Shown here piece after piece: positions 1 through 64,000 of a DNA stretch of 64,000 bases. The position numbers were made by a program, and so were the translations under genes. Position 1 is the stretch's first letter. Every line of letters starts with the position of its first letter. The stretch is from Tubulanus polymorphus (Eukaryota > Animalia > Nemertea): NCBI RefSeq assembly GCF_964204645.1, contig NW_027437461.1, positions 31,001-95,000 on the forward strand, written 5' to 3'. The notes beneath the pieces were generated by a model. It did no database searches and was not told the origin of the DNA. It saw nothing but the letters and a program-made list of their open reading frames with translations.

Positions 1-1
1 A

Positions 2-283
2 AAAGCTAAGAAAAAGAAATTAACTGATATGAATGAATCACAGAAATGATCTGATATTGATTCAAATAATAATCCATCTGATTCTTCTAATAGTGGAAGA
101 AATAATTACTTATATATTACAATTGGGTTAATCACAATTATTATATTCTCTGGTGTAATATATAAATCAAAATTCAAATCTGATGATAAAGATGATTCCA
201 ATGATAATAAACCTATCATACCAGAAAATAAGTCAAATCATAAAGTCATTGAAACTAAATCTAAATTATTATTAATGGATTAA
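2..283 (+). pseudogene. 3' part of a Polinton single-pass membrane protein
   Basis: Frame 2 reads KAKKKKLTDMNESQK*...NNYLYITIGLITIIIFSGVIYKSK...LLLMD*; one TM helix and one internal stop. Confidence 0.5.
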
Positions 284-289
284 AATAAG

Positions 290-1373
290 ATGAAAAAAGA
301 ACAATATTTAAGAGAGTTATATTATAACCCAGAGAGTGAAGTATCATATTCTAACGTTTCAGAATTATGGAATAAAATTAAATCTGATAATGAAAATAAA
401 ATATAGTGAACTAAGATTATGGTTACAAAATCAACCAACATATCAAAGCCATAAGAAAATGGATAAAACTTATTTAACAAGAAAAGTTATGGTTTCATAT
501 ATCGATCAACAATGGCAAGCTGATTTAATTGACATGAAGAACTTAGAAGAATACAACAAAGGATATTTCTGGATACTGAATGTTATAGACATATTCAGTC
601 GATACGCATGGTCAATTCCAATCAAAAATAAAACTGGTATAGAAGTGACAAATGCTTTTAAATCTATATTTAAAGAAGCTATTCCAGATAAGATACAATT
701 TGATGAAGGTAAGGAATTTTATAACAAATATTTTAAAAAACTATTATCTGATAACGATGTAGATTATTTTTCAACACATTCAGATAAAAAAGCATCTATT
801 ATAGAAAGATTTAATAAAACATTGAAAACTAGGAATGTGGAAATATTTTCCTGCTAATGAAACATATAAATATATCGATGTGTGAGATGATTTAGTGAAA
901 GGTTATAATAATTCTAAACATAGTTCTATAAATATGAAACCTATACAAGCTAGAAAAGAAGATAATTCAGAAATAGTTTGGAATAATTTATATGGAGCGT
1001 TTGTTACACATGATTTCGGCGAACCTAAATTTAAGATTGGACAACATGTAAGAATATCTAAATATAGAAAAACATTTTATAAAGGTTATACCCCTAATTT
1101 TACAGAAGAAATATTCAAGATAAAAAAGATAATATTAACTAAACCATTTGTTTATAAATTGGAAGATTTACAAGATGAAGAAATATTAGGTTATTTCTAT
1201 GAACAAGAATTATCACTTGTACCAAACCCAGATGAAATAGAATATAAAATAAAAAAGTATTGAAAACAAAAACTCTTAAAGGAAAAAAGTATTCTTTGGT
1301 GAAATATAAAGGATATGATGATAAATTTAATGAATGGATTTTATCTAGTAAAATTAAAAGAATAAATGAATAA
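290..1373 (+). pseudogene. Retroviral-type (rve) integrase with C-terminal chromodomain
   Basis: ATG at 290 (MKKEQYLRELYYNP); DDE core QWQADLIDM, VIDIFSRYAW, IQFDEGKEF, ASIIERFNKTLK; KGYTPNFTEEIF; chromodomain LVKYKGYDDKFNEWI at ~1296-1340. Frameshifts near 390, 835 and 1255 and an in-frame TGA near 883. Confidence 0.92.
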
Positions 1374-1978
1374 AGATTTATTTATATTTGAACCGCATAA
1401 TATGTTAGTTACTGGAGTAACCAATTGTGGTAAAACACATTTCATATTAGATTTGTTAGAAACTATTTATAAGAATCATTTTGATAATATAATATTATTC
1501 TGTCCTACTTATGAAATGAATAAAACATATAATAGAGATATAGTTGAGATAAAAAAGTTTATTATATTAAATCCTAAAACAGGAAAAAGAAAATTTAGAT
1601 AATTGTATTAAAATAGCAATTGATACTTATAAAGGATCAAATACATTATTCATTGTAGATGATTGCGCAAATTTACATGATTCAAAAGTGAGAGAAAGTG
1701 AGTTATGTTATTTAGCTTTCTCTGGGAGACATTTCGGGATAACAATATGGGTTTTAAATCAAAAATATAATTCAATTGTTAAAGACTTTAGGGAGAATAT
1801 AAGATTTCTAGTTTTATTCTACAATAAAGATAGAAAATCTATGCAACAATCATTGGAAGAAAATCAAATTATACCAACTGAATTACATGATGAATATATG
1901 AATAAATTAAAGAATAATAAAGGTTCAAAATTATTACTGAGACTACAATTTCCCTATGAATATAAATTTATAAAATAA
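1366..1978 (+). pseudogene. A32/FtsK-like DNA packaging ATPase
   Basis: Walker A GVTNCGKT; Walker B LFIVDDC (~1646-1666); SGRH, LNQKY and FREN motifs; frameshift near 1585. Confidence 0.9.
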
Positions 1979-1996
1979 CTATTTATATATCTATGT

Positions 1997-2073
1997 ATTA
2001 GATACCCTAATACCTGATACCCCATTAGATACCCTAATACCTGATACCCTATTAGATACCCTATTAGATACCT
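1997..2073. repeat. Short tandem repeat (TTAGATACCC / CTGATACCC variants) between convergent genes
   Basis: About 8 ATACC-containing units of 6-12 bp between the ATPase stop and the stop of ORF 2132-3025. Confidence 0.8.
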
Positions 2074-2131
2074 TAAATACTTAAAACCCCCTTTTTTATT
2101 TACTATTATTTTATACAATTTTCAACCTTTA

Positions 2132-3025
2132 TTACTTTTTGAGTGTTAGATAATTACTTTCTGAATCACTTTCACTATCAGACCCTAACAAGCTATTCAA
2201 TTTCTCTACCGTATCTTCTTCTAATTCTTCATTATTTTTATACTTATTCTTCGCCATTTTTACCGCATCATCAATAGTTGTTTCATTGTTATGCTTATTC
2301 TTCCAATCAAATTTATCTTTATTATCAATGCGCTTTCCTGTATTTTCATTATTATCTTTATTAGTGTTTGCTCCTAATATTTCATTTACAGTGTTTGATC
2401 CTAATATTTCATTAGCATCGGTTAAATCTAATTCATCTTTATTAGGTGTTGCTAATAAAAAATCTTCATATAATTCTTTACCATTTACTTTTTTATTTGA
2501 AACAAACTTTGTAACATATCTAAATGGGTGTTCTATAAATTCTCTTAAACCAACACGTTCTATAACATTAGTAATATGTGAATTTGTATTCATATGTTTA
2601 TTCCAATTTGATGGAGCGTTTGAAAATTCACCTTTACAATAATCACAATAATTTCTATTTTTACTAGCATTTAATATTATTGCATTATTATATGTAGAAG
2701 GTATTACATTATTAGATGTAGCAGGTATTACATTATTAGATGTAGTAGGTATTACATTATTAGATGTAGTAGGTATTACATTATTAGATGTAGAAGGTAT
2801 TACATTATTAGATGTAGAAGGTATAACATTATTATCAATTACATTACTTAAATTATCAACAACTTCACTTTTATTATTATCGATTTCTATTAGTTTAGTT
2901 TTATAAATTTTGAAAATAGGATCAAATATCAAAGCTATATTACAAGGTTTTACATAATATAAACCATCATTATTTTCATGTGTATCGATGTATGGAATAT
3001 GTTTATATACTTTACCTCCTTCCAT
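2132..3025 (-). CDS. Polinton accessory protein with 8-aa repeats and a C2H2 zinc finger
   Basis: Intact 297 aa ORF; six NNVIP(S/T/A)T(S/Y) repeats (24-bp unit at ~2690-2835); YCDYCKGEFSNAPSNWNKHMNTNSH; acidic serine tail. Confidence 0.7.
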   Translation of the reverse strand: MEGGKVYKHIPYIDTHENNDGLYYVKPCNIALIFDPIFKIYKTKLIEIDNNKSEVVDNLSNVIDNNVIPSTSNNVIPSTSNNVIPTTSNNVIPTTSNNVIPATSNNVIPSTYNNAIILNASKNRNYCDYCKGEFSNAPSNWNKHMNTNSHITNVIERVGLREFIEHPFRYVTKFVSNKKVNGKELYEDFLLATPNKDELDLTDANEILGSNTVNEILGANTNKDNNENTGKRIDNKDKFDWKNKHNNETTIDDAVKMAKNKYKNNEELEEDTVEKLNSLLGSDSESDSESNYLTLKK

Positions 3026-3057
3026 TTATTATATATATTTTTATTAAAGTTAAAATT

Positions 3058-4310
3058 TTAATACATAACACTATCTAATTGTGAATTTACAATATTTAAT
3101 TGTGCGTCAGATATAATATAAATGTGCATTTTAAAATTTTTGATTCCTTTATTTTTTGTCATGAATAATTGTATTCCATCTTTAGTGTTTTGTAGTTTTT
3201 TTCTAGAACCATGTAATGAATTATCCTCTGTTGTTCTAAAATCTAACCATAATGCATATTTATTACCGGTATAATAATCAATTTGATTAATATTACAATT
3301 TTCAGATGATTTCACTTTTTCATTCATAAAATGTTTTCTAATTTCTGGCCATTGATCTATCATTCTCATTCCTTGACAAAATATTTTATTTGCTATTCCT
3401 TCGATAGTTATTTCTACTTTTGTTATTTCAGGATTATAATAATTATCAACATTTATTGCGCCATTAGTATATGTTGCAATGGTAAAAAATATTAATATAC
3501 CTTTAATAGATCTTCTTGGTAAGTTAATATTCTCATTAATAATTTCATCATTTGCATTAATAGTTACAGTTTTAAATTTATCAATATAATCATATAATAA
3601 TGAAAATCCTTGATTGTATAAAGTTTGAATTATACTTGAAATATTTTCATCAGTTACTATTATCAGTCATATTCCAAACATATATTCGATAATTTATAAC
3701 TCATATCTTTATTAACGCTAGATATTACGATTTCATTAACAGGAGCAAATGTTATTTCGAATATAACGTCTTCTTGAATTGCGTATTTATATAAAGGTGC
3801 ATTGTTATTTATCAATTCAAAGTCTAATGGAATTTTATATTTGCTTCCATATATACTTTTTATAAATTTATCTACAGCATTAGTTAATATTGCATTATGT
3901 GCTTCTGATCTTAATTTATTTTGGTTTTCTGATTGGATTCCTTGAAATATCATATTATTTCTATTTTCTTTAGTTAACCATAAATCTTTATAATGCATGA
4001 ATAAATTATAATCATCTAATGAGAAAACTGTTTCTGGACCAATCTTTATAGTTAATTTTTTAATCAAATATCTTCCAACATTATCAACAACATAATTATT
4101 ATTATTACCGATTACTTTTATATCGGCTGATAAATAAATACTATTTGGAACATAAAAAGTATTTTGTGTTAATCGAGGGATTCTAACATATAAAGTTTCA
4201 TCGGGATTAATATTAGAAGGGTTATGAGTAATTATATGATGTGATCTTTCTGCTTTAATAGCATTAGATATTCTATGATTCTTAGAAGGATTTATGTAAC
4301 TTCCACTCAT
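3058..4310 (-). pseudogene. Major capsid protein (double jelly-roll, group II Polinton/adintovirus type)
   Basis: N-terminal HIITHNPSNINPDETLYVRIP, middle NINLPRRSIKGILIFF and YNPEITKVEITIEG, C-terminal KYALWLDFRT...LHG...DAQLNI. About 415 aa after joining across a frameshift at ~3662. Confidence 0.82.
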
Positions 4311-4330
4311 TTATTTAACAAAAAAATTAA

Positions 4331-6757
4331 TTATTTATTTTTTATCATATTCACTAACCCAAAAATAATTGCACTTACAACTGTAATTAAAAATAAAATA
4401 ATATGTTCAGCAGCAAAGTTAATAATGTTTCCTGCAGATTTCAATATAAAACCAACAATTGATGCAATAATTCCTGGTAAAGCTGCAGCAGATTTCTTTG
4501 ATAGTTCCCATAAATATTTTGCTAATTTCTTTAAACCATCCTTAACTTTATCTTGTATAGAATTATTATCATTCGGGGGTTTATCTGGTTTATTGGGAGT
4601 AGGAGTAGATTTCAAAGAATTTGATATTGCTAAACCAATTGTTGTGAATAACATAGTTACAGCCGTTAGAATTGAAAGAATTGTTATTCCTTCAAACTTA
4701 AATAATAATTTTATTCTATCTTTCAATGATATTCTAGAATCTGGTTTTATTAGATATCTTTTAAAATCATCTTTTAATCTATCAATATTATAATCATATG
4801 ATTTTAATAATAATTTAATTTCTTCTTTTTGTAATTCTATGTTATATTCTAAATCATCTTTTTCTTTTTCTAAACGTAATTCTTTTTGCCTATATTCTAT
4901 TTCATCAATAACTTTATTATCTCTATCTAATTTTAATTGTTCTATTTCTTTATTTTTATCAGTTAATTCTTTTTCTAAAAATCTAATTTTAAAATCTCTT
5001 ATTTCTTTTTCATGCGCAATTTTATCAGATGCATGTCTTATACTAATAATCTCTCTAATTGCTTTATCAGAAAATATATCTAAATCTTCTAATTCTTGAT
5101 CTGTTGCATCAAGTAATCCCTTCGGTAAAAGTTTTTCAGTTTGAACTTCTCTTGAATTAGGTCTACTAGTTTTGGAAGTTATATTCTGTTCAGAAGTTGT
5201 TTCTGGTTCTAAATTATTATCGATTGTTTCAAATAATTTATTAATTCTTTGTTTAAATACTCTTTCATTTTTAATAATTTCTTCTTGTGTTACATCTTCT
5301 GGTTCATTACTATTTCTTATTCTTTTAATTCTAGATAGGTCTAACTTAAGCAAAGTTGATTCTGCTAATATTTTGTTTTGTTTTTTATAAGAGATATCAA
5401 TATAATAATCATCTTTCAAACGATAATAATATTCACCATCTAAAAACTTTAATTCTTGTACTAAAAGTCTGGCGCCTCTGGCATTTATATTATATCCAGA
5501 TTCTTCAAATACATGTTTGAAATTATAAATATATTCATTATATTCTAAATTTTCCTTTAAAACTCTTCAGTTGGCGTCACCACGCCTCACGTGACAGCTT
5601 AAACAAAGAGACTAGGTCGTGGTCACGCCTCAAGTGACGGTTCCTATTACCCCCGATAGATGGCAAAGTAGTCAAGCCTGGCTGCTGACACTGAGTCAGT
5701 ATGCTCTATAGAGAGCCACTATGCTCTATAGAGAGCTCACAAGCGATTGTATATACTCTACACACACAGGCAGTATGTACTGGTTGTCGTCGGCAACCAG
5801 GAATGTGAGTGTTGTATCAGCGGTTTTGGACCATATTCCTTGTTTCGACATATACCATACCTAGCTCAATTATCGCTTAGAACATATCAATCTTTTAACT
5901 AAACAAACTTGCAAAATGCAATCTTATCACTAAATAAACTCTCAAATTAATGCCTAATTATCTGAAAACCCTGGGTCATCTGGGGGGTCAAGATGACCCC
6001 CAGATGACTCCCTGACACGTTTTATATCAAGGAAATGAGATATCTAGAGGATTCAGAGGATCAACATTGAGGAAACCCAAAGAAACCAAACAACTGAGAA
6101 GTGATTACGAAATCAGCGAAAATTGAGCGATTTTCACTTTTTTGAGACCCTGAGGATTTTTTGAAATTTCGGACCCCCCAAAGAATAAAATGACTGCCCA
6201 GGATGGTTTTCTTGTTGTCCTATGATATTATGAAAGAAAATAGCTATTTACTATTTTATTTGTATAAGATTCTGGCTTCTAAAGTGCAATACAAAGACGT
6301 TTTTGGTTGCGTGACCTCAACTTGACCTCAGGTTTTGGGGGGTCCTACCTTGCACCCGTAGGTCCAAACTTTTTATTACTAACATTTTCTGGTAGAGATA
6401 CCTATTAGCTTCATAACAGATATTGGTTTTAGGAGGGTCTCTACACTGGAAATGTATCTAACTTTACATAGAAATCATAAGACAATAAAGGCCAAAATTA
6501 ATTCCCCACATTGAATGGATAATGAAGAAATATATCCCCAGCGGATTTTCATTTTCAATAGGTATTCTCGATCTAGTTCTTCTATCAAATTCATCTGTTG
6601 ATGGGGCTTTAGAACCACTATCTGCTAAATTAGAATTATATGCTGATTCATTACCATCATCAATATTAGTTTCTGCATCATTTTAATCATCATCAATATA
6701 TCCTTCATTATTATTTCCCATTTCTCCCATTTCATAATCTTCTCCGCCTTCTGCCAT
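4331..6757 (-). pseudogene. GasderminX-like coiled-coil membrane protein, interrupted by insertion 5567-6544
   Basis: Starts MAEGGEDYEMGE at 6757 with an in-frame TAA at 6683-6685. Removing the insertion restores IENEN-RVLKENL in frame. A long coiled coil is followed by hydrophobic/amphipathic helices SLKDRIKLLFKFEGITILSILTA...LPGIIASIVGFIL. Confidence 0.72.
5567..6544. mobile_element. 978-bp non-autonomous insertion without TSD or TIR
   Basis: Higher GC than the flanks, clean in-frame rejoin of the host ORF, internal hairpin at ~5975-6008; the boundaries can slide by 1 bp. Confidence 0.7.
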
Positions 6758-6773
6758 TTACATAATAAAAAAA

Positions 6774-8158
6774 TTAAAATTTAAAATATAATATTCCTCC
6801 GATTACAATTCCTATACAAGTTATAGCTAATTTAGTATTTTCATGGGATTTATTATCATCATTTAGTTTAACTATTTCATGTTGAATATTATCAGTTTTT
6901 ATATTTTCTGATGTATTGTAATCTTTTATTTTAGAATCATTATTTAATTTAATATTATTAGTTTTAGTTTCTGTTGATTGAATGTGTTTTTTATTTTTTT
7001 CACCTTCCATTAATTTTGGAGCAGTAATAATCTTTTTATTTATATCATTCAATCCAAATGAATTATTTATTGTTGCAGTTTTAATTAGATTATTATAACC
7101 AATTATATTTCCCATCTTTAATACTAAATCATTAGAAATAATCAATAGATTAGGGCCCATACAATAATTTAATCTAATATGTGATTTATCTTAATAATTT
7201 TGATATCTTACAATGTTTTCCGGAATCGATCTATTTTTATCATTATGAAGGGAATCTTCAAATAATACTTTAAATTGTTTCTGTGTATCAAATGATGTAT
7301 TCAAATTTCCAATTATTGGGGATCTTGTTTCAACTTGTGCACCTAGAATACATATCAAATAAGTTCTAATAGATTGATTTATTCTTTGTATACCAGCTTT
7401 AGTAAAACATTATTTTCTAAAATGAAATAAACCCAACCGTTATTGTTTTCTTGTTTCAAATTATCATAAAATTTCGGTAATTTATTGAAATTTAATGTTT
7501 CTAAATCCTTAGTTTCTATTTTACCATAACCTAATTTATTATTATAGATATTATAAAAACTATTAGATGGTATGGGAAGTGCACAATATTCTGCAATCTT
7601 TTTAGGGCAAGGAAGTGATCTTATTGTTCCAATTTTTGTTCTAAAATCAGAATTATTTATATCTATATTAAATTCATTACAAATTTTATAAAACTTTGAT
7701 AAATTAATATTATTATCTAATTCTTTAAAATATCTAGATCCTGGTAAAGCACACTCTAATTCATTTAATATTATTCTGATTTGAAAGTATGTATGAAATC
7801 TAAATAAACTTTGAATTAATTTATATTTAGAATTATTCAAATGATCATTCCAACTTATCCCACATCCTGTTGTTGCACAATAAACAGCAAAATTTAATTG
7901 GTTCTGCCAATACTTCATATTAGATTTTAATAACCATTGTTTTTCATCTTTCAATTTTTTAAAATCAATTAAATATACATGAAATATATTTTCCATCTTT
8001 GCATTAAAATTATTAGTTTCAGTAACATAAATTTCTAAATTAATTAATGAATCTAAAACTTCATTTCTATATATAATATCTTTATTAAAATCTATTGCTG
8101 GAATATTATATTTAATTGATTTGTTATATTGGAAAGCTTTTGGAAAACTATCTACCAT
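6774..8158 (-). pseudogene. Conserved hypothetical group II Polinton protein with C-terminal TM anchor
   Basis: ORFs 7379-8158 and 6774-7160 join across a frameshift at ~7410; YWQNQLNFAVYCATTGCGIS, FRFHTYFQIRIIL, YLICILGAQVETRSPIIG, IIGYNN; C-terminal LAITCIGIVIGGILYF. Confidence 0.7.
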
Positions 8159-8174
8159 TTATATAATTAAAAAA

Positions 8175-8609
8175 TTAATAATTTATTAATTCTTTTAATA
8201 ATTTATCTTGTTCTTCAACTGTTATATGGCCATTTAAACTTATTATATAATCTAGTGTATTCTTTAATTTATTAATTTCTTTTATATTAGTTTTAATTTT
8301 TTCTTTATTACTTTTTATATTTAATTTTGAACTTATACCAGTTAAAACACTTGAACTTAATCCTAATACACCAATTGATATAGCTAAAGGTGTTAATGGA
8401 CTGAATATTGCTAAAAATGTTATTACAGAACTAATTGTAACCGAACCACTGGTAATAAGATAATATACAATTTTACTTTTTAGATATTTTTTCTTTTTTA
8501 TCTTTAAGTCACTTTCAAATTCTAATATTTGTTTTTCTAAATATATTTTTAATTTAGTTTTATTTATATCATGAGGAATAATATCAATACTATCAACTTT
8601 ATCTTCCAT
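8175..8609 (-). CDS. Polinton two-TM protein with coiled coils
   Basis: Intact 144 aa ORF with a central hydrophobic hairpin. Confidence 0.7.
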   Translation of the reverse strand: MEDKVDSIDIIPHDINKTKLKIYLEKQILEFESDLKIKKKKYLKSKIVYYLITSGSVTISSVITFLAIFSPLTPLAISIGVLGLSSSVLTGISSKLNIKSNKEKIKTNIKEINKLKNTLDYIISLNGHITVEEQDKLLKELINY

Positions 8610-8625
8610 TTATTTAGAAAAAAAA

Positions 8626-9051
8626 TTACTAATTAGTAAATTTATAAGCAACAAATATAACAATAACAGTTCCGCCTAAAATCCATATTATTTCATATTT
8701 CTTCTGTTCATTACTTGGGGTATATTAATCTGATAATTTAGGTTTGTATAGATGTAATTTTTCTTTATTTGTTACCGCATTATATAAACTCATTGCATCA
8801 TCAACTGATTGAAAATCTCAATGTGAAATCTTCTGATCATATAATTCTTTATTGATGTAATCCATATAGTTTTGTCTCTTTTCTCTATATTCTTCTGCAG
8901 CTTTATTGTATTTCTCTAACGCTAAGTTATGTCTTCTTTGTTCTCCTAATGAACTATTTTTATCAATATGTTTAAATAAATATCCACCACCAGTAAATGC
9001 CAAAGCGTTAACAATTGCCGATCCTATAATAGTTATAATTGCAGAAGCCAT
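8626..9051 (-). pseudogene. Polinton small membrane protein (N- and C-terminal TM)
   Basis: MASAIITIIGSAIVNALAFTGGGYLF...RRHNLALEKY; the frame continues past two in-frame stops to YTPSNEQKKYEIIWILGGTVIVYFVAY. Confidence 0.68.
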
Positions 9052-9075
9052 TTATTTAGCAAAAAAATTATGCAT

Positions 9076-9297
9076 TTATATGGGAGGAATATATTTTTGT
9101 TTTTCCAAATAATCAATAGTTAAATTAGATAAAATAACTGCTAATGTTAATTTTAAAATATTATTTATATCAAATCTATCAACATTAACACTTCCCATTT
9201 TAAATACTTTTTTTAATACCATTGAATAACCAACAGTTCCAACTGATAGTAATGCTCCATTATATAATCCAGTTATTATCCACTTATTATCACTCAT
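9076..9297 (-). CDS. Polinton small hydrophobic protein
   Basis: 73 aa, two hydrophobic helices, ends DYLEKQKYIP; start in TAAATG context. Confidence 0.68.
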   Translation of the reverse strand: MSDNKWIITGLYNGALLSVGTVGYSMVLKKVFKMGSVNVDRFDINNILKLTLAVILSNLTIDYLEKQKYIPPI

Positions 9298-9653
9298 TTA
9301 TTTATCAAAAAATTACTATCATCAAAATATTTAGTTATCTTATTTATGATTAATTCGACATTTATTTCATTACTAGTTTCATTTGTATATATTTCAATTA
9401 TTATTTTTTTAATATCATCGATGATAAAATCTTCATCTAATTCATAAAATCTTAAAGATTCTCTAATTAAATTAGTAATCTTTTCTACATTTAAAGTTTC
9501 TTTATCTATTGTTTTTTCATACTCAAATGTTGTTTCATTAGAAAATGCAATATTTTTAATATGTGTAATTACATCATTAACGTTAAATTTCATTTCTTTC
9601 TCACGTTTAAAATCAAATCCAAAACATATGCTCGGTCCGACCGTTATATTCAT
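9294..9653 (-). CDS. Polinton hypothetical protein
   Basis: Intact 119 aa ORF in the gene array; start in TAAATG context. Confidence 0.6.
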   Translation of the reverse strand: MNITVGPSICFGFDFKREKEMKFNVNDVITHIKNIAFSNETTFEYEKTIDKETLNVEKITNLIRESLRFYELDEDFIIDDIKKIIIEIYTNETSNEINVELIINKITKYFDDSNFLINK

Positions 9654-9669
9654 TTATATAGTGAAAAAA

Positions 9670-10423
9670 TTACTCTTTACATCTTATAACTAATTCATAA
9701 ATTACAGGGAAATTATTTAAATCAATTAAATATCCATTATGATTTCTTATTTCTAATTTAAAATTATTAAATTTAGGAATGCAAGGTTTGAAATCACATT
9801 CTGTTAAATTATAATTTATTTGCGTTCCAAATTGTTTAACATTTTAAATGGTAAAATATTTAATATACTAGAATTACAAGTTATATCTTTAGTTGCTTCA
9901 AATGTTTTTGTAGGATTAATTTAATTGCAATAAATATAAAAGTGTGTAAAAGTCATTATATTTGTATAAGTTTCAATACTTGAATAATGTCTATCCGGAA
10001 GTATTCCAAACAGTTTATCTAAAGGTTTTCTTACTAGAAATCTATGTTGTTCATTAGTTAACTTTATTCTTATTTTATTCGAACTATCACTTTTGATAAA
10101 TTTAATTTCAAATCGAGCAGCTGAGCCCATTTTTAAACGAGCTCTTTTATTAATTTCTTGCGCTAATGTTTCTAAATTATATAATCCTGGTTTTAGATAA
10201 AGATGAAACCATTTATTCAAATTTCTAACATAATTTTTAAAGCTAAATGATCAAGACTTTTATTCGATATATTATGAAAAGAATTACATAAACTTATATT
10301 AACTAATTTTAAATCAACACAATTCTTGAATTCTCTATCTAATTGTACTAGTAAATTATGTGATTTATAATTTGTAAGCCTTCTAGAATCAACAAATATT
10401 CTGTATTCTTTTAATTCTACCAT
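9670..10423 (-). pseudogene. Minor capsid protein (penton, single jelly-roll)
   Basis: IFVDSR, LKLVNISLCNSFHNI, LKPGLYNLETLAQEIN, HFYIYCN-LIN, C-terminal KLEIRNHNGYLIDLNNFPVIYEL; several frameshifts. Confidence 0.75.
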
Positions 10424-10440
10424 TTATTTTACATATTTTC

Positions 10441-10782
10441 TTATTCGAAATCTATTTCATGGTGCCCTTTTTCATTCTTACCTTTGTATACGAAATAGAA
10501 ATCACCAGAACATAATTCTTCTAAATCTTCACTTGATAATCTATGAAATCTATCCGGTAAATATGTTCTGAATTTATGTGTATTTCCTTTTAATCCTTCA
10601 TATTCTAAGTGTATAACTAATTTATCTCCATATTTGTTAGTAACTGTATCAATATTTGTAATTAGATATTTCTTATGGATTGTTAATTCTGTTAACTTCT
10701 TAAATTTATAATCTACAGATTTTACATTTGAAGTATCTTTTATTCTATTTAAGAATTCACTGTGTGCTTGTTTACTCTCCAT
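10441..10782 (-). CDS. Small probable OB-fold (SSB-like) protein
   Basis: 113 aa; FKKLTELTIHKKYLIT, TNKYGDKLVIHL, YLPDRF and FVYKG pattern; lies next to pPolB. The function is inferred. Confidence 0.55.
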   Translation of the reverse strand: MESKQAHSEFLNRIKDTSNVKSVDYKFKKLTELTIHKKYLITNIDTVTNKYGDKLVIHLEYEGLKGNTHKFRTYLPDRFHRLSSEDLEELCSGDFYFVYKGKNEKGHHEIDFE

Positions 10783-10811
10783 TTATTATACATATTTTTA
10801 TTAAAATTTGA

Positions 10812-13013
10812 TTAACACGTTAGAATTCTTTTCATTATCTCGTTCTCTTTTGTTTCTTCTCTTTTAAATTTTAAGTATTCATCTAAATTACAACCATAAG
10901 CAACTGTATGAATTCCATCATCTAAAATATATCTTTTATCATCAAATGGGTTTAGACTTATCTTTTCAATTTCTTCAATAAACATTTCATGATCTTCAGA
11001 TCTTAAACATCTCATTTTATGTTTTCTAACTTCTTCATTGAATATACAATTGATGTAATCTTTGAAATGAATATTCTTTTCTACTACACTTTTGGTTATT
11101 CCTTTTAACTTTTTAGCTTCATGTTCTTTAGTTTTATATGAATACATTTTAGATCTAATACCTATGAACTCTATCATTTCTTCGCCACCTAATTCATCTT
11201 TGAATTTACCGGGAACTTTTTTATTATCATTGCTAAACAATTCATGATCTTTAGGATAATTACTGAAATCAAAATGATGTTTTAATGTTTTTAAATCATC
11301 AGTTATGTTATCAGTTTTTATCTTTAATATGTAACTGTCGGTATCAAAATATAATATTTCTATATGTTTTTCTCCAAAAGTGGTTGTAATACATTATAAT
11401 AGAATTCATACATTAGATATTTTGATAATTCTAAAACTGATGCGCCAACATAGATTGGTTTATTAAATTTCATTGATGTTCTTCTCATCTTAACTGCAGC
11501 TAAATTTTCATCAAATATTCTGTTACCAATGAACTTAGGATATGATTGTAAATGTCTAATTCTTTTACCATTACTGACTAACTCAATATCATTTCTATTT
11601 CTAATATTTTCACAAGTCTTACCATAGAATGCATTATTCATTAGTTTGAAGAAATCTTTCTCGAAATCAGTTTTAGCTTCAGTTCTCTGTTTGGTGTTAA
11701 AATCTATATATTTTTCTAACCACTTAGATTGACTGAATGAAATATATCTATGTACTTTTTTTAGGATCATTCCTTGTTTTAGATAAAACTTTAACATTCT
11801 ATAATGTACTACATAATTATATTTATCTTCCTGAGTTACCATTAACTTTTCTGTATGAATATGATTTTCAGGTTTAATTCTTTTTTGATAATTTGATAAT
11901 TCTTCATGTGTTACAGTTTTATGTTCGGGGCAGTATGCTAGATTTCTAGATTTAAATTTTTTATCTTCAGGATATTCTAAATCTACAACAAAGAAGTAAC
12001 CAGTATCTGAATCATCTGCAATATCTAGAATTCTTTTCTTCCAATCAAATTTATCATTATTTTCATTCTGTAAAACTTCAGTTAATTCAAATACTCCATA
12101 AGGTTGTGGTTCCATCATTGCCCAACCATACAAATTATTTGCATCTATATATAATAACTTATCCAGGGTTATCATTTACATTGAAATATCTATCACCTAA
12201 TACACCTGAAACTCCTCCTCTTATAGATTTTTCAAATAATAGTAATTGATCTATATTTGTTAACAAATCCATTTTTATATCTGTAAATTTTAATCCACAA
12301 TCCCATGTTAATACTGGTGATGAATAACAATGACATGGATTAATGTTAAAATATTTTAGGTTTACATCTCTAAACCTTTCGAATATATCGGTTAATAATA
12401 ATACATCTGATTTTAAATATATATCTACTAATTGCCCATGATTTTCTATTTTGAAATGATTCCAAATATTCAATGTTCTATTATAGACTTCATCTTTAAC
12501 ATATTCATTTTTTAATTCATCATAGAATTGTTCTTTCAATAATTCAGTTATGTTAAAATCATTATGATTTTTATAGAAAGAATATGGAATTGCTCCTTTA
12601 TATCTCATTAATTGAAAATCATCATTATTTGGGTAATATTCTTTTAATATCTTTAATTCATCATCAACTAATGATTTTGATAAGTTATCTAATGAACTAT
12701 TTAAAAATCTATATGAATCTATAAATCTTAAACACCCAAATTGGAATGATATATAATTCTCAGATGTTTTAGCTAACATTCTAAATTTATAAGTTGGTAT
12801 TTTATCTTTTGATCTATTTGAATTTAATCTGTCTATTTCATTATTAATTTCTTCTATTTTATGGCATAACTGTTTGATAAATAAATGTGCGTCATATCCT
12901 GATAGATTATGAAATATAACTGGTACAAAGTTAATTTTCTTAGCTTGTAAGTTACAATTCTCATGCGCAGCACCCCTAAACTTTCCATTCAAATGATTAT
13001 GGTCTCTTACTTT
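10812..13013 (-). pseudogene. Protein-primed family B DNA polymerase, C-terminal part
   Basis: VRDHNHLNGKFRGAAHENCN, ExoII FHNLSGYDAHL, ExoIII YLKSDVLLL, motif A YIDANNLYG, motif B KLMNNAFYGK, motif C YFDTDSY (~11331-11352), KMY, DDKR; frameshifts at ~12165 and ~11362. Confidence 0.95.
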
Positions 13014-13059
13014 TTAGGGTTTCTGCTGCTTTCGCAGAAACCCTCTTGTAATTCTGTTG

Positions 13060-13101
<42 letters not shown>

Positions 13102-14246
13102 TTTCCCCTTTCCAGCCAAAAATTTTTCATAAAATGTAACTCCTCTCAGATTCGACTACTAGCAGCTTATAAACCTAATTTTCAATTATGAAAGAAATAT
13201 AACTCAGCGCCTGACCATTTCCAATTTGCGTATTATAATTGATTATGAATTAATCCCGCGTAATTATTTGGTCTAAACAGGAAATAAGAATGTCGCAAGA
13301 ATCATCATCCATTGATAAATGTACATCGTGAAAAGCCTGCAAATTACCCGACGACCTTGAGCTTCAAAATAAATCACGGATTCGGATTTATAAATCGGGG
13401 TTCGACCTACGACATCCATTCAATGTTTTCAGATTTCGTGCGCATGCGTCAATTTAGCTCGGACGCCATTTTCTTTATTTTACAACGTGCGACGCCACTC
13501 TACGTTACTTGCATTTTTACGACTTTGTTGTGTGTTTCTGTGACCAATCTTCAGAGAGGTATGTATATATAACGGTTAGGCCTAATATGATGTATTTTTC
13601 CACGTAATCTGACGACTGGTATTAAAAGCCGACCGGAATTCGTCTTGATCCGCGTGTTGTGGTAGCAGTCGGGTCTGGTTGGTGTGAGATCGATATCGAA
13701 TCCCGCATGACTTACGCATAGAAGTAGCTTTTAAAAGGCCAAATTTGGGCTAGGTGTTAAGGTTGACCCAATGCGTATGATTTAATAATAGTGTTTGTGG
13801 TATGGGTAGAAAATATTTAGGCCTATATAGACAGCAGCTTAAATATTGAATAATGGGATTTGAACTGCACTAGTGTGTGTGTGTCTGTGTGCGAGAGCAG
13901 GGAGCACTCCATCTCCCTGACCCTGTGACTTATGATTAAGCCACCCGATTCTGCTGAATGCGAACAAGTCATCAGGTTTTCGTGAATGTGAATAAATACT
14001 ATAAGAAGGGACTGCCAATTTTAATGAACACAGAAATATCTTAATTGAAATCGTATGTCAGCTAATTTCAAATTGAAGGCCTATTATACATAAATTACAG
14101 TACACTCCGCCCACTCATGTCAGACCATTTGGGAGTGTAAAAATGTATCCTGCTTTCTGGATCTGATTCAAGCTTAAGTCTACTGTTTGTATATTCAATC
14201 TACCTAGGCCCATAGGCCTAATTGTGCCTGCCTAATTATTGGGGAA

Positions 14247-15054
14247 ATCGACAATGTCAGGTTCTTGAATTTCTCGACTGATGGCGCTAGTTAGAACTGG
14301 ATATTGGTACCTAAATCTGCCATGTTCTAGTTTATTTGCAATAAAAATCTGGCCTCTCAATTTTTTAGTAGGCAGTAGTTATTTTACTGGATCTGGTCAC
14401 TGACTTCTGAACGCTATTTTGCAAAATATTGTCTCTAAATTGGCTGATTTACTACGCACATGCGCAAAGAGGTGCGCGGCTTAGATAATTGGAAGGAAGT
14501 GTGGAGAACAGAGTTTACCCGGACCAGTGAATTACTAGCCTAGCGTCTTCCTATTAGATCACAGAGCTCATTGAAAACCATCCGAATGTTTTAGCTACAT
14601 TTAGCCTCACCTAACCCTAACCCTATCCCTACTTGTGAAATCGAACCCTGTGGACCCTCTTCTCACCCTCTTGACACTAACCCTATCCAAACCCTTACCC
14701 TAAACCCAATAAAATGATTTAATTGTTACATAATAATTGGATTTGGCAAAATAGCGTTCAGAAGTCGGTGACCGGATCCAGGTTAAATATGCACTTCCTT
14801 TTTAGTAAGTGTATTTTACGTACATACATCATCACGTTTAATCCTTTAAGTATGATATCCTGGAAATCTGTTAGATTGGACAAAACGTCAAAAATTTTCC
14901 AAAAATCACAAATTTAGTGAAAAAAAATGCTCATTAAAAACTTGAAGCGAGAGATCTTTATTGCAAATCAACAAAACAAGGTGGATTTAGGTTCCAATTT
15001 CCGGTTCTGACTAGTGCCATCATACGAGTAATTCCAGAACTTGAATTTGTTGAT
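14247..15054. mobile_element. Long-TIR MITE nested in the Helentron (same family as 34434-35226)
   Basis: About 120-bp imperfect TIRs (ATCGACAA...GATGGCGCTAG / CTAGTGCCATC...TTGTTGAT). Confidence 0.8.
14371..14798. mobile_element. MULE-type MITE nested in the MITE
   Basis: GG...CC ends, ~50-bp imperfect TIRs, perfect 9-bp TSD TTTTTAGTA, internal CCCTAA-like repeats. Confidence 0.8.
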
Positions 15055-15654
15055 ATTTGTATTGGCATCATTCCTTTTCTAAAACGGAACCTGACGACCA
15101 ATTATTCAATTTCCTATTTATTTATTTTTTTAAACAAGACTCATCATGCAGGTATTCCCCGCAACAACAGGTTTCAGAGGGAAGACCACCCTTTTATTTT
15201 TGTTTCAACCCATCTTAAAATGAGCCACCAATCGGTAATCGGGCGAACCATAATAGTGTTCACTGCCTGTTTTAATACTCGTCGTTGCACATTTGTTCAG
15301 GATACTACGTCTAGCCTATGTGGGTTATAGGGTTTATTCCAAAAGTTTGCAAACAAAATCCAGTTAATTTGTTTAGTTTTGGAGACATTTTTGATGCATT
15401 GTTTTCAACACATTTTATTCAATTTTCTTCCAATCTTGCCATCAACCAAACCCAGCGGAGCTATCACAGCTGACAGGCTGCTTGTTCAACACACCATACC
15501 TATTTGTAGCAGGTGTCACCTATTGTTTCGAAATTTTAGAGAAAGTTCCTACAGGCTGATTAATAATGCTGTGATAATGTTTCTTTTGTGATAGGTCACA
15601 TACTTGATACTTGTTGATACTTGAAATAGGATATTGATCAGTACATTACTCATC

Positions 15655-18189
15655 ATGCCTAAAAGGAAAAGAAGAGCTGGTAGCTTTCAGCCGAAGAAGG
15701 TAAGACCCTCTTTTCATAGGCAAATGTTAATCTTCTAGTAAGAAGTATGTAGGCCTTTTTTCCGAGTAAAAAATTCATTAAACTGTTCATCACATGTGTT
15801 AGCTGCGCAATATTTTGGTGCCTGATTTTGGTATTTTATCAGAAAAAACCATATCAGTAAATCATAAACCAGTTGCTTAGAGGGTGTGTAACTGACCAGT
15901 GTCGTATCATCCCTGGTTCTTGTTGAGATAATTATAAGCTATTGAATTGAATTGAACTCATTAGAAAATTCTACGAACGTATAGTGAATGAATTTTTTTT
16001 CTATTTTCAGAAGGTGGAGGTGGTTGGAGTTCCCTCAGCCCTAACTGGACAAAACAGAGAGATGAAAAAAGGATCAATGGAAAAAAATTATGAAAAATCT
16101 CAAGATGAAGACTACAGAAGAGTTGAAAATGAAATCTTAAATGAAAACCTAAAAAACGCTCAAAATGAAAACTTTAACGAAACGCAAAAAGAAAACTCTG
16201 ATAACAATCAAAACAAGAAGTATGAAGTGAAAATCAATGAAAACTTTGAACCAAAAACTAATGAGAACTATGAATTGAATGCAAATGAAAAAGATGAAAT
16301 GAAAATGACTGAAAAACATGGAATGAAAATGAATGAAAAATATGAAATGCATATGAATGGAAACTATGATTTGAAAACAAATGAAAAAGATGAAATGAAA
16401 ATGACTGAAAAACATGAAATGAATATTAATGAGATCTATGATCAGACTATGAATCAAAATTGTGGAACTAATTCGAATGAAGATATGACAAAAAACAAAG
16501 TTGAGACAATTGAAGTGAAATCAGTTTTTTGTGACTTCAATCATGACAACTGTGATACGATTATGCATGACAACTATGATAAGACTAAACAAGGCAACTA
16601 TGATAAGGCTATATATGGAATCTGTGAAAAGATTACACTTGACAACTGTGATAAGATTCAACATGATAACGCTGGTCACAATATACATGAAACCTCATCG
16701 AAAATGAAAGCTGACTCATCTATTCAACCAATTTCGAGTATGATTTCGTGTAGAGATTGTGATGGCAATTTTGGTAACAGTGAGTCATGTTTAAGTGCTG
16801 AGAATATGAGATGTTCATCAATTCATGGAAATTTCCACCAGGGTCATCCAAAATACGATATTCATTCAGGTAAGCAATGTAACAAATGCATTAGCTGCAA
16901 TGATTCATGCATCAAATAAAGCTGTAATAAACTGGATGCCTCATGATATTGATTCAGTATTGAATATTGGAAATGATTTATACGCAACATTGACTAATAT
17001 GAATACAATAACAAATATGTATTTATTGATCAGTGAGCTACCAACTGCTGTTGAGATTGGAAATTCCATTTATAATGTGACTGTTGGATCCCCTCAAGTT
17101 GCTATATCTGAATTATCTGATGAAATGAGAGCTGGAAATTTTGGAATTATCAGTGAACTACATGAATGTTTGCACAATAATCTGCTTAATTACGACACAT
17201 GCTTTATAACATTTGCTGGAAATACATTTTGTGTTTTAAAACAGGATGACATGTACTGGGTATTTGATTCACATTCGAGAGATGCATCAGGAATGATGAC
17301 CGCTGATGGACATGCTGTATTAGTAAGGTACTCTTGTGTTAATTGTATTGTCAAACATTGTCAGAATCTTGCAGCTTCAATGAATCAGAGGCAACCAATA
17401 CAGTATGAAATTACAGTGGCTTCTATCAACCATGAAATTGAAACTACTGTAGAGAATAGCATTATCGAAGCAACGACTACATACTCTCCAAACTACCAAC
17501 AAACAAGTAGTGAAGATGAACTGCCCTATACAAACCCAAAAGTAGATGAATGCGATGTAATTGTTACTAGTGAATCCGTGCAGCATGATGATTTAATTTA
17601 CAACCCACTAGAAAAAGGTCAGTGCAAAACATTATGCTCTATTCTAGGTATTCATTGTCGACCCTCAACTCTCGGATATGAATGTATGCCCAAATATGAT
17701 GGACAACTCTACTCTCCATGTAATACGCAGAAAATTAAAGGCGATGGAAGCTGTTTTTTTCGGGCAATTTCATATTCAATCTGTGGAACTGAGCAATATC
17801 ATCGGGCTATACGCACCGAAGTTTTAAAGCACATGCGGCAGAATTCCGACAAATTCCAACCACATCTGAGAAATCCACAACTTACTATAAATGAGTATAT
17901 TGATGAATCCCGTATGAAATATACAGGTACTTGGGTGACAGAGGTTGAAATTCTTGCAACAGCTGATTTACTGCATGCTGATATATATACATTTGTAGGC
18001 AATGGTTGGTTACGATTCGCTGGTTCTACTTTCAGTGCACCAAATCGTGTGTGTGAATTAAATGGCAACATTTATTTGAAAAATTGCAGAGGTGTACACT
18101 ATGAAGTTGTGTCATGTGTGAAACAATCTGAGGAATGTATTTGCTCTTGGTGTGGCAAGCGACAAAATACTGAAAAAACTAATGAGTAA
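15655..18189 (+). pseudogene. Spliced Helentron gene: NLS, repeats, herpes-tegument-like deubiquitinase/deneddylase (peptidase C76-like) and OTU protease; truncated
   Basis: Exon 15655-15699 (MPKRKRRAGSFQPKK, GTAAG donor) splices in frame to 16011. GNFHQGHPKYDIHSGKQC/VTNAL with a frameshift at ~16880 and YWVFDSHSRD; OTU IKGDGSCFFRAIS, TWVTEVE, GVHYEVV. Confidence 0.82.
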
Positions 18190-18220
18190 ATACAGTTTAT
18201 AAACTGTATTTACTCATTAG
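18179..18220. repeat. Perfect 42-bp palindrome
   Basis: CTAATGAGTAAATACAGTTTA|TAAACTGTATTTACTCATTAG. Confidence 0.95.
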
Positions 18221-19639
18221 AAAATGAGGTTTTTAATGTTATCGCTTTTATGGTTATTCAGGCAGATTTGTTTATAGGGGAGTTGTGTGCTGGTGCAAAT
18301 GCAGTAAATGTTTCGATTATCAGAGTCTCCTATTTGGATGGGTTTTGTAATGTTATAATATGATAATGTCACAAGTTGGTAATAGGTTTATGTTGTTTAA
18401 TTCTGTCCACTTGTACACATTTGAATTTCGATGTTGTTTGCTTATCATGACACATGTGTAGGAGGTTATGGTACTGGGTTGTGTAAATGTGTATGGGAGG
18501 TTATAATATTTCGTTCTGTAGAGTCTCCTCTGCGAATATATGTCAGAGGGTGACGCGTATTAATGAAGCAGGGTGTTGTGTAGTGGTGTGTATGTAGTGT
18601 ATGTTTTGATTTCGATATGTGGAAACATCTATGTGGATGTATATAGGAGGGTCAGGTGTGTTACAATAGTGGGGTTTTGTATATACAGGCATGTGTAGTT
18701 ATGATTTTAATTTTATGTGACCTTTATGTGAATTCATTTATGAGTGACAGGGTTTATATTTTAGTGTTTTTGAAGATTGTGTGACAATAGTAAATGGGTA
18801 AATTGATGTACCTAGTTTCTAGGGAATGAAACAGTGTGTATTTGGAATTGATATGTTGTTAAGTAACAGTGGTATAAGCTGGGGAAAGTATGTAGATAGT
18901 TGTAATGGGGCATGAATGATATTTGACATTGTGATTGATATGTAGCAATGTAACAGTAAGATATGGTGGTGGATGTATATATCTAGCTGTCATGGGGATG
19001 AAGCAGTCACTGTGTGGAATGGATGTGTTGGAATGTAACAGCTATGTACAGTGTACAAAATGAGTATTATTTCATGCTGGGGGATATTGATGCGTTGTTG
19101 CCATAGGTTTTGATGTGATAACACTGTACATATATTACCACCATTAATATTACTAAACACATATGTACAGTCTTATGAATGATTATGTATGGAACTGTAT
19201 GAAGGATTGTATTGAATATATAGGAAATGGTAATTGATCATGTAGCAATCATTTGTGGCGATGTATGTATTTTGTATTGTGCAGTGAGATAGTATTCAGA
19301 AATGTTTGTAATCAATGTTGTGGGATGAAATATAAATAAAAGGTGGATGGTATGATGATATGTGTTGTGTATAATTATTGTTTCCAAATTTGGTGCTTAT
19401 CCCCATATGCTTGGCCAAGTTCTGATGTCATTTACTACATTGTCCCTGGCAAGGATTTGAGCTTGATGGCATGGCGACTGCCACAGTACAATGGGGTTCC
19501 TGCAGTGCTGCTGTGGCAATTGAGGATTCCACTCATAGCTAGTGACAATCCGCCAGGTTGCTAGTAAGTAGTTCGTCATTCGCCAGTGCGACATATGAAA
19601 GTTAGGCAGAAACCCGTTATCGCTGCTATGCAGCTATAT

Positions 19640-21476
19640 TTTATCTTTATAATTAAATATCTTTTCACAATAATAACATTTATCTGCAAACGCAAATTCT
19701 TCTTTATCTTCTTCTGTCATTATAATTTCTATATTTGTATTCAATAATTTACTAAATCTTATTTCATATTCAATTAATAAGTCACAAAAATGATTTATAA
19801 CATTTTCATTTCTATAATTATGATATTCACTTTCAATTAGTTCTGGATAATCAGATTTAATATATAACCCGAAAGCCGCAGCTGATTGATGAATCTTTTT
19901 AATAGTATTTGTTTTTGGTGGTTCTTCAGAATAATCATTTTCATTAGAATTTAATTTCTTTCTCTTATAATATATTTCTTTTCTATCTTGATCAGTTAAT
20001 TCTTTATTTAATGATTCAAAATCTCCATATATAACAAATGGAACTTTATTTTTGTAATCATATTTTTTGAATTCCAATATTTTATCTTTTTCATTTGGTA
20101 AAACTAATTTACAATAATCATGATTTTCACATAATTGTTTATGATTTAATAATGCACTTTCATTACTGAATCTATGTAAACATTTTCTACAAAGATATAT
20201 TTTATTATCAAAATCATTTTCTGATTTAAAATAAATCAATTCTTTTAATCCACATATAATGATTTTCATAATATAATATATCTATAACATCGTTTGAATC
20301 GTAATCTTTTGATAGGTATAAAGGTTCTAATGTATAATGTTTTATATTGTTACCTTTTGTATTTGGTAATTTGATTAACTCAAATACATTTATTCTTAAA
20401 TTATTATCTCTTTCTATTTTTGGGATGTTTTTAATTATAACAGGATACTTATCTATCTTATAATTATTTTCAAATGGTTTATAATGAATTAATCTAAAAC
20501 TATGTGTAATATCTTCTGTTGGATGTAAACAACTTATTATAGCCCATAGAAAACATTTATCATCAAAATTTTGTACATTTATTACAGCATTAGTTTAAAT
20601 GGTAGTTTAATATAACTCCATGCTTCAATATCTGGTTCTTTATAATATAATACATTATTTTCATCAATTGGTTTTGATTTAGTTAACTTATTATATTTTG
20701 TGTTATAAACATGTAAAGTCATAAATATTATTTCATCAAATATTAAACCTGATCCTTCAAAATATTTCTCTCCTATCTTAGTTGTTACTTCATTATAACA
20801 TTTATCTAATTTATCATCTATATGTTGTTTAGATATAATATGTTGTGAATGAGAATTTATATTATATATTGGTTTATCTTCAGATTTTATAAACTTAATT
20901 ACTATAAATTAATATACTAATTTTAGGATATTAAACATCTGTAATTATTTTTATTATTTCTTTCATATTTTCTAAATGTTTTTTATTTTCTTCTAATGTT
21001 TTTCCTTTATGAAATTTAAACTCAATAGCTGCTGGACCAATATCACTTTTAAATGCTTCGGTTATCTCTATATCTTTTTTATTATCTAATGAATTAATAT
21101 AATTTCTTACATCTTCCATGTATGGTCTTTTATTGTTTAATTTATTTCTTATTCTTTTAATTGTCTTCTGTTTCTTATCATTATCTTCATCAAAATAATC
21201 TTCACCTAAAATATCATTATTCTTATTTCTAATATGACTTTTAGATTTTAAATGTTCTTTATAATATCTTTTATCACTGAATGATTGATTACATGTATCA
21301 CATTTGTATGTTTCTTTTTCATTCTTTAATTCATCTAATTTAGTTTCTAATATATCATCTTTATATTCTAGTTTCAATTTATTCTCTAAATGTGTTTTAG
21401 TTTTATTGTGTCTTGCTTTTTGGGATTTATCTATATTGATATTACATGTTGGACAGTAGTACTTATTTGCTTCCAT
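19640..21476 (-). pseudogene. pPolB polyprotein N-terminal part: zinc fingers, terminal-protein region, vOTU-like protease, ExoI
   Basis: Two C2H2 fingers (CPTC..H..H, CDTC..H..H); FEGSGLIFDEI (~20735-20765); NVQNFDDKCFLWAIISCLHP...ENHYMWIK; CRKC finger; VIYGDFES; CYYCEK. Several frameshifts. Confidence 0.88.
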
Positions 21477-21555
21477 TTTAATACTAAATTTTTTATTAAA
21501 ATTGATTTTAGAAGTTATTCATTTATATTTTATTCATATATATGAATATTTTAAG

Positions 21556-21817
21556 AGTAATAGGGAAAAATCTTGTTTCATATCAAAGGTTGAAAGGGCT
21601 AGTGAGTAAAAAATGAAAAATATGAAAATAATAATAATTTCTATTTGAATTAGGAGTGAAACTCATATAAAATGAAAAATAAATTCGAGTGTGCGAGAAT
21701 TATTTTTCATTTTATATGAGTTTCGCTACTAATTCAAATAGAAATTGTTATTATTTTCATATTTTTCATTTTTTATGAGCTCGACCTTTCGAATGAAACA
21801 AGATATTCCCTATTACT
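21556..21817. repeat. 262-bp foldback (near-palindromic) element
   Basis: AGTAATAGGGA...TCCCTATTACT; arms of ~125 bp pair around a short CGAGTGTGCG centre. Confidence 0.9.
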
Positions 21818-21970
21818 AGCAACATTACCAAAAACCAAAAATGAATTTTGACATTAGGAATCAAAAACCCACCCCTTTACCATCTAGGATCTCACTGGAA
21901 ATTAAAGATTGGTGGCGAGGAGAGGGTTAAAAAAATATCAGTGTCGATATTTTCCCTGCCAAGGGGAGGA

Positions 21971-22465
21971 TGTAACCGGGCTGGTTCGTTCCGGTTGTAT
22001 ATCCTACGGTGCTGCCGCCTTGCCACGTATTTAGGAGGTGTAAAAAGCAGTTTCTCGCAGCAACTGTGTCATTCTTTGGTTGTTGCTTGTCAGGCGACTT
22101 CCGTGTTGCTTAAATAAACATTTTATATCGTTTATTCTGTTTCTGCAGGTATGTAAGAAAACTGTTTTTTGTAAGAGAACAATATGTGTAAAGTTATGAA
22201 ACTCTTTAAGGTGTTTTTAATGAAATGTGTAAAATGTTTGAAGTTGGTCATTCTTTGGTTGTTGCTTGTCAGGCGACTTCCGTGTTGCTTAAATAAACAT
22301 TTTATATCGTTTATTCTGTTGCTGCAGTTTGTTTATCCATTTGTGAGTTTGGAACTCTGGTTGTCTCCAGCTGTATGCCCTCTGATGTAGAGTTCCCCAG
22401 GACTCCAACAAGTGATTCGAGGACCCTTCGACGTCGATTAGAACCAGGGAAATCGTCCGGTCACA
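21971..22465 (+). mobile_element. Probable solo LTR
   Basis: TGTAACCGG...CCGGTCACA termini (TG...CA with short inverted repeat), AATAAA, internal ~72-bp direct repeat (22069-22141 and 22248-22320); no matching TSD. Confidence 0.55.
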
Positions 22466-24826
22466 AAAATATTGATAAATCTTGACCCAAATTTTTTTTA
22501 CCTATCGAAGGGAAAGTTTTGGGGGGTTTGTTTGCTACCTACCCCTCAGTACGGGCCTGCGATTGGCGGCTGTAAGCACCAAAGGCTCAAAAGAAATGAT
22601 CTGCCAGACAGTCAGTAGATGAGAAAACAAGTTGAAACCAAATTTACCCCTGGGGATGGGCCTGGTTTCTAATCCGCCAAACGCCCCTAGATTAGTCCTT
22701 GATATTGTTCTGGTGACGTCTGGATCAGTGACATGGTGATATTCTTAGTCTCAGTAGGGCAATGGCAATATCCTATAGAGGTATTTTACCGTAAGGAATT
22801 AGAAGAATAGTGGTACTATAATCAAATAAACTTCAGGGGGGTGCTCTGCGGGTGCAGCACCCCCTTCTATCATACGCCGATACGATGGTCATAAAGATGT
22901 GCCCCAGCTTTAGAGTCATTAATTTTCCGATGCCGACATTCTTCCTGCATCTAAAGCCCGCCGTACGCCTTTGTGATTCATTGTACGATCCCTCTTTGAC
23001 CAGATACAAAATCTAGGTTTATTGTATTATCGTAAAGGTACACTGTGACTTCTGAGCCGACCGCATGTTTCATATTTTTGCATGCAATTTTTCCGCGCAA
23101 AAATAATCGTAAATGTGCGCGGGCTCAATATACTACGTTGTGGATATTTTGACCGAAAGCCATTCAGAATTCACGATGAAGCAGTTGTCATTTGGGCTAA
23201 TAGAGGACCCAATAGATGGTACCTGTCTTGTAATTTGAGGTGCAATCTCCAGTACAGCAGGGCATACCAGATGATATCTGTAACGATCTTCGCTTAGCTA
23301 ATTTTTTCGTGCCCATTTCATTCATTTTCTCACGCTGTTGCCTGACATACGGGTATCAAAATTAAAATTTAATTTGTGGCTGTCTTGCTAGCGCTTTGAG
23401 ACGACCTGGGGATCCATGACAGACCTATACTTTTTCCGTTTGTGCTTCTCCTTGTTTCCCTGTATATGACATCTCCAGGATATTTCAAAATGTATATGGA
23501 TGGCTCAAAACGCATATCGGGGGCAAAATTTAAAAAGATCCCACCCTCGGTATGAGTCCCGCTCGCGCTTTCACAATGACAGCACCCCCTTCTACGAAAT
23601 CCTGGATCAGCGCCTGTAAACATTTATCCATGTACACTGTAGATAATTGAAGAAATACCACAATTTCTGATTTTATATGACACTAGTTTGCCATCTATGG
23701 GGAATCAGAACTAGGCATCAGAATAGAACCTAATCATGAGTCACATACCGGGTATTCAAAAATACCACAGACGCAGATCCAGGTACACTGTCGAGGGTAG
23801 CACAACTTATAACAAGAGCCCCAAGGAGCACTGTGGCCAGCCTTCATGATGCATTCTGTGGGTTAAATATGTCAAAATACACTACCAGCTCAGTCAATAT
23901 CTTAAGTATCTTAAGTAGCCAATATTATAAGTATCTTAAGTAGCACAGACAGCGACTGGATCTGGCAGGAACAAATACCTCAGATAAATCTTTTCCCTTG
24001 GTCTTATTGATTTTAATGCGGAACAGAATTGAATGGCCATTCTGAAATTTTGAAAATCTGCTTTTTGCTGCAATTTCCAAGCAATTAAAGTCCTGACACA
24101 ACGTGCTTTCCAGCAAATTAACAGCATTGAGATGTAGTTTCCAGGTAATAAAGACAAAATCTTGAAGAATAATGTGCTCTTGTTTAAAATTATCTACTTC
24201 GTCCTATAAAAAAGTGTCCTTTTCTAGTTTGGGCATTAAAAAAAGCACGTTTTTTGCGACGGTAGCACATGCCTACGGTGCTACCATCTGAATCTGCGCC
24301 TGCTCTGAAAATGCTAGTTCTCGTCATAACTTGATTCCTTTTACAAGTGAAAAGTGAATGCATTAGTTGCTGGTGAGCTAATTAACTTAAAACACATTAT
24401 AGTGTTGAACAACAAAACTATTTTTAAGCAATCTAGATACAGGGGGTAGCTTATGTATTTTTCACCAGTTAATTTTGGCTGATTCAATTAGATAAGAGGT
24501 ACATATTTTAATCAAGACAAACACTAGTAGGAAGAGGAAAACAAAATCTCTTTATATTCCAGATTATTTATGGAGCATAGATATTTAACACATAGAAGCA
24601 ATTATCAATTAAAAACACGAAATAATTTCATGCATTAGATAGATGATTGGTAAATGTCACATTTGGACATGTCACATGTATTCATTTAAAATTCATGGAA
24701 CAGACATACACCTTCAAGCTATCATATATTAAAGAAGTTACAATTAATTAAATGTCTATTTGTCATTTTAGGTATAACTGAAATCAATTTGAAACATCAT
24801 TGCTGTGGTCATCACACTTTCGCTGC

Positions 24827-27800
24827 TTAAACGGAAGTCAATAGCTCTTGGAGAAATTTGTCTGGATTTGGAATTTCCTCGAGCAAACCTGGAATGAAAG
24901 ATGGCAATGGGATGTAATCAGCACTAGGTATTAAAGTCAATGCCGCATTAGTTGTAGCCCTCGGGACTGACGATTTTTCTACGACTTACGTGATGTACGA
25001 GTCACGTGTAAGTCGTATTTCTACGAGTTATCTATAAGTCGTGGTTCCATACGAATTCCGCGAATAACCCGTGAAAATACAATAAATATGACGTTCAGAT
25101 TCCAGCATGGTTCGTCATGTTCCCGGTCGTATCCTGAGCTGACAGTGCAAATCCTTATACGATATTTGAAAAACGCCTAATGAAAAACACTGAATCGGAA
25201 AACGCATAACGCCTAATTCATAGTAACATCCAAGAAATTGACCTAAATCCGTACACGCAACATTACATAGTTCACGTAGGGGTGCGTGGAGCCCCGCTTG
25301 TTCCATCTTTGTTTCTACCATCGTTTCTACGATCGTTTCGGTTACACCTTCGAGCAATTATGTTCAGATAATTGCTCGTAGGTTGAACCTACAAGCGTAG
25401 GTTGTACCATATTTATGCATTCCAGTTTTAAAATTCAAGAAAGCCGGTTTATAAGCGCGGCGTTTGTTTTCGCGTTATGTAATTGATTGCTTGCCGGCGG
25501 ACATTCTATCATCATCCTATAATGCAGTTTATAGAGTAGTAGTCTCGTTTCGTGAAGCGTAAAACACATGTAATTTCAAACTGTTCCGTTGATGTGAGTC
25601 TCAGTAGACAGTACAGTAAAGAAATTAGGTCATTTTTCTAGGAATAAGGCATTATGCGTTTTCCGATTTGGTGTTTTTCATAAGGCGTTTTTCGAGAACT
25701 GGATCCTTATATTGTTGAAATCTACCCTGAATCAATCGATTAAAGCTGCCACATGCACCATGCAGACAACATCACAAGAAAATTACATTGTATTTGTCTA
25801 AACACTTAGCATTGATGTGGGCGGTGTATTGGGGGTTGACTGTTATTCGATGACGACTTGTGGGGTTGACTGTATTTTCAATCAACCAAGATCAGTTTAA
25901 TTTCATTTATAAATTAATTCTCCACCGAAGTTTTAATTTCTAATCAATTTACCCATGAGAGAGTTCAACTAAGTCCTATTCATCACTGCCAATGGGTGTT
26001 AAGACGACTGATGCTTCCACATCAGGTGAAACGCCTGAGTATAAAATACATCCCGAGGTAATGAAAAATACGAAATGGCTTCCGGTGACCTTGACCTTTG
26101 ACCTACAGGACTTGAAATCTAATAACTCCCTCATGGTCTCTAGGGTAACCCATCCATAAAGTTTAACAAAGTTATCTTACCATTTATGAATTAATTACCC
26201 GGAAATTACAATACAAAACAGCTCCTGGTGACCTTGACCTTTGACCTACAGGACCCTAAATTTAATCAGTTACTCACTGTCTCTAGGATAACCCATCCAT
26301 AGAATTTCATTAAGTTATCTTACCGTTTATGAGTTGGAGCCCACTGCGGACAGACGGATGGACAGATGGACGCTACGACAGATGGACAGACAACGAAGTG
26401 AATACAGTATGCCCTCCACTACATGTTTTGGGGGCATAAAAAATTACAATTTTTGGAACTAAAATTTGTATTTCCGAGTAGTACTTACCCTTTCCTATGG
26501 TTTTTGCCAATATTTTCTAAATTTGGATTTATCGCCAATGGTTTTTCTATACGACCCGGCCCTGCGGTGTTGCATTTAGCCACCGGCGAAATCCGCCATC
26601 TTTTTACGTCATAGCAGACCAAAAAAAAACAGCTATGCGGGGCAGGTGGGCGGGATTCCCACCATAGGAAAGGGTAAGTACTACTCGGAAATACAAATTT
26701 TAGTTCCAAAAATTGTAATATTTCCGTCGAGTACTGTACCCTTTCCTATGGTTTTTGCTAGACTAGCCTAGCACAAGGATGGTGGGAAAAGTAGATAGAA
26801 AAACCACCGCTCAAACGCAAGGTAAGAGGGGAAAAGAGAGCACTTACCCAAGCACGGAATGGAGCACTGTAGCACAGGGAAGACCGGTTGGCCACAGTGA
26901 GTCCATCCAGCTCAGGGGCCCCCCCAGAATTTTGCAAAATTAATACTAGCAGATATGAGCCCAAACTATGTACAAGGATACACCCCCTGTGATCCTGATA
27001 ATGCCACATAAATATTCTACACTAAAGGGTCCGATCGGAAAGAACGGACACCTTGAGCCATGACAACAGGACCAAGTGAAGCTAATGAGCCTAACTGGCC
27101 TGAAACATCCCATAAATAAAATGACGTGAATGTCGACGGTGAATTCCAAAAGGTGGCCCGACAGACTTCCTCCAACGGAGCACCCGAAAAGGCTGCGCCG
27201 GAAGTAGCCATAGACCTCACTTGATGAGAAACCACTCCCTCCGAGGAAAGATTCTCCTTCAATAAAATGTCCTTGATCAGTGAAGAGACCCATCGGGCCA
27301 CTGTGTCCCGCGAAATATCCCCCTTTAGGTGATCCAGCAGCGGAATAAATAACCGCTCCCGTGAACCCCTCCGTGAAGCAGAGCGATCTAAATAGAAACA
27401 CAACGCCCGCACAGGACATTAAGTCCTGTCCGGGATGCCCGGTTCCACTCGATGTTTTAGGGCTTCAATTCGCCATTGACGCCCAACCGAGCCTGGTCGT
27501 TGGTGCTTTGCCAAAAATTCCAAAGCAGGCCGCAGCGAAACAAATTCATTCGCTGGCCCAAAGACAATATGACCTTGTCGGACTGAAAGCGCATGAATCT
27601 CAGAGCAACGGGCCGAGCAAGCCAAGAACAGCAAAAATACAGTCTTTTTTGACAAATTTGCAAATGACGCTGCCGAAAGAGGTTCAAATGGAGCCTCCAT
27701 TAACTTCTTCAAAATTACAGACAGATCCCATGGTGGAACTGTCCTTGTTACCCGAGGCCGGGAAATAGAAAACCCTGCAACCAGCTGGGATATCCGATGA

Positions 27801-30800
27801 TCCCCTGCCACATTTGGCCATCCAGAAGCACGCAATGTATGAGAAATCGCGGAGCGGTAACCTTTAATAGTTATGACCTGCAAACCTTTTACACCTTTTA
27901 CGTGAGCATGGATCAATTTCCCCTGCAGCACACCAATCCGCAAAATGACTCCATTTGGCATCGTAAATGGTACTTGTTGATGGCCGCTTAGATCCTGCGA
28001 TAAAGGAGGCAGCCTGTTCTGAAAAGCCTGAAGCTGACAAGGATTGCTGGACAATGGCCAGGCGAGCAGATTTAACCACTGGCTGTTTGGATGATGCCGA
28101 AAGTTCCCCTGAGACAGAAGCGATGGGAAATTCGGAAGAATCCTGGGGTTGTCGCACAGTAGGTTGAGAAGTGGTAGGAACCACCGGCCAACATGGTGCT
28201 ACCAGAACTATGTTGCAATTGACTGATCTCTCTATTTGATCCAGTAAGCGCGGCAGGACTGGTGTGGGCGGGAACGCATACGCATGCATCCCCGACCAGT
28301 CCAGAGAGAAGGCATCGACCCCCCACGCTTCCGCGTCTGGAAACGGGGACACAAACAGAGGACACCTCCGATTGAACCGGGTGGCAAACAGATCCAGCAG
28401 CGGATTGCCAAAAATGCCCGAACCCGATCGGCCACTTCTTGGTGGAGAACCCATTCTGTCGCAATAGCCTGACCTCGACGAGACAGAGCATCGGCCATCA
28501 CGTTCCTTTTCCCTGCTAAATGTGCCACAGTCAGGGACACGCCCTTTGTCTGGCACCAAAGAAGAATTTTGGCCGACACACCTGTGAGGGTTTCTGAGTG
28601 AGTGCCCCCTTGGTTCTGAAGGTAAGCCCTCACTGTTGAATTGTCTGTGGCTAACCAAACGTGGTGGCCCTCCACTCTCCTGTGAAAGAACTTCAGGGCC
28701 TTCCACACGGCCAGCATTTCTAGGAAATTTATGTGGTTGGTGGCCTCGTAGCGAGACCATCTCCCGGCTTTGACTCGGTTCTCCAGATGTGCCCCCCATC
28801 CTTGGTGACTGGCATCCGTGAATACACGAACTGGAGCCTCTAACGGGGCTAGTGACACCCCGAGCCGAAGATTCGTAGTTGCCGCCCACCACTGAAGATC
28901 CGGACTTAGATCGGTTGGAGGTACGGGAATCAAGGCCTCCCAGTTGCCCTTCGACTGAGACCAGAAGACCTTCCAATATTGTTGCAAGCGCCTGCTTCTG
29001 AGACGGCCTTAGGGCACCACCAGACCCATGGAGCTGATGGAGCCTAGAAGTCGTGACCAGTAACGAGCTGTTCTCGGGGTTGTGGACACTCCCGCTACAG
29101 CTTCTTGAAGTTTGGCTACTCGAACCATAGACGGAAAGACTTTGCCGATTCGGAGATCGAAGTCCATGCAAAGATAAGTGAACTGTTGGGCCGGCGTCAA
29201 CTGAGATTTTTCCCTGTTTACGCGGAACCCTAGCTGATGGACTAAGTCCAAGACAGGTCATTGCCTCCCGACATTCCTGAGCCGAATTCGCGACTATTAA
29301 CCAGTCGTCGAGGTAAACGAACAGTCGAACACCCCTTGACTGAAGTACCTTCTGAACTGACTTGACCAACTTGGTGAAAACCCACGGGGCCGTACTGAGG
29401 CCAAATGGAAGAGACCTGAATTGGAACTGGCGGCCTTTCCACTTTATCCTGAGAAATCGCCGAGATTTTGGGTGAATTGGAACCTGAAAGTAAGCATCTT
29501 TCAGGCCCAATGAAGCCGCCCATTGACCCGGACGGAGCCCTTGAATCACGTCCTTGGGCTTGGTCATCCGGAACCTTGGAATGTCTAGGTGCCGATTGAG
29601 GGATGACAGATCTATCACTGTCCGTTGACCCCCTGTTGCCTTTGGTACCATGAATATTCGAGAAAACCAGCCGGGAGAAGTTTCGTTGCAAACTGGTTCT
29701 ATCGCTCCCTTCTCGGCCAATTCCTTGAGAGCCGGAGAGATTAAGGCCTCCTGACCTGGTTTTGGCCGCGGTGACCTCATCAGGCGCGGTCGCCTTAGGA
29801 AACGGAGACGGTAGCCACGAGAGATGACCCGGGAGGGCCAACCGTCTCCAAAGAGGTCGGACCAGTGGGTTGCTGCCTGCTGCAGACAACCTCCCACTGG
29901 TCCCAAGAATTCATTTCGAGTTTTTCCGAAAGGAAGAGCCCCTTTTTGGAGCCTTCCCCTTGCCTCGATATGAACAGGAACTGTTACGACCGGACGAGGC
30001 TTGACACGATTGTTGAAGTTGCGCGCTAGTTCTCCAACCGGCATCCGAAGCCGCCTGAGAAAGCGCTGAAGTTTGAGATGGTCCTGTTTGCGTCCGTGCC
30101 GAACCTTGCGCCGCCGGCGTCGGACCAGAACGCTTTTTCCACGAAGTTCGGGGGTTGGACTTGGCCTGAACCTCCCGAATCTTCCTCAGCTCTGCGGAAA
30201 CCGGAGCGCACCAACCGGAGAAGAGTCGTGAAGACGTCCCCAAAGGGGCTCTCAGCAAAGCATTGGACACCATATCCGGTAGACGAGTTTTGGAACTGGA
30301 GTCCATCACTGACTGACGGGAGGCTAACACCAGATTAGCCTGACCCCGAACCGACAACGGAATTACATGTGAAACAGACCGAGCCAAAGATTGGATAATC
30401 CGGTCCATTCCCTCCAGTTTTAGGGCAACTGACTCTGGGTCGGAGCCCGCATGAACGGCGGCGTGAGTCTCGCGAAGCTCACCCGTCAACACCTTAAGTG
30501 CCATATCTTGAAACGAACCAACCCTGGTAAGATTGTCCAGGATTGACGTCATGGCCACCAAACCGGACTTAGGCAAACGAATACCCGACTGTGCTGTAAC
30601 GGTATCCGGGCTGATCAAAGTATAATCAGCATCCAGGCAGTTATGACTGTGATCCACAGCACCTGGAGTTGCGTAATACGCCGAGCGAAATGCGCCTATA
30701 GGTGGATCGGTTGAACTAAAATATTTCCCAGATTTCATACCCCGTTCTGGAGGGGGAAATGAAAATGTTCCAGGCCGACATTCACCCCATAATTGCGTAT

Positions 30801-33800
30801 CCAATCGAGCCCATTCTCTCGAAACCGCTGACGATTCCCGTAAAACGTTAAGATCGGAGTCCGGAGGGCGATAAGCTTCCATTGACTCACCGACCAGAGG
30901 AGCTGCTGTGGGCTTAGCGCGAGTTGCCCCGTGCTTGACAAAGAACTCACTTATCATCGCTCTAAATGGCATGTCCCCCGCTGGTTCGGATAAAACTGAA
31001 CGGGACGGAGATACATTGCGAGCCAGGGAAGCCCCCATCGTCTGGGGCAACCCACAATTGCTCGCGACAGGAACGACCCCAGAAGGAATTGCCGCTTCTG
31101 GGACCGGATCCTCATTGAAATCAGACCCTACCGCAGCATCCAGGAATTCAGAGTCAGAATTCCGAAAAACTGAGTGGGCTGGCGAACTTCTAACCGGACA
31201 ATCAGGAATTGCTTACCTGTTGTAGAGGTTGCAGCGACTTGTTGCGACGAAGATAACAAGTTTAAAATTTTCTCCTCAAATACATGGAAATCCTTCTGAG
31301 TCAGGTATTTTCCAGTATCCACACGATCATGTCGACTTTGGTGACGGTCTCTCGAACGGGATCGCGACCTACTAGAAGAATCGCTTTCATCGTTAACCAA
31401 CGTCGACGAACGATGAGAAGACCGACGGCGAAACTTCCGACAATAACGATCGTAGTCCCTCTCGCGATCAAACCTTGATCTGTGAGAAGGAGATCTTGCT
31501 CGTTTATTACGCTCACGGCGTCTAAATCTAGTGGGAGAGCAAGCTCTATCCCCGGAGCGACGATCAGAATCAGACGATGAACGTACCGGATGTTTTGAAC
31601 CGGACGACGTCTGGACCGGACCGGTGCCCGGACCGATGCCCGACCCGGTACCGACGTTCGCGACTACCGCGGCGCGCGCTCGGTTCAGAACATGTAGTCT
31701 GAACCGGCCAAACCGGCCGAACCGGTGAACGACCAGAGACCGGTGAATGACCGGTGAACGACCAGAGACCGGTGAATGACCGGAGACCGGTGCCGGTGAA
31801 CCAGCGTTCCTCCCCGGTGAACGGAGTTGGGAAGCCGATCATACCTGAACGACCGGCGACCGCTCCGCTTTACGATAAGAAACAGGATTAGAAACGTCGG
31901 TTGGCACATCGGCCGAAACCGACGAATCCCTGCTAACTCAACGACGATCTCTTAGTTTAAGAGCCTTATCGGCCCGAAGCCAAAGGTCCTCGGACCACAC
32001 GACGCAAATCTTGCAAGGATTGCTCCTTGCACATATTTGACCGGATTTGCGCCTGCACGACGCACATGAATCGTGGTTGTCCCAGGCGCCAAACAAATGC
32101 CCGCATCCCTACCCGCCACGATGCTGACCCTTAGGAGGGGGTGGCATAATTATCAATAATTAACAATTCAATTCAATCAAATTATATTTGTAAATAAAAT
32201 TCTTACGGAAAAAAAGAAACCAGGGATAACCCCCGAAACCGAAAGGACTAACCGCTATGAGAGTGAAACTCCCTAATATCCTAATTCCCAGATTTATACG
32301 GCGAAAAAATCCAACGCGTTCTACTGCGAGAACGCCAAGAAAAAAGAAAAAAGATGACGGATTTCGCCGGTGGCTAAATGCAATACCGCAGGGCCGGGTC
32401 GTATAGAAAAACCATTGGCGATAAATCCAAATTTAGAAAATATTGGCAAAAACCATAGGAAAGGGTACAGTACTTGACGGAAATACAGGATAGCTGGTTT
32501 TGCGGGTACCTCATTGTTGCACTTGTGGTACCTAACTGGTAGTAAATTGGTGCACCACAGGCACTGGAGACTTACAGCTTGCCGCTTTGTTTGTAAATCC
32601 TGTTTTAAGATTGCTGAGATAGCGTCTGAGAGCAGTCTCAGATTTGACCCCTGGATCCGCCACTGGAATGAACTGAAGGGCATGACCACAGAGTCTAAAT
32701 ATAGATTTTCCAGGAAGCCCTATTACATGTATTCATATCATTGATCTGTTGAATGCACACGGATAGTTTTGAGATTTGAGAGATGGTAGCACCGGTTTTA
32801 TTAGACGCTTTTGTGGTCCGTTCTTTAAGTATGCTACGATCTTAACCCAACTTTTCCCAAGACCCTAAACCCCCTATCATTTTCTCAACAGATCTACATC
32901 AATCTCAGGAATGATAAAAATGGACCTCCAGAAATGGACCGCAGAAATCTGCATTTCCACATAAGATTTTCATCCCTCTTGAATGGGATGATTACTGCTT
33001 AGTCTAGAGCTTTGTTACCAATAGAACCTCACCCAATGAACATGGGAGGTGAAAATTTGTTGGATGGCTGGATGGAAACATGGTAATACGCAATGTATTT
33101 TGATAGATTAAAACATTTAATAACTCGGCCGCATATTTTATTACAGAATTGAACCAAAGCATTGATTTTGATGCTTACCAAGTTCATATTTGAATAAAGT
33201 GTTATTAAGTAGTGAGTTAGTTATCCAGTAATTTTCTAGCCTAAAGCTAGGGATGCATGGACGCCATTATACCCACTTGGGGAAATGCATAATGAACTAG
33301 AATGTAGCAAACGCCACATCTCCATAAACCACCTTCCCCATAGGTAACATATTGTATATTTCATATATAACAGCAGCATTTACTTAATTGTTCATTGACT
33401 TTGTAAGAATTATTGGCTCAACTCAAGAAAATAATGCAGGATGTATGGCACAAACAGGAAATTATGATTGTATACCCTGGCAACATATTTGATGGGGTTA
33501 AGTATCATGGAAATCCATCAAGAGCTAGAAATGTTGTCTTCGCACGCAGAGACATGCATATTCCCCAGACACACTACATCAGTGCTTGTGACAACAGATG
33601 AAACATCTGCTATGATTGCAGAAGACAGAGTATCCTTAAAATTCAAAATATGCCATTTCAACAAAAAGTAGTTCCTAAGTCAGCCATCTAATTCGCGAAC
33701 TTTCCTAAACAATGGGGTTCTTCTTCAAACTATCATACACATACCTAAAAAAATTTCATGAAATTGTCTCGAATAGTTTTTGAATTATCGTGTACGCAGG

Positions 33801-36800
33801 GAGTTCAAGCGGACGCGCCACTGCGAAAACCAATACATCCCCTGCAACTACTTCCTGGGGATATAATTATATGGAATATAGAATTCAAGCTGCATCATGC
33901 TGACATTTACCTTTTTGAACCCTGGGAAACATACAACCAAAGTAAGGGATGAAAAAGGCCCATATTGAAAGAGTCAGAAAATATTTTTCAAACAAGAGGC
34001 CCACGGACCTTGAACCTTCATGACGCAGTAGAAGAAGAATGATTCAGTATTCAAAGTTTTACAGAAAGATTTTCATTGTCATGATGTAACAAGTTTTAAA
34101 ATAGTTAAGATGGTATAGGCTATGTGGCAATAATGTTCATTTTCTGTTAATATATCCTTACATGAAAAGTCGTGCCCATTTTAGCTGCCCCAAAGATCAC
34201 ACTACATGAAAAAAATGCATCAAGAAGATGGATGGCATTTCACCTACCAAAGTTCTTACACCTAGTATCATGAAAATGCATCAAGAATTGCAGGCGGTTT
34301 CGTGCTAGAAATTCAAGATGGCTGACTTGGCGGCCATATTTGAAAGCCGATGACCTCCATATACAAAAGGCATGGACAGCTTACCTACCTTGATCGTCAC
34401 ACCAAATATTGTGGAAATCCATCAAGAATACAGGATATCGACAAATTCAAGTTCTTGAATTACTCGTTCGATGGCGCTAGTCAGAACCGGAAATTGGAAC
34501 CTAAATTCGCCATGTTCTAGTTCATTTGCAATAAAAATCTCTCGCTTCAAGTTTTTAGTTAGCGATATTTTACTTACTACATATAGGCACGCATAATCCT
34601 TTTAGTATGGTATCGTGACAATGTGTTGAATTCGATAAAACCTCACTTTGAATGCTAAAGATCACTAGAAATGTCAAAAAACTACCAAAAATCACAAATC
34701 TAGCGATGACGCTCGAAGCAGCTAACGGAAGTAATGACTGGTGCCGGGTGTCATCACTTCCTAAGGTGAATTCATTGCAGGCTACACTGATAAGTATGAA
34801 ATGATATTACGAAATAAAATTGATTTTAGAAGGACTACACTCATAGATTCATAATAAAAATATGAAAAGTACCAGGACTCGAACCAACAATTAAAATTGG
34901 GCCGTCAAGTGCTGCCTCCATGTGACACCTGGCAACCAGTCTTTGCATCGTCAACAGTTGCAAAATGTTTTTTGATAATTTTAGGACATTTATAGTGATT
35001 TCTAGCCTTTGCCGTCAGATTTTATCATATCCAACGTAGCGGTAGGATATCATATTTAAAGGATTATGCGTGACGATATATAGTAGGTAAAATATCGCTC
35101 ACTGAAAACTTGAAGCGAGAGATTTTCATTGCAAATGAACTAGAGCATGGCAGATTTAGGTTCCAATTTCCGGTTCTGACTAGTGCCATCAAACGAGTAA
35201 TTTAAGAACTTGAATTTGTCGATATCCCGTATTGCGGGCTGCATCGTGCAAACAAGAAATTCAAGATGGCCACCCCAATGGCAGCCATATTTGATCACCA
35301 ATGACATTTTTTTACAATGGGGGAGGGGGGGACATCTCGCCAGACCGAATCTTCAAGCTAATTTTCAAAAAGGTTCATCGCAAATTACAGGCGAATTACT
35401 GTGTCGAATTCAATTCAATACCAGGTTCTGGCTTAGGCCTATGCAATAGGAGTCCATTAAGGATGTTCCTACCCATTAATTATCAAAATTTTCCATTTTC
35501 GAGAAACAGAAATAAGTGATACATTAGTACGTTGTTTATGGTTTGGCAAAGGTTTTTCATTGATCAGACATCATTATCAGCTTAAAATCGATATTTCAAG
35601 TGAAAATTTGCTACCCGAAAGTAAAACAGAAGTGGCCTGTCGATCCCAGGGGATAGCCTTCTTGAACGGAGCGCCCACTTAATTCTCACTCTAAAATGTT
35701 GACTAGGAGGTGCTGCCACACGAAGGCAAACTAGAACACTGTAAGTTAATTTTAAGGATTTTTTGGGTTGTGTTCCCACCACCAGTCTCATATGTAGGTC
35801 ACCCACATATCACTTTTTCTCTGAATCCATATTGGGACGTAGGTGTGAGTTTTAAAACATGATAACTAGAAAAGTATTCATCCTATTCGCCTGGAACTCA
35901 GCAAGCGTGTAGCAGGAATGTAATTTGAGGGATGCCTCCAATATCTAATATGATTGAAAGGTGATGTAATTATGCTGCTTCAAACCACATAAAAACAAGG
36001 ATAAAATATCTTAATATTGAGATAACTCCTCAACCGAGGTACAAAACCCGCACATAATCATTCTAAATATTATGGAGTTAAGTCCTTCTAATCATCATGA
36101 AGCGATTATGAGAAATCGTGTTTTAAAATTCCTGCTAAAAATTGACGAAATCAAAATTTTTTTCGCTGTTTTTAGTGTTTTAAGATATGGGCTTTCATGT
36201 TATTAGAAAAGTATTAGGCTCAATTAAGAAATGAAGAAAAAATTTGCATTAGGTAGGAGCCCCCTTAAGATTCTTTTTGAAAAACCAGATGCCTATTCAA
36301 ATCACATGTAATTAAAAAATTCAGTGCTTCTTAGATTGATGTTCCTGTTTTCATCGCGCACGTGGTTAAAATTATTGTTTACATCAAACATCTTCAACAG
36401 CTGATACGACCGCACCCGCGTCTGTCGATCATCTTAATTGATTCATATACTAAAATGCCCACTATGAAAAAACTATGCGGTGAATCAACCCAGAATTTTT
36501 CTGTAGAATGTCAAACACTAGGTACCTTTCTTTAAAGGTTTATTTGTTGTATGTCATTAACAATCAGTTATATAATACTTTATTCAAAACTTTGAAGCGG
36601 CGCGCCGGCAGCGAACGCTCAAGCAAGGTCAGTCACGTAGGCCAACGATAACAACAGACCACGGTTTTCCCAGTTAAGAGCATCTCTCCACATAAATTGG
36701 AGGGATACAATCAAGATAATTCCACCCTATAATTCCACTATTCAACGATCGACGCGCAGCTTAAACATGTCACCTCCAATCAATACGCTAGTCATGATGT

Positions 36801-39800
36801 ATCTCTACACACATCAAAATCACACTCGAATTACAAGCGTTGACTTACGAGAAACGATCGAAATCTAGCAATTTGATTGGGAAAATAGCAGCATGATAGT
36901 TGAAAAAATTTGATAAACCACCTCCGACTGTCTAATCATTTAAAAGCTTTGCCTTCACATGGAACTATTTCCGCCTTATCACAGGTGCACTCTGTCGCCG
37001 TGATTCGCCCATTCAACGATAAAAACTTTCCCACGGTCTTACTATCGGCATTTTCTAATAATTTAAGGAAATATTTTTAAAAAGCGAAATTTCACAACCT
37101 GCATTAATATTTATACGTTTGACAAATGTTCCTCTGAACTCCCACCAACAAGTTATAAGTGGTGACACTAAAATGACATCATCGACTCACTACTATCTTA
37201 TAACCTTCATTACCACGTCATGAAGGTAAAAATGAATTTTTGGGGGAATAAAAATCAGTACCTTTTAGCCAAAAACTTTGCTTTCTCTTGGTCAAAATGT
37301 TAATAGTTTGGGCCTGGAATAAGAGCCGCTTTTTGAATGAGATGCCATATTGGTTTCTCCGATTCCGCAGTTGTGCTAACTACCATCTAAAACCGTCTTA
37401 AAGAGCACTCCTTACTACGGAGCAATCCGATGTGACGCCCGCGATTGAGGTGATTAAAGCATGGCTCCCACGCTTAAGACAAAATAAAATTCACTACTTT
37501 TTCACAAGTTCTTCACTGAAAAACTTTCCATTATCACAAATGATTTCCAGGATACTAGTAGTAGTAGCAGTAGTATCCGTTTTGGTACTCAGGTCTACGT
37601 AGACCTTGACCTCTTCTCGCGTGAAGTTAATACTACAGCGTAGGTTGGTGCGCAGTTTTTAATAAATTTGTAATACGATGCTCCCTCCGCTTGCTATTTC
37701 GTTTCCACTAATGTTTGTTGCAACAATGTAATAAAAGTTTCAAAAATACACGTAACATATGATCAGAGTTAATCTTTATAAGAATACAGCTTCGGATGCG
37801 TACTCCAATGTCTGTCAAGCCTGACCTAGCTGATACTGTAACAACTTGGCTCGGCTTTTATTAACAACAAGTCAAACTAAACTTAGTAACTTTCAGTGCT
37901 TCATTTATTTGATGTAGCCTACAGCAATTTACCTCAGAAGCTGATCATATATAGTATAAACCCTACCTTTTAAAACATGAATCCACTTGACACATGATAA
38001 AAAAACAGTGAAAAATGAAATCAGGCGGCTCCACCAATCGACCTTGAGATCGGGGGATAGATGGCGCCACAGCACGGTAACAATTAATTTAGGTGTAATA
38101 AAGTAATTTTGAATTGAATTTGTTAATGTGATGTTATTAAGTTCATCGTATACGGAACATTTGTTTTGTTCTATACATCGGAAACTATGACAATTGCAAA
38201 ATAAAACAACCTCTTCTCAAATTCCCTGTCTTTTCATGGATTTTACAGATTTTTGGCAAATTCACAAGTTTTTCACAACTGTGAAATTGGTATCCTAAAT
38301 TCACAAGTTTTTCACGTTTTGATGGTAGTGTGGGAGCCATGTTAAAGCGATTTAGGGGTTTTACACTGATCTCAAGAATAAAGAAAATGTTGGAAAAGGT
38401 TGGAAATCCGTCTATGGTCGGAAGATTTTCATCCCTGTAAAGTGCTGTCCAAACACTAAATGGTTTGGCGATTGGCGGGTTTTTTCTTTATCAATAGATG
38501 TAAACTTTTGAAATGATGATGGTCCAATGGCTCTGTGGCTCACCATCAAATCATTGAGTGTATATTGTCAAAAATATTATACTAACTATAAATTAATTTG
38601 GATTGCAATCGAATGTAGAATAGATTACTGAAATAAAGCCATCAACTGACGATATGTTGAACTCTTCAGTCAACAATCTTTTATTCTAAATAAGCTGAGA
38701 GCATTCCACTGCCTGCTATTGTCTACAAACTTTTAGTCCATTATTAATCTATCACCGCTCACAATTCTACCTAAAAACGTACTAAAATTGAATAGCCGCG
38801 GTTAAACCGTACGGGTTAGCAGGTCTTTAAGGCATTGACAAGACTAATCTAAGCCAAAACTCCATTGGTATCGCCATACTTGCTAGTTTGGATAATGAAT
38901 TGAATAGCCTACTTGGTTATATTCGTAACACCGAACAAATTATAAGCGAACATACAATACCTAGTCAAATGAAATGCTCCGATCGCCATTTTGTTTTGGG
39001 TTCCAATGGGCTTTCCCAATTACATCAGAAAATCCCGGAATTTCCCGTAAATCCAATGAACAGCCAATCACATTCAATGTAGCTCAGGTAACAAGGTCAA
39101 CTCAGATAAGCGAGAGAATTTAGGGGGTTTATAAAGTGAGGGCCTGTAGGTCAAAAAGCACATCCAGATGAGTCGTACAAAAAACGGCAACACTTCCAGG
39201 AAGGATTGAACTTTTATATATTTCAATTCCAAGTATGCAAATTCTCATACGTGAAAATGTGCCTTTAGTTAGTGCTAAAAAGCAGGGTTTTTATGTGTTT
39301 TTCAAGAATAAGTCCCCTAAAAATAACTCGATCACTATGAAATTTTTGTGGGCTTGAGAACTCATTAAGCCAAACTATTACACCAAAAATCAACACTATT
39401 GGTTCAACAGCCAATGTTTGTGCCTTGTTGACACACCGGTACTCTATTCATATACCAGATAGTTACCCAATTACTAAGTACTGGTGCTATGGTGTAATAT
39501 AAAAAATTTACTATCCTCTTTTCAACTCTCACAATTTTTCTTAACTCCCAAAAAGCACCATCTATGCCTCTTCTCGCTAATGGAGCGGAAACGTCAAAAC
39601 TGGGGCTTTGAACCAAATTGTGTCTAGGGTACATACATTCATAAACCATACATCAGGACAAACCATTATACCTAAATTCTGTCTAGCAATAGCCCTATGG
39701 GAGTGCAGTCCCCAATGGTAAAACTAGGGGTCCAGGGACACCATGCCCACTTGGTATAAGTGGTTTCAAATGCTCAACAATCTAACATTTTCAATATTCA

Positions 39801-42800
39801 ACACCCCCTGGTGACCATATACAAAAACCAATGACCTTGAAACTCACCACAATCATAAAACATGTCGGCAGCTATGATTTTGCAATTGATTGTGATAACA
39901 AAATATGCCATGTTACCAATTTAATATGGAAATACTAAGTTATTCTACTATTCAACGCCCCCTGGTGACCATATTCAAAACCCAATAACCTTGTAACTCA
40001 CCATATTTATAGAACATATCATGAACTACAACTTTGCAATTGATCATGGTAACAAAATATGCCTAGGTACCAATATAATAAGGAAATACTAGGTTATTCT
40101 ACTATTCAACGCCCCCTGGTGACCATATAGAAAAACTTATTTCCTTTAAACTCACCACAATCATAGACGATGTCATGAGCTACAACTTTGCAATTGATTG
40201 TGGTAACAAAATATGTATTGGTACAAATATAATATAGAAATACTAAGATATTGTATTATTCAATGCCCCCTGGTGGCCATATACAAAAACCAATGAATTT
40301 GAAACTCACCACAATCATAGAACATGTTATAAGCTACAACTTTCTAATTCATTGTTGTTACAAAATATACTTAGGTATCAATATAATGTCGAAAAACTTT
40401 TTCCCACCTACGAATGAGTACTAATGACACCAAGATGGCCCCCAATTGCGTCATAATTGGCTGATCAAAAATACCTGTCTCAGGTATGAAACATCCCTTT
40501 CCAAAGAATACCCATCAGCAATTGCAATGAGAAATGGGAAACCAGTAGGAAGCTACAGGACTCAGAATTCGGGCCAAAATTAACAATTTGGGCACTTAAG
40601 AGGTCCTAGGACGACCATCTTGATTCCGATCGACCCAATTTTTGTTATGCTGATAACTATCAAATATCAAATATATCCAAAAGATCAAGGTAATTGATCA
40701 AGTGTAAAAAGTGCTGATTTTGGCGAACAACAATGGCTGCCAGTCGGCCATCTTGATTCTGACAGGGCCAGTTTTTGGGTTGAAGATGTGTCTAGGGTAG
40801 ATACATGTATGAACCAAATATCAAGACATTACCTTGAAGCGTCTTCAAAACTTCCCAAAATAACTGGATTCCGTCTACTGATGGACAGATGAACGGACGG
40901 ACGAAAAGTGAACGCAATAGCCCGCTGGGACTAAAGTCCAAAGTGGACTAAAAACGTGTATGCAGTGCCGATTTCTGTGAACATTAATAGCTGGCCGCTG
41001 GCCATCGTGATGTTAATTGGGCCTCTTTTTGGTCTGAATATGTGTCTAGGGGAGATACACGTATAAACCTAATATCAAGACAATCTATTGAAACCTCTCT
41101 AAACTTCCCAAAATGACTGGATTCTGTCTACGGAAAGATGAACAGACGAAAGCATGACATTTGAAAAGTGAAATCAATAGCCCACTGTGAATAAATTCCC
41201 AAGTGGGCAAATAACGGCTTACAACCATGTCTGAATTTTTGTCAATATAAGCTTTGAAATGTCAAAAAATAACTTACCAAGTACATCACAAAATTCCATA
41301 AATGATTCACATGGAAGAATCTCTTCCTCATAAGTCCGAAGCAGTTTATCAACGTTATCTAACACTGTACGATCATTCTGGCGAATGAATTCAGCCAGAG
41401 CCATTGACCAAGGCATCTCTGGTGTAACAACTACCATCTATAATCAAATACAAATCACATCTATCACATCTGACCATTTAAACAGGTGTTTTGGCATCAT
41501 AGAGCCAATTCTGAACTAGACATGGACATCCCCCACTTCCTAAATCCAGGCCCAGATTCAACATTGCTTTATGTTAACAAGAAGTTAGATGTCAATTTTG
41601 AAAACAGTGCTATGGTCATTTTCATAGTAGTTGAGAGTCTTTACAACTGTTTGCAATTAAATCATTGAATCTGTTGTTTCTGCGTATACATTGAATGCCG
41701 CGCGCCTGTAGTCTAGTATTAGACTGCTGTGTATTGATTATTAACACAGCGCGGCTATATAAAATGCTGTACAATTATACACGCGCGCGCTTTTCTTTGT
41801 CATTTGATTTTTAATATCAGTCATTTCCAAACTATAAGAAACTATTTTATCAACATTCTAAATTATAATTAGTATACGAGTGTAGCCTAACATAAATTAA
41901 TATCCATTTCATCATGGCAACCTTGAACTCTTAAACATCGGCAGTTTAAACGATATTGAAAGTGTATTCGGTGTATAAGTCAAAAACTCGACTTATACCC
42001 CGGAAAATATGGTATGTCTGTCTCGTTGATATCAATGTTCTTGGTCCAGCGGGAATAATCTAAGTTGTTTAGTTGGAAAACTATTCATTTTGCACGTACT
42101 ATACTAACATATTACTATAATGTAAGCTTTCAATTTTGCCTCTAAGGAATTGGAGAATGGATAATGCTGAAATGCATGATTTGTATGAATATGAGTATTG
42201 TTTAACAGTGATAAAGTCTTTCATCTAGAAACCAGAGATTTTTAATTTGCTCCATTTCCTACGGCTACCCTTTGAATCAGTAACATATCAAAAAACTAGA
42301 TTTACCTTAAAAATATGTGTCCTGAATCCATCTATAAGCCCAAAGAATGCTAATCCTGACTTGTAAACTTCATAATGACGGACATTCTTATCAAACAAGC
42401 TTTGAAAATAAATTTAAAAAATACAGCATTCCACAGTAGAAGATACAGTCCTATGAATAAAGAATGTTGAATTCATTAGCTCATTGCATGAAAAAGCTGG
42501 GTGTCAAATCATTGGGGTTATACAACTGGTATGATAAAATGCCATTAGTTAAAACTACATAGCCAGGAAATGAATATATATTGCTCTGATGTTCAAAAGT
42601 AGAGGTCCAGGGACACTATGCCCATTCGAGTGTAATGCATGACAATCTGTCAATTTGAATATTCAACAACCGACGGCAAAAAAATACAGTCACACATTAT
42701 CTTGAAACTCACCCCATTCATAGACCATGTCATGAGCTACAACATTGCAATTCATTGCCATAACGAAATATCGATAGGTACCAATAAAAATAGAAATTTG

Positions 42801-45800
42801 CATATAATTCAATATTCAACTCCCCTTGGTGGTAAACCCAGTTCCACGTGAGATGAATCCTATAGCAGTGTGGTGACAAATATCAAATTTCAAGACTGTA
42901 AGCCAAGTCCTGTTGATATTTTCCTCAAAAAACCCTTTTTCTATATATGAATGGGGACTGATGATGACACTAAGATGGCCACCAACTCTGTGACAATTGA
43001 CAACTGATCAAAATAAACTTCTGATACGTTTAAGATGCCTTCCCAAAGTATGCCAAAATTCATTTGTGAGCACAAAACAGGTCATTTTGCGCCTAATTGG
43101 CTCAATCTTTCTTGGTTTGATGGATATACCAACATATCTAAACGACCAAGACAATTGGTTGAAGTGTCTTCAAAATTTTCCTTGTAAACATCAAAAAAGG
43201 ACTGTGGTTCCAGTAGGATCAACGGAGTACAAAATTCTTTTGAGCACAAAAATTGAATTGTTCTGGGATTTGCAATAACGTATAAAGATGAAATCTGGGT
43301 GCACAACACCACCGTAGTTAACAGGTTTAACTATGATGATATACAATGTACATGGTACATTTTCCCCATAACTCACTAGTAAATACGAGAACGATCAATA
43401 CCATTGGCGATCAATCCAAATTTAGAAAATATTGGCAGAAACCATAGGAAAGGGTACAGTACTCGACGGAAAAACTATGTTTGTTCTATAGACATTGAAC
43501 TTGGATGCTTAAGAGCTCTCCCAGTGATGTCATTATCAAGAAGCATCAATTCAAGCAAAAATAAGTAGAAAGGGAAAAGATTCATTGAAATTTTGCTCAT
43601 TTTCTGATCTGAGTAAATCTGAATGTATTAAGAGCTGATGAGCGAAACTCTGAATGTTACTTGTAACCTTTATTTCCCTCCTAATGACAAAATATCAGTT
43701 GTGTATATCCAGTAGTTACAACTTGTGCCACCAGAGCTAACAGAAATTTACTCTCTGGACATTCTATAAGGAATCCACAAGTTTGATATGTAAAATGGGC
43801 GGATTTTGGCAAACAAAAATGGCCACCAGTCGGCCATCTTGAATCTGACCAGGCTAGTTTTTGGGCTGCAGATGTGCCCAGGGTAGATTCATAAACCAAC
43901 CATCAAAACAATCTATTGAAGCATCTTCAAATCTTCCCAAGATAACAGGACTCCATCTACAGACAGATTGAACAGATGAAAAGCGAACGCGATAGCATGC
44001 TGGGACTGAAGTCACACATGGGCTAAAAATTCACTGAGAGACACTGGTGTTTGCTTGATGTTAGTTCTGATTTCGGGATGTTTTTATAGGACTGAACGTA
44101 AAGGGGTAAAATGTAATCCATAACTCTGGTTCCCAAAATGCAGGATGTTAACCCATTGAGCAGAGTATAAGGGCAAGGACACCCGCCGAAAACAGAAAGG
44201 AATGAAATGTTTCCCTTACGTTTGACCAGCAACAGTTGAGCTTCGTGCTTGAGCCATAACAAGTAAGCGTTTGAGAAAGTTCAGACGTAACTCAATCCAA
44301 CGTTCTTGTGGCAACACAAGCATTGCCATACAACACCAGTACAACGGGGAGTCAACCTCAAATGAATTCTCAACATATTTTGTGATTGGTTGATCAAGAA
44401 ATACAGTAATGTTCTTTTCTTCTTGACTAATTGACCGAGTTCTGAAAAACAGTGCAATAACAGCATTTTACACTTTGGACTCTAGAATACAATATACCAT
44501 ATTATGGCTGCCCATAATACCTACGTGTTCATAACATAAAGAGCCATATGCATTAGATAAGGTGCAAGATGCATATTACTCTGCCTGCCACCACCACCGC
44601 TTTCATCACTGAATGACTTCTCACATGCAAATCTTTGTAATAACAGCTTCAGGTCATGAACAGTGAAAGTGTATGTTGAGTTGTGAACAGCTGTACATTC
44701 TTGTAGGTATGTATTGTGACGCGCTAGACAGTTCGCAAATGCTGACTCAGACACCAGCGGTCCCCATAATGGCAGCAGACCATTACACTTGGTATTAGCA
44801 TTTTGCAATGCAGCACTTTCCCATTCCTCACGACCTCGGGCATGTCTGAAAGAAATTCCATATAGACTACCCATCATCATACAAAAAAGAACATAACAAT
44901 CAAGTATTATCCCCATCATAAAAATTCACAAATACAATTCTACAACAGATGTCCAGGGCATTTCTATACATCAGTTAATTGCTGAAACACAAAAAGTACC
45001 TTTAAAATCATTGCTGTGATGGTCAGTAGCAATTTTTCATGAATTTTTTTTGTTTTTGAACACTTGACACCAATGAATCATGTATTTCATTTAATTTTTT
45101 TACATTTCTTGGTTTTAGAGATAGCCGCTGACCTCGGCTCATACCAATAATTGCTTATTGGATACTTGATGTCATACTGCATCAAATTACACATTTTTGC
45201 CTTAGAGAGTGCTCTCGAGGTCCTGTTTATTTTTCAATATTGCTACTCTTAAGTTGGTTCATTTAAAGAAGTGCTCATGGCCAGCCTACCTCTTTTTTTT
45301 CATGAAAATAATGCAAATTTATGCAATATCTACCATATGTATAATCTACGCAGCGTAATCTATTCGTCAACTAACATGGACGGTGGTTGGCAAGAACAAA
45401 TACTTCAGATTGATATGTTTACCCTATGATTTTCTATGAATGCTGAATCAAATTCAATTCGCTGATCTGTTTCAAGATCTAACTTAACTTATATGACTAT
45501 TAATAAATAAGTGGCATTGTAGCATATAATGTGGGATTTTGGGGCCATTGCAAATTTCATGCATAAACTGTCAGGGTGGAAAAATTCATGAAGATACATA
45601 AAGTAACCACAGAGTTAATTCATGATATGAACAGCAGAAAAAAATCCAATAAAGGACCAGTAAACTGCATTTAATTTTTGAGCACTTGATTTGTTCTGGG
45701 ATTTACAATAAATGTAAGGATGAAACTTGGCATGCTGTTCAACTCTGATGATATATATGGTTATGGGTTTTCCCTCACTAGCACGTGAGAGAATAATCAA

Positions 45801-48800
45801 TTCTATGTACTACATGAATGTTCTTGATAACTTCAGTAAAGGGCTTTCCCAGTGATGTCATTAGCAAAACACAGCAGTATGTAGTAATGCACAGTCCACA
45901 AAAACTATCCTTATATCATTTACAAAAAGTAAAACAATCAATATCAAAGGAAATGGCACTCTTTGCGTAAAAGTAACGCCAAAAATCTGTATTTCTTTCA
46001 AATGGCAAAGTAGAAATAGGTGACAATTGGAACTATTTAATTACGCGCATTGAAACATACACACCCTTTTAAGCGGAGTGACTAGTACCTACAAAAGGGA
46101 GCATTTATTGATTACTAGAAAAGGGATTAAGCCACTTAACTTGTTGAACCAAATGGTTGTTGCGAATAAAACTAGTCCCTTCCGCTACTATGGCACTTAC
46201 GATCCCATAAGGCTCTTTTGAGCCTAAAAATTGCTTGTCCTTTGTAGTGTCTAGAGCACTTACAAAGAATTCAAATGTCCTCAATGATGGCCATATTGGA
46301 AGACACATTGTTTTTCAATAGGTGTATTCAGGACCAACCCAATTACACCTACGAGAAAATGCATGCAGATATTCAAGATCTGTGAAGCTGATTTTCAATA
46401 GGAGTAATCCATGGACAAACCCTATAACACATACCAAGTTTAAAAGAAATTACACATTATTTGATGTGTGTAGAGCGCTAACAAGGAATTCAAAATGTCC
46501 ACTACACGAGAAAGCTATACTTGTTTGATAAGTGTCATGCATGGAACTCTTGGGGGACTTGTATGTTTGACATAAGTTTTAACTGGACTCTTCAAGTCTC
46601 CCCTGCTTAATATGAAAATATTTCATTTAACTTCATTTTTATATTGTATAATGATATATTGTAATATTTAGTGGAAATAAAATATATCATATATATATAA
46701 TATTATAACTAGCACATCATAGCTACCAACTTTCAAGAAAATTGCATGTTATTTGAATTGTGTAGAGCGCTATCGAGGGAATAGCACACGCTGAGTAAAT
46801 AGAAGTCACGCCGCCCTACCAGGGTTACCTAAATATTGATTGACAGACACACCGATGTTTTACCGTTCCAAAATAAATAATAGAACTTTGCAACTTGCTG
46901 AATTAAAGTGAAATAAATAGGTCTGAATTTATAATAACACTACATCGATTTCAATATCTTTTTACCTGACAGCAGCTAGATGGCAATCGATATGAACTAA
47001 GTTGAAGTGAGACACTGTACTGTAACCTTGGGTTTTCCGAGGTTTGTTTTCATAGTCTTCAACATTTACACGTTTTGTAAATGTATAAATACCAAGTACT
47101 TTATTAGGCTGATTACGGTAACCTTCACGGCAAATACAACATGTCAGTCCGGTTTCTTCCTTCAAATCTTCCATCTGGTTAAGTAAGGAACTTTTCACTG
47201 TAACTTGTCCACGCTCATTTGTCTTAAAAGAATTTCAAAACATTGTTTCATAAGACAAGCTGAAAGGTAAAAGTGGCAGAAAAAGGTAGCGCATAATGTC
47301 TACAACTGTGAAACAGCATATAAAGTGTATTTGTTCGATATACTATACACGGTCACATGCATATCTCTATCTCAACAAATAACTTACAGTCATCCCAAGA
47401 GCGCCAAGGTGTTTTTGTCTCATGGCCATAGCGAGTCTCTTTTTCTCAGCTTTAGTTTGTTGACGGATTTCTTCCACCTAAAATAAGAAGCTTATCCTGT
47501 AAAAAGTTCTACGTGCAGATCAAAGCGATGAGTATCAAATGAATTGGCAGAATAACTTTTTAAAGAAAGCAGCCTCCAAGTAAAAAAAACTTACCTTGGC
47601 AGACACAAGAGCATTTCCTTTCAGTGCTTCCATAAGGTTTTCAGCAAGTGAACCAATCCTTTCATCAGATGCAACTTGTTCTTGTTTATGAAGAATCGAA
47701 ATACAGTCGATCAGTAACAACTGAAAATGTTATGTATACAAAAACCTGACACATACTATAGTCAACTCAGTTTTTTAAATCATAGTTTGTAAGAAACATA
47801 CATGTATTTTAAGTTATAACATCTAATTAACAATTTCAAGTAATGATTGAATCAATGAGAAGTTGTTTTTGGTTCATTTCTGAGATATTTATTTCTATAA
47901 TATTCTATCCTGCAAATATTGCTCTTAAATTTCAAAATCATCTAGTAATGTCTAATCGCTAGAATGAGGGTGTGCCCCCTCTATCAAGGAAATAAGTTTA
48001 AACTTAATCAACTAACATATTGATGATGTCCTTTCAAGTCCTTGTCCTTTAAAAATATTTTCTGAGATATGATCCTTAAAAACTCAGACCGGCTTTTACA
48101 CAGAGTACATGAAGAATCTATGAATCCTAAGTTTCTCATCCAACCCTCTTTTCTAGACATGACGAGGGCAGGCGCGTATTTTTGGTTATGAGCTTTTTTA
48201 AAATAAAAGATGAAATAAACTTGTATTTTCATATTTTTTAAGGAGATGAGGGCGGTCTAATACTTATATGAGACGAGGGCAGGAGTTTTTCTGAGTCTCG
48301 ATCCATAGAAGGTTAAGTGGGCCGAACCAAGACATGGTCCTTTGCTTATTTTCTCCATCTAAAACATCTAAACTACGTAAACAATTTCAAATAAATGTAG
48401 TCTAAAATGATATATAATCACCAGGATGCCCAATTATTTTGTGAATGGTTTTTGGGGCTTATTGATTTGATGACAAACAAGGTATAAACTTTGAAGGGCC
48501 TTATTATTAGTGTATATACAGTGCCAGTATCCACTATATGTGATCAAAGACACAATGTATCTACTGGACCCAGTTCCACAGTTGTGAGTTAGAGTTAACT
48601 CTGAGTTAAAGTTAGTTCATTTTCAATGTTTTTACCCAGGGTCAAATCTTAACTCAAAACTGTGGAACTGGACCCTGGACTTTAAACAAACGAATGTGTT
48701 TTTAGTCGTCATCTGAAGATCTGACGCTCTAACAGAGAGAGGGGGAGCTTATTCCACAAACGTGGAGCAGAACTTTTACCTGAGTCGACTTATACTTGAG

Positions 48801-51800
48801 TATATACCTTATTGGTCAAACAAATAACCAGTCTTATTGGACAACTGAATGTTATTGCTTCCTGCTCCTGTCCATACACTATGAACTATCCACATACCTG
48901 AGTTTTTTCATGCCCTGTACATAGCCCTGTGAGCAGTCGTAAAACATAGCGTAAAGATGGCTTTGATACAAACTCTTTCCAGTCCTCCGAGTCAGTTCTA
49001 CAAAAGTCAGATATTAAGGAACCAGACTATAAATTGATCATTATATTGAGTCAGCACTTATTCATCATTGAATAAAGTCTTTAATTGAACACATGCTACC
49101 GTAAACTATTTGTAAAACTTACGCAAGAAGTGTCTTGATTGGTGGTGCATGACTAGTGAGATAATCAACAGCAGATTTCATGACATTATGAGCAATCATC
49201 ATATCCTTTAGTTTTGTCCCATTGGCATTACACTGTAAAAACAAAACAACAATAAAATACAAATTTCATCAAATCACAAAATTCTTGAAAATTTGTATAT
49301 ATAATTTGTTTTGATTTATCATACTTCAATGCCAGCAGCAATAACACAAAAACATTCGAGATGGATCTCTTCATCAGGTGTATGGTCAAAATCAAACCTA
49401 TCAAAAAATCAGACCTGTTATAACAATTTTTGAACAGCTTTTTTGGAAAGAGGACATCCATATCAATTTACCATCCTATGGTGACCATTTAGCACTTTCT
49501 ATGTTTATGAATGGTAACTCATTGTTGTTATGAATATCACAAGAAGTTTATGTGTGTATATGCACAAAAAAGATACATTACTTGTTAAAATCTAAGTATG
49601 GCATGAAATGTGTTATAAGCGTCAACATTTTCTGTTCATCCCCAAATGCCAAGAATGGGATCAATCTCATCAGGCCTTGTAAAACACTACTGTTAGCTCG
49701 TATAAATGGACTGTTGATACGATCCAATAACATCATCAGCTGATTCTTATCACCTCCAAGCTTTGAAAATTTCTGCAATTGTATTCAAACAACAAATTGT
49801 TGATAAAATTATGAGGATTATGATTCTTCATACATGTTCGTGTAAAATCTGAAGCACAACTTTCAATACCTTATCATAGCAATGATTACGAAAGAAAGAA
49901 ATCGATCATTCATGACCTCTAAAATAAACTAAGGTTTGTTGTACTAACCCTATACTCATCAGGTGGAGCATTACTTGCTTCAAGGAGAATCACTTCTATA
50001 ATGTGCAAAATCTGTTCAGTCAACGTTTGCCCCTTAGTCACAACGCTGCTTTCTTGTTCAGCCAATAGAGCCTGCAAATACATGAATAAAAATATACATT
50101 CTAAATTTTCCCTTCAATCCTAAACCTTCAAGTTTCTGTAACCGGCTGGTTGTTGTATTGGCAGGCTGGCTGGGGAACTAGCATTTCCACCAGCAGTACC
50201 ATATATGTACAATCTTTATTGCATCCCGGAATGAGAATGATAATCATAACTTTACTTAGTCTTCATATACATAATGTGAGAACTAGGTGTCAGACAAGTT
50301 GTAGACATCAGGACTCACTACCTAACACATAGTGACATGTAGTGACATGTTTGAGAGACATTAATTAATCATTGATGAGCAATGACTATAGCTAATTACT
50401 GTGAAAACATATTGCGTCATGTCACATGTTGATTACGACTTAAAAGCACATATTGACACTATAGTCATGAGTTACATTAATAATATTATTATTATTAGAC
50501 AGTATTATTAACACAGTATAATTGTTGCGTTTATTACCGGACTCATTGGATTGAACTTCAAAACTAAATTTACGATATTTAGGAGGGTTGTTATTCAATA
50601 AGCCTACGACCAATCTGTCCGGATGTTAGGCCTATGCATTAACATAGGCCTACATAGGTTGGTAGCCTCTACTAGGTTAAAGCTAAGTTCACTGTAAATG
50701 AGGAATCAGTTTTATTAAAATGCATGTGTAATTAAATTAGTGATTAACTGGTTCTAACTTGCAACGATCAATCACAATTATCAATTTCATTGGCAAAAAT
50801 GAAGATTTTTTTTTTAAATTTCGTCTGAGCAGACAGCTTTATAAGCCAGACCATTTGAGTTTTTTCATCATAAATGAAACTGGTATTTCATTAATTGCTA
50901 ATGACTTAAGCCGGACGTAGGTCGGCTTTGCGACAGCTTGTGACTCACTGCGACGCCATGCACTGCGACCGCCAGCGACGATTGTGTCGCAACGACTCAT
51001 TGACCTACGCTCCCTTGCGACGGGTTGCGACTGTTAGCAACACCAGTCACAAGGAGTCGCACGTGTTCTACTTTCTGCGACGCGACACGACTGTCACAAC
51101 CGACCTACGCGCTTTTGCGACTGGCAGAAACTATAGTCGCAAACAGTTGCTGACAATCATATCGCAACCGACTTGCACCGAAACTTGCGATGCAACGTAA
51201 TGATCGCTTCGCGTCGCAAGGCCGACCTACGTCCGGCTTTAAGTTACTGCGGAGGACCAGAAATATCATCTTTTTCGTTCAAAAGACCTTTCGCTTGAAC
51301 ATTCTTTCGTCTGAACAAAATTTATTTCGTTCGAACTAATAATATTCTGTTCGATTGAACCAATTTGAAAAAATGGTTAGAACAAAGTTGAACAAACTTT
51401 TTTCTGTCCAAACGAAAGGTTTTTCGTTCGATCAATCGTTCGATCGAACAGGATTGTTTTAATTTGAACAGAATTTTCTTGTCAGATCATTAAGTTTTTC
51501 GTTCCAACAAGTTTATTGTAAAAAGTTTTTTCTCGAATCAAAAGTATTGAGTAGTCCGTTCAATCGAAAAGAATTGTTTTCATTCAAACATTCATTCGAA
51601 AAAAATTGTTTTCGCTCAACCAAATTTTTTGCCGGGACAATAAGTTTTTCATTTCAACAATAACATAGCTTTTTATTCGAACACATTTTTTGTCAGAATG
51701 AAGAAAGGTTTTGGTTCAAACAAAAAGCGTATTGTTCGATCAAACAGAATTGTTTTCATTTAAACAAGATTTTCTTGTCGGAACATTAAGTTTTTGGGTC

Positions 51801-54800
51801 AAACAGCGTGTTTAGTTCGTTTTGGAAATTTACTCGGTCTGGTTTATTTTGGATTACTGTGTATGTCATTTGTCAGGACATTAAATAGAAGACGACTTAG
51901 GATACTACCTAGTGTGACTCCACTAGTTAGACCGACTTATTCCAAGATGAGGCGTTCCGTTGATTTCGGCTACAAGTTTTCCTTCAGAGATAACTGCTGA
52001 GCCATTTGGGCGACCTATCATTGATACTGTTTCCTAATAGCCTGTTTAGTAATGGCTGATGTTGTGCCTTATCAAATGCTTTGTCCAAATCCACCGTTGA
52101 ACAGGATTCTAAGACTGTGCAGAAAACCCGTTATCGCTGCTTTGCAGCTATATTTATCATTATTATTATTATTACTATTATTATTATTATCAAGCGTTCC
52201 ATGTAGTAAGAGAGATGAAATATTATCATATATGACATATCATATAGAGCATATTTTTTTCTTTATTGCATTTCTCTTTTTTTCTTCTCCACTTTTCTCT
52301 TTTGAGGGACCTGGCCCGGTATGCATAAAACTTCCTTAAGGGAAATTCTTTCCTTAAATAGATAAGGAATTCCTTACCTAAGGATGACTTTTATGAGTAT
52401 GATGCATAAAGTATCTTAAGCATTTCCTTCGCTAAGGATATCCTTAACTTCTTGGATAACTCTTATCCTTGGCCTACTTGTGGCAAAATGTTATAGCCAA
52501 TGAAACACGCTGCTGCAGACTTAGTTTCGGAAAAACCCGGGTTAGAAATATCCATCATTCCAGAAAAAAACCGGCTGTAGTGCACAGGTTGCAATCATGG
52601 CACAGAAAAAAACGGTTGCCTAATTGGAGCTATGAGGAGAAAGAAATCCTTGTAGACGAGTATTTAAAGGTGAAAAGCATAATCAGAGGGAAGTTGTCAC
52701 CAATTCTGACGAGTCAAAATAAAATGGAAGCATGGTGTAAAATAACAGCTGCAATCAACAACCATAGTCCCAATATAAAAAGAGATGTAGAAAGTGTTAA
52801 AAAGAAATGGGACAATCTTCTAACAACTGCAAAAAAATGAGGCAATAGAACACAACAAGGAGTTGAGAAAAACTGGTAAGTCAGGAAATGCTGCATACAT
52901 TACTGAGCGTACGCTTTTGAATGCATCAGCAATCAAAATATCAGTAAAAGAGAGTGAAATAATGGCCTATTAGTTTATTCCATGAAATTAGTGATAGATT
53001 TGGAGGAATGATGCAACATTCACTAGCCCAGTTTATAGTATCCGCAACCACTTGTTGGGAGCTACCACATGCGTAGAATCGAAGAGCAACAAACACTTGG
53101 AGTAAGGGAGGAATGGCATGGTTTCTCTAGGTACAAGGTTGGAGATCATCAGTGAGATCAGTGATGAAAATAATGCCTTCTCTGTCGAAACGAAATCTTT
53201 GGTATATCTCTCGATCATCATAGATATCCATTGGATTTTCACGGTCACGAAATATTCTTTGCCTTGGTACAACGTGTTGTAGTGCCTCTACTTCGAGCAG
53301 CCCAGCAATAATGAGAGCCATTTTATGGCATCGACACTATACACACTAGGATTTAAGGACTAAATGCTCACTTATCTCAACAGAAAAGGTACCTTAAAGT
53401 TAAGGAATTTTTCAGGAACAATTTTTATCTTAAGACATTTTATGCATACCACTTATTTTAAGATAATACTCTGAGCAAGAATTTAAGGGAATTTTTTATC
53501 CCTAAGATGCTTTATGCATACCGGGCCTGTTTTATACAAACTATTCCTTAGATTCTACAGGCCCCTCCGGGTCTAATTTACTGTATTTTGTATTATGCTT
53601 TGTATATTATGCTGTAAATTATATTTGAAAAATAAAGTGTTCAAATCAAATCAAAATTATGAACCGTTCGATATGAAATTTTAGATATATATGATTATAA
53701 AATATGTGACTTATATCAGGGTGACATTTCACCTTTGCCTTTCAAACACAAATACATCCTCCAGGTCTCTCCAAAATAACCTGCAAAACCTAGGTTTAGC
53801 ATAAACATTGCTTTTTGTTAACCAAAAATCTACTTTGAATACAATAGATTTAAATGTCAAAAATTGCTATGCAGTTATTTGGTTTCTCATCAACTATAAA
53901 TCCCTGAAAATTAATAGATCGATTCATAAGATATCTTTGCTCTATATGATAAGACATTCACAGTTATTGGCTGAGAATGTACATGTTTTGACTTCATTGA
54001 AAACGAAGTCTTTGCGATGGACTGTCAGTATGTGCGGATGGTCTGGTCCCATTGCCTCGGTTCGATTTTGCGGTGGGAGGATTGCTTTTCGTGACGCCAT
54101 TTTATATTTCATTGCATTCCGATCATTATCGTTTAAAGGCCAACTTAAATGGAGGTCCAAAAGCTAACCAGTTGGTACTTGAGATTTGCAGTGCAGGCCA
54201 CATCCCACTAGCAACTAGCAAGCGGTAGATTGTTTAAAATGTTTACTGGAACACATCTGGCTCACACCAGTATCACTCAGTATCACATTGACAAAAAAAC
54301 TTTTTTCGTTTATGTTTGATATCATTTTGGTCATAGTAATCTTCTCAATTAAAATTCGCTGATTTTGTAGATGTTTTTTTGATAAGAATTCCTCCAGTAA
54401 TAATGGATTTGAACATAAAATCTGTATTTTCAACTAATTCAATTTTTGTCCGATTTTGATGAAATTTTCACACATGATACTGATGAGGAGTTAAGACGAT
54501 ATATAAATTTTCAGTTTGATACAACTTTCAGGTCAAAAGTTTTCTAACCCCCAAAATTACGCACTAGAGAGCTGCAACTGTTTCGTTTATATAGATTTAT
54601 GACAACAGGTCACTGTGCTCTCTGTGGTGAGGTGAATAACTCCTCCCAGCTTGTCATTCAAAGATTTGAAAATTTGAAGAATGCACTAAGTAAATTGCTA
54701 ATTTATGCATTAAGGAGGGCTTAAACAAAATTTTAAGCCATATATATGACTATATTGCATGTTTATTCATATCCCTGACAAAAAGGAGGGTCCAAATCGG

Positions 54801-57800
54801 TTAAAGAGATATTAGGGAAATACCAGTTTCAAAGCTGGAGCTCTTCATTTTCATGCCACCTCACACCTACCATGATAAAAGACCAATGGTTTTGTAGCTC
54901 ACCTGACCATTAACTTATACACAGTTTACACTTGTTGGGTCTAAAACAGACTCTGTGTCAATAATCATACGAAAATAACAATATCAATTCAAATCAGACA
55001 AAGCTACTGGCATATGATGGTAGGCTAGGCTTATTCATATTCACACCAGAAGTTTCGTCTTACAATATGTAAGATGAAATGTGTTTTTTGAAATAATACA
55101 TAATTTTCTGCTTCGATGAGTTGAGGGGTTGGTTGACCACATGGAATTTTACATGTAACATACTGCATACGTTGTTGGGATTCTTTGTTACATTATTGAG
55201 TTTATTGTGATATTGGCATCCAAGCATATCTTATTGTACTGCAAGATGATACGTCAAAAAACAACTAGAGAAACTTAAGAGGAGGACATTCTCTTGTGTG
55301 AAGCTGATTTAGTGAAATGATGTCTGGGAGTCCAGTTCATATTTCTAGTGTTTCAGTGTCAGTGACATTTGAATGCCCATGATTTGAGGGCAGCGACCTT
55401 TTGATCCTGAGTTAAACAGCATTCAGATCAAGCCACTTATTCAACATACTAAATAAATGTTGGCTCCTTTTGCATAACTAGTCAAGGTTTTGAAACTACC
55501 ATGTAACATTAACTTTATCAACAACTAATACTTACAAGATTAAGTACCCTTAACATTGTACTGATGGCACCAGTTTCAGGTTTCGCCAAATACTGTCGAC
55601 TAGTCCTCGTTTTCACACAGTAATTAAATAACTTCAATAACACTTGTAATAATGGTTTTCCACGCACCAGATCCTTCACCGAATTGAATCTTAAGAGGGA
55701 AAATGAAAAAAAAATACAGAATATTAGTGAAAGAATTGAAATCATGTAAATTTGTGTAAATATTACTTTTCAAAAGTATTCTAGAAAGGTTTAGCTGGTG
55801 AGGTTTTGAGAGCTTCTGAAAGGACAAGGTATTTTTTGTGGCCTGAGCATGAATTGGTGATGCTTGTATGGGTTACCCAAGTCAGTTTTTTTTGCCAGTT
55901 TTAACAATAAATAAGAAATATAGACGTGATGCTGCACCATAGATGCTATGTTTTAGTTCTTTATATTAGTATTAAATAGAAATTTATGACTATAAACTTA
56001 CCTCTGTAACATAACCTCCAAACCATTACATTCCCATAGTACAGTAGCCATCTTATAAACCTCCTCATTGTCTATATCTTCATCTATAGAAAGGATACAA
56101 TGAATCATTAAAATATTGATTGTACCAATGTAAACTACATTACTGAGTCGGTAATATAGTGCATAGGATATGAAAGTGAAGTCTCACCATGTCATAAATA
56201 ATTGGTTTATTTCACTTTGCACATTTCACTTCATTTTGCATAGCTGGATTACCCGGCTATTAAACAAACACACCAAGGAAACACAATACACATCTGCATT
56301 TTGAATGCAGGAGCAATGCGTGAATGATATACCTCCTCCCTTTGTATGCTCAAGAACACAATTTTATCAAATCACTTCCTCCCTAACTCATGAACATAAT
56401 AAACCTATGACCCCAAATTAAAATTGTACTGTAAATACCAAGGAACAGTGAGTATAATATGTGAGAATTGATTACTGAAGTTTTATTGCAATTTCTATGA
56501 AACGGAAAAGACAGTGCTCATCTTCTCACTGCTATTATAATCTAAATGATTATCATGATGAATAAAGTTATCTAATACAAAAAAAAATTTCTTTCAATAT
56601 ACCACATCACTTGTTGAAACAATGCATTCATACACGCGGGCAATACCGATGCCGATAATTATTCTTCTGAGAGAAGGGACTCGACGTGTTAAAATCACGA
56701 ATATTAGGCCTAAAAATCGACCTACATTTATACGCCAGTTTTTACGATATATCATTAAGTTAAGAAAGATAATTGATCCACATTAGGGAATCCCTCAGGG
56801 ATTCACTATGACATCGTACCATCGTGGTCAGATTACATCTAAAGTAGCCATTTAAACACCCGCACGTGTGTGGTAAGGCCAAAAAACCTTGGTTCATGTC
56901 CAAAATTTGGTTGGGTAGATTTATCTGGAAAAATCAATTCACAACTAGAGGCCCACGGGCCTTGTGAAGTCTAAGCATCAGGTAAAGAACTTTGCATAGC
57001 CAAGACATTTTAAAATGACTTTGAGCACGGATTCTCCCTCCCCTATTCTGCAAAATTCATTAAATTCAAAAAAAATTCTTTAAGTCCTTCATGTTTTCAT
57101 CAGAAAAACATTTTGTGCCTGGCTTGACTTACAATTGGGTAACTCTGTCAGTTCTTCAATTTTGGGATTTACAAAATCAGGTTATTCAGTGATCACAGCA
57201 CAGTGAAAAAAGGGCCCCAATTTTGAAAAGGGCCAGTATTTATGCCCAGTGAGCTAGTTTGAGTTCGAGTGCCATAATTGGTATCATGCAACTAAATTTG
57301 CCTTCACATTCAATTTGCTTGTGCCTTTTTTGGATTAAATTTATAGAGCAACAATAATGTCTCTTATAGAATAGTGCCCTTTTGAGTAAAGGAAAATGCC
57401 TTAGATTGCCTTTTTTGATTTTGGGCAGTTTATTTTCATTCACATTTTGCTTCAGTCCTAGTACAGAAAGGCAATTATTTTTTCATGGCGCACAAATTGT
57501 GTGCCCTTTTATTTACTTTTTTCCCAAACAAAAATTTTTGATGAGCATTTTTGAAGAGTAAAATTTGTATTTCTGAGGGATACTTACGTGGGGCACATAT
57601 TAGAAGTTACCTTAGCTTGGGAACTATATCGCTTAAACATTTTTTGGGATACTCGATACCATACGGTGGAGCCGCCACGAGCCACATGACTCAAACGAAA
57701 CATGACTGAAACTCAGCGCAAAGAGTCGAGCGGGGAAGGCGGGCAAGAAACTCCTGTGCCCCACGTAAGTATCCCTCAGAAATACAAAATTTTACTCTGG

Positions 57801-60800
57801 AAAATTATGATATTTCCTTCAGGATACATTACATGGGGCGCATATAAGAAGGATAAGCAAGCACCAGACGGCGGGTAAGGCTCCCAAAAAATGTGTGTAG
57901 GCGAAGGCCTAAAATAACGCGTGTTCAACAATGAAAAACTCACCCCGGAAACCGTGCAAGGACCGAATCACCAACTAGACCTGTGTTCCTTGGTGAAAAA
58001 GGCCCCGCAAGACCTGTGTTCCTTGGTGAAAAAGGCCCCGCAAAGTTAATTACCAGCTCCCAGCATAGGACTCTAAACTAGACACACGGCCGGAGCAAAC
58101 ATAAAATATGTACACGCATATACAGATCTAAATCTAATCTAGCCTGTTACTCATGCAAAATATATATTCTCACAGCCCATGGGAGCGAATGAATTTAACA
58201 AACCCTTCCGCAGGACAGCTTGGCTAAGACACCCAGCCCCAAGCTGCCGTACAAAAACTATATAAAGATCCAAACAACACATACATCAATCATTTTGATT
58301 TGGATCGAAAGGATCTGATAGATGAACGGGATGAGAACTGGCATGAGCAGACCCTGAAGGAAAATCCATATGCAATGACAGCAGGGCTCGCTGGCGAAAG
58401 AGAACTCAGCTGCCCTGAAACATCCTTCAAATAAAAGGAAGCAAAGGTATTCTAACTACTCAAGAACGCTCCTCGACAAACCTCTTCGATGGACGCACCC
58501 GAAAATGCTGCCCATGAATGATGACAATGCTGCCCTGATGACTGACAACACAAGCAGGCTCGGCATCTACCGACGATAAAACCTCGCGAATGAGTTCTGA
58601 GACCAACCGAGCAATAGTATCCTTCAAGACATCCTTTGAGGACTGCTCATTCAGCGATAACTCTCTCCCTGAAATGAGGCTGTCCGACGCAAATAAAATC
58701 TCATTGCCCGACCGGACAAAGCCCCCGGTTCGGAAGGTCTGATTGAACCTATGAGAGCCTCCACTATCCACTCTCTACCAACCGCACCCGGTCTTTGATT
58801 CTTAGCGATAAAGTTGAGGTAAGGGCGGAGAACAACAAAACGATGATCGGGGCCGAAAACGATATGACCAGGTCGAGTCGTTAATGCATGAATTTTGGAC
58901 CTCCTGGCTGACATAGTCAGAAACAGAAGAAACACTGTTTTCTTAGTGAGTTTAGAAAGACTCACTTCGGAGAGAGGTTCATACGGACGAGACATGAGAA
59001 ACCTAAGGACCACCCCTTAGTCTCATGGAGGGATTTCCCGAGGCACTTTCAGCCAAGCTACTGTGAAACTCGCAATGAGCTGATAAATATGGGATCAGTA
59101 GTTAAGTCGTGGATATCAGCGGCCCTGAAAGTATGGCCGATAGCGGACAGGTAAGCCTTAATGGTTACCACCTGCTACCACCTAAAAAGAGGAAAAAATC
59201 AGCAAGAGCAGCTACAGGAGCAAGCATGGATCAATCCCCCTTTGACTACACCAATCACTATAGAGCTTCCACTTGTCATAAATCCAGCCTGTACTAGGGC
59301 GCTTGGATTTAGCGATGAACGAAGCCCCGACTGCACTTGCCAGGCGTTGCTCGCTCGACAACTGCCAGGCCTCAAGGTTGAGCATTTGTAGAGCCATATG
59401 CCTCCGGAAACTCCTAGGAGACAGGAAGAACAGAAATTGCGACAGGCACCGGGATCAGATCTTTCAATGGATCGCCAACCAGGGACCCCACTCCAACTGC
59501 CCACCTGCCCAGGATGAAGTGACCATTCCGTAGAAATGGCCGCATCCTGACAGGAGAGGGCGTCGGCAATAACGCTTCTCTTGGCGGCCAGGTGAACCAC
59601 GGACTGGTAGATTCCTCGGGCCTCACATAAGATGAGAATCTCCGCCGTAAGATCGGTAAGCGTAACATATCTGGTGCCTCCCTGGTTCTGAATATAGGCC
59701 CTGACCGTCTAGTTGTCGGTGGCTAACCACACGTGTCTGCCTATCAACTTCCTGTGAAATAACCCCAGAGCTTTGCGGGCTGCCAACAGCTCTAAATGGT
59801 GACATGGAGAAGCCCCTCCTGATGAGACCTTCACCCGGCCTTCTGCGAACTCTCCAGATGGGCGCCCCAACCGGCATGACTCGTGTCAGTAAACGGGAGC
59901 CCGAGATGTACCCTTCCGGAGGTTAGTGAAGAGACATGCACCAACTTAGTCCTGGAACCAGAGCCGGAGGAGGAAGCAGAAGCAAAGTCTCCCGAATTTC
60001 GATCAAATTTATTAACGTATCTGAGTGGTAAGGCTTATTTGGAACGAACTCACTGAAGAACTGGAGGTGCTTGTTTTGGTCTTGGACCAACAAATCTACC
60101 AGTCCGCTTGAACACAAACTCAGAAAAATGTCTAAGCGGCAGCTCCCTTGGAAAAAACGCACGAAAAATGGCGGAGCTTAGGAAGAAACTGAGTCACATG
60201 GCTCGTGGCGGCGCCACCGTACGGTACTGGGTATTCCAAAAAATCTTTAGCGGTATAGTTCCCAAGCTAAGGTAACTTCTTATATGTGCCCCATATGTGT
60301 CCTGAAGGAAATACTGCGACTACCGAACGTGCTGCATGTGCGATAGTCTTGTATCTAATTGGTCACGATATCCACCCTGTTGTTGTATTCATGACACACT
60401 ACTCGCTACCATTCTTATAGAGACAATAATCCCTGCCGTTAGGAGTCGCATAGGCAAGCGTCTCTAGTTTTTCCACCTCATAGCATCAACCTTGAGGTCC
60501 ACCCAGCCAGCCAGTGCCGGTCGCCGGATGAACACCCAGAGAGCAGGCACGGTCATAAACCGCAGAGCCTGCAGCGCTAAAGGCGTTATTGAAGCCATAC
60601 ATTTATGTTTATATGCTTAAGAAATCTGGTTTATATGATTGGTGTTCAATTAGGCAAATTAGTACAGCGCAGCAATCGTCCGCACATCAAAAGTAAAGTT
60701 TTTTCATCAATATAACCACTGGCTTGCAAAAAATGAGTATAAAAATTTCAAATACATTGGAATAGATTTATATTTTAATAGATTATCCATAAAACTGACA

Positions 60801-61245
60801 AATTTAATTAAGATTGTCTCTTTTTAGTTTTAGACATCTCCCATAGTACACTAAACGCGGCACCCACGAAAATGAGGGCATTAATCAAAAGTCTGCCACG
60901 ATAACTCTCTGCTTGCGGAGATGTTCAGAAGGTTACTTTCACGTTTCGAGTCATTCTAATAAGTCTAAAAATAACGAAAAAAGTAAATTTTGAGTAGGGT
61001 TCTAATGGATGAATCTTTGCTTCATTTACCTGCACTGTTGTCTAAGCTGTTAACCATGTCCTCTGTAGCATCACCTAGCAAGCCCCTCATACGGTACACT
61101 ATACGCATTGCTTCCCCTTCTCCATGTTCTGCCACCCAAATTTTCCTGTAGACATCCTTAACGGGCAAATCAAGCGAGATGATCTTGTTGCACACAAGAA
61201 GTTCCATCCCAGTATCATCTTCCAACAATGCAACTAACTCGCAAT
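24827..61245 (-). CDS. UBR4: E3 ubiquitin-protein ligase UBR4 (p600), last 16 exons (~790 aa); the gene continues beyond the right edge
   Basis: GT-AG exons in consistent phase: 61030-61245, 56002-56083, 55536-55689, 49949-50071, 49582-49772, 49325-49397, 49123-49232, 48898-48997, 47595-47720, 47388-47477, 46966-47222, 44525-44845, 44220-44441, 42306-42399, 41278-41437, 24827-24888. Peptides [20 protein letters not shown], hemi[12 protein letters not shown]...[35 protein letters not shown]-terminus [20 protein letters not shown]. Confidence 0.96.
25160..25702. mobile_element. MITE with 9-bp TSD (MULE-like)
   Basis: Imperfect ~55-bp TIRs (GAAAAACGCCT...CGGAAAACGCATAA); flanking ATCCTTATA duplicated. 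Confidence 0.65.
26060..26440 (+). repeat. HINE/pearl-like interspersed repeat, 3' part
   Basis: Two ~145-bp units with GGTGACCTTGACCTTTGACCT, a GACR microsatellite and a terminal hairpin ATGCCCTC...GGGGGCAT. Confidence 0.6.
27017..28100 (-). pseudogene. DIRS tyrosine recombinase
   Basis: [53 protein letters not shown]; frameshifted. Confidence 0.9.
28100..30044 (-). pseudogene. DIRS reverse transcriptase, RNase H and Dam-like adenine methyltransferase
   Basis: [23 protein letters not shown]; [26 protein letters not shown]; DLFAT...DAFSLDW...YAFPP; frameshifts. Confidence 0.92.
29911..32147 (-). pseudogene. DIRS gag-like ORF1
   Basis: ATG at 32147 followed by Cys/His finger [18 protein letters not shown]...C...CKIC..W; Ser/Arg-rich region with a GACCGGTGAA tandem repeat (31720-31800); C-terminal 379 aa ORF. 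Confidence 0.75.
34434..35226. mobile_element. Long-TIR MITE
   Basis: About 135-bp TIRs GATATCGACAAATTCAAGTTCTT... / ...AAGAACTTGAATTTGTCGATATC; a second copy lies at 14247-15054. Confidence 0.88.
35461..36264. mobile_element. Kolobok-like non-autonomous element
   Basis: TTAA on both flanks; short imperfect TIRs GGATGTTCCTACC / GGTAGGAGCCCCC. Confidence 0.55.
39722..40951 (+). mobile_element. HINE-like element with an internal 154-bp tandem array
   Basis: Units start at 39796, 39950, 40104 and 40258; GACG microsatellite and 3' hairpin; related fragments at ~41000-41210, 42600-43190 and 43780-44025. Confidence 0.72.
43400..43472 (-). repeat. Isolated DIRS terminal-repeat fragment
   Basis: Near-identical to 32412-32484. 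Confidence 0.85.
48567..48674. mobile_element. Tiny Harbinger-type MITE
   Basis: TIR core CCAGTTCCACAGT / ACTGTGGAACTGG; CTG TSD. Confidence 0.65.
50909..51238. mobile_element. PIF/Harbinger (Tourist-like) MITE
   Basis: 26-bp TIR AGCCGGACGTAGGTCGGCYTTGCGAC; TTA TSD. Confidence 0.85.
51265..51805. repeat. Degenerate short-period tandem repeat (TTTTCGTTCRAAC-like)
   Basis: Recurrent ~20-25-bp motif across ~540 bp. Confidence 0.6.
51810..52156 (+). mobile_element. 5'-truncated Helentron end related to 13014-19639
   Basis: GCAGAAAACCCGTTATCGCTGCTTTGCAGCTATATTT at ~52119-52156 nearly matches 19606-19641; the left boundary is approximate. Confidence 0.7.
52314..53526. mobile_element. Internally deleted Harbinger transposon
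   Basis: TIR GCCCGGTATGCATAAA, CTG TSD; convergent Myb/SANT-like remnant (+, ~52597-52875, [14 protein letters not shown]...KKKWDNL) and transposase N-terminus (-, ~53035-53321, RFRFDRE...ALRFYACG); no DDE core. Confidence 0.9.
57546..60313 (-). mobile_element. Internally deleted DIRS1 of a second family
   Basis: ITRs at ~57546-57693 and 60190-60313, ICR at ~57756-57852; decayed RNase H (ADALS) and YR ([17 protein letters not shown]) remnants; no RT recognised. Confidence 0.88.
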
Positions 61246-61361
61246 CTATGAATTCAATTAATTTCTTTTACTCTTGTGAAGACCAATTCATTAAGTCGAA
61301 TCATCTCAAATAGGTCTAAATTGAACTGGGTTCAGTTGGGTAAGTTTCTATGGATAATGTA

Positions 61362-64000
61362 AAAATTACAATTTTTGGAACTAAAATTTGTATTTCCGAG
61401 TAGTACTTAACCTTTCCTATGGTTTTTGTCAATATTTTCTAAATTTGGATTGATCGCCAATGGTTTTTTCTATATGACCCGGCCCTGTGGTATTGCCTTT
61501 AGCCACCGGCAAAATCTGCCATCTTTTTACGTCATAGCAGACCCAAAAATGCAGCTATTCGGGGCAGGTGGGCGGGATTCCCACCATAGGAAAGGGTAAG
61601 TACTATTCGGAAATACAAATTTTAGTTCCAAATATTGTGATACTTCCATCGAGTACTGTACCCTTTCCTATGGTTTTTGCTAGACTAGCCTAGCACAAGG
61701 ATGGTGGGAAAGGTAGATAGAAAAACCACCGCTCAAACGCAAGGTTAGAGGGAAAAAAGAGAGCACTTACCCAAGCACGGAATGGAGCACTGTAGCACAG
61801 GGAAGACCGGTTGGCCACAGTGAGTCCATCCAGCTCAGGCCCCCCGAAGTTTGCAAAATTAATACTTGCGAATATGAGCTAAAACTGTGCACATGGATAC
61901 ACCCCTTGTGATCCTGATAATGCAAACAGAAAAATTCTGTGGTAAAGAGTCCGATCCGAAAGAATGGACACCTTGAGCCATAACAACAGGACCGGGTCAG
62001 CCTAATAAGCCTAACTGGCCTGAAACATCCCGTAAATAAAATGACATGAATGTCGATGGAGAATTCCAAAAGGCGTCCCGACAGACTTGAAAACCTGAAA
62101 AGGCTGCGAGCAAGCCAAGAACAGCAAGAATAGTCTTCTTTGACAAATTCGCAAATGACGCTGCAGAAAGAGGTTCAAATGGAACCTCCATTAAATTCTT
62201 CAAAATTACAGACAGATCCCATGGTGGAACTATCCTCGGTACCCGAGGCCGGGAAACAGAAAACCCTGCAACAAGCTGGGATATCCGATGATCCCCTGTT
62301 ACATTTGGCCGTCCAGAAGCACGCAATGTATGAGAAATCATGGAGCGGTAACCTTTAATAATTATAACCTGCAAACCTTTTACTACAAATAGATGCAGTA
62401 AAAAATCTGCCAATTGAGCTACAGAGGGTGAGCATGGATCCTGCAGCACACCAATCCGCAAAATGACCCCATTTGGCATCGTAAATGGTACTTGTTGATG
62501 GCCGCTTAGATCCTGTGATAAATAGGGCAGCCTGTTCCGAAAAGCCTGAAGCTGACAAGGATCGCTGGACAATGGCCAGGCGAGCAGATTTAACCACTAG
62601 CTGTTTGGAAAATGCCGAAAGTTCCCCTGAGACAGAACCAATGGGAAATTCGGAAGAATCCTGGGGTCGTCGCACAGTAGGTTGAGGAGTGGTAGGAACC
62701 ATTTCTGAGCCGGCCAACATGGTGCTACCAGAACTATGTTGCAATTGACTGATCTCTCTATTTGATCCAGCAAGCGTGGGAGGACTGGTGCGCCGGGAAG
62801 GCATACGCATGCATCCCCGACCAGTCCAGAGAAAAGGCATCGACCCCCACGCTTCTGCGTCTGGAAACGGGGAAACAGAGGACACCTCCGATCGAACCGG
62901 GTGGCAAACATATCCAGCAGCGGATTGCCAAACATGTCTCGAACTTGATTGGCTACTTCTTGGTGGAGAACCCATTCTGTCGCAATAGCCTGACCTCGAA
63001 CGAGAAAAAGCATTGGCCATCACGTTCCTTTTCCCTGCTAAATGTGCCACAGTCAGGGAATCGCCCTCTGTCTGGCACCAAAGAAGAATTTTGGCTAACA
63101 GATCCGTGAGGATTTCTGAGTGAATGCCCCCTTGATTCTGAAGGTAAGCCCTCACTGTTGAATTATCCATGGCTAACCAAACGTGGTGGCCCTCCACTCT
63201 CCTGTGAAAGAACTTCAGGGCCTTCCACACGGCCAGCATTTCCAGGAAATTTATGTGGTTGGTGGCTCGTAGCGAGACCACCTCCCGGCTTTGACTCGGC
63301 TCTCCAGATGTGCCCCCCACCCTTGGACACTGGCATCCGTGAATGCACGAACTGGAGCCTCTAACAGGGCTAGTGACAACTGCGCTGAAGATTCATAGTT
63401 GTCGCCCACCAATGAAGATCTGGACTTAGATCGGTTGGAGGTACGGGAATCAAGGTCTTCCAGTTGCCCTTCGACTGAGACCAGAAGACCTTCCAATATT
63501 GTTGCAAGCGCCTGCTTTTGAGGCGGCCTAAGGGCACCACTAGACCCATGGAGCTGATGGAGCCTAGAAGCCGTGACCAGTAACAAGCTGTTCTCGGGGT
63601 TGTGGGCACTTCCGCTACAGCTTCTTGAAGTTTGGCTACTCGAGCCATGGACGGAAAGACTTTGCCGGTTCTAGGTGTTGATTGAGGGATGACAGATCTA
63701 TCACCGTCTGTTGACCCCCTGTGGCCTTTGGTACCATGAATATTCAGAAAACCAGCCAGGAGAAGTTTCGTTGCATACTGGTTCTATCGCTCCCTTCTCG
63801 GCCAATTCCTTGAGAGCCGGAGAGATTAAGGCATCCTGACCTGGTTTTGGCCGCATGTCGGGAGGTGACCTTGTCAGGCGCGGTCGCCTTTGGAAATGGA
63901 GACGGTAGCCACGAGAGATGACCCGAGAGGGCCAATCATCTCCGAAAAGATCGGACCAGTGGGTAGCTGCCTGCTGCAGACAACCTCCAACTGGTCCCGA
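61362..64000 (-). mobile_element. DIRS1 copy of the 26441-32485 family, with deletions, running off the right edge
   Basis: Same 3' ITR and ICR; colinear YR/MT/RNaseH/RT remnants with deletions in YR (~62090) and RT (~63670). Confidence 0.93.

Follow-up and report, generated by a model that had tools for sequence, protein, structure and literature searches.

In the pairs Mavirus/CroV, Sputnik/mimivirus and Gezel-14T (PgVV)/PgV, the genes of the satellite are described as preceded by the promoter of its helper (PMC6723459, 10.1101/2022.07.28.501842). Mavirus shares with the Polinton reported here a protein-primed DNA polymerase B (pPolB) and an rve integrase, and it is latent within the genome of its host. 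By these accounts, however, the three satellites have protist hosts, mimivirus-related helpers and other motifs, and their helper dependence was shown by culture, whereas our element has an animal host and a poxvirus-type motif, and a helper dependence proposed from sequence. Poxvirus-associated PLVs are already known: AHEV_PLV1 and CBEV_PLV1, associated with entomopoxviruses, come from insect occlusion bodies and are described without an rve integrase (PMC11296320), whereas the present element bears rve, is endogenous and multi-copy, and comes from a marine worm. The main text of that report holds no promoter analysis, with no matches for "promoter", "motif" or "transcription", and its supplement offers no usable gene starts. 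For vaccinia virus, late promoters are described as conserving a T ten bases upstream of TAAAT, and intermediate promoters as A-rich, without the late-class T (PMC11980589). In the open-access literature searched, neither TAAATG nor poxvirus promoters were reported for Polintons.

RESULTS

A decayed Polinton in a nemertean genome

The window, meaning the whole stretch of 64,000 nucleotides that was analysed, contains one copy, now decayed, of a Polinton family that is present in roughly 50-80 copies in its Tubulanus-like nemertean host. The element is 20-25% GC (78% A+T) and displays the Polinton/Maverick hallmarks pPolB, rve integrase, A32-like ATPase and, by way of a homologue model, a double jelly-roll major capsid protein (MCP). 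Its features are as follows.

290..1263, plus strand: rve integrase gene, frameshift-broken, start context TAAAATAAGATG (Pfam rve PF00665, 9.5e-10)
1347..1368, plus strand: ATPase start signal, A-rich, TAAATG (start-context scan)
1366-1978, plus strand: A32-like packaging ATPase gene, frameshifted (PF04665 match in both pieces)
2132-3025, minus strand: 297-aa ORF; start signal 3023..3046, A-rich (TAATAAAAAT), TAAATG
3058-4310, minus strand: MCP gene, frameshifted; start signal 4308..4329, T-run, TAAATG
About 4331-6757, minus strand: long membrane-like gene; start signal 6755..6776, T-run, TAAATG
8156..8177, minus strand: start signal, T-run TAAATG, of a broken conserved gene at 8158 (67% to L006 from residue 1)
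8607..8628, minus strand: start signal, T-run TAAATG, of a 144-aa membrane-like gene
9049..9070, minus strand: start signal, T-run TAAATG, of a small, broken membrane-like gene
9295..9315, minus strand: start signal, T-run TAAATG, of a 73-aa gene; overlap with the upstream ORF end
9651..9672, minus strand: start signal, T-run TAAATG, of a 119-aa gene
10421..10445, minus strand: start signal, A-rich TAAATG, of a broken putative minor capsid gene, so labelled from size and position
10780..10803, minus strand: start signal, A-rich TAAATG, of a 113-aa gene; start alignable with L006
10812..21476, minus strand: pPolB gene, broken (Pfam DNA_pol_B_2 PF03175, 3e-7, one piece)
21474..21498, minus strand: pPolB start signal, A-rich, TAAAATG, the TAAA form without TG (start-context scan)
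21556..21817, no strand: palindrome AGTAATAGGG...CCCTATTACT at the end of a high-depth region
44521..44925, minus strand: host UBR4 exon, serving solely to place the host lineage (98% identity to Tubulanus polymorphus UBR4, with 82% for the next best match)

Several genes have counterparts in related loci. The integrase can be aligned from its first residue with L004 and L007, putative orthologues of the 297-aa ORF in the same two loci carry the same start signal, the N-terminus of the long membrane-like gene resembles L013, and the putative pPolB orthologues in L006 and L015 have TAAATG starts. A close homologue of the MCP (P0001, 79% identical) is modelled with a double jelly-roll fold (pLDDT 87), and the capsids of NCLDVs and virophages match this model at E 1e-16 to 1e-10. 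The product of the 113-aa gene is possibly a single-strand DNA-binding protein, a candidate suggested by a weak Atlas lead to phi29 SSB (score 0.84). The long membrane-like gene contains an insert of ~1 kb at about 5560-6543 (run X1 has a joint skipping 5560-6543), and pPolB is split by a ~6.6 kb insertion at about 13014-19640, with loose ends at 13013-13015 and 19641. Sequencing depth increases 2-3 fold around 21100-21800 before returning to flank level; the palindrome there is either the Polinton terminus or an adjacent MITE, and the left end of the element lies outside the window. For a C5 cysteine protease, which most Polintons have, two distant protease-like queries gave no match in the window or in L004-L040, elements that are incomplete. 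By its gene content the element is a putative group 2 Polinton (mavpol 2), the capsid tree having no named references. PHROGs and PDB sequence searches were uninformative, and several ORFs of the group of related loci described below have no known function.

TAAATG marks gene starts in the window

A first-pass annotation had reported that 11 of 13 gene starts read TAAATG, and all 11 were recovered at the positions given. The two exceptions are likewise as reported, namely the integrase (start 290, TAAAATAAGATG) and pPolB (start 21476, TAAAATG). TAAATG occurs at 11/13 starts and at 31/566 other ATGs (Fisher p 5e-12), so that the enrichment over other ATGs proposed as a check is upheld; out-of-frame sense ATGs of the same Polinton DNA gave 16/229 (versus starts, p 3e-10). 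In-frame internal ATGs were excluded as a control because they cannot follow TAA. When ORF-finder bias was controlled for by taking the first ATG after a stop in shuffled DNA, 6% were TAAATG. The cassette described for seven genes is also present, with TAA-T6-8 and a T-run ending 5-7 nt before TAAATG. Position -9 from TAAAT is T in 11/11 TAAATG starts of the window, and position -10 is T in the seven T-run genes and A in the other four.

The motif follows a capsid clade

Among related metagenome loci, a TAAATG clade was counted over 14 loci (near-copies L005 and L016 left out) and a sister group over 18 loci (L026, L038 and L040 left out). In the clade, 52/64 starts are TAAATG, compared with 84/2057 other ATGs; the four GC-richer clade loci (34-44% GC) have it at 12/14 starts versus 14/526 other ATGs. 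Sister Polintons show TAAATG at 1/106 starts, four AT-rich sister loci contributing 1/13, and 28 more loci, related by integrase or pPolB, at 20/297. A quick tree of capsids placed the 15 TAAATG-labelled rows on one side of a branch (SH-aLRT 98). The start motif is thus restricted to one capsid clade and is independent of GC. At L002, 7/7 genes start with TAAATG; its integrase is 42-46% identical to the clade and its ATPase is distant.

Upstream of TAAAT, T has a frequency of 0.90 at -9 and 0.77 at -10 across the clade, and T at -9 is found in 51/59 TAAATG starts compared with 27/88 non-start TAAATG (p 1e-11). Base -3, where T makes a poor Kozak context, is T in 54/64 clade starts, and +4 is G in 41/64; in the sister group, -3 is A in 58/106 starts.

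Two promoter-like variants resemble vaccinia promoter classes

Start signals of the window fall into two variants. The A-rich variant precedes the ATPase, pPolB, the SSB-like gene, the putative minor capsid gene and ORF 3025, and the T-run variant, with its T peak at -9/-10, precedes MCP and the membrane-like genes (capsid block). The split carries over in part to orthologues, hand-assigned in related loci and limited to starts having TAAATG, with T at -10 in 23/26 versus 6/13 (p 0.008). This layout matches that of vaccinia post-replicative promoters, the comparison being with their text description rather than with pox sequences. As those promoters are described (PMC11980589, PMC5294985), TAAAT(G) overlaps the start codon in both systems, one class has a T-rich element peaking 9-10 nt upstream while the other is A-rich, and packaging and DNA-related genes are mostly of the A-rich class. 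Unlike in vaccinia, the signal here lies within an integrated Polinton in which no RNA polymerase was detected, and its T peak at -9 is one base off the published -10. Start sites and poly(A) leaders are mapped for vaccinia, whereas here they are predicted from sequence.

Gene ends and gaps

Not every part of the earlier reading held. The T-runs had been linked to the poxvirus early terminator TTTTTNT, a link contradicted by the absence of that motif from all 14 convergent gene ends and by the retention of the -9 T in 16/20 divergent starts; only 4/7 window T-runs fit it. TTTTTNT occurs at 6/38 tandem gene ends and 19 times against 49 expected, alongside depletion of all T- and A-runs. Gaps had been given as 25 bp or less, which is correct except for two of 29 and 32 bp. 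The argument that such gaps leave little room for ordinary promoters fails, as the motif-free sisters L021, L024 and L025 have 4-11 bp between divergent ORFs. By depletion of AATAAA, splice donors and T-runs, the clade was not separable from its sisters.

DISCUSSION

Probable dependence on a pox-type helper

We propose, with a probability of about 0.6, that this Polinton family depends in a virophage-like manner on the RNA polymerase of a pox-type helper virus. Transcription by a helper, as first suggested in the annotation, gains indirect support from a motif that is clade-specific, GC-independent, anti-Kozak at -3, free of stop-start coupling and accompanied by T at -9/-10. Neither 29 window ORF pieces nor 30 ORFs scanned from related loci gave an RNA polymerase or capping domain; these elements are incomplete, and a polymerase or activator gene may lie in the left ends and termini outside the scan. 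In the mechanism that we infer, the polymerase would initiate at the A's of TAAAT and slip there to produce a 5' poly(A) leader, both as in vaccinia, and the unfavourable -3 T would therefore never be part of the mRNA. Genes of the A-rich variant would behave as an intermediate class and those of the T-run variant as a late class, and integrated copies would be silent until infection by a helper, as in the Mavirus-CroV pair.

Alternative readings

The least credible alternative, to which we give practically no weight, is an artefact of 78% A+T DNA combined with ORF-finder bias; the low GC of the element would favour it, but it is refuted by background rates of only 5-7% and by the contrast between AT-rich sisters (1/13) and GC-richer clade members (12/14). 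Very improbable, too, is a translation signal, in which TAA-ATG would serve stop-start coupling or place a guard stop codon before each start. By construction the TAA shares the reading frame of the ATG, and tandem genes lie close together, but TAG and TGA do not substitute for TAA and the fixed -9 T is left unexplained. The translation reading is already largely refuted: in only 1/59 cases does the TAA terminate the preceding ORF, and the neighbour of 20 TAAATG starts is a divergent gene. Transcription by host Pol II in the nucleus, through a compact clade-specific initiator and perhaps an element-encoded activator, would make the pox likeness convergent. The element integrates (rve, with a chromodomain in L004 and L006) and is multi-copy, the clade includes the ORFs without known function, and many starts read TATAAATG or AATAAATG, resembling TATA plus poly(A) words. 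We nevertheless consider Pol II unlikely: if a TATA box adjoined the ATG, transcription would, at the described spacing of about 24-30 nt (PMC7163114), begin within the ORF; +4 G is retained although -3 T makes for a poor Kozak context; AATAAA follows the stop at 0/10 convergent ends (background 15% per window searched); and sense AATAAA lies inside 20/23 window coding pieces, AT-rich sisters being similar.

Other sources of a viral-type polymerase can be weighed in the same way. It is rather unlikely that the helper is a nucleocytovirus other than a poxvirus (for example iridovirus-, pithovirus- or mimivirus-like) with a late initiator that likewise takes the form (T/A)AAATG. Giant-virus-like contigs selected by motif have TAAATG at 5/7 (L127) and 7/12 (L081) starts, some reaching 40-70%, and TAAATG alone therefore does not name a poxvirus; AAAAT/TAAAT promoter motifs are also described for iridoviruses (PMC5294985). 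Against such a helper, T at -9 is found in 2/7 (L081) and 2/5 (L127) of their TAAATG starts versus 0.90 in the Polinton clade, and it is for poxviruses that a TAAAT initiator with paired variants, one T-rich and one A-rich, is described (PMC11980589). A polymerase supplied by an unseen Polinton gene, or by a linear companion element in the cytoplasm in the way that yeast pGKL2 provides for pGKL1, seems highly improbable, given that no RNA polymerase or capping domain appeared in the 59 ORFs or ORF pieces combined. Yeast virus-like elements also use a protein-primed polymerase. They are described as small linear DNA elements with a TAAAN initiator, 5' poly(A) made by slippage and their own RNA polymerase and capping enzyme, neither of which was detected in the window Polinton, and with a conserved upstream element that resembles pox early promoters rather than a T-run at -9 (PMC6211774). 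The Polinton differs further in having capsid and integrase genes.

Searches for a helper and implications

Two motif scans of IMG/VR yielded 14 and 113 loci, none recognisable as pox-like by eye among those inspected (all 14 loci, plus the 81 loci with at least 4 ORFs of 116 from L055 on), and capsid scans of IMG/VR found nothing. A deoxynucleoside kinase of L006 has three close relatives, which bear no viral name and give no clue to the helper. The hosts of Poxviridae listed by ICTV are described as insects and vertebrates (PMC12447285), and dependence on a pox-type helper would predict pox-like viruses in a phylum for which ICTV lists none.

More tentatively, and with real doubt, animal Polintons might be endogenous virophages whose start signals record their helpers, the TAAATG clade pointing to undiscovered worm poxvirus relatives and a sister lineage (L020, L021) carrying an asfarvirus-type TATA initiator. 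If so, Polinton lineages would have switched promoters along with helpers. The context of start codons is a potential means of assigning helpers to Polinton lineages from sequence only. To our knowledge, it is unsettled whether animal Polintons are expressed as autonomous nuclear viruses or as satellites; a clade-wide pox-type promoter makes the question directly testable. The ~50-80 integrated copies in the nemertean host weigh against helper dependence, and from this number it follows that the family must often reach the germ-line nucleus.

TAAATG at gene starts of the window Polinton

Positions 1 to ~21,600 of the window are a decayed Polinton, presumably of group 2; Pfam domains within it mark a Pox_A32 ATPase, pPolB and an integrase of the rve type. 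Most of its genes carry frameshifts, and insertions interrupt both pPolB and the gene that begins at 6757. The major capsid gene is predicted to encode a double jelly-roll protein, as modeled for P0001, a homologue with 79% identity.

The 11 TAAATG starts among 13 genes counted by the first-pass annotation were confirmed, compared with 31/566 other ATGs of the element (p 5e-12), and the enrichment held against out-of-frame sense ATGs, only 16/229 of which lay in TAAATG. A control for ORF-finder bias on shuffled DNA gave 6%. When window starts were compared with related loci using tblastn, 5 of the 8 checked matched at or near residue 1; g6757, g3025 and pPolB gave no match in this test, and their starts rest on family or position. 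A T was present at -9 (counted upstream from TAAAT) in all 11 TAAATG starts. The T-run cassette described for seven capsid-block genes was recovered, with T also at -10, within TAA-T6-8. Starts of the ATPase, ORF 3025, 10423 and 10782 instead had A at -10 and an A-rich core, and the same core precedes the pPolB start, TAAAATG.

Distribution of the motif among related elements

Searching with a capsid alignment yielded 37 metagenome loci, and a quick tree placed those with at least 52% capsid identity to P0001 together on one side of a branch (SH-aLRT 98). In this clade (14 loci counted; near-copies L005 and L016 left out), TAAATG occurred at 52/64 ORF starts versus 84/2057 other ATGs, extending the enrichment to related Polintons, whereas sister loci (18 counted; L026, L038 and L040 left out) had it at 1/106 starts. 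The contrast persisted between four clade loci at 34-44% GC (12/14) and four sisters at 26-32% GC (1/13). We therefore conclude that the signal is heritable and specific to a lineage, and that it does not depend on base composition. Among 28 further loci reached via integrase or pPolB, two of which share one contig, 20/297 starts were TAAATG, the highest being 4/13.

An exception outside the capsid clade is L002 (IMG/VR, 1-9034, 38% GC), where 7/7 starts are TAAATG. It has a clade-like integrase, to which a protease-like domain is fused, and an ATPase distant from the clade; this mix suggests gene exchange among elements sharing a helper. A deoxynucleoside kinase gene, which begins with a T-run TAAATG and has three close relatives, adjoins pPolB in the related locus L006 (10340-10981).

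Some sisters that lack TAAATG carry TATA within 20 nt upstream of ATG: L020 in 10/12 starts (background 0.033, p 1e-13), L021 in 7/12 and L024 in 4/11, with 0, 0 and 1 occurrences, respectively, in the control stretch -45 to -26. It was not present in sisters L027, L028, L033 and L039. This TATA resembles the ASFV late initiator TA(+1)TA and raises the possibility that different Polinton lineages carry different helper signatures.

Nature of the signal and source of the polymerase

Together, these counts establish a real and well-controlled start signal. The upstream T is positional (51/59 starts versus 27/88 non-start TAAATG) and is kept in 16/20 divergent starts, where no upstream gene needs terminating. 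Reading the T-run as a TTTTTNT early terminator was therefore abandoned, as TTTTTNT followed 0/14 convergent ends.

A 2025 review (PMC11980589) describes late poxvirus promoters as TAAAT(G) preceded by T's, of which the one at the 10th base upstream is conserved and the others less so, while intermediate promoters have TAAA without that T, carry more A upstream and mainly serve DNA-binding and packaging genes. Against that text description, rather than poxvirus sequences, clade T frequencies at -9 to -12 were 0.90, 0.77, 0.67 and 0.62. When the window copy was used to define the classes, T at -10 was kept by orthologues at other loci in 23/26 T-run cases versus 6/13 A-rich cases (p 0.008); a two-class promoter model is only suggestive, because the loci are related, orthology was partly assigned by hand and only TAAATG orthologues were used.

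We favor, with a probability of about 0.6, a co-infecting pox-like virus that would provide both its polymerase and its factors for intermediate and late transcription. Genes for replication and packaging would be read first and those of the capsid block later, and integrated copies would lie latent between helper infections, as PMC6723459 describes for Mavirus. Counting against this reading, no helper virus was recognised among the motif-selected IMG/VR contigs inspected, and tests for depletion of AATAAA and of T-runs did not tell the clade apart from sisters. Some motif-selected giant-virus-like contigs likewise favor TAAATG, which also speaks against it, though they have little T at -9. 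A non-pox NCLDV helper appears unlikely. A shade less probable is transcription by host Pol II. Short intergenic gaps had been held to leave little room for Pol II promoters, but divergent ORFs of motif-free sisters are merely 4-11 bp apart, and compactness is therefore no argument; the 25-bp limit given for those gaps was itself slightly overstated, two being 29 and 32 bp.

In line with the note, neither an RNA polymerase nor a capping domain was detected among 29 window pieces and 30 ORFs from related loci, all from incomplete elements; a polymerase from a companion element or the Polinton itself is very improbable. Equally so is a translation signal. Stop-start coupling was ruled out, as TAA was the upstream ORF's stop in 1/59 cases (15 loci including L002), and so was a Kozak context, as T occupied -3 in 54/64 starts though G was retained at +4 in 41/64; sister loci favor A at -3. 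This pattern is expected if the T is untranscribed, as in poxvirus initiation with slippage on the A's (PMC6211774 and PMC7163114).

That satellites can share promoters with their helpers is already known (PMC6723459), and PLVs adjoining mavpol 2 were reported from entomopoxvirus occlusion bodies in PMC11296320, in whose main text a term search returned no promoter analysis. Searches of open-access literature turned up no account of Polintons with TAAATG or poxvirus promoters.

Copy number and surroundings of the window element

Raw WGS reads of run X5 covered the Polinton body at ~430-720x (bins 19748 to 21091) and the flank at 7-11x (21988-22883), which would amount to some 50-80 copies, assuming a single-copy flank. 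The ratio of Polinton depth to that of a neighboring repeat (23780-24003) was ~6:1 in X1, 1:1 in X3 and 0.65:1 in X5, with X4 far below these; this spread is only a lead for possible amplification, since the libraries may differ in type and contig depth sums do not equal copy numbers. Other features of the window are as follows.

2654-2869, internal 24-nt tandem repeat of ORF 3025, coding repeated NNVIPxTS units
13014-19640, 6.6-kb insertion within pPolB, also carrying a repetitive 285-aa ORF
16825-18189, ORFs of that insertion with OTU protease and Herpes_teg_N-like domains
21556-21817, palindrome whose arms are 91 nt long and whose ends are AGTAATAGGG, lying where the high-copy region stops on the right, either a Polinton terminus or a MITE
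26400-32500 and 57500-64000, copies of a DIRS-like retroelement, judged by eye from their reverse transcriptase, RNase H and tyrosine-recombinase-like frames
44521-44925, UBR4 exon that places the host among the nemerteans, 98% identical to Tubulanus polymorphus, the next match being 82%
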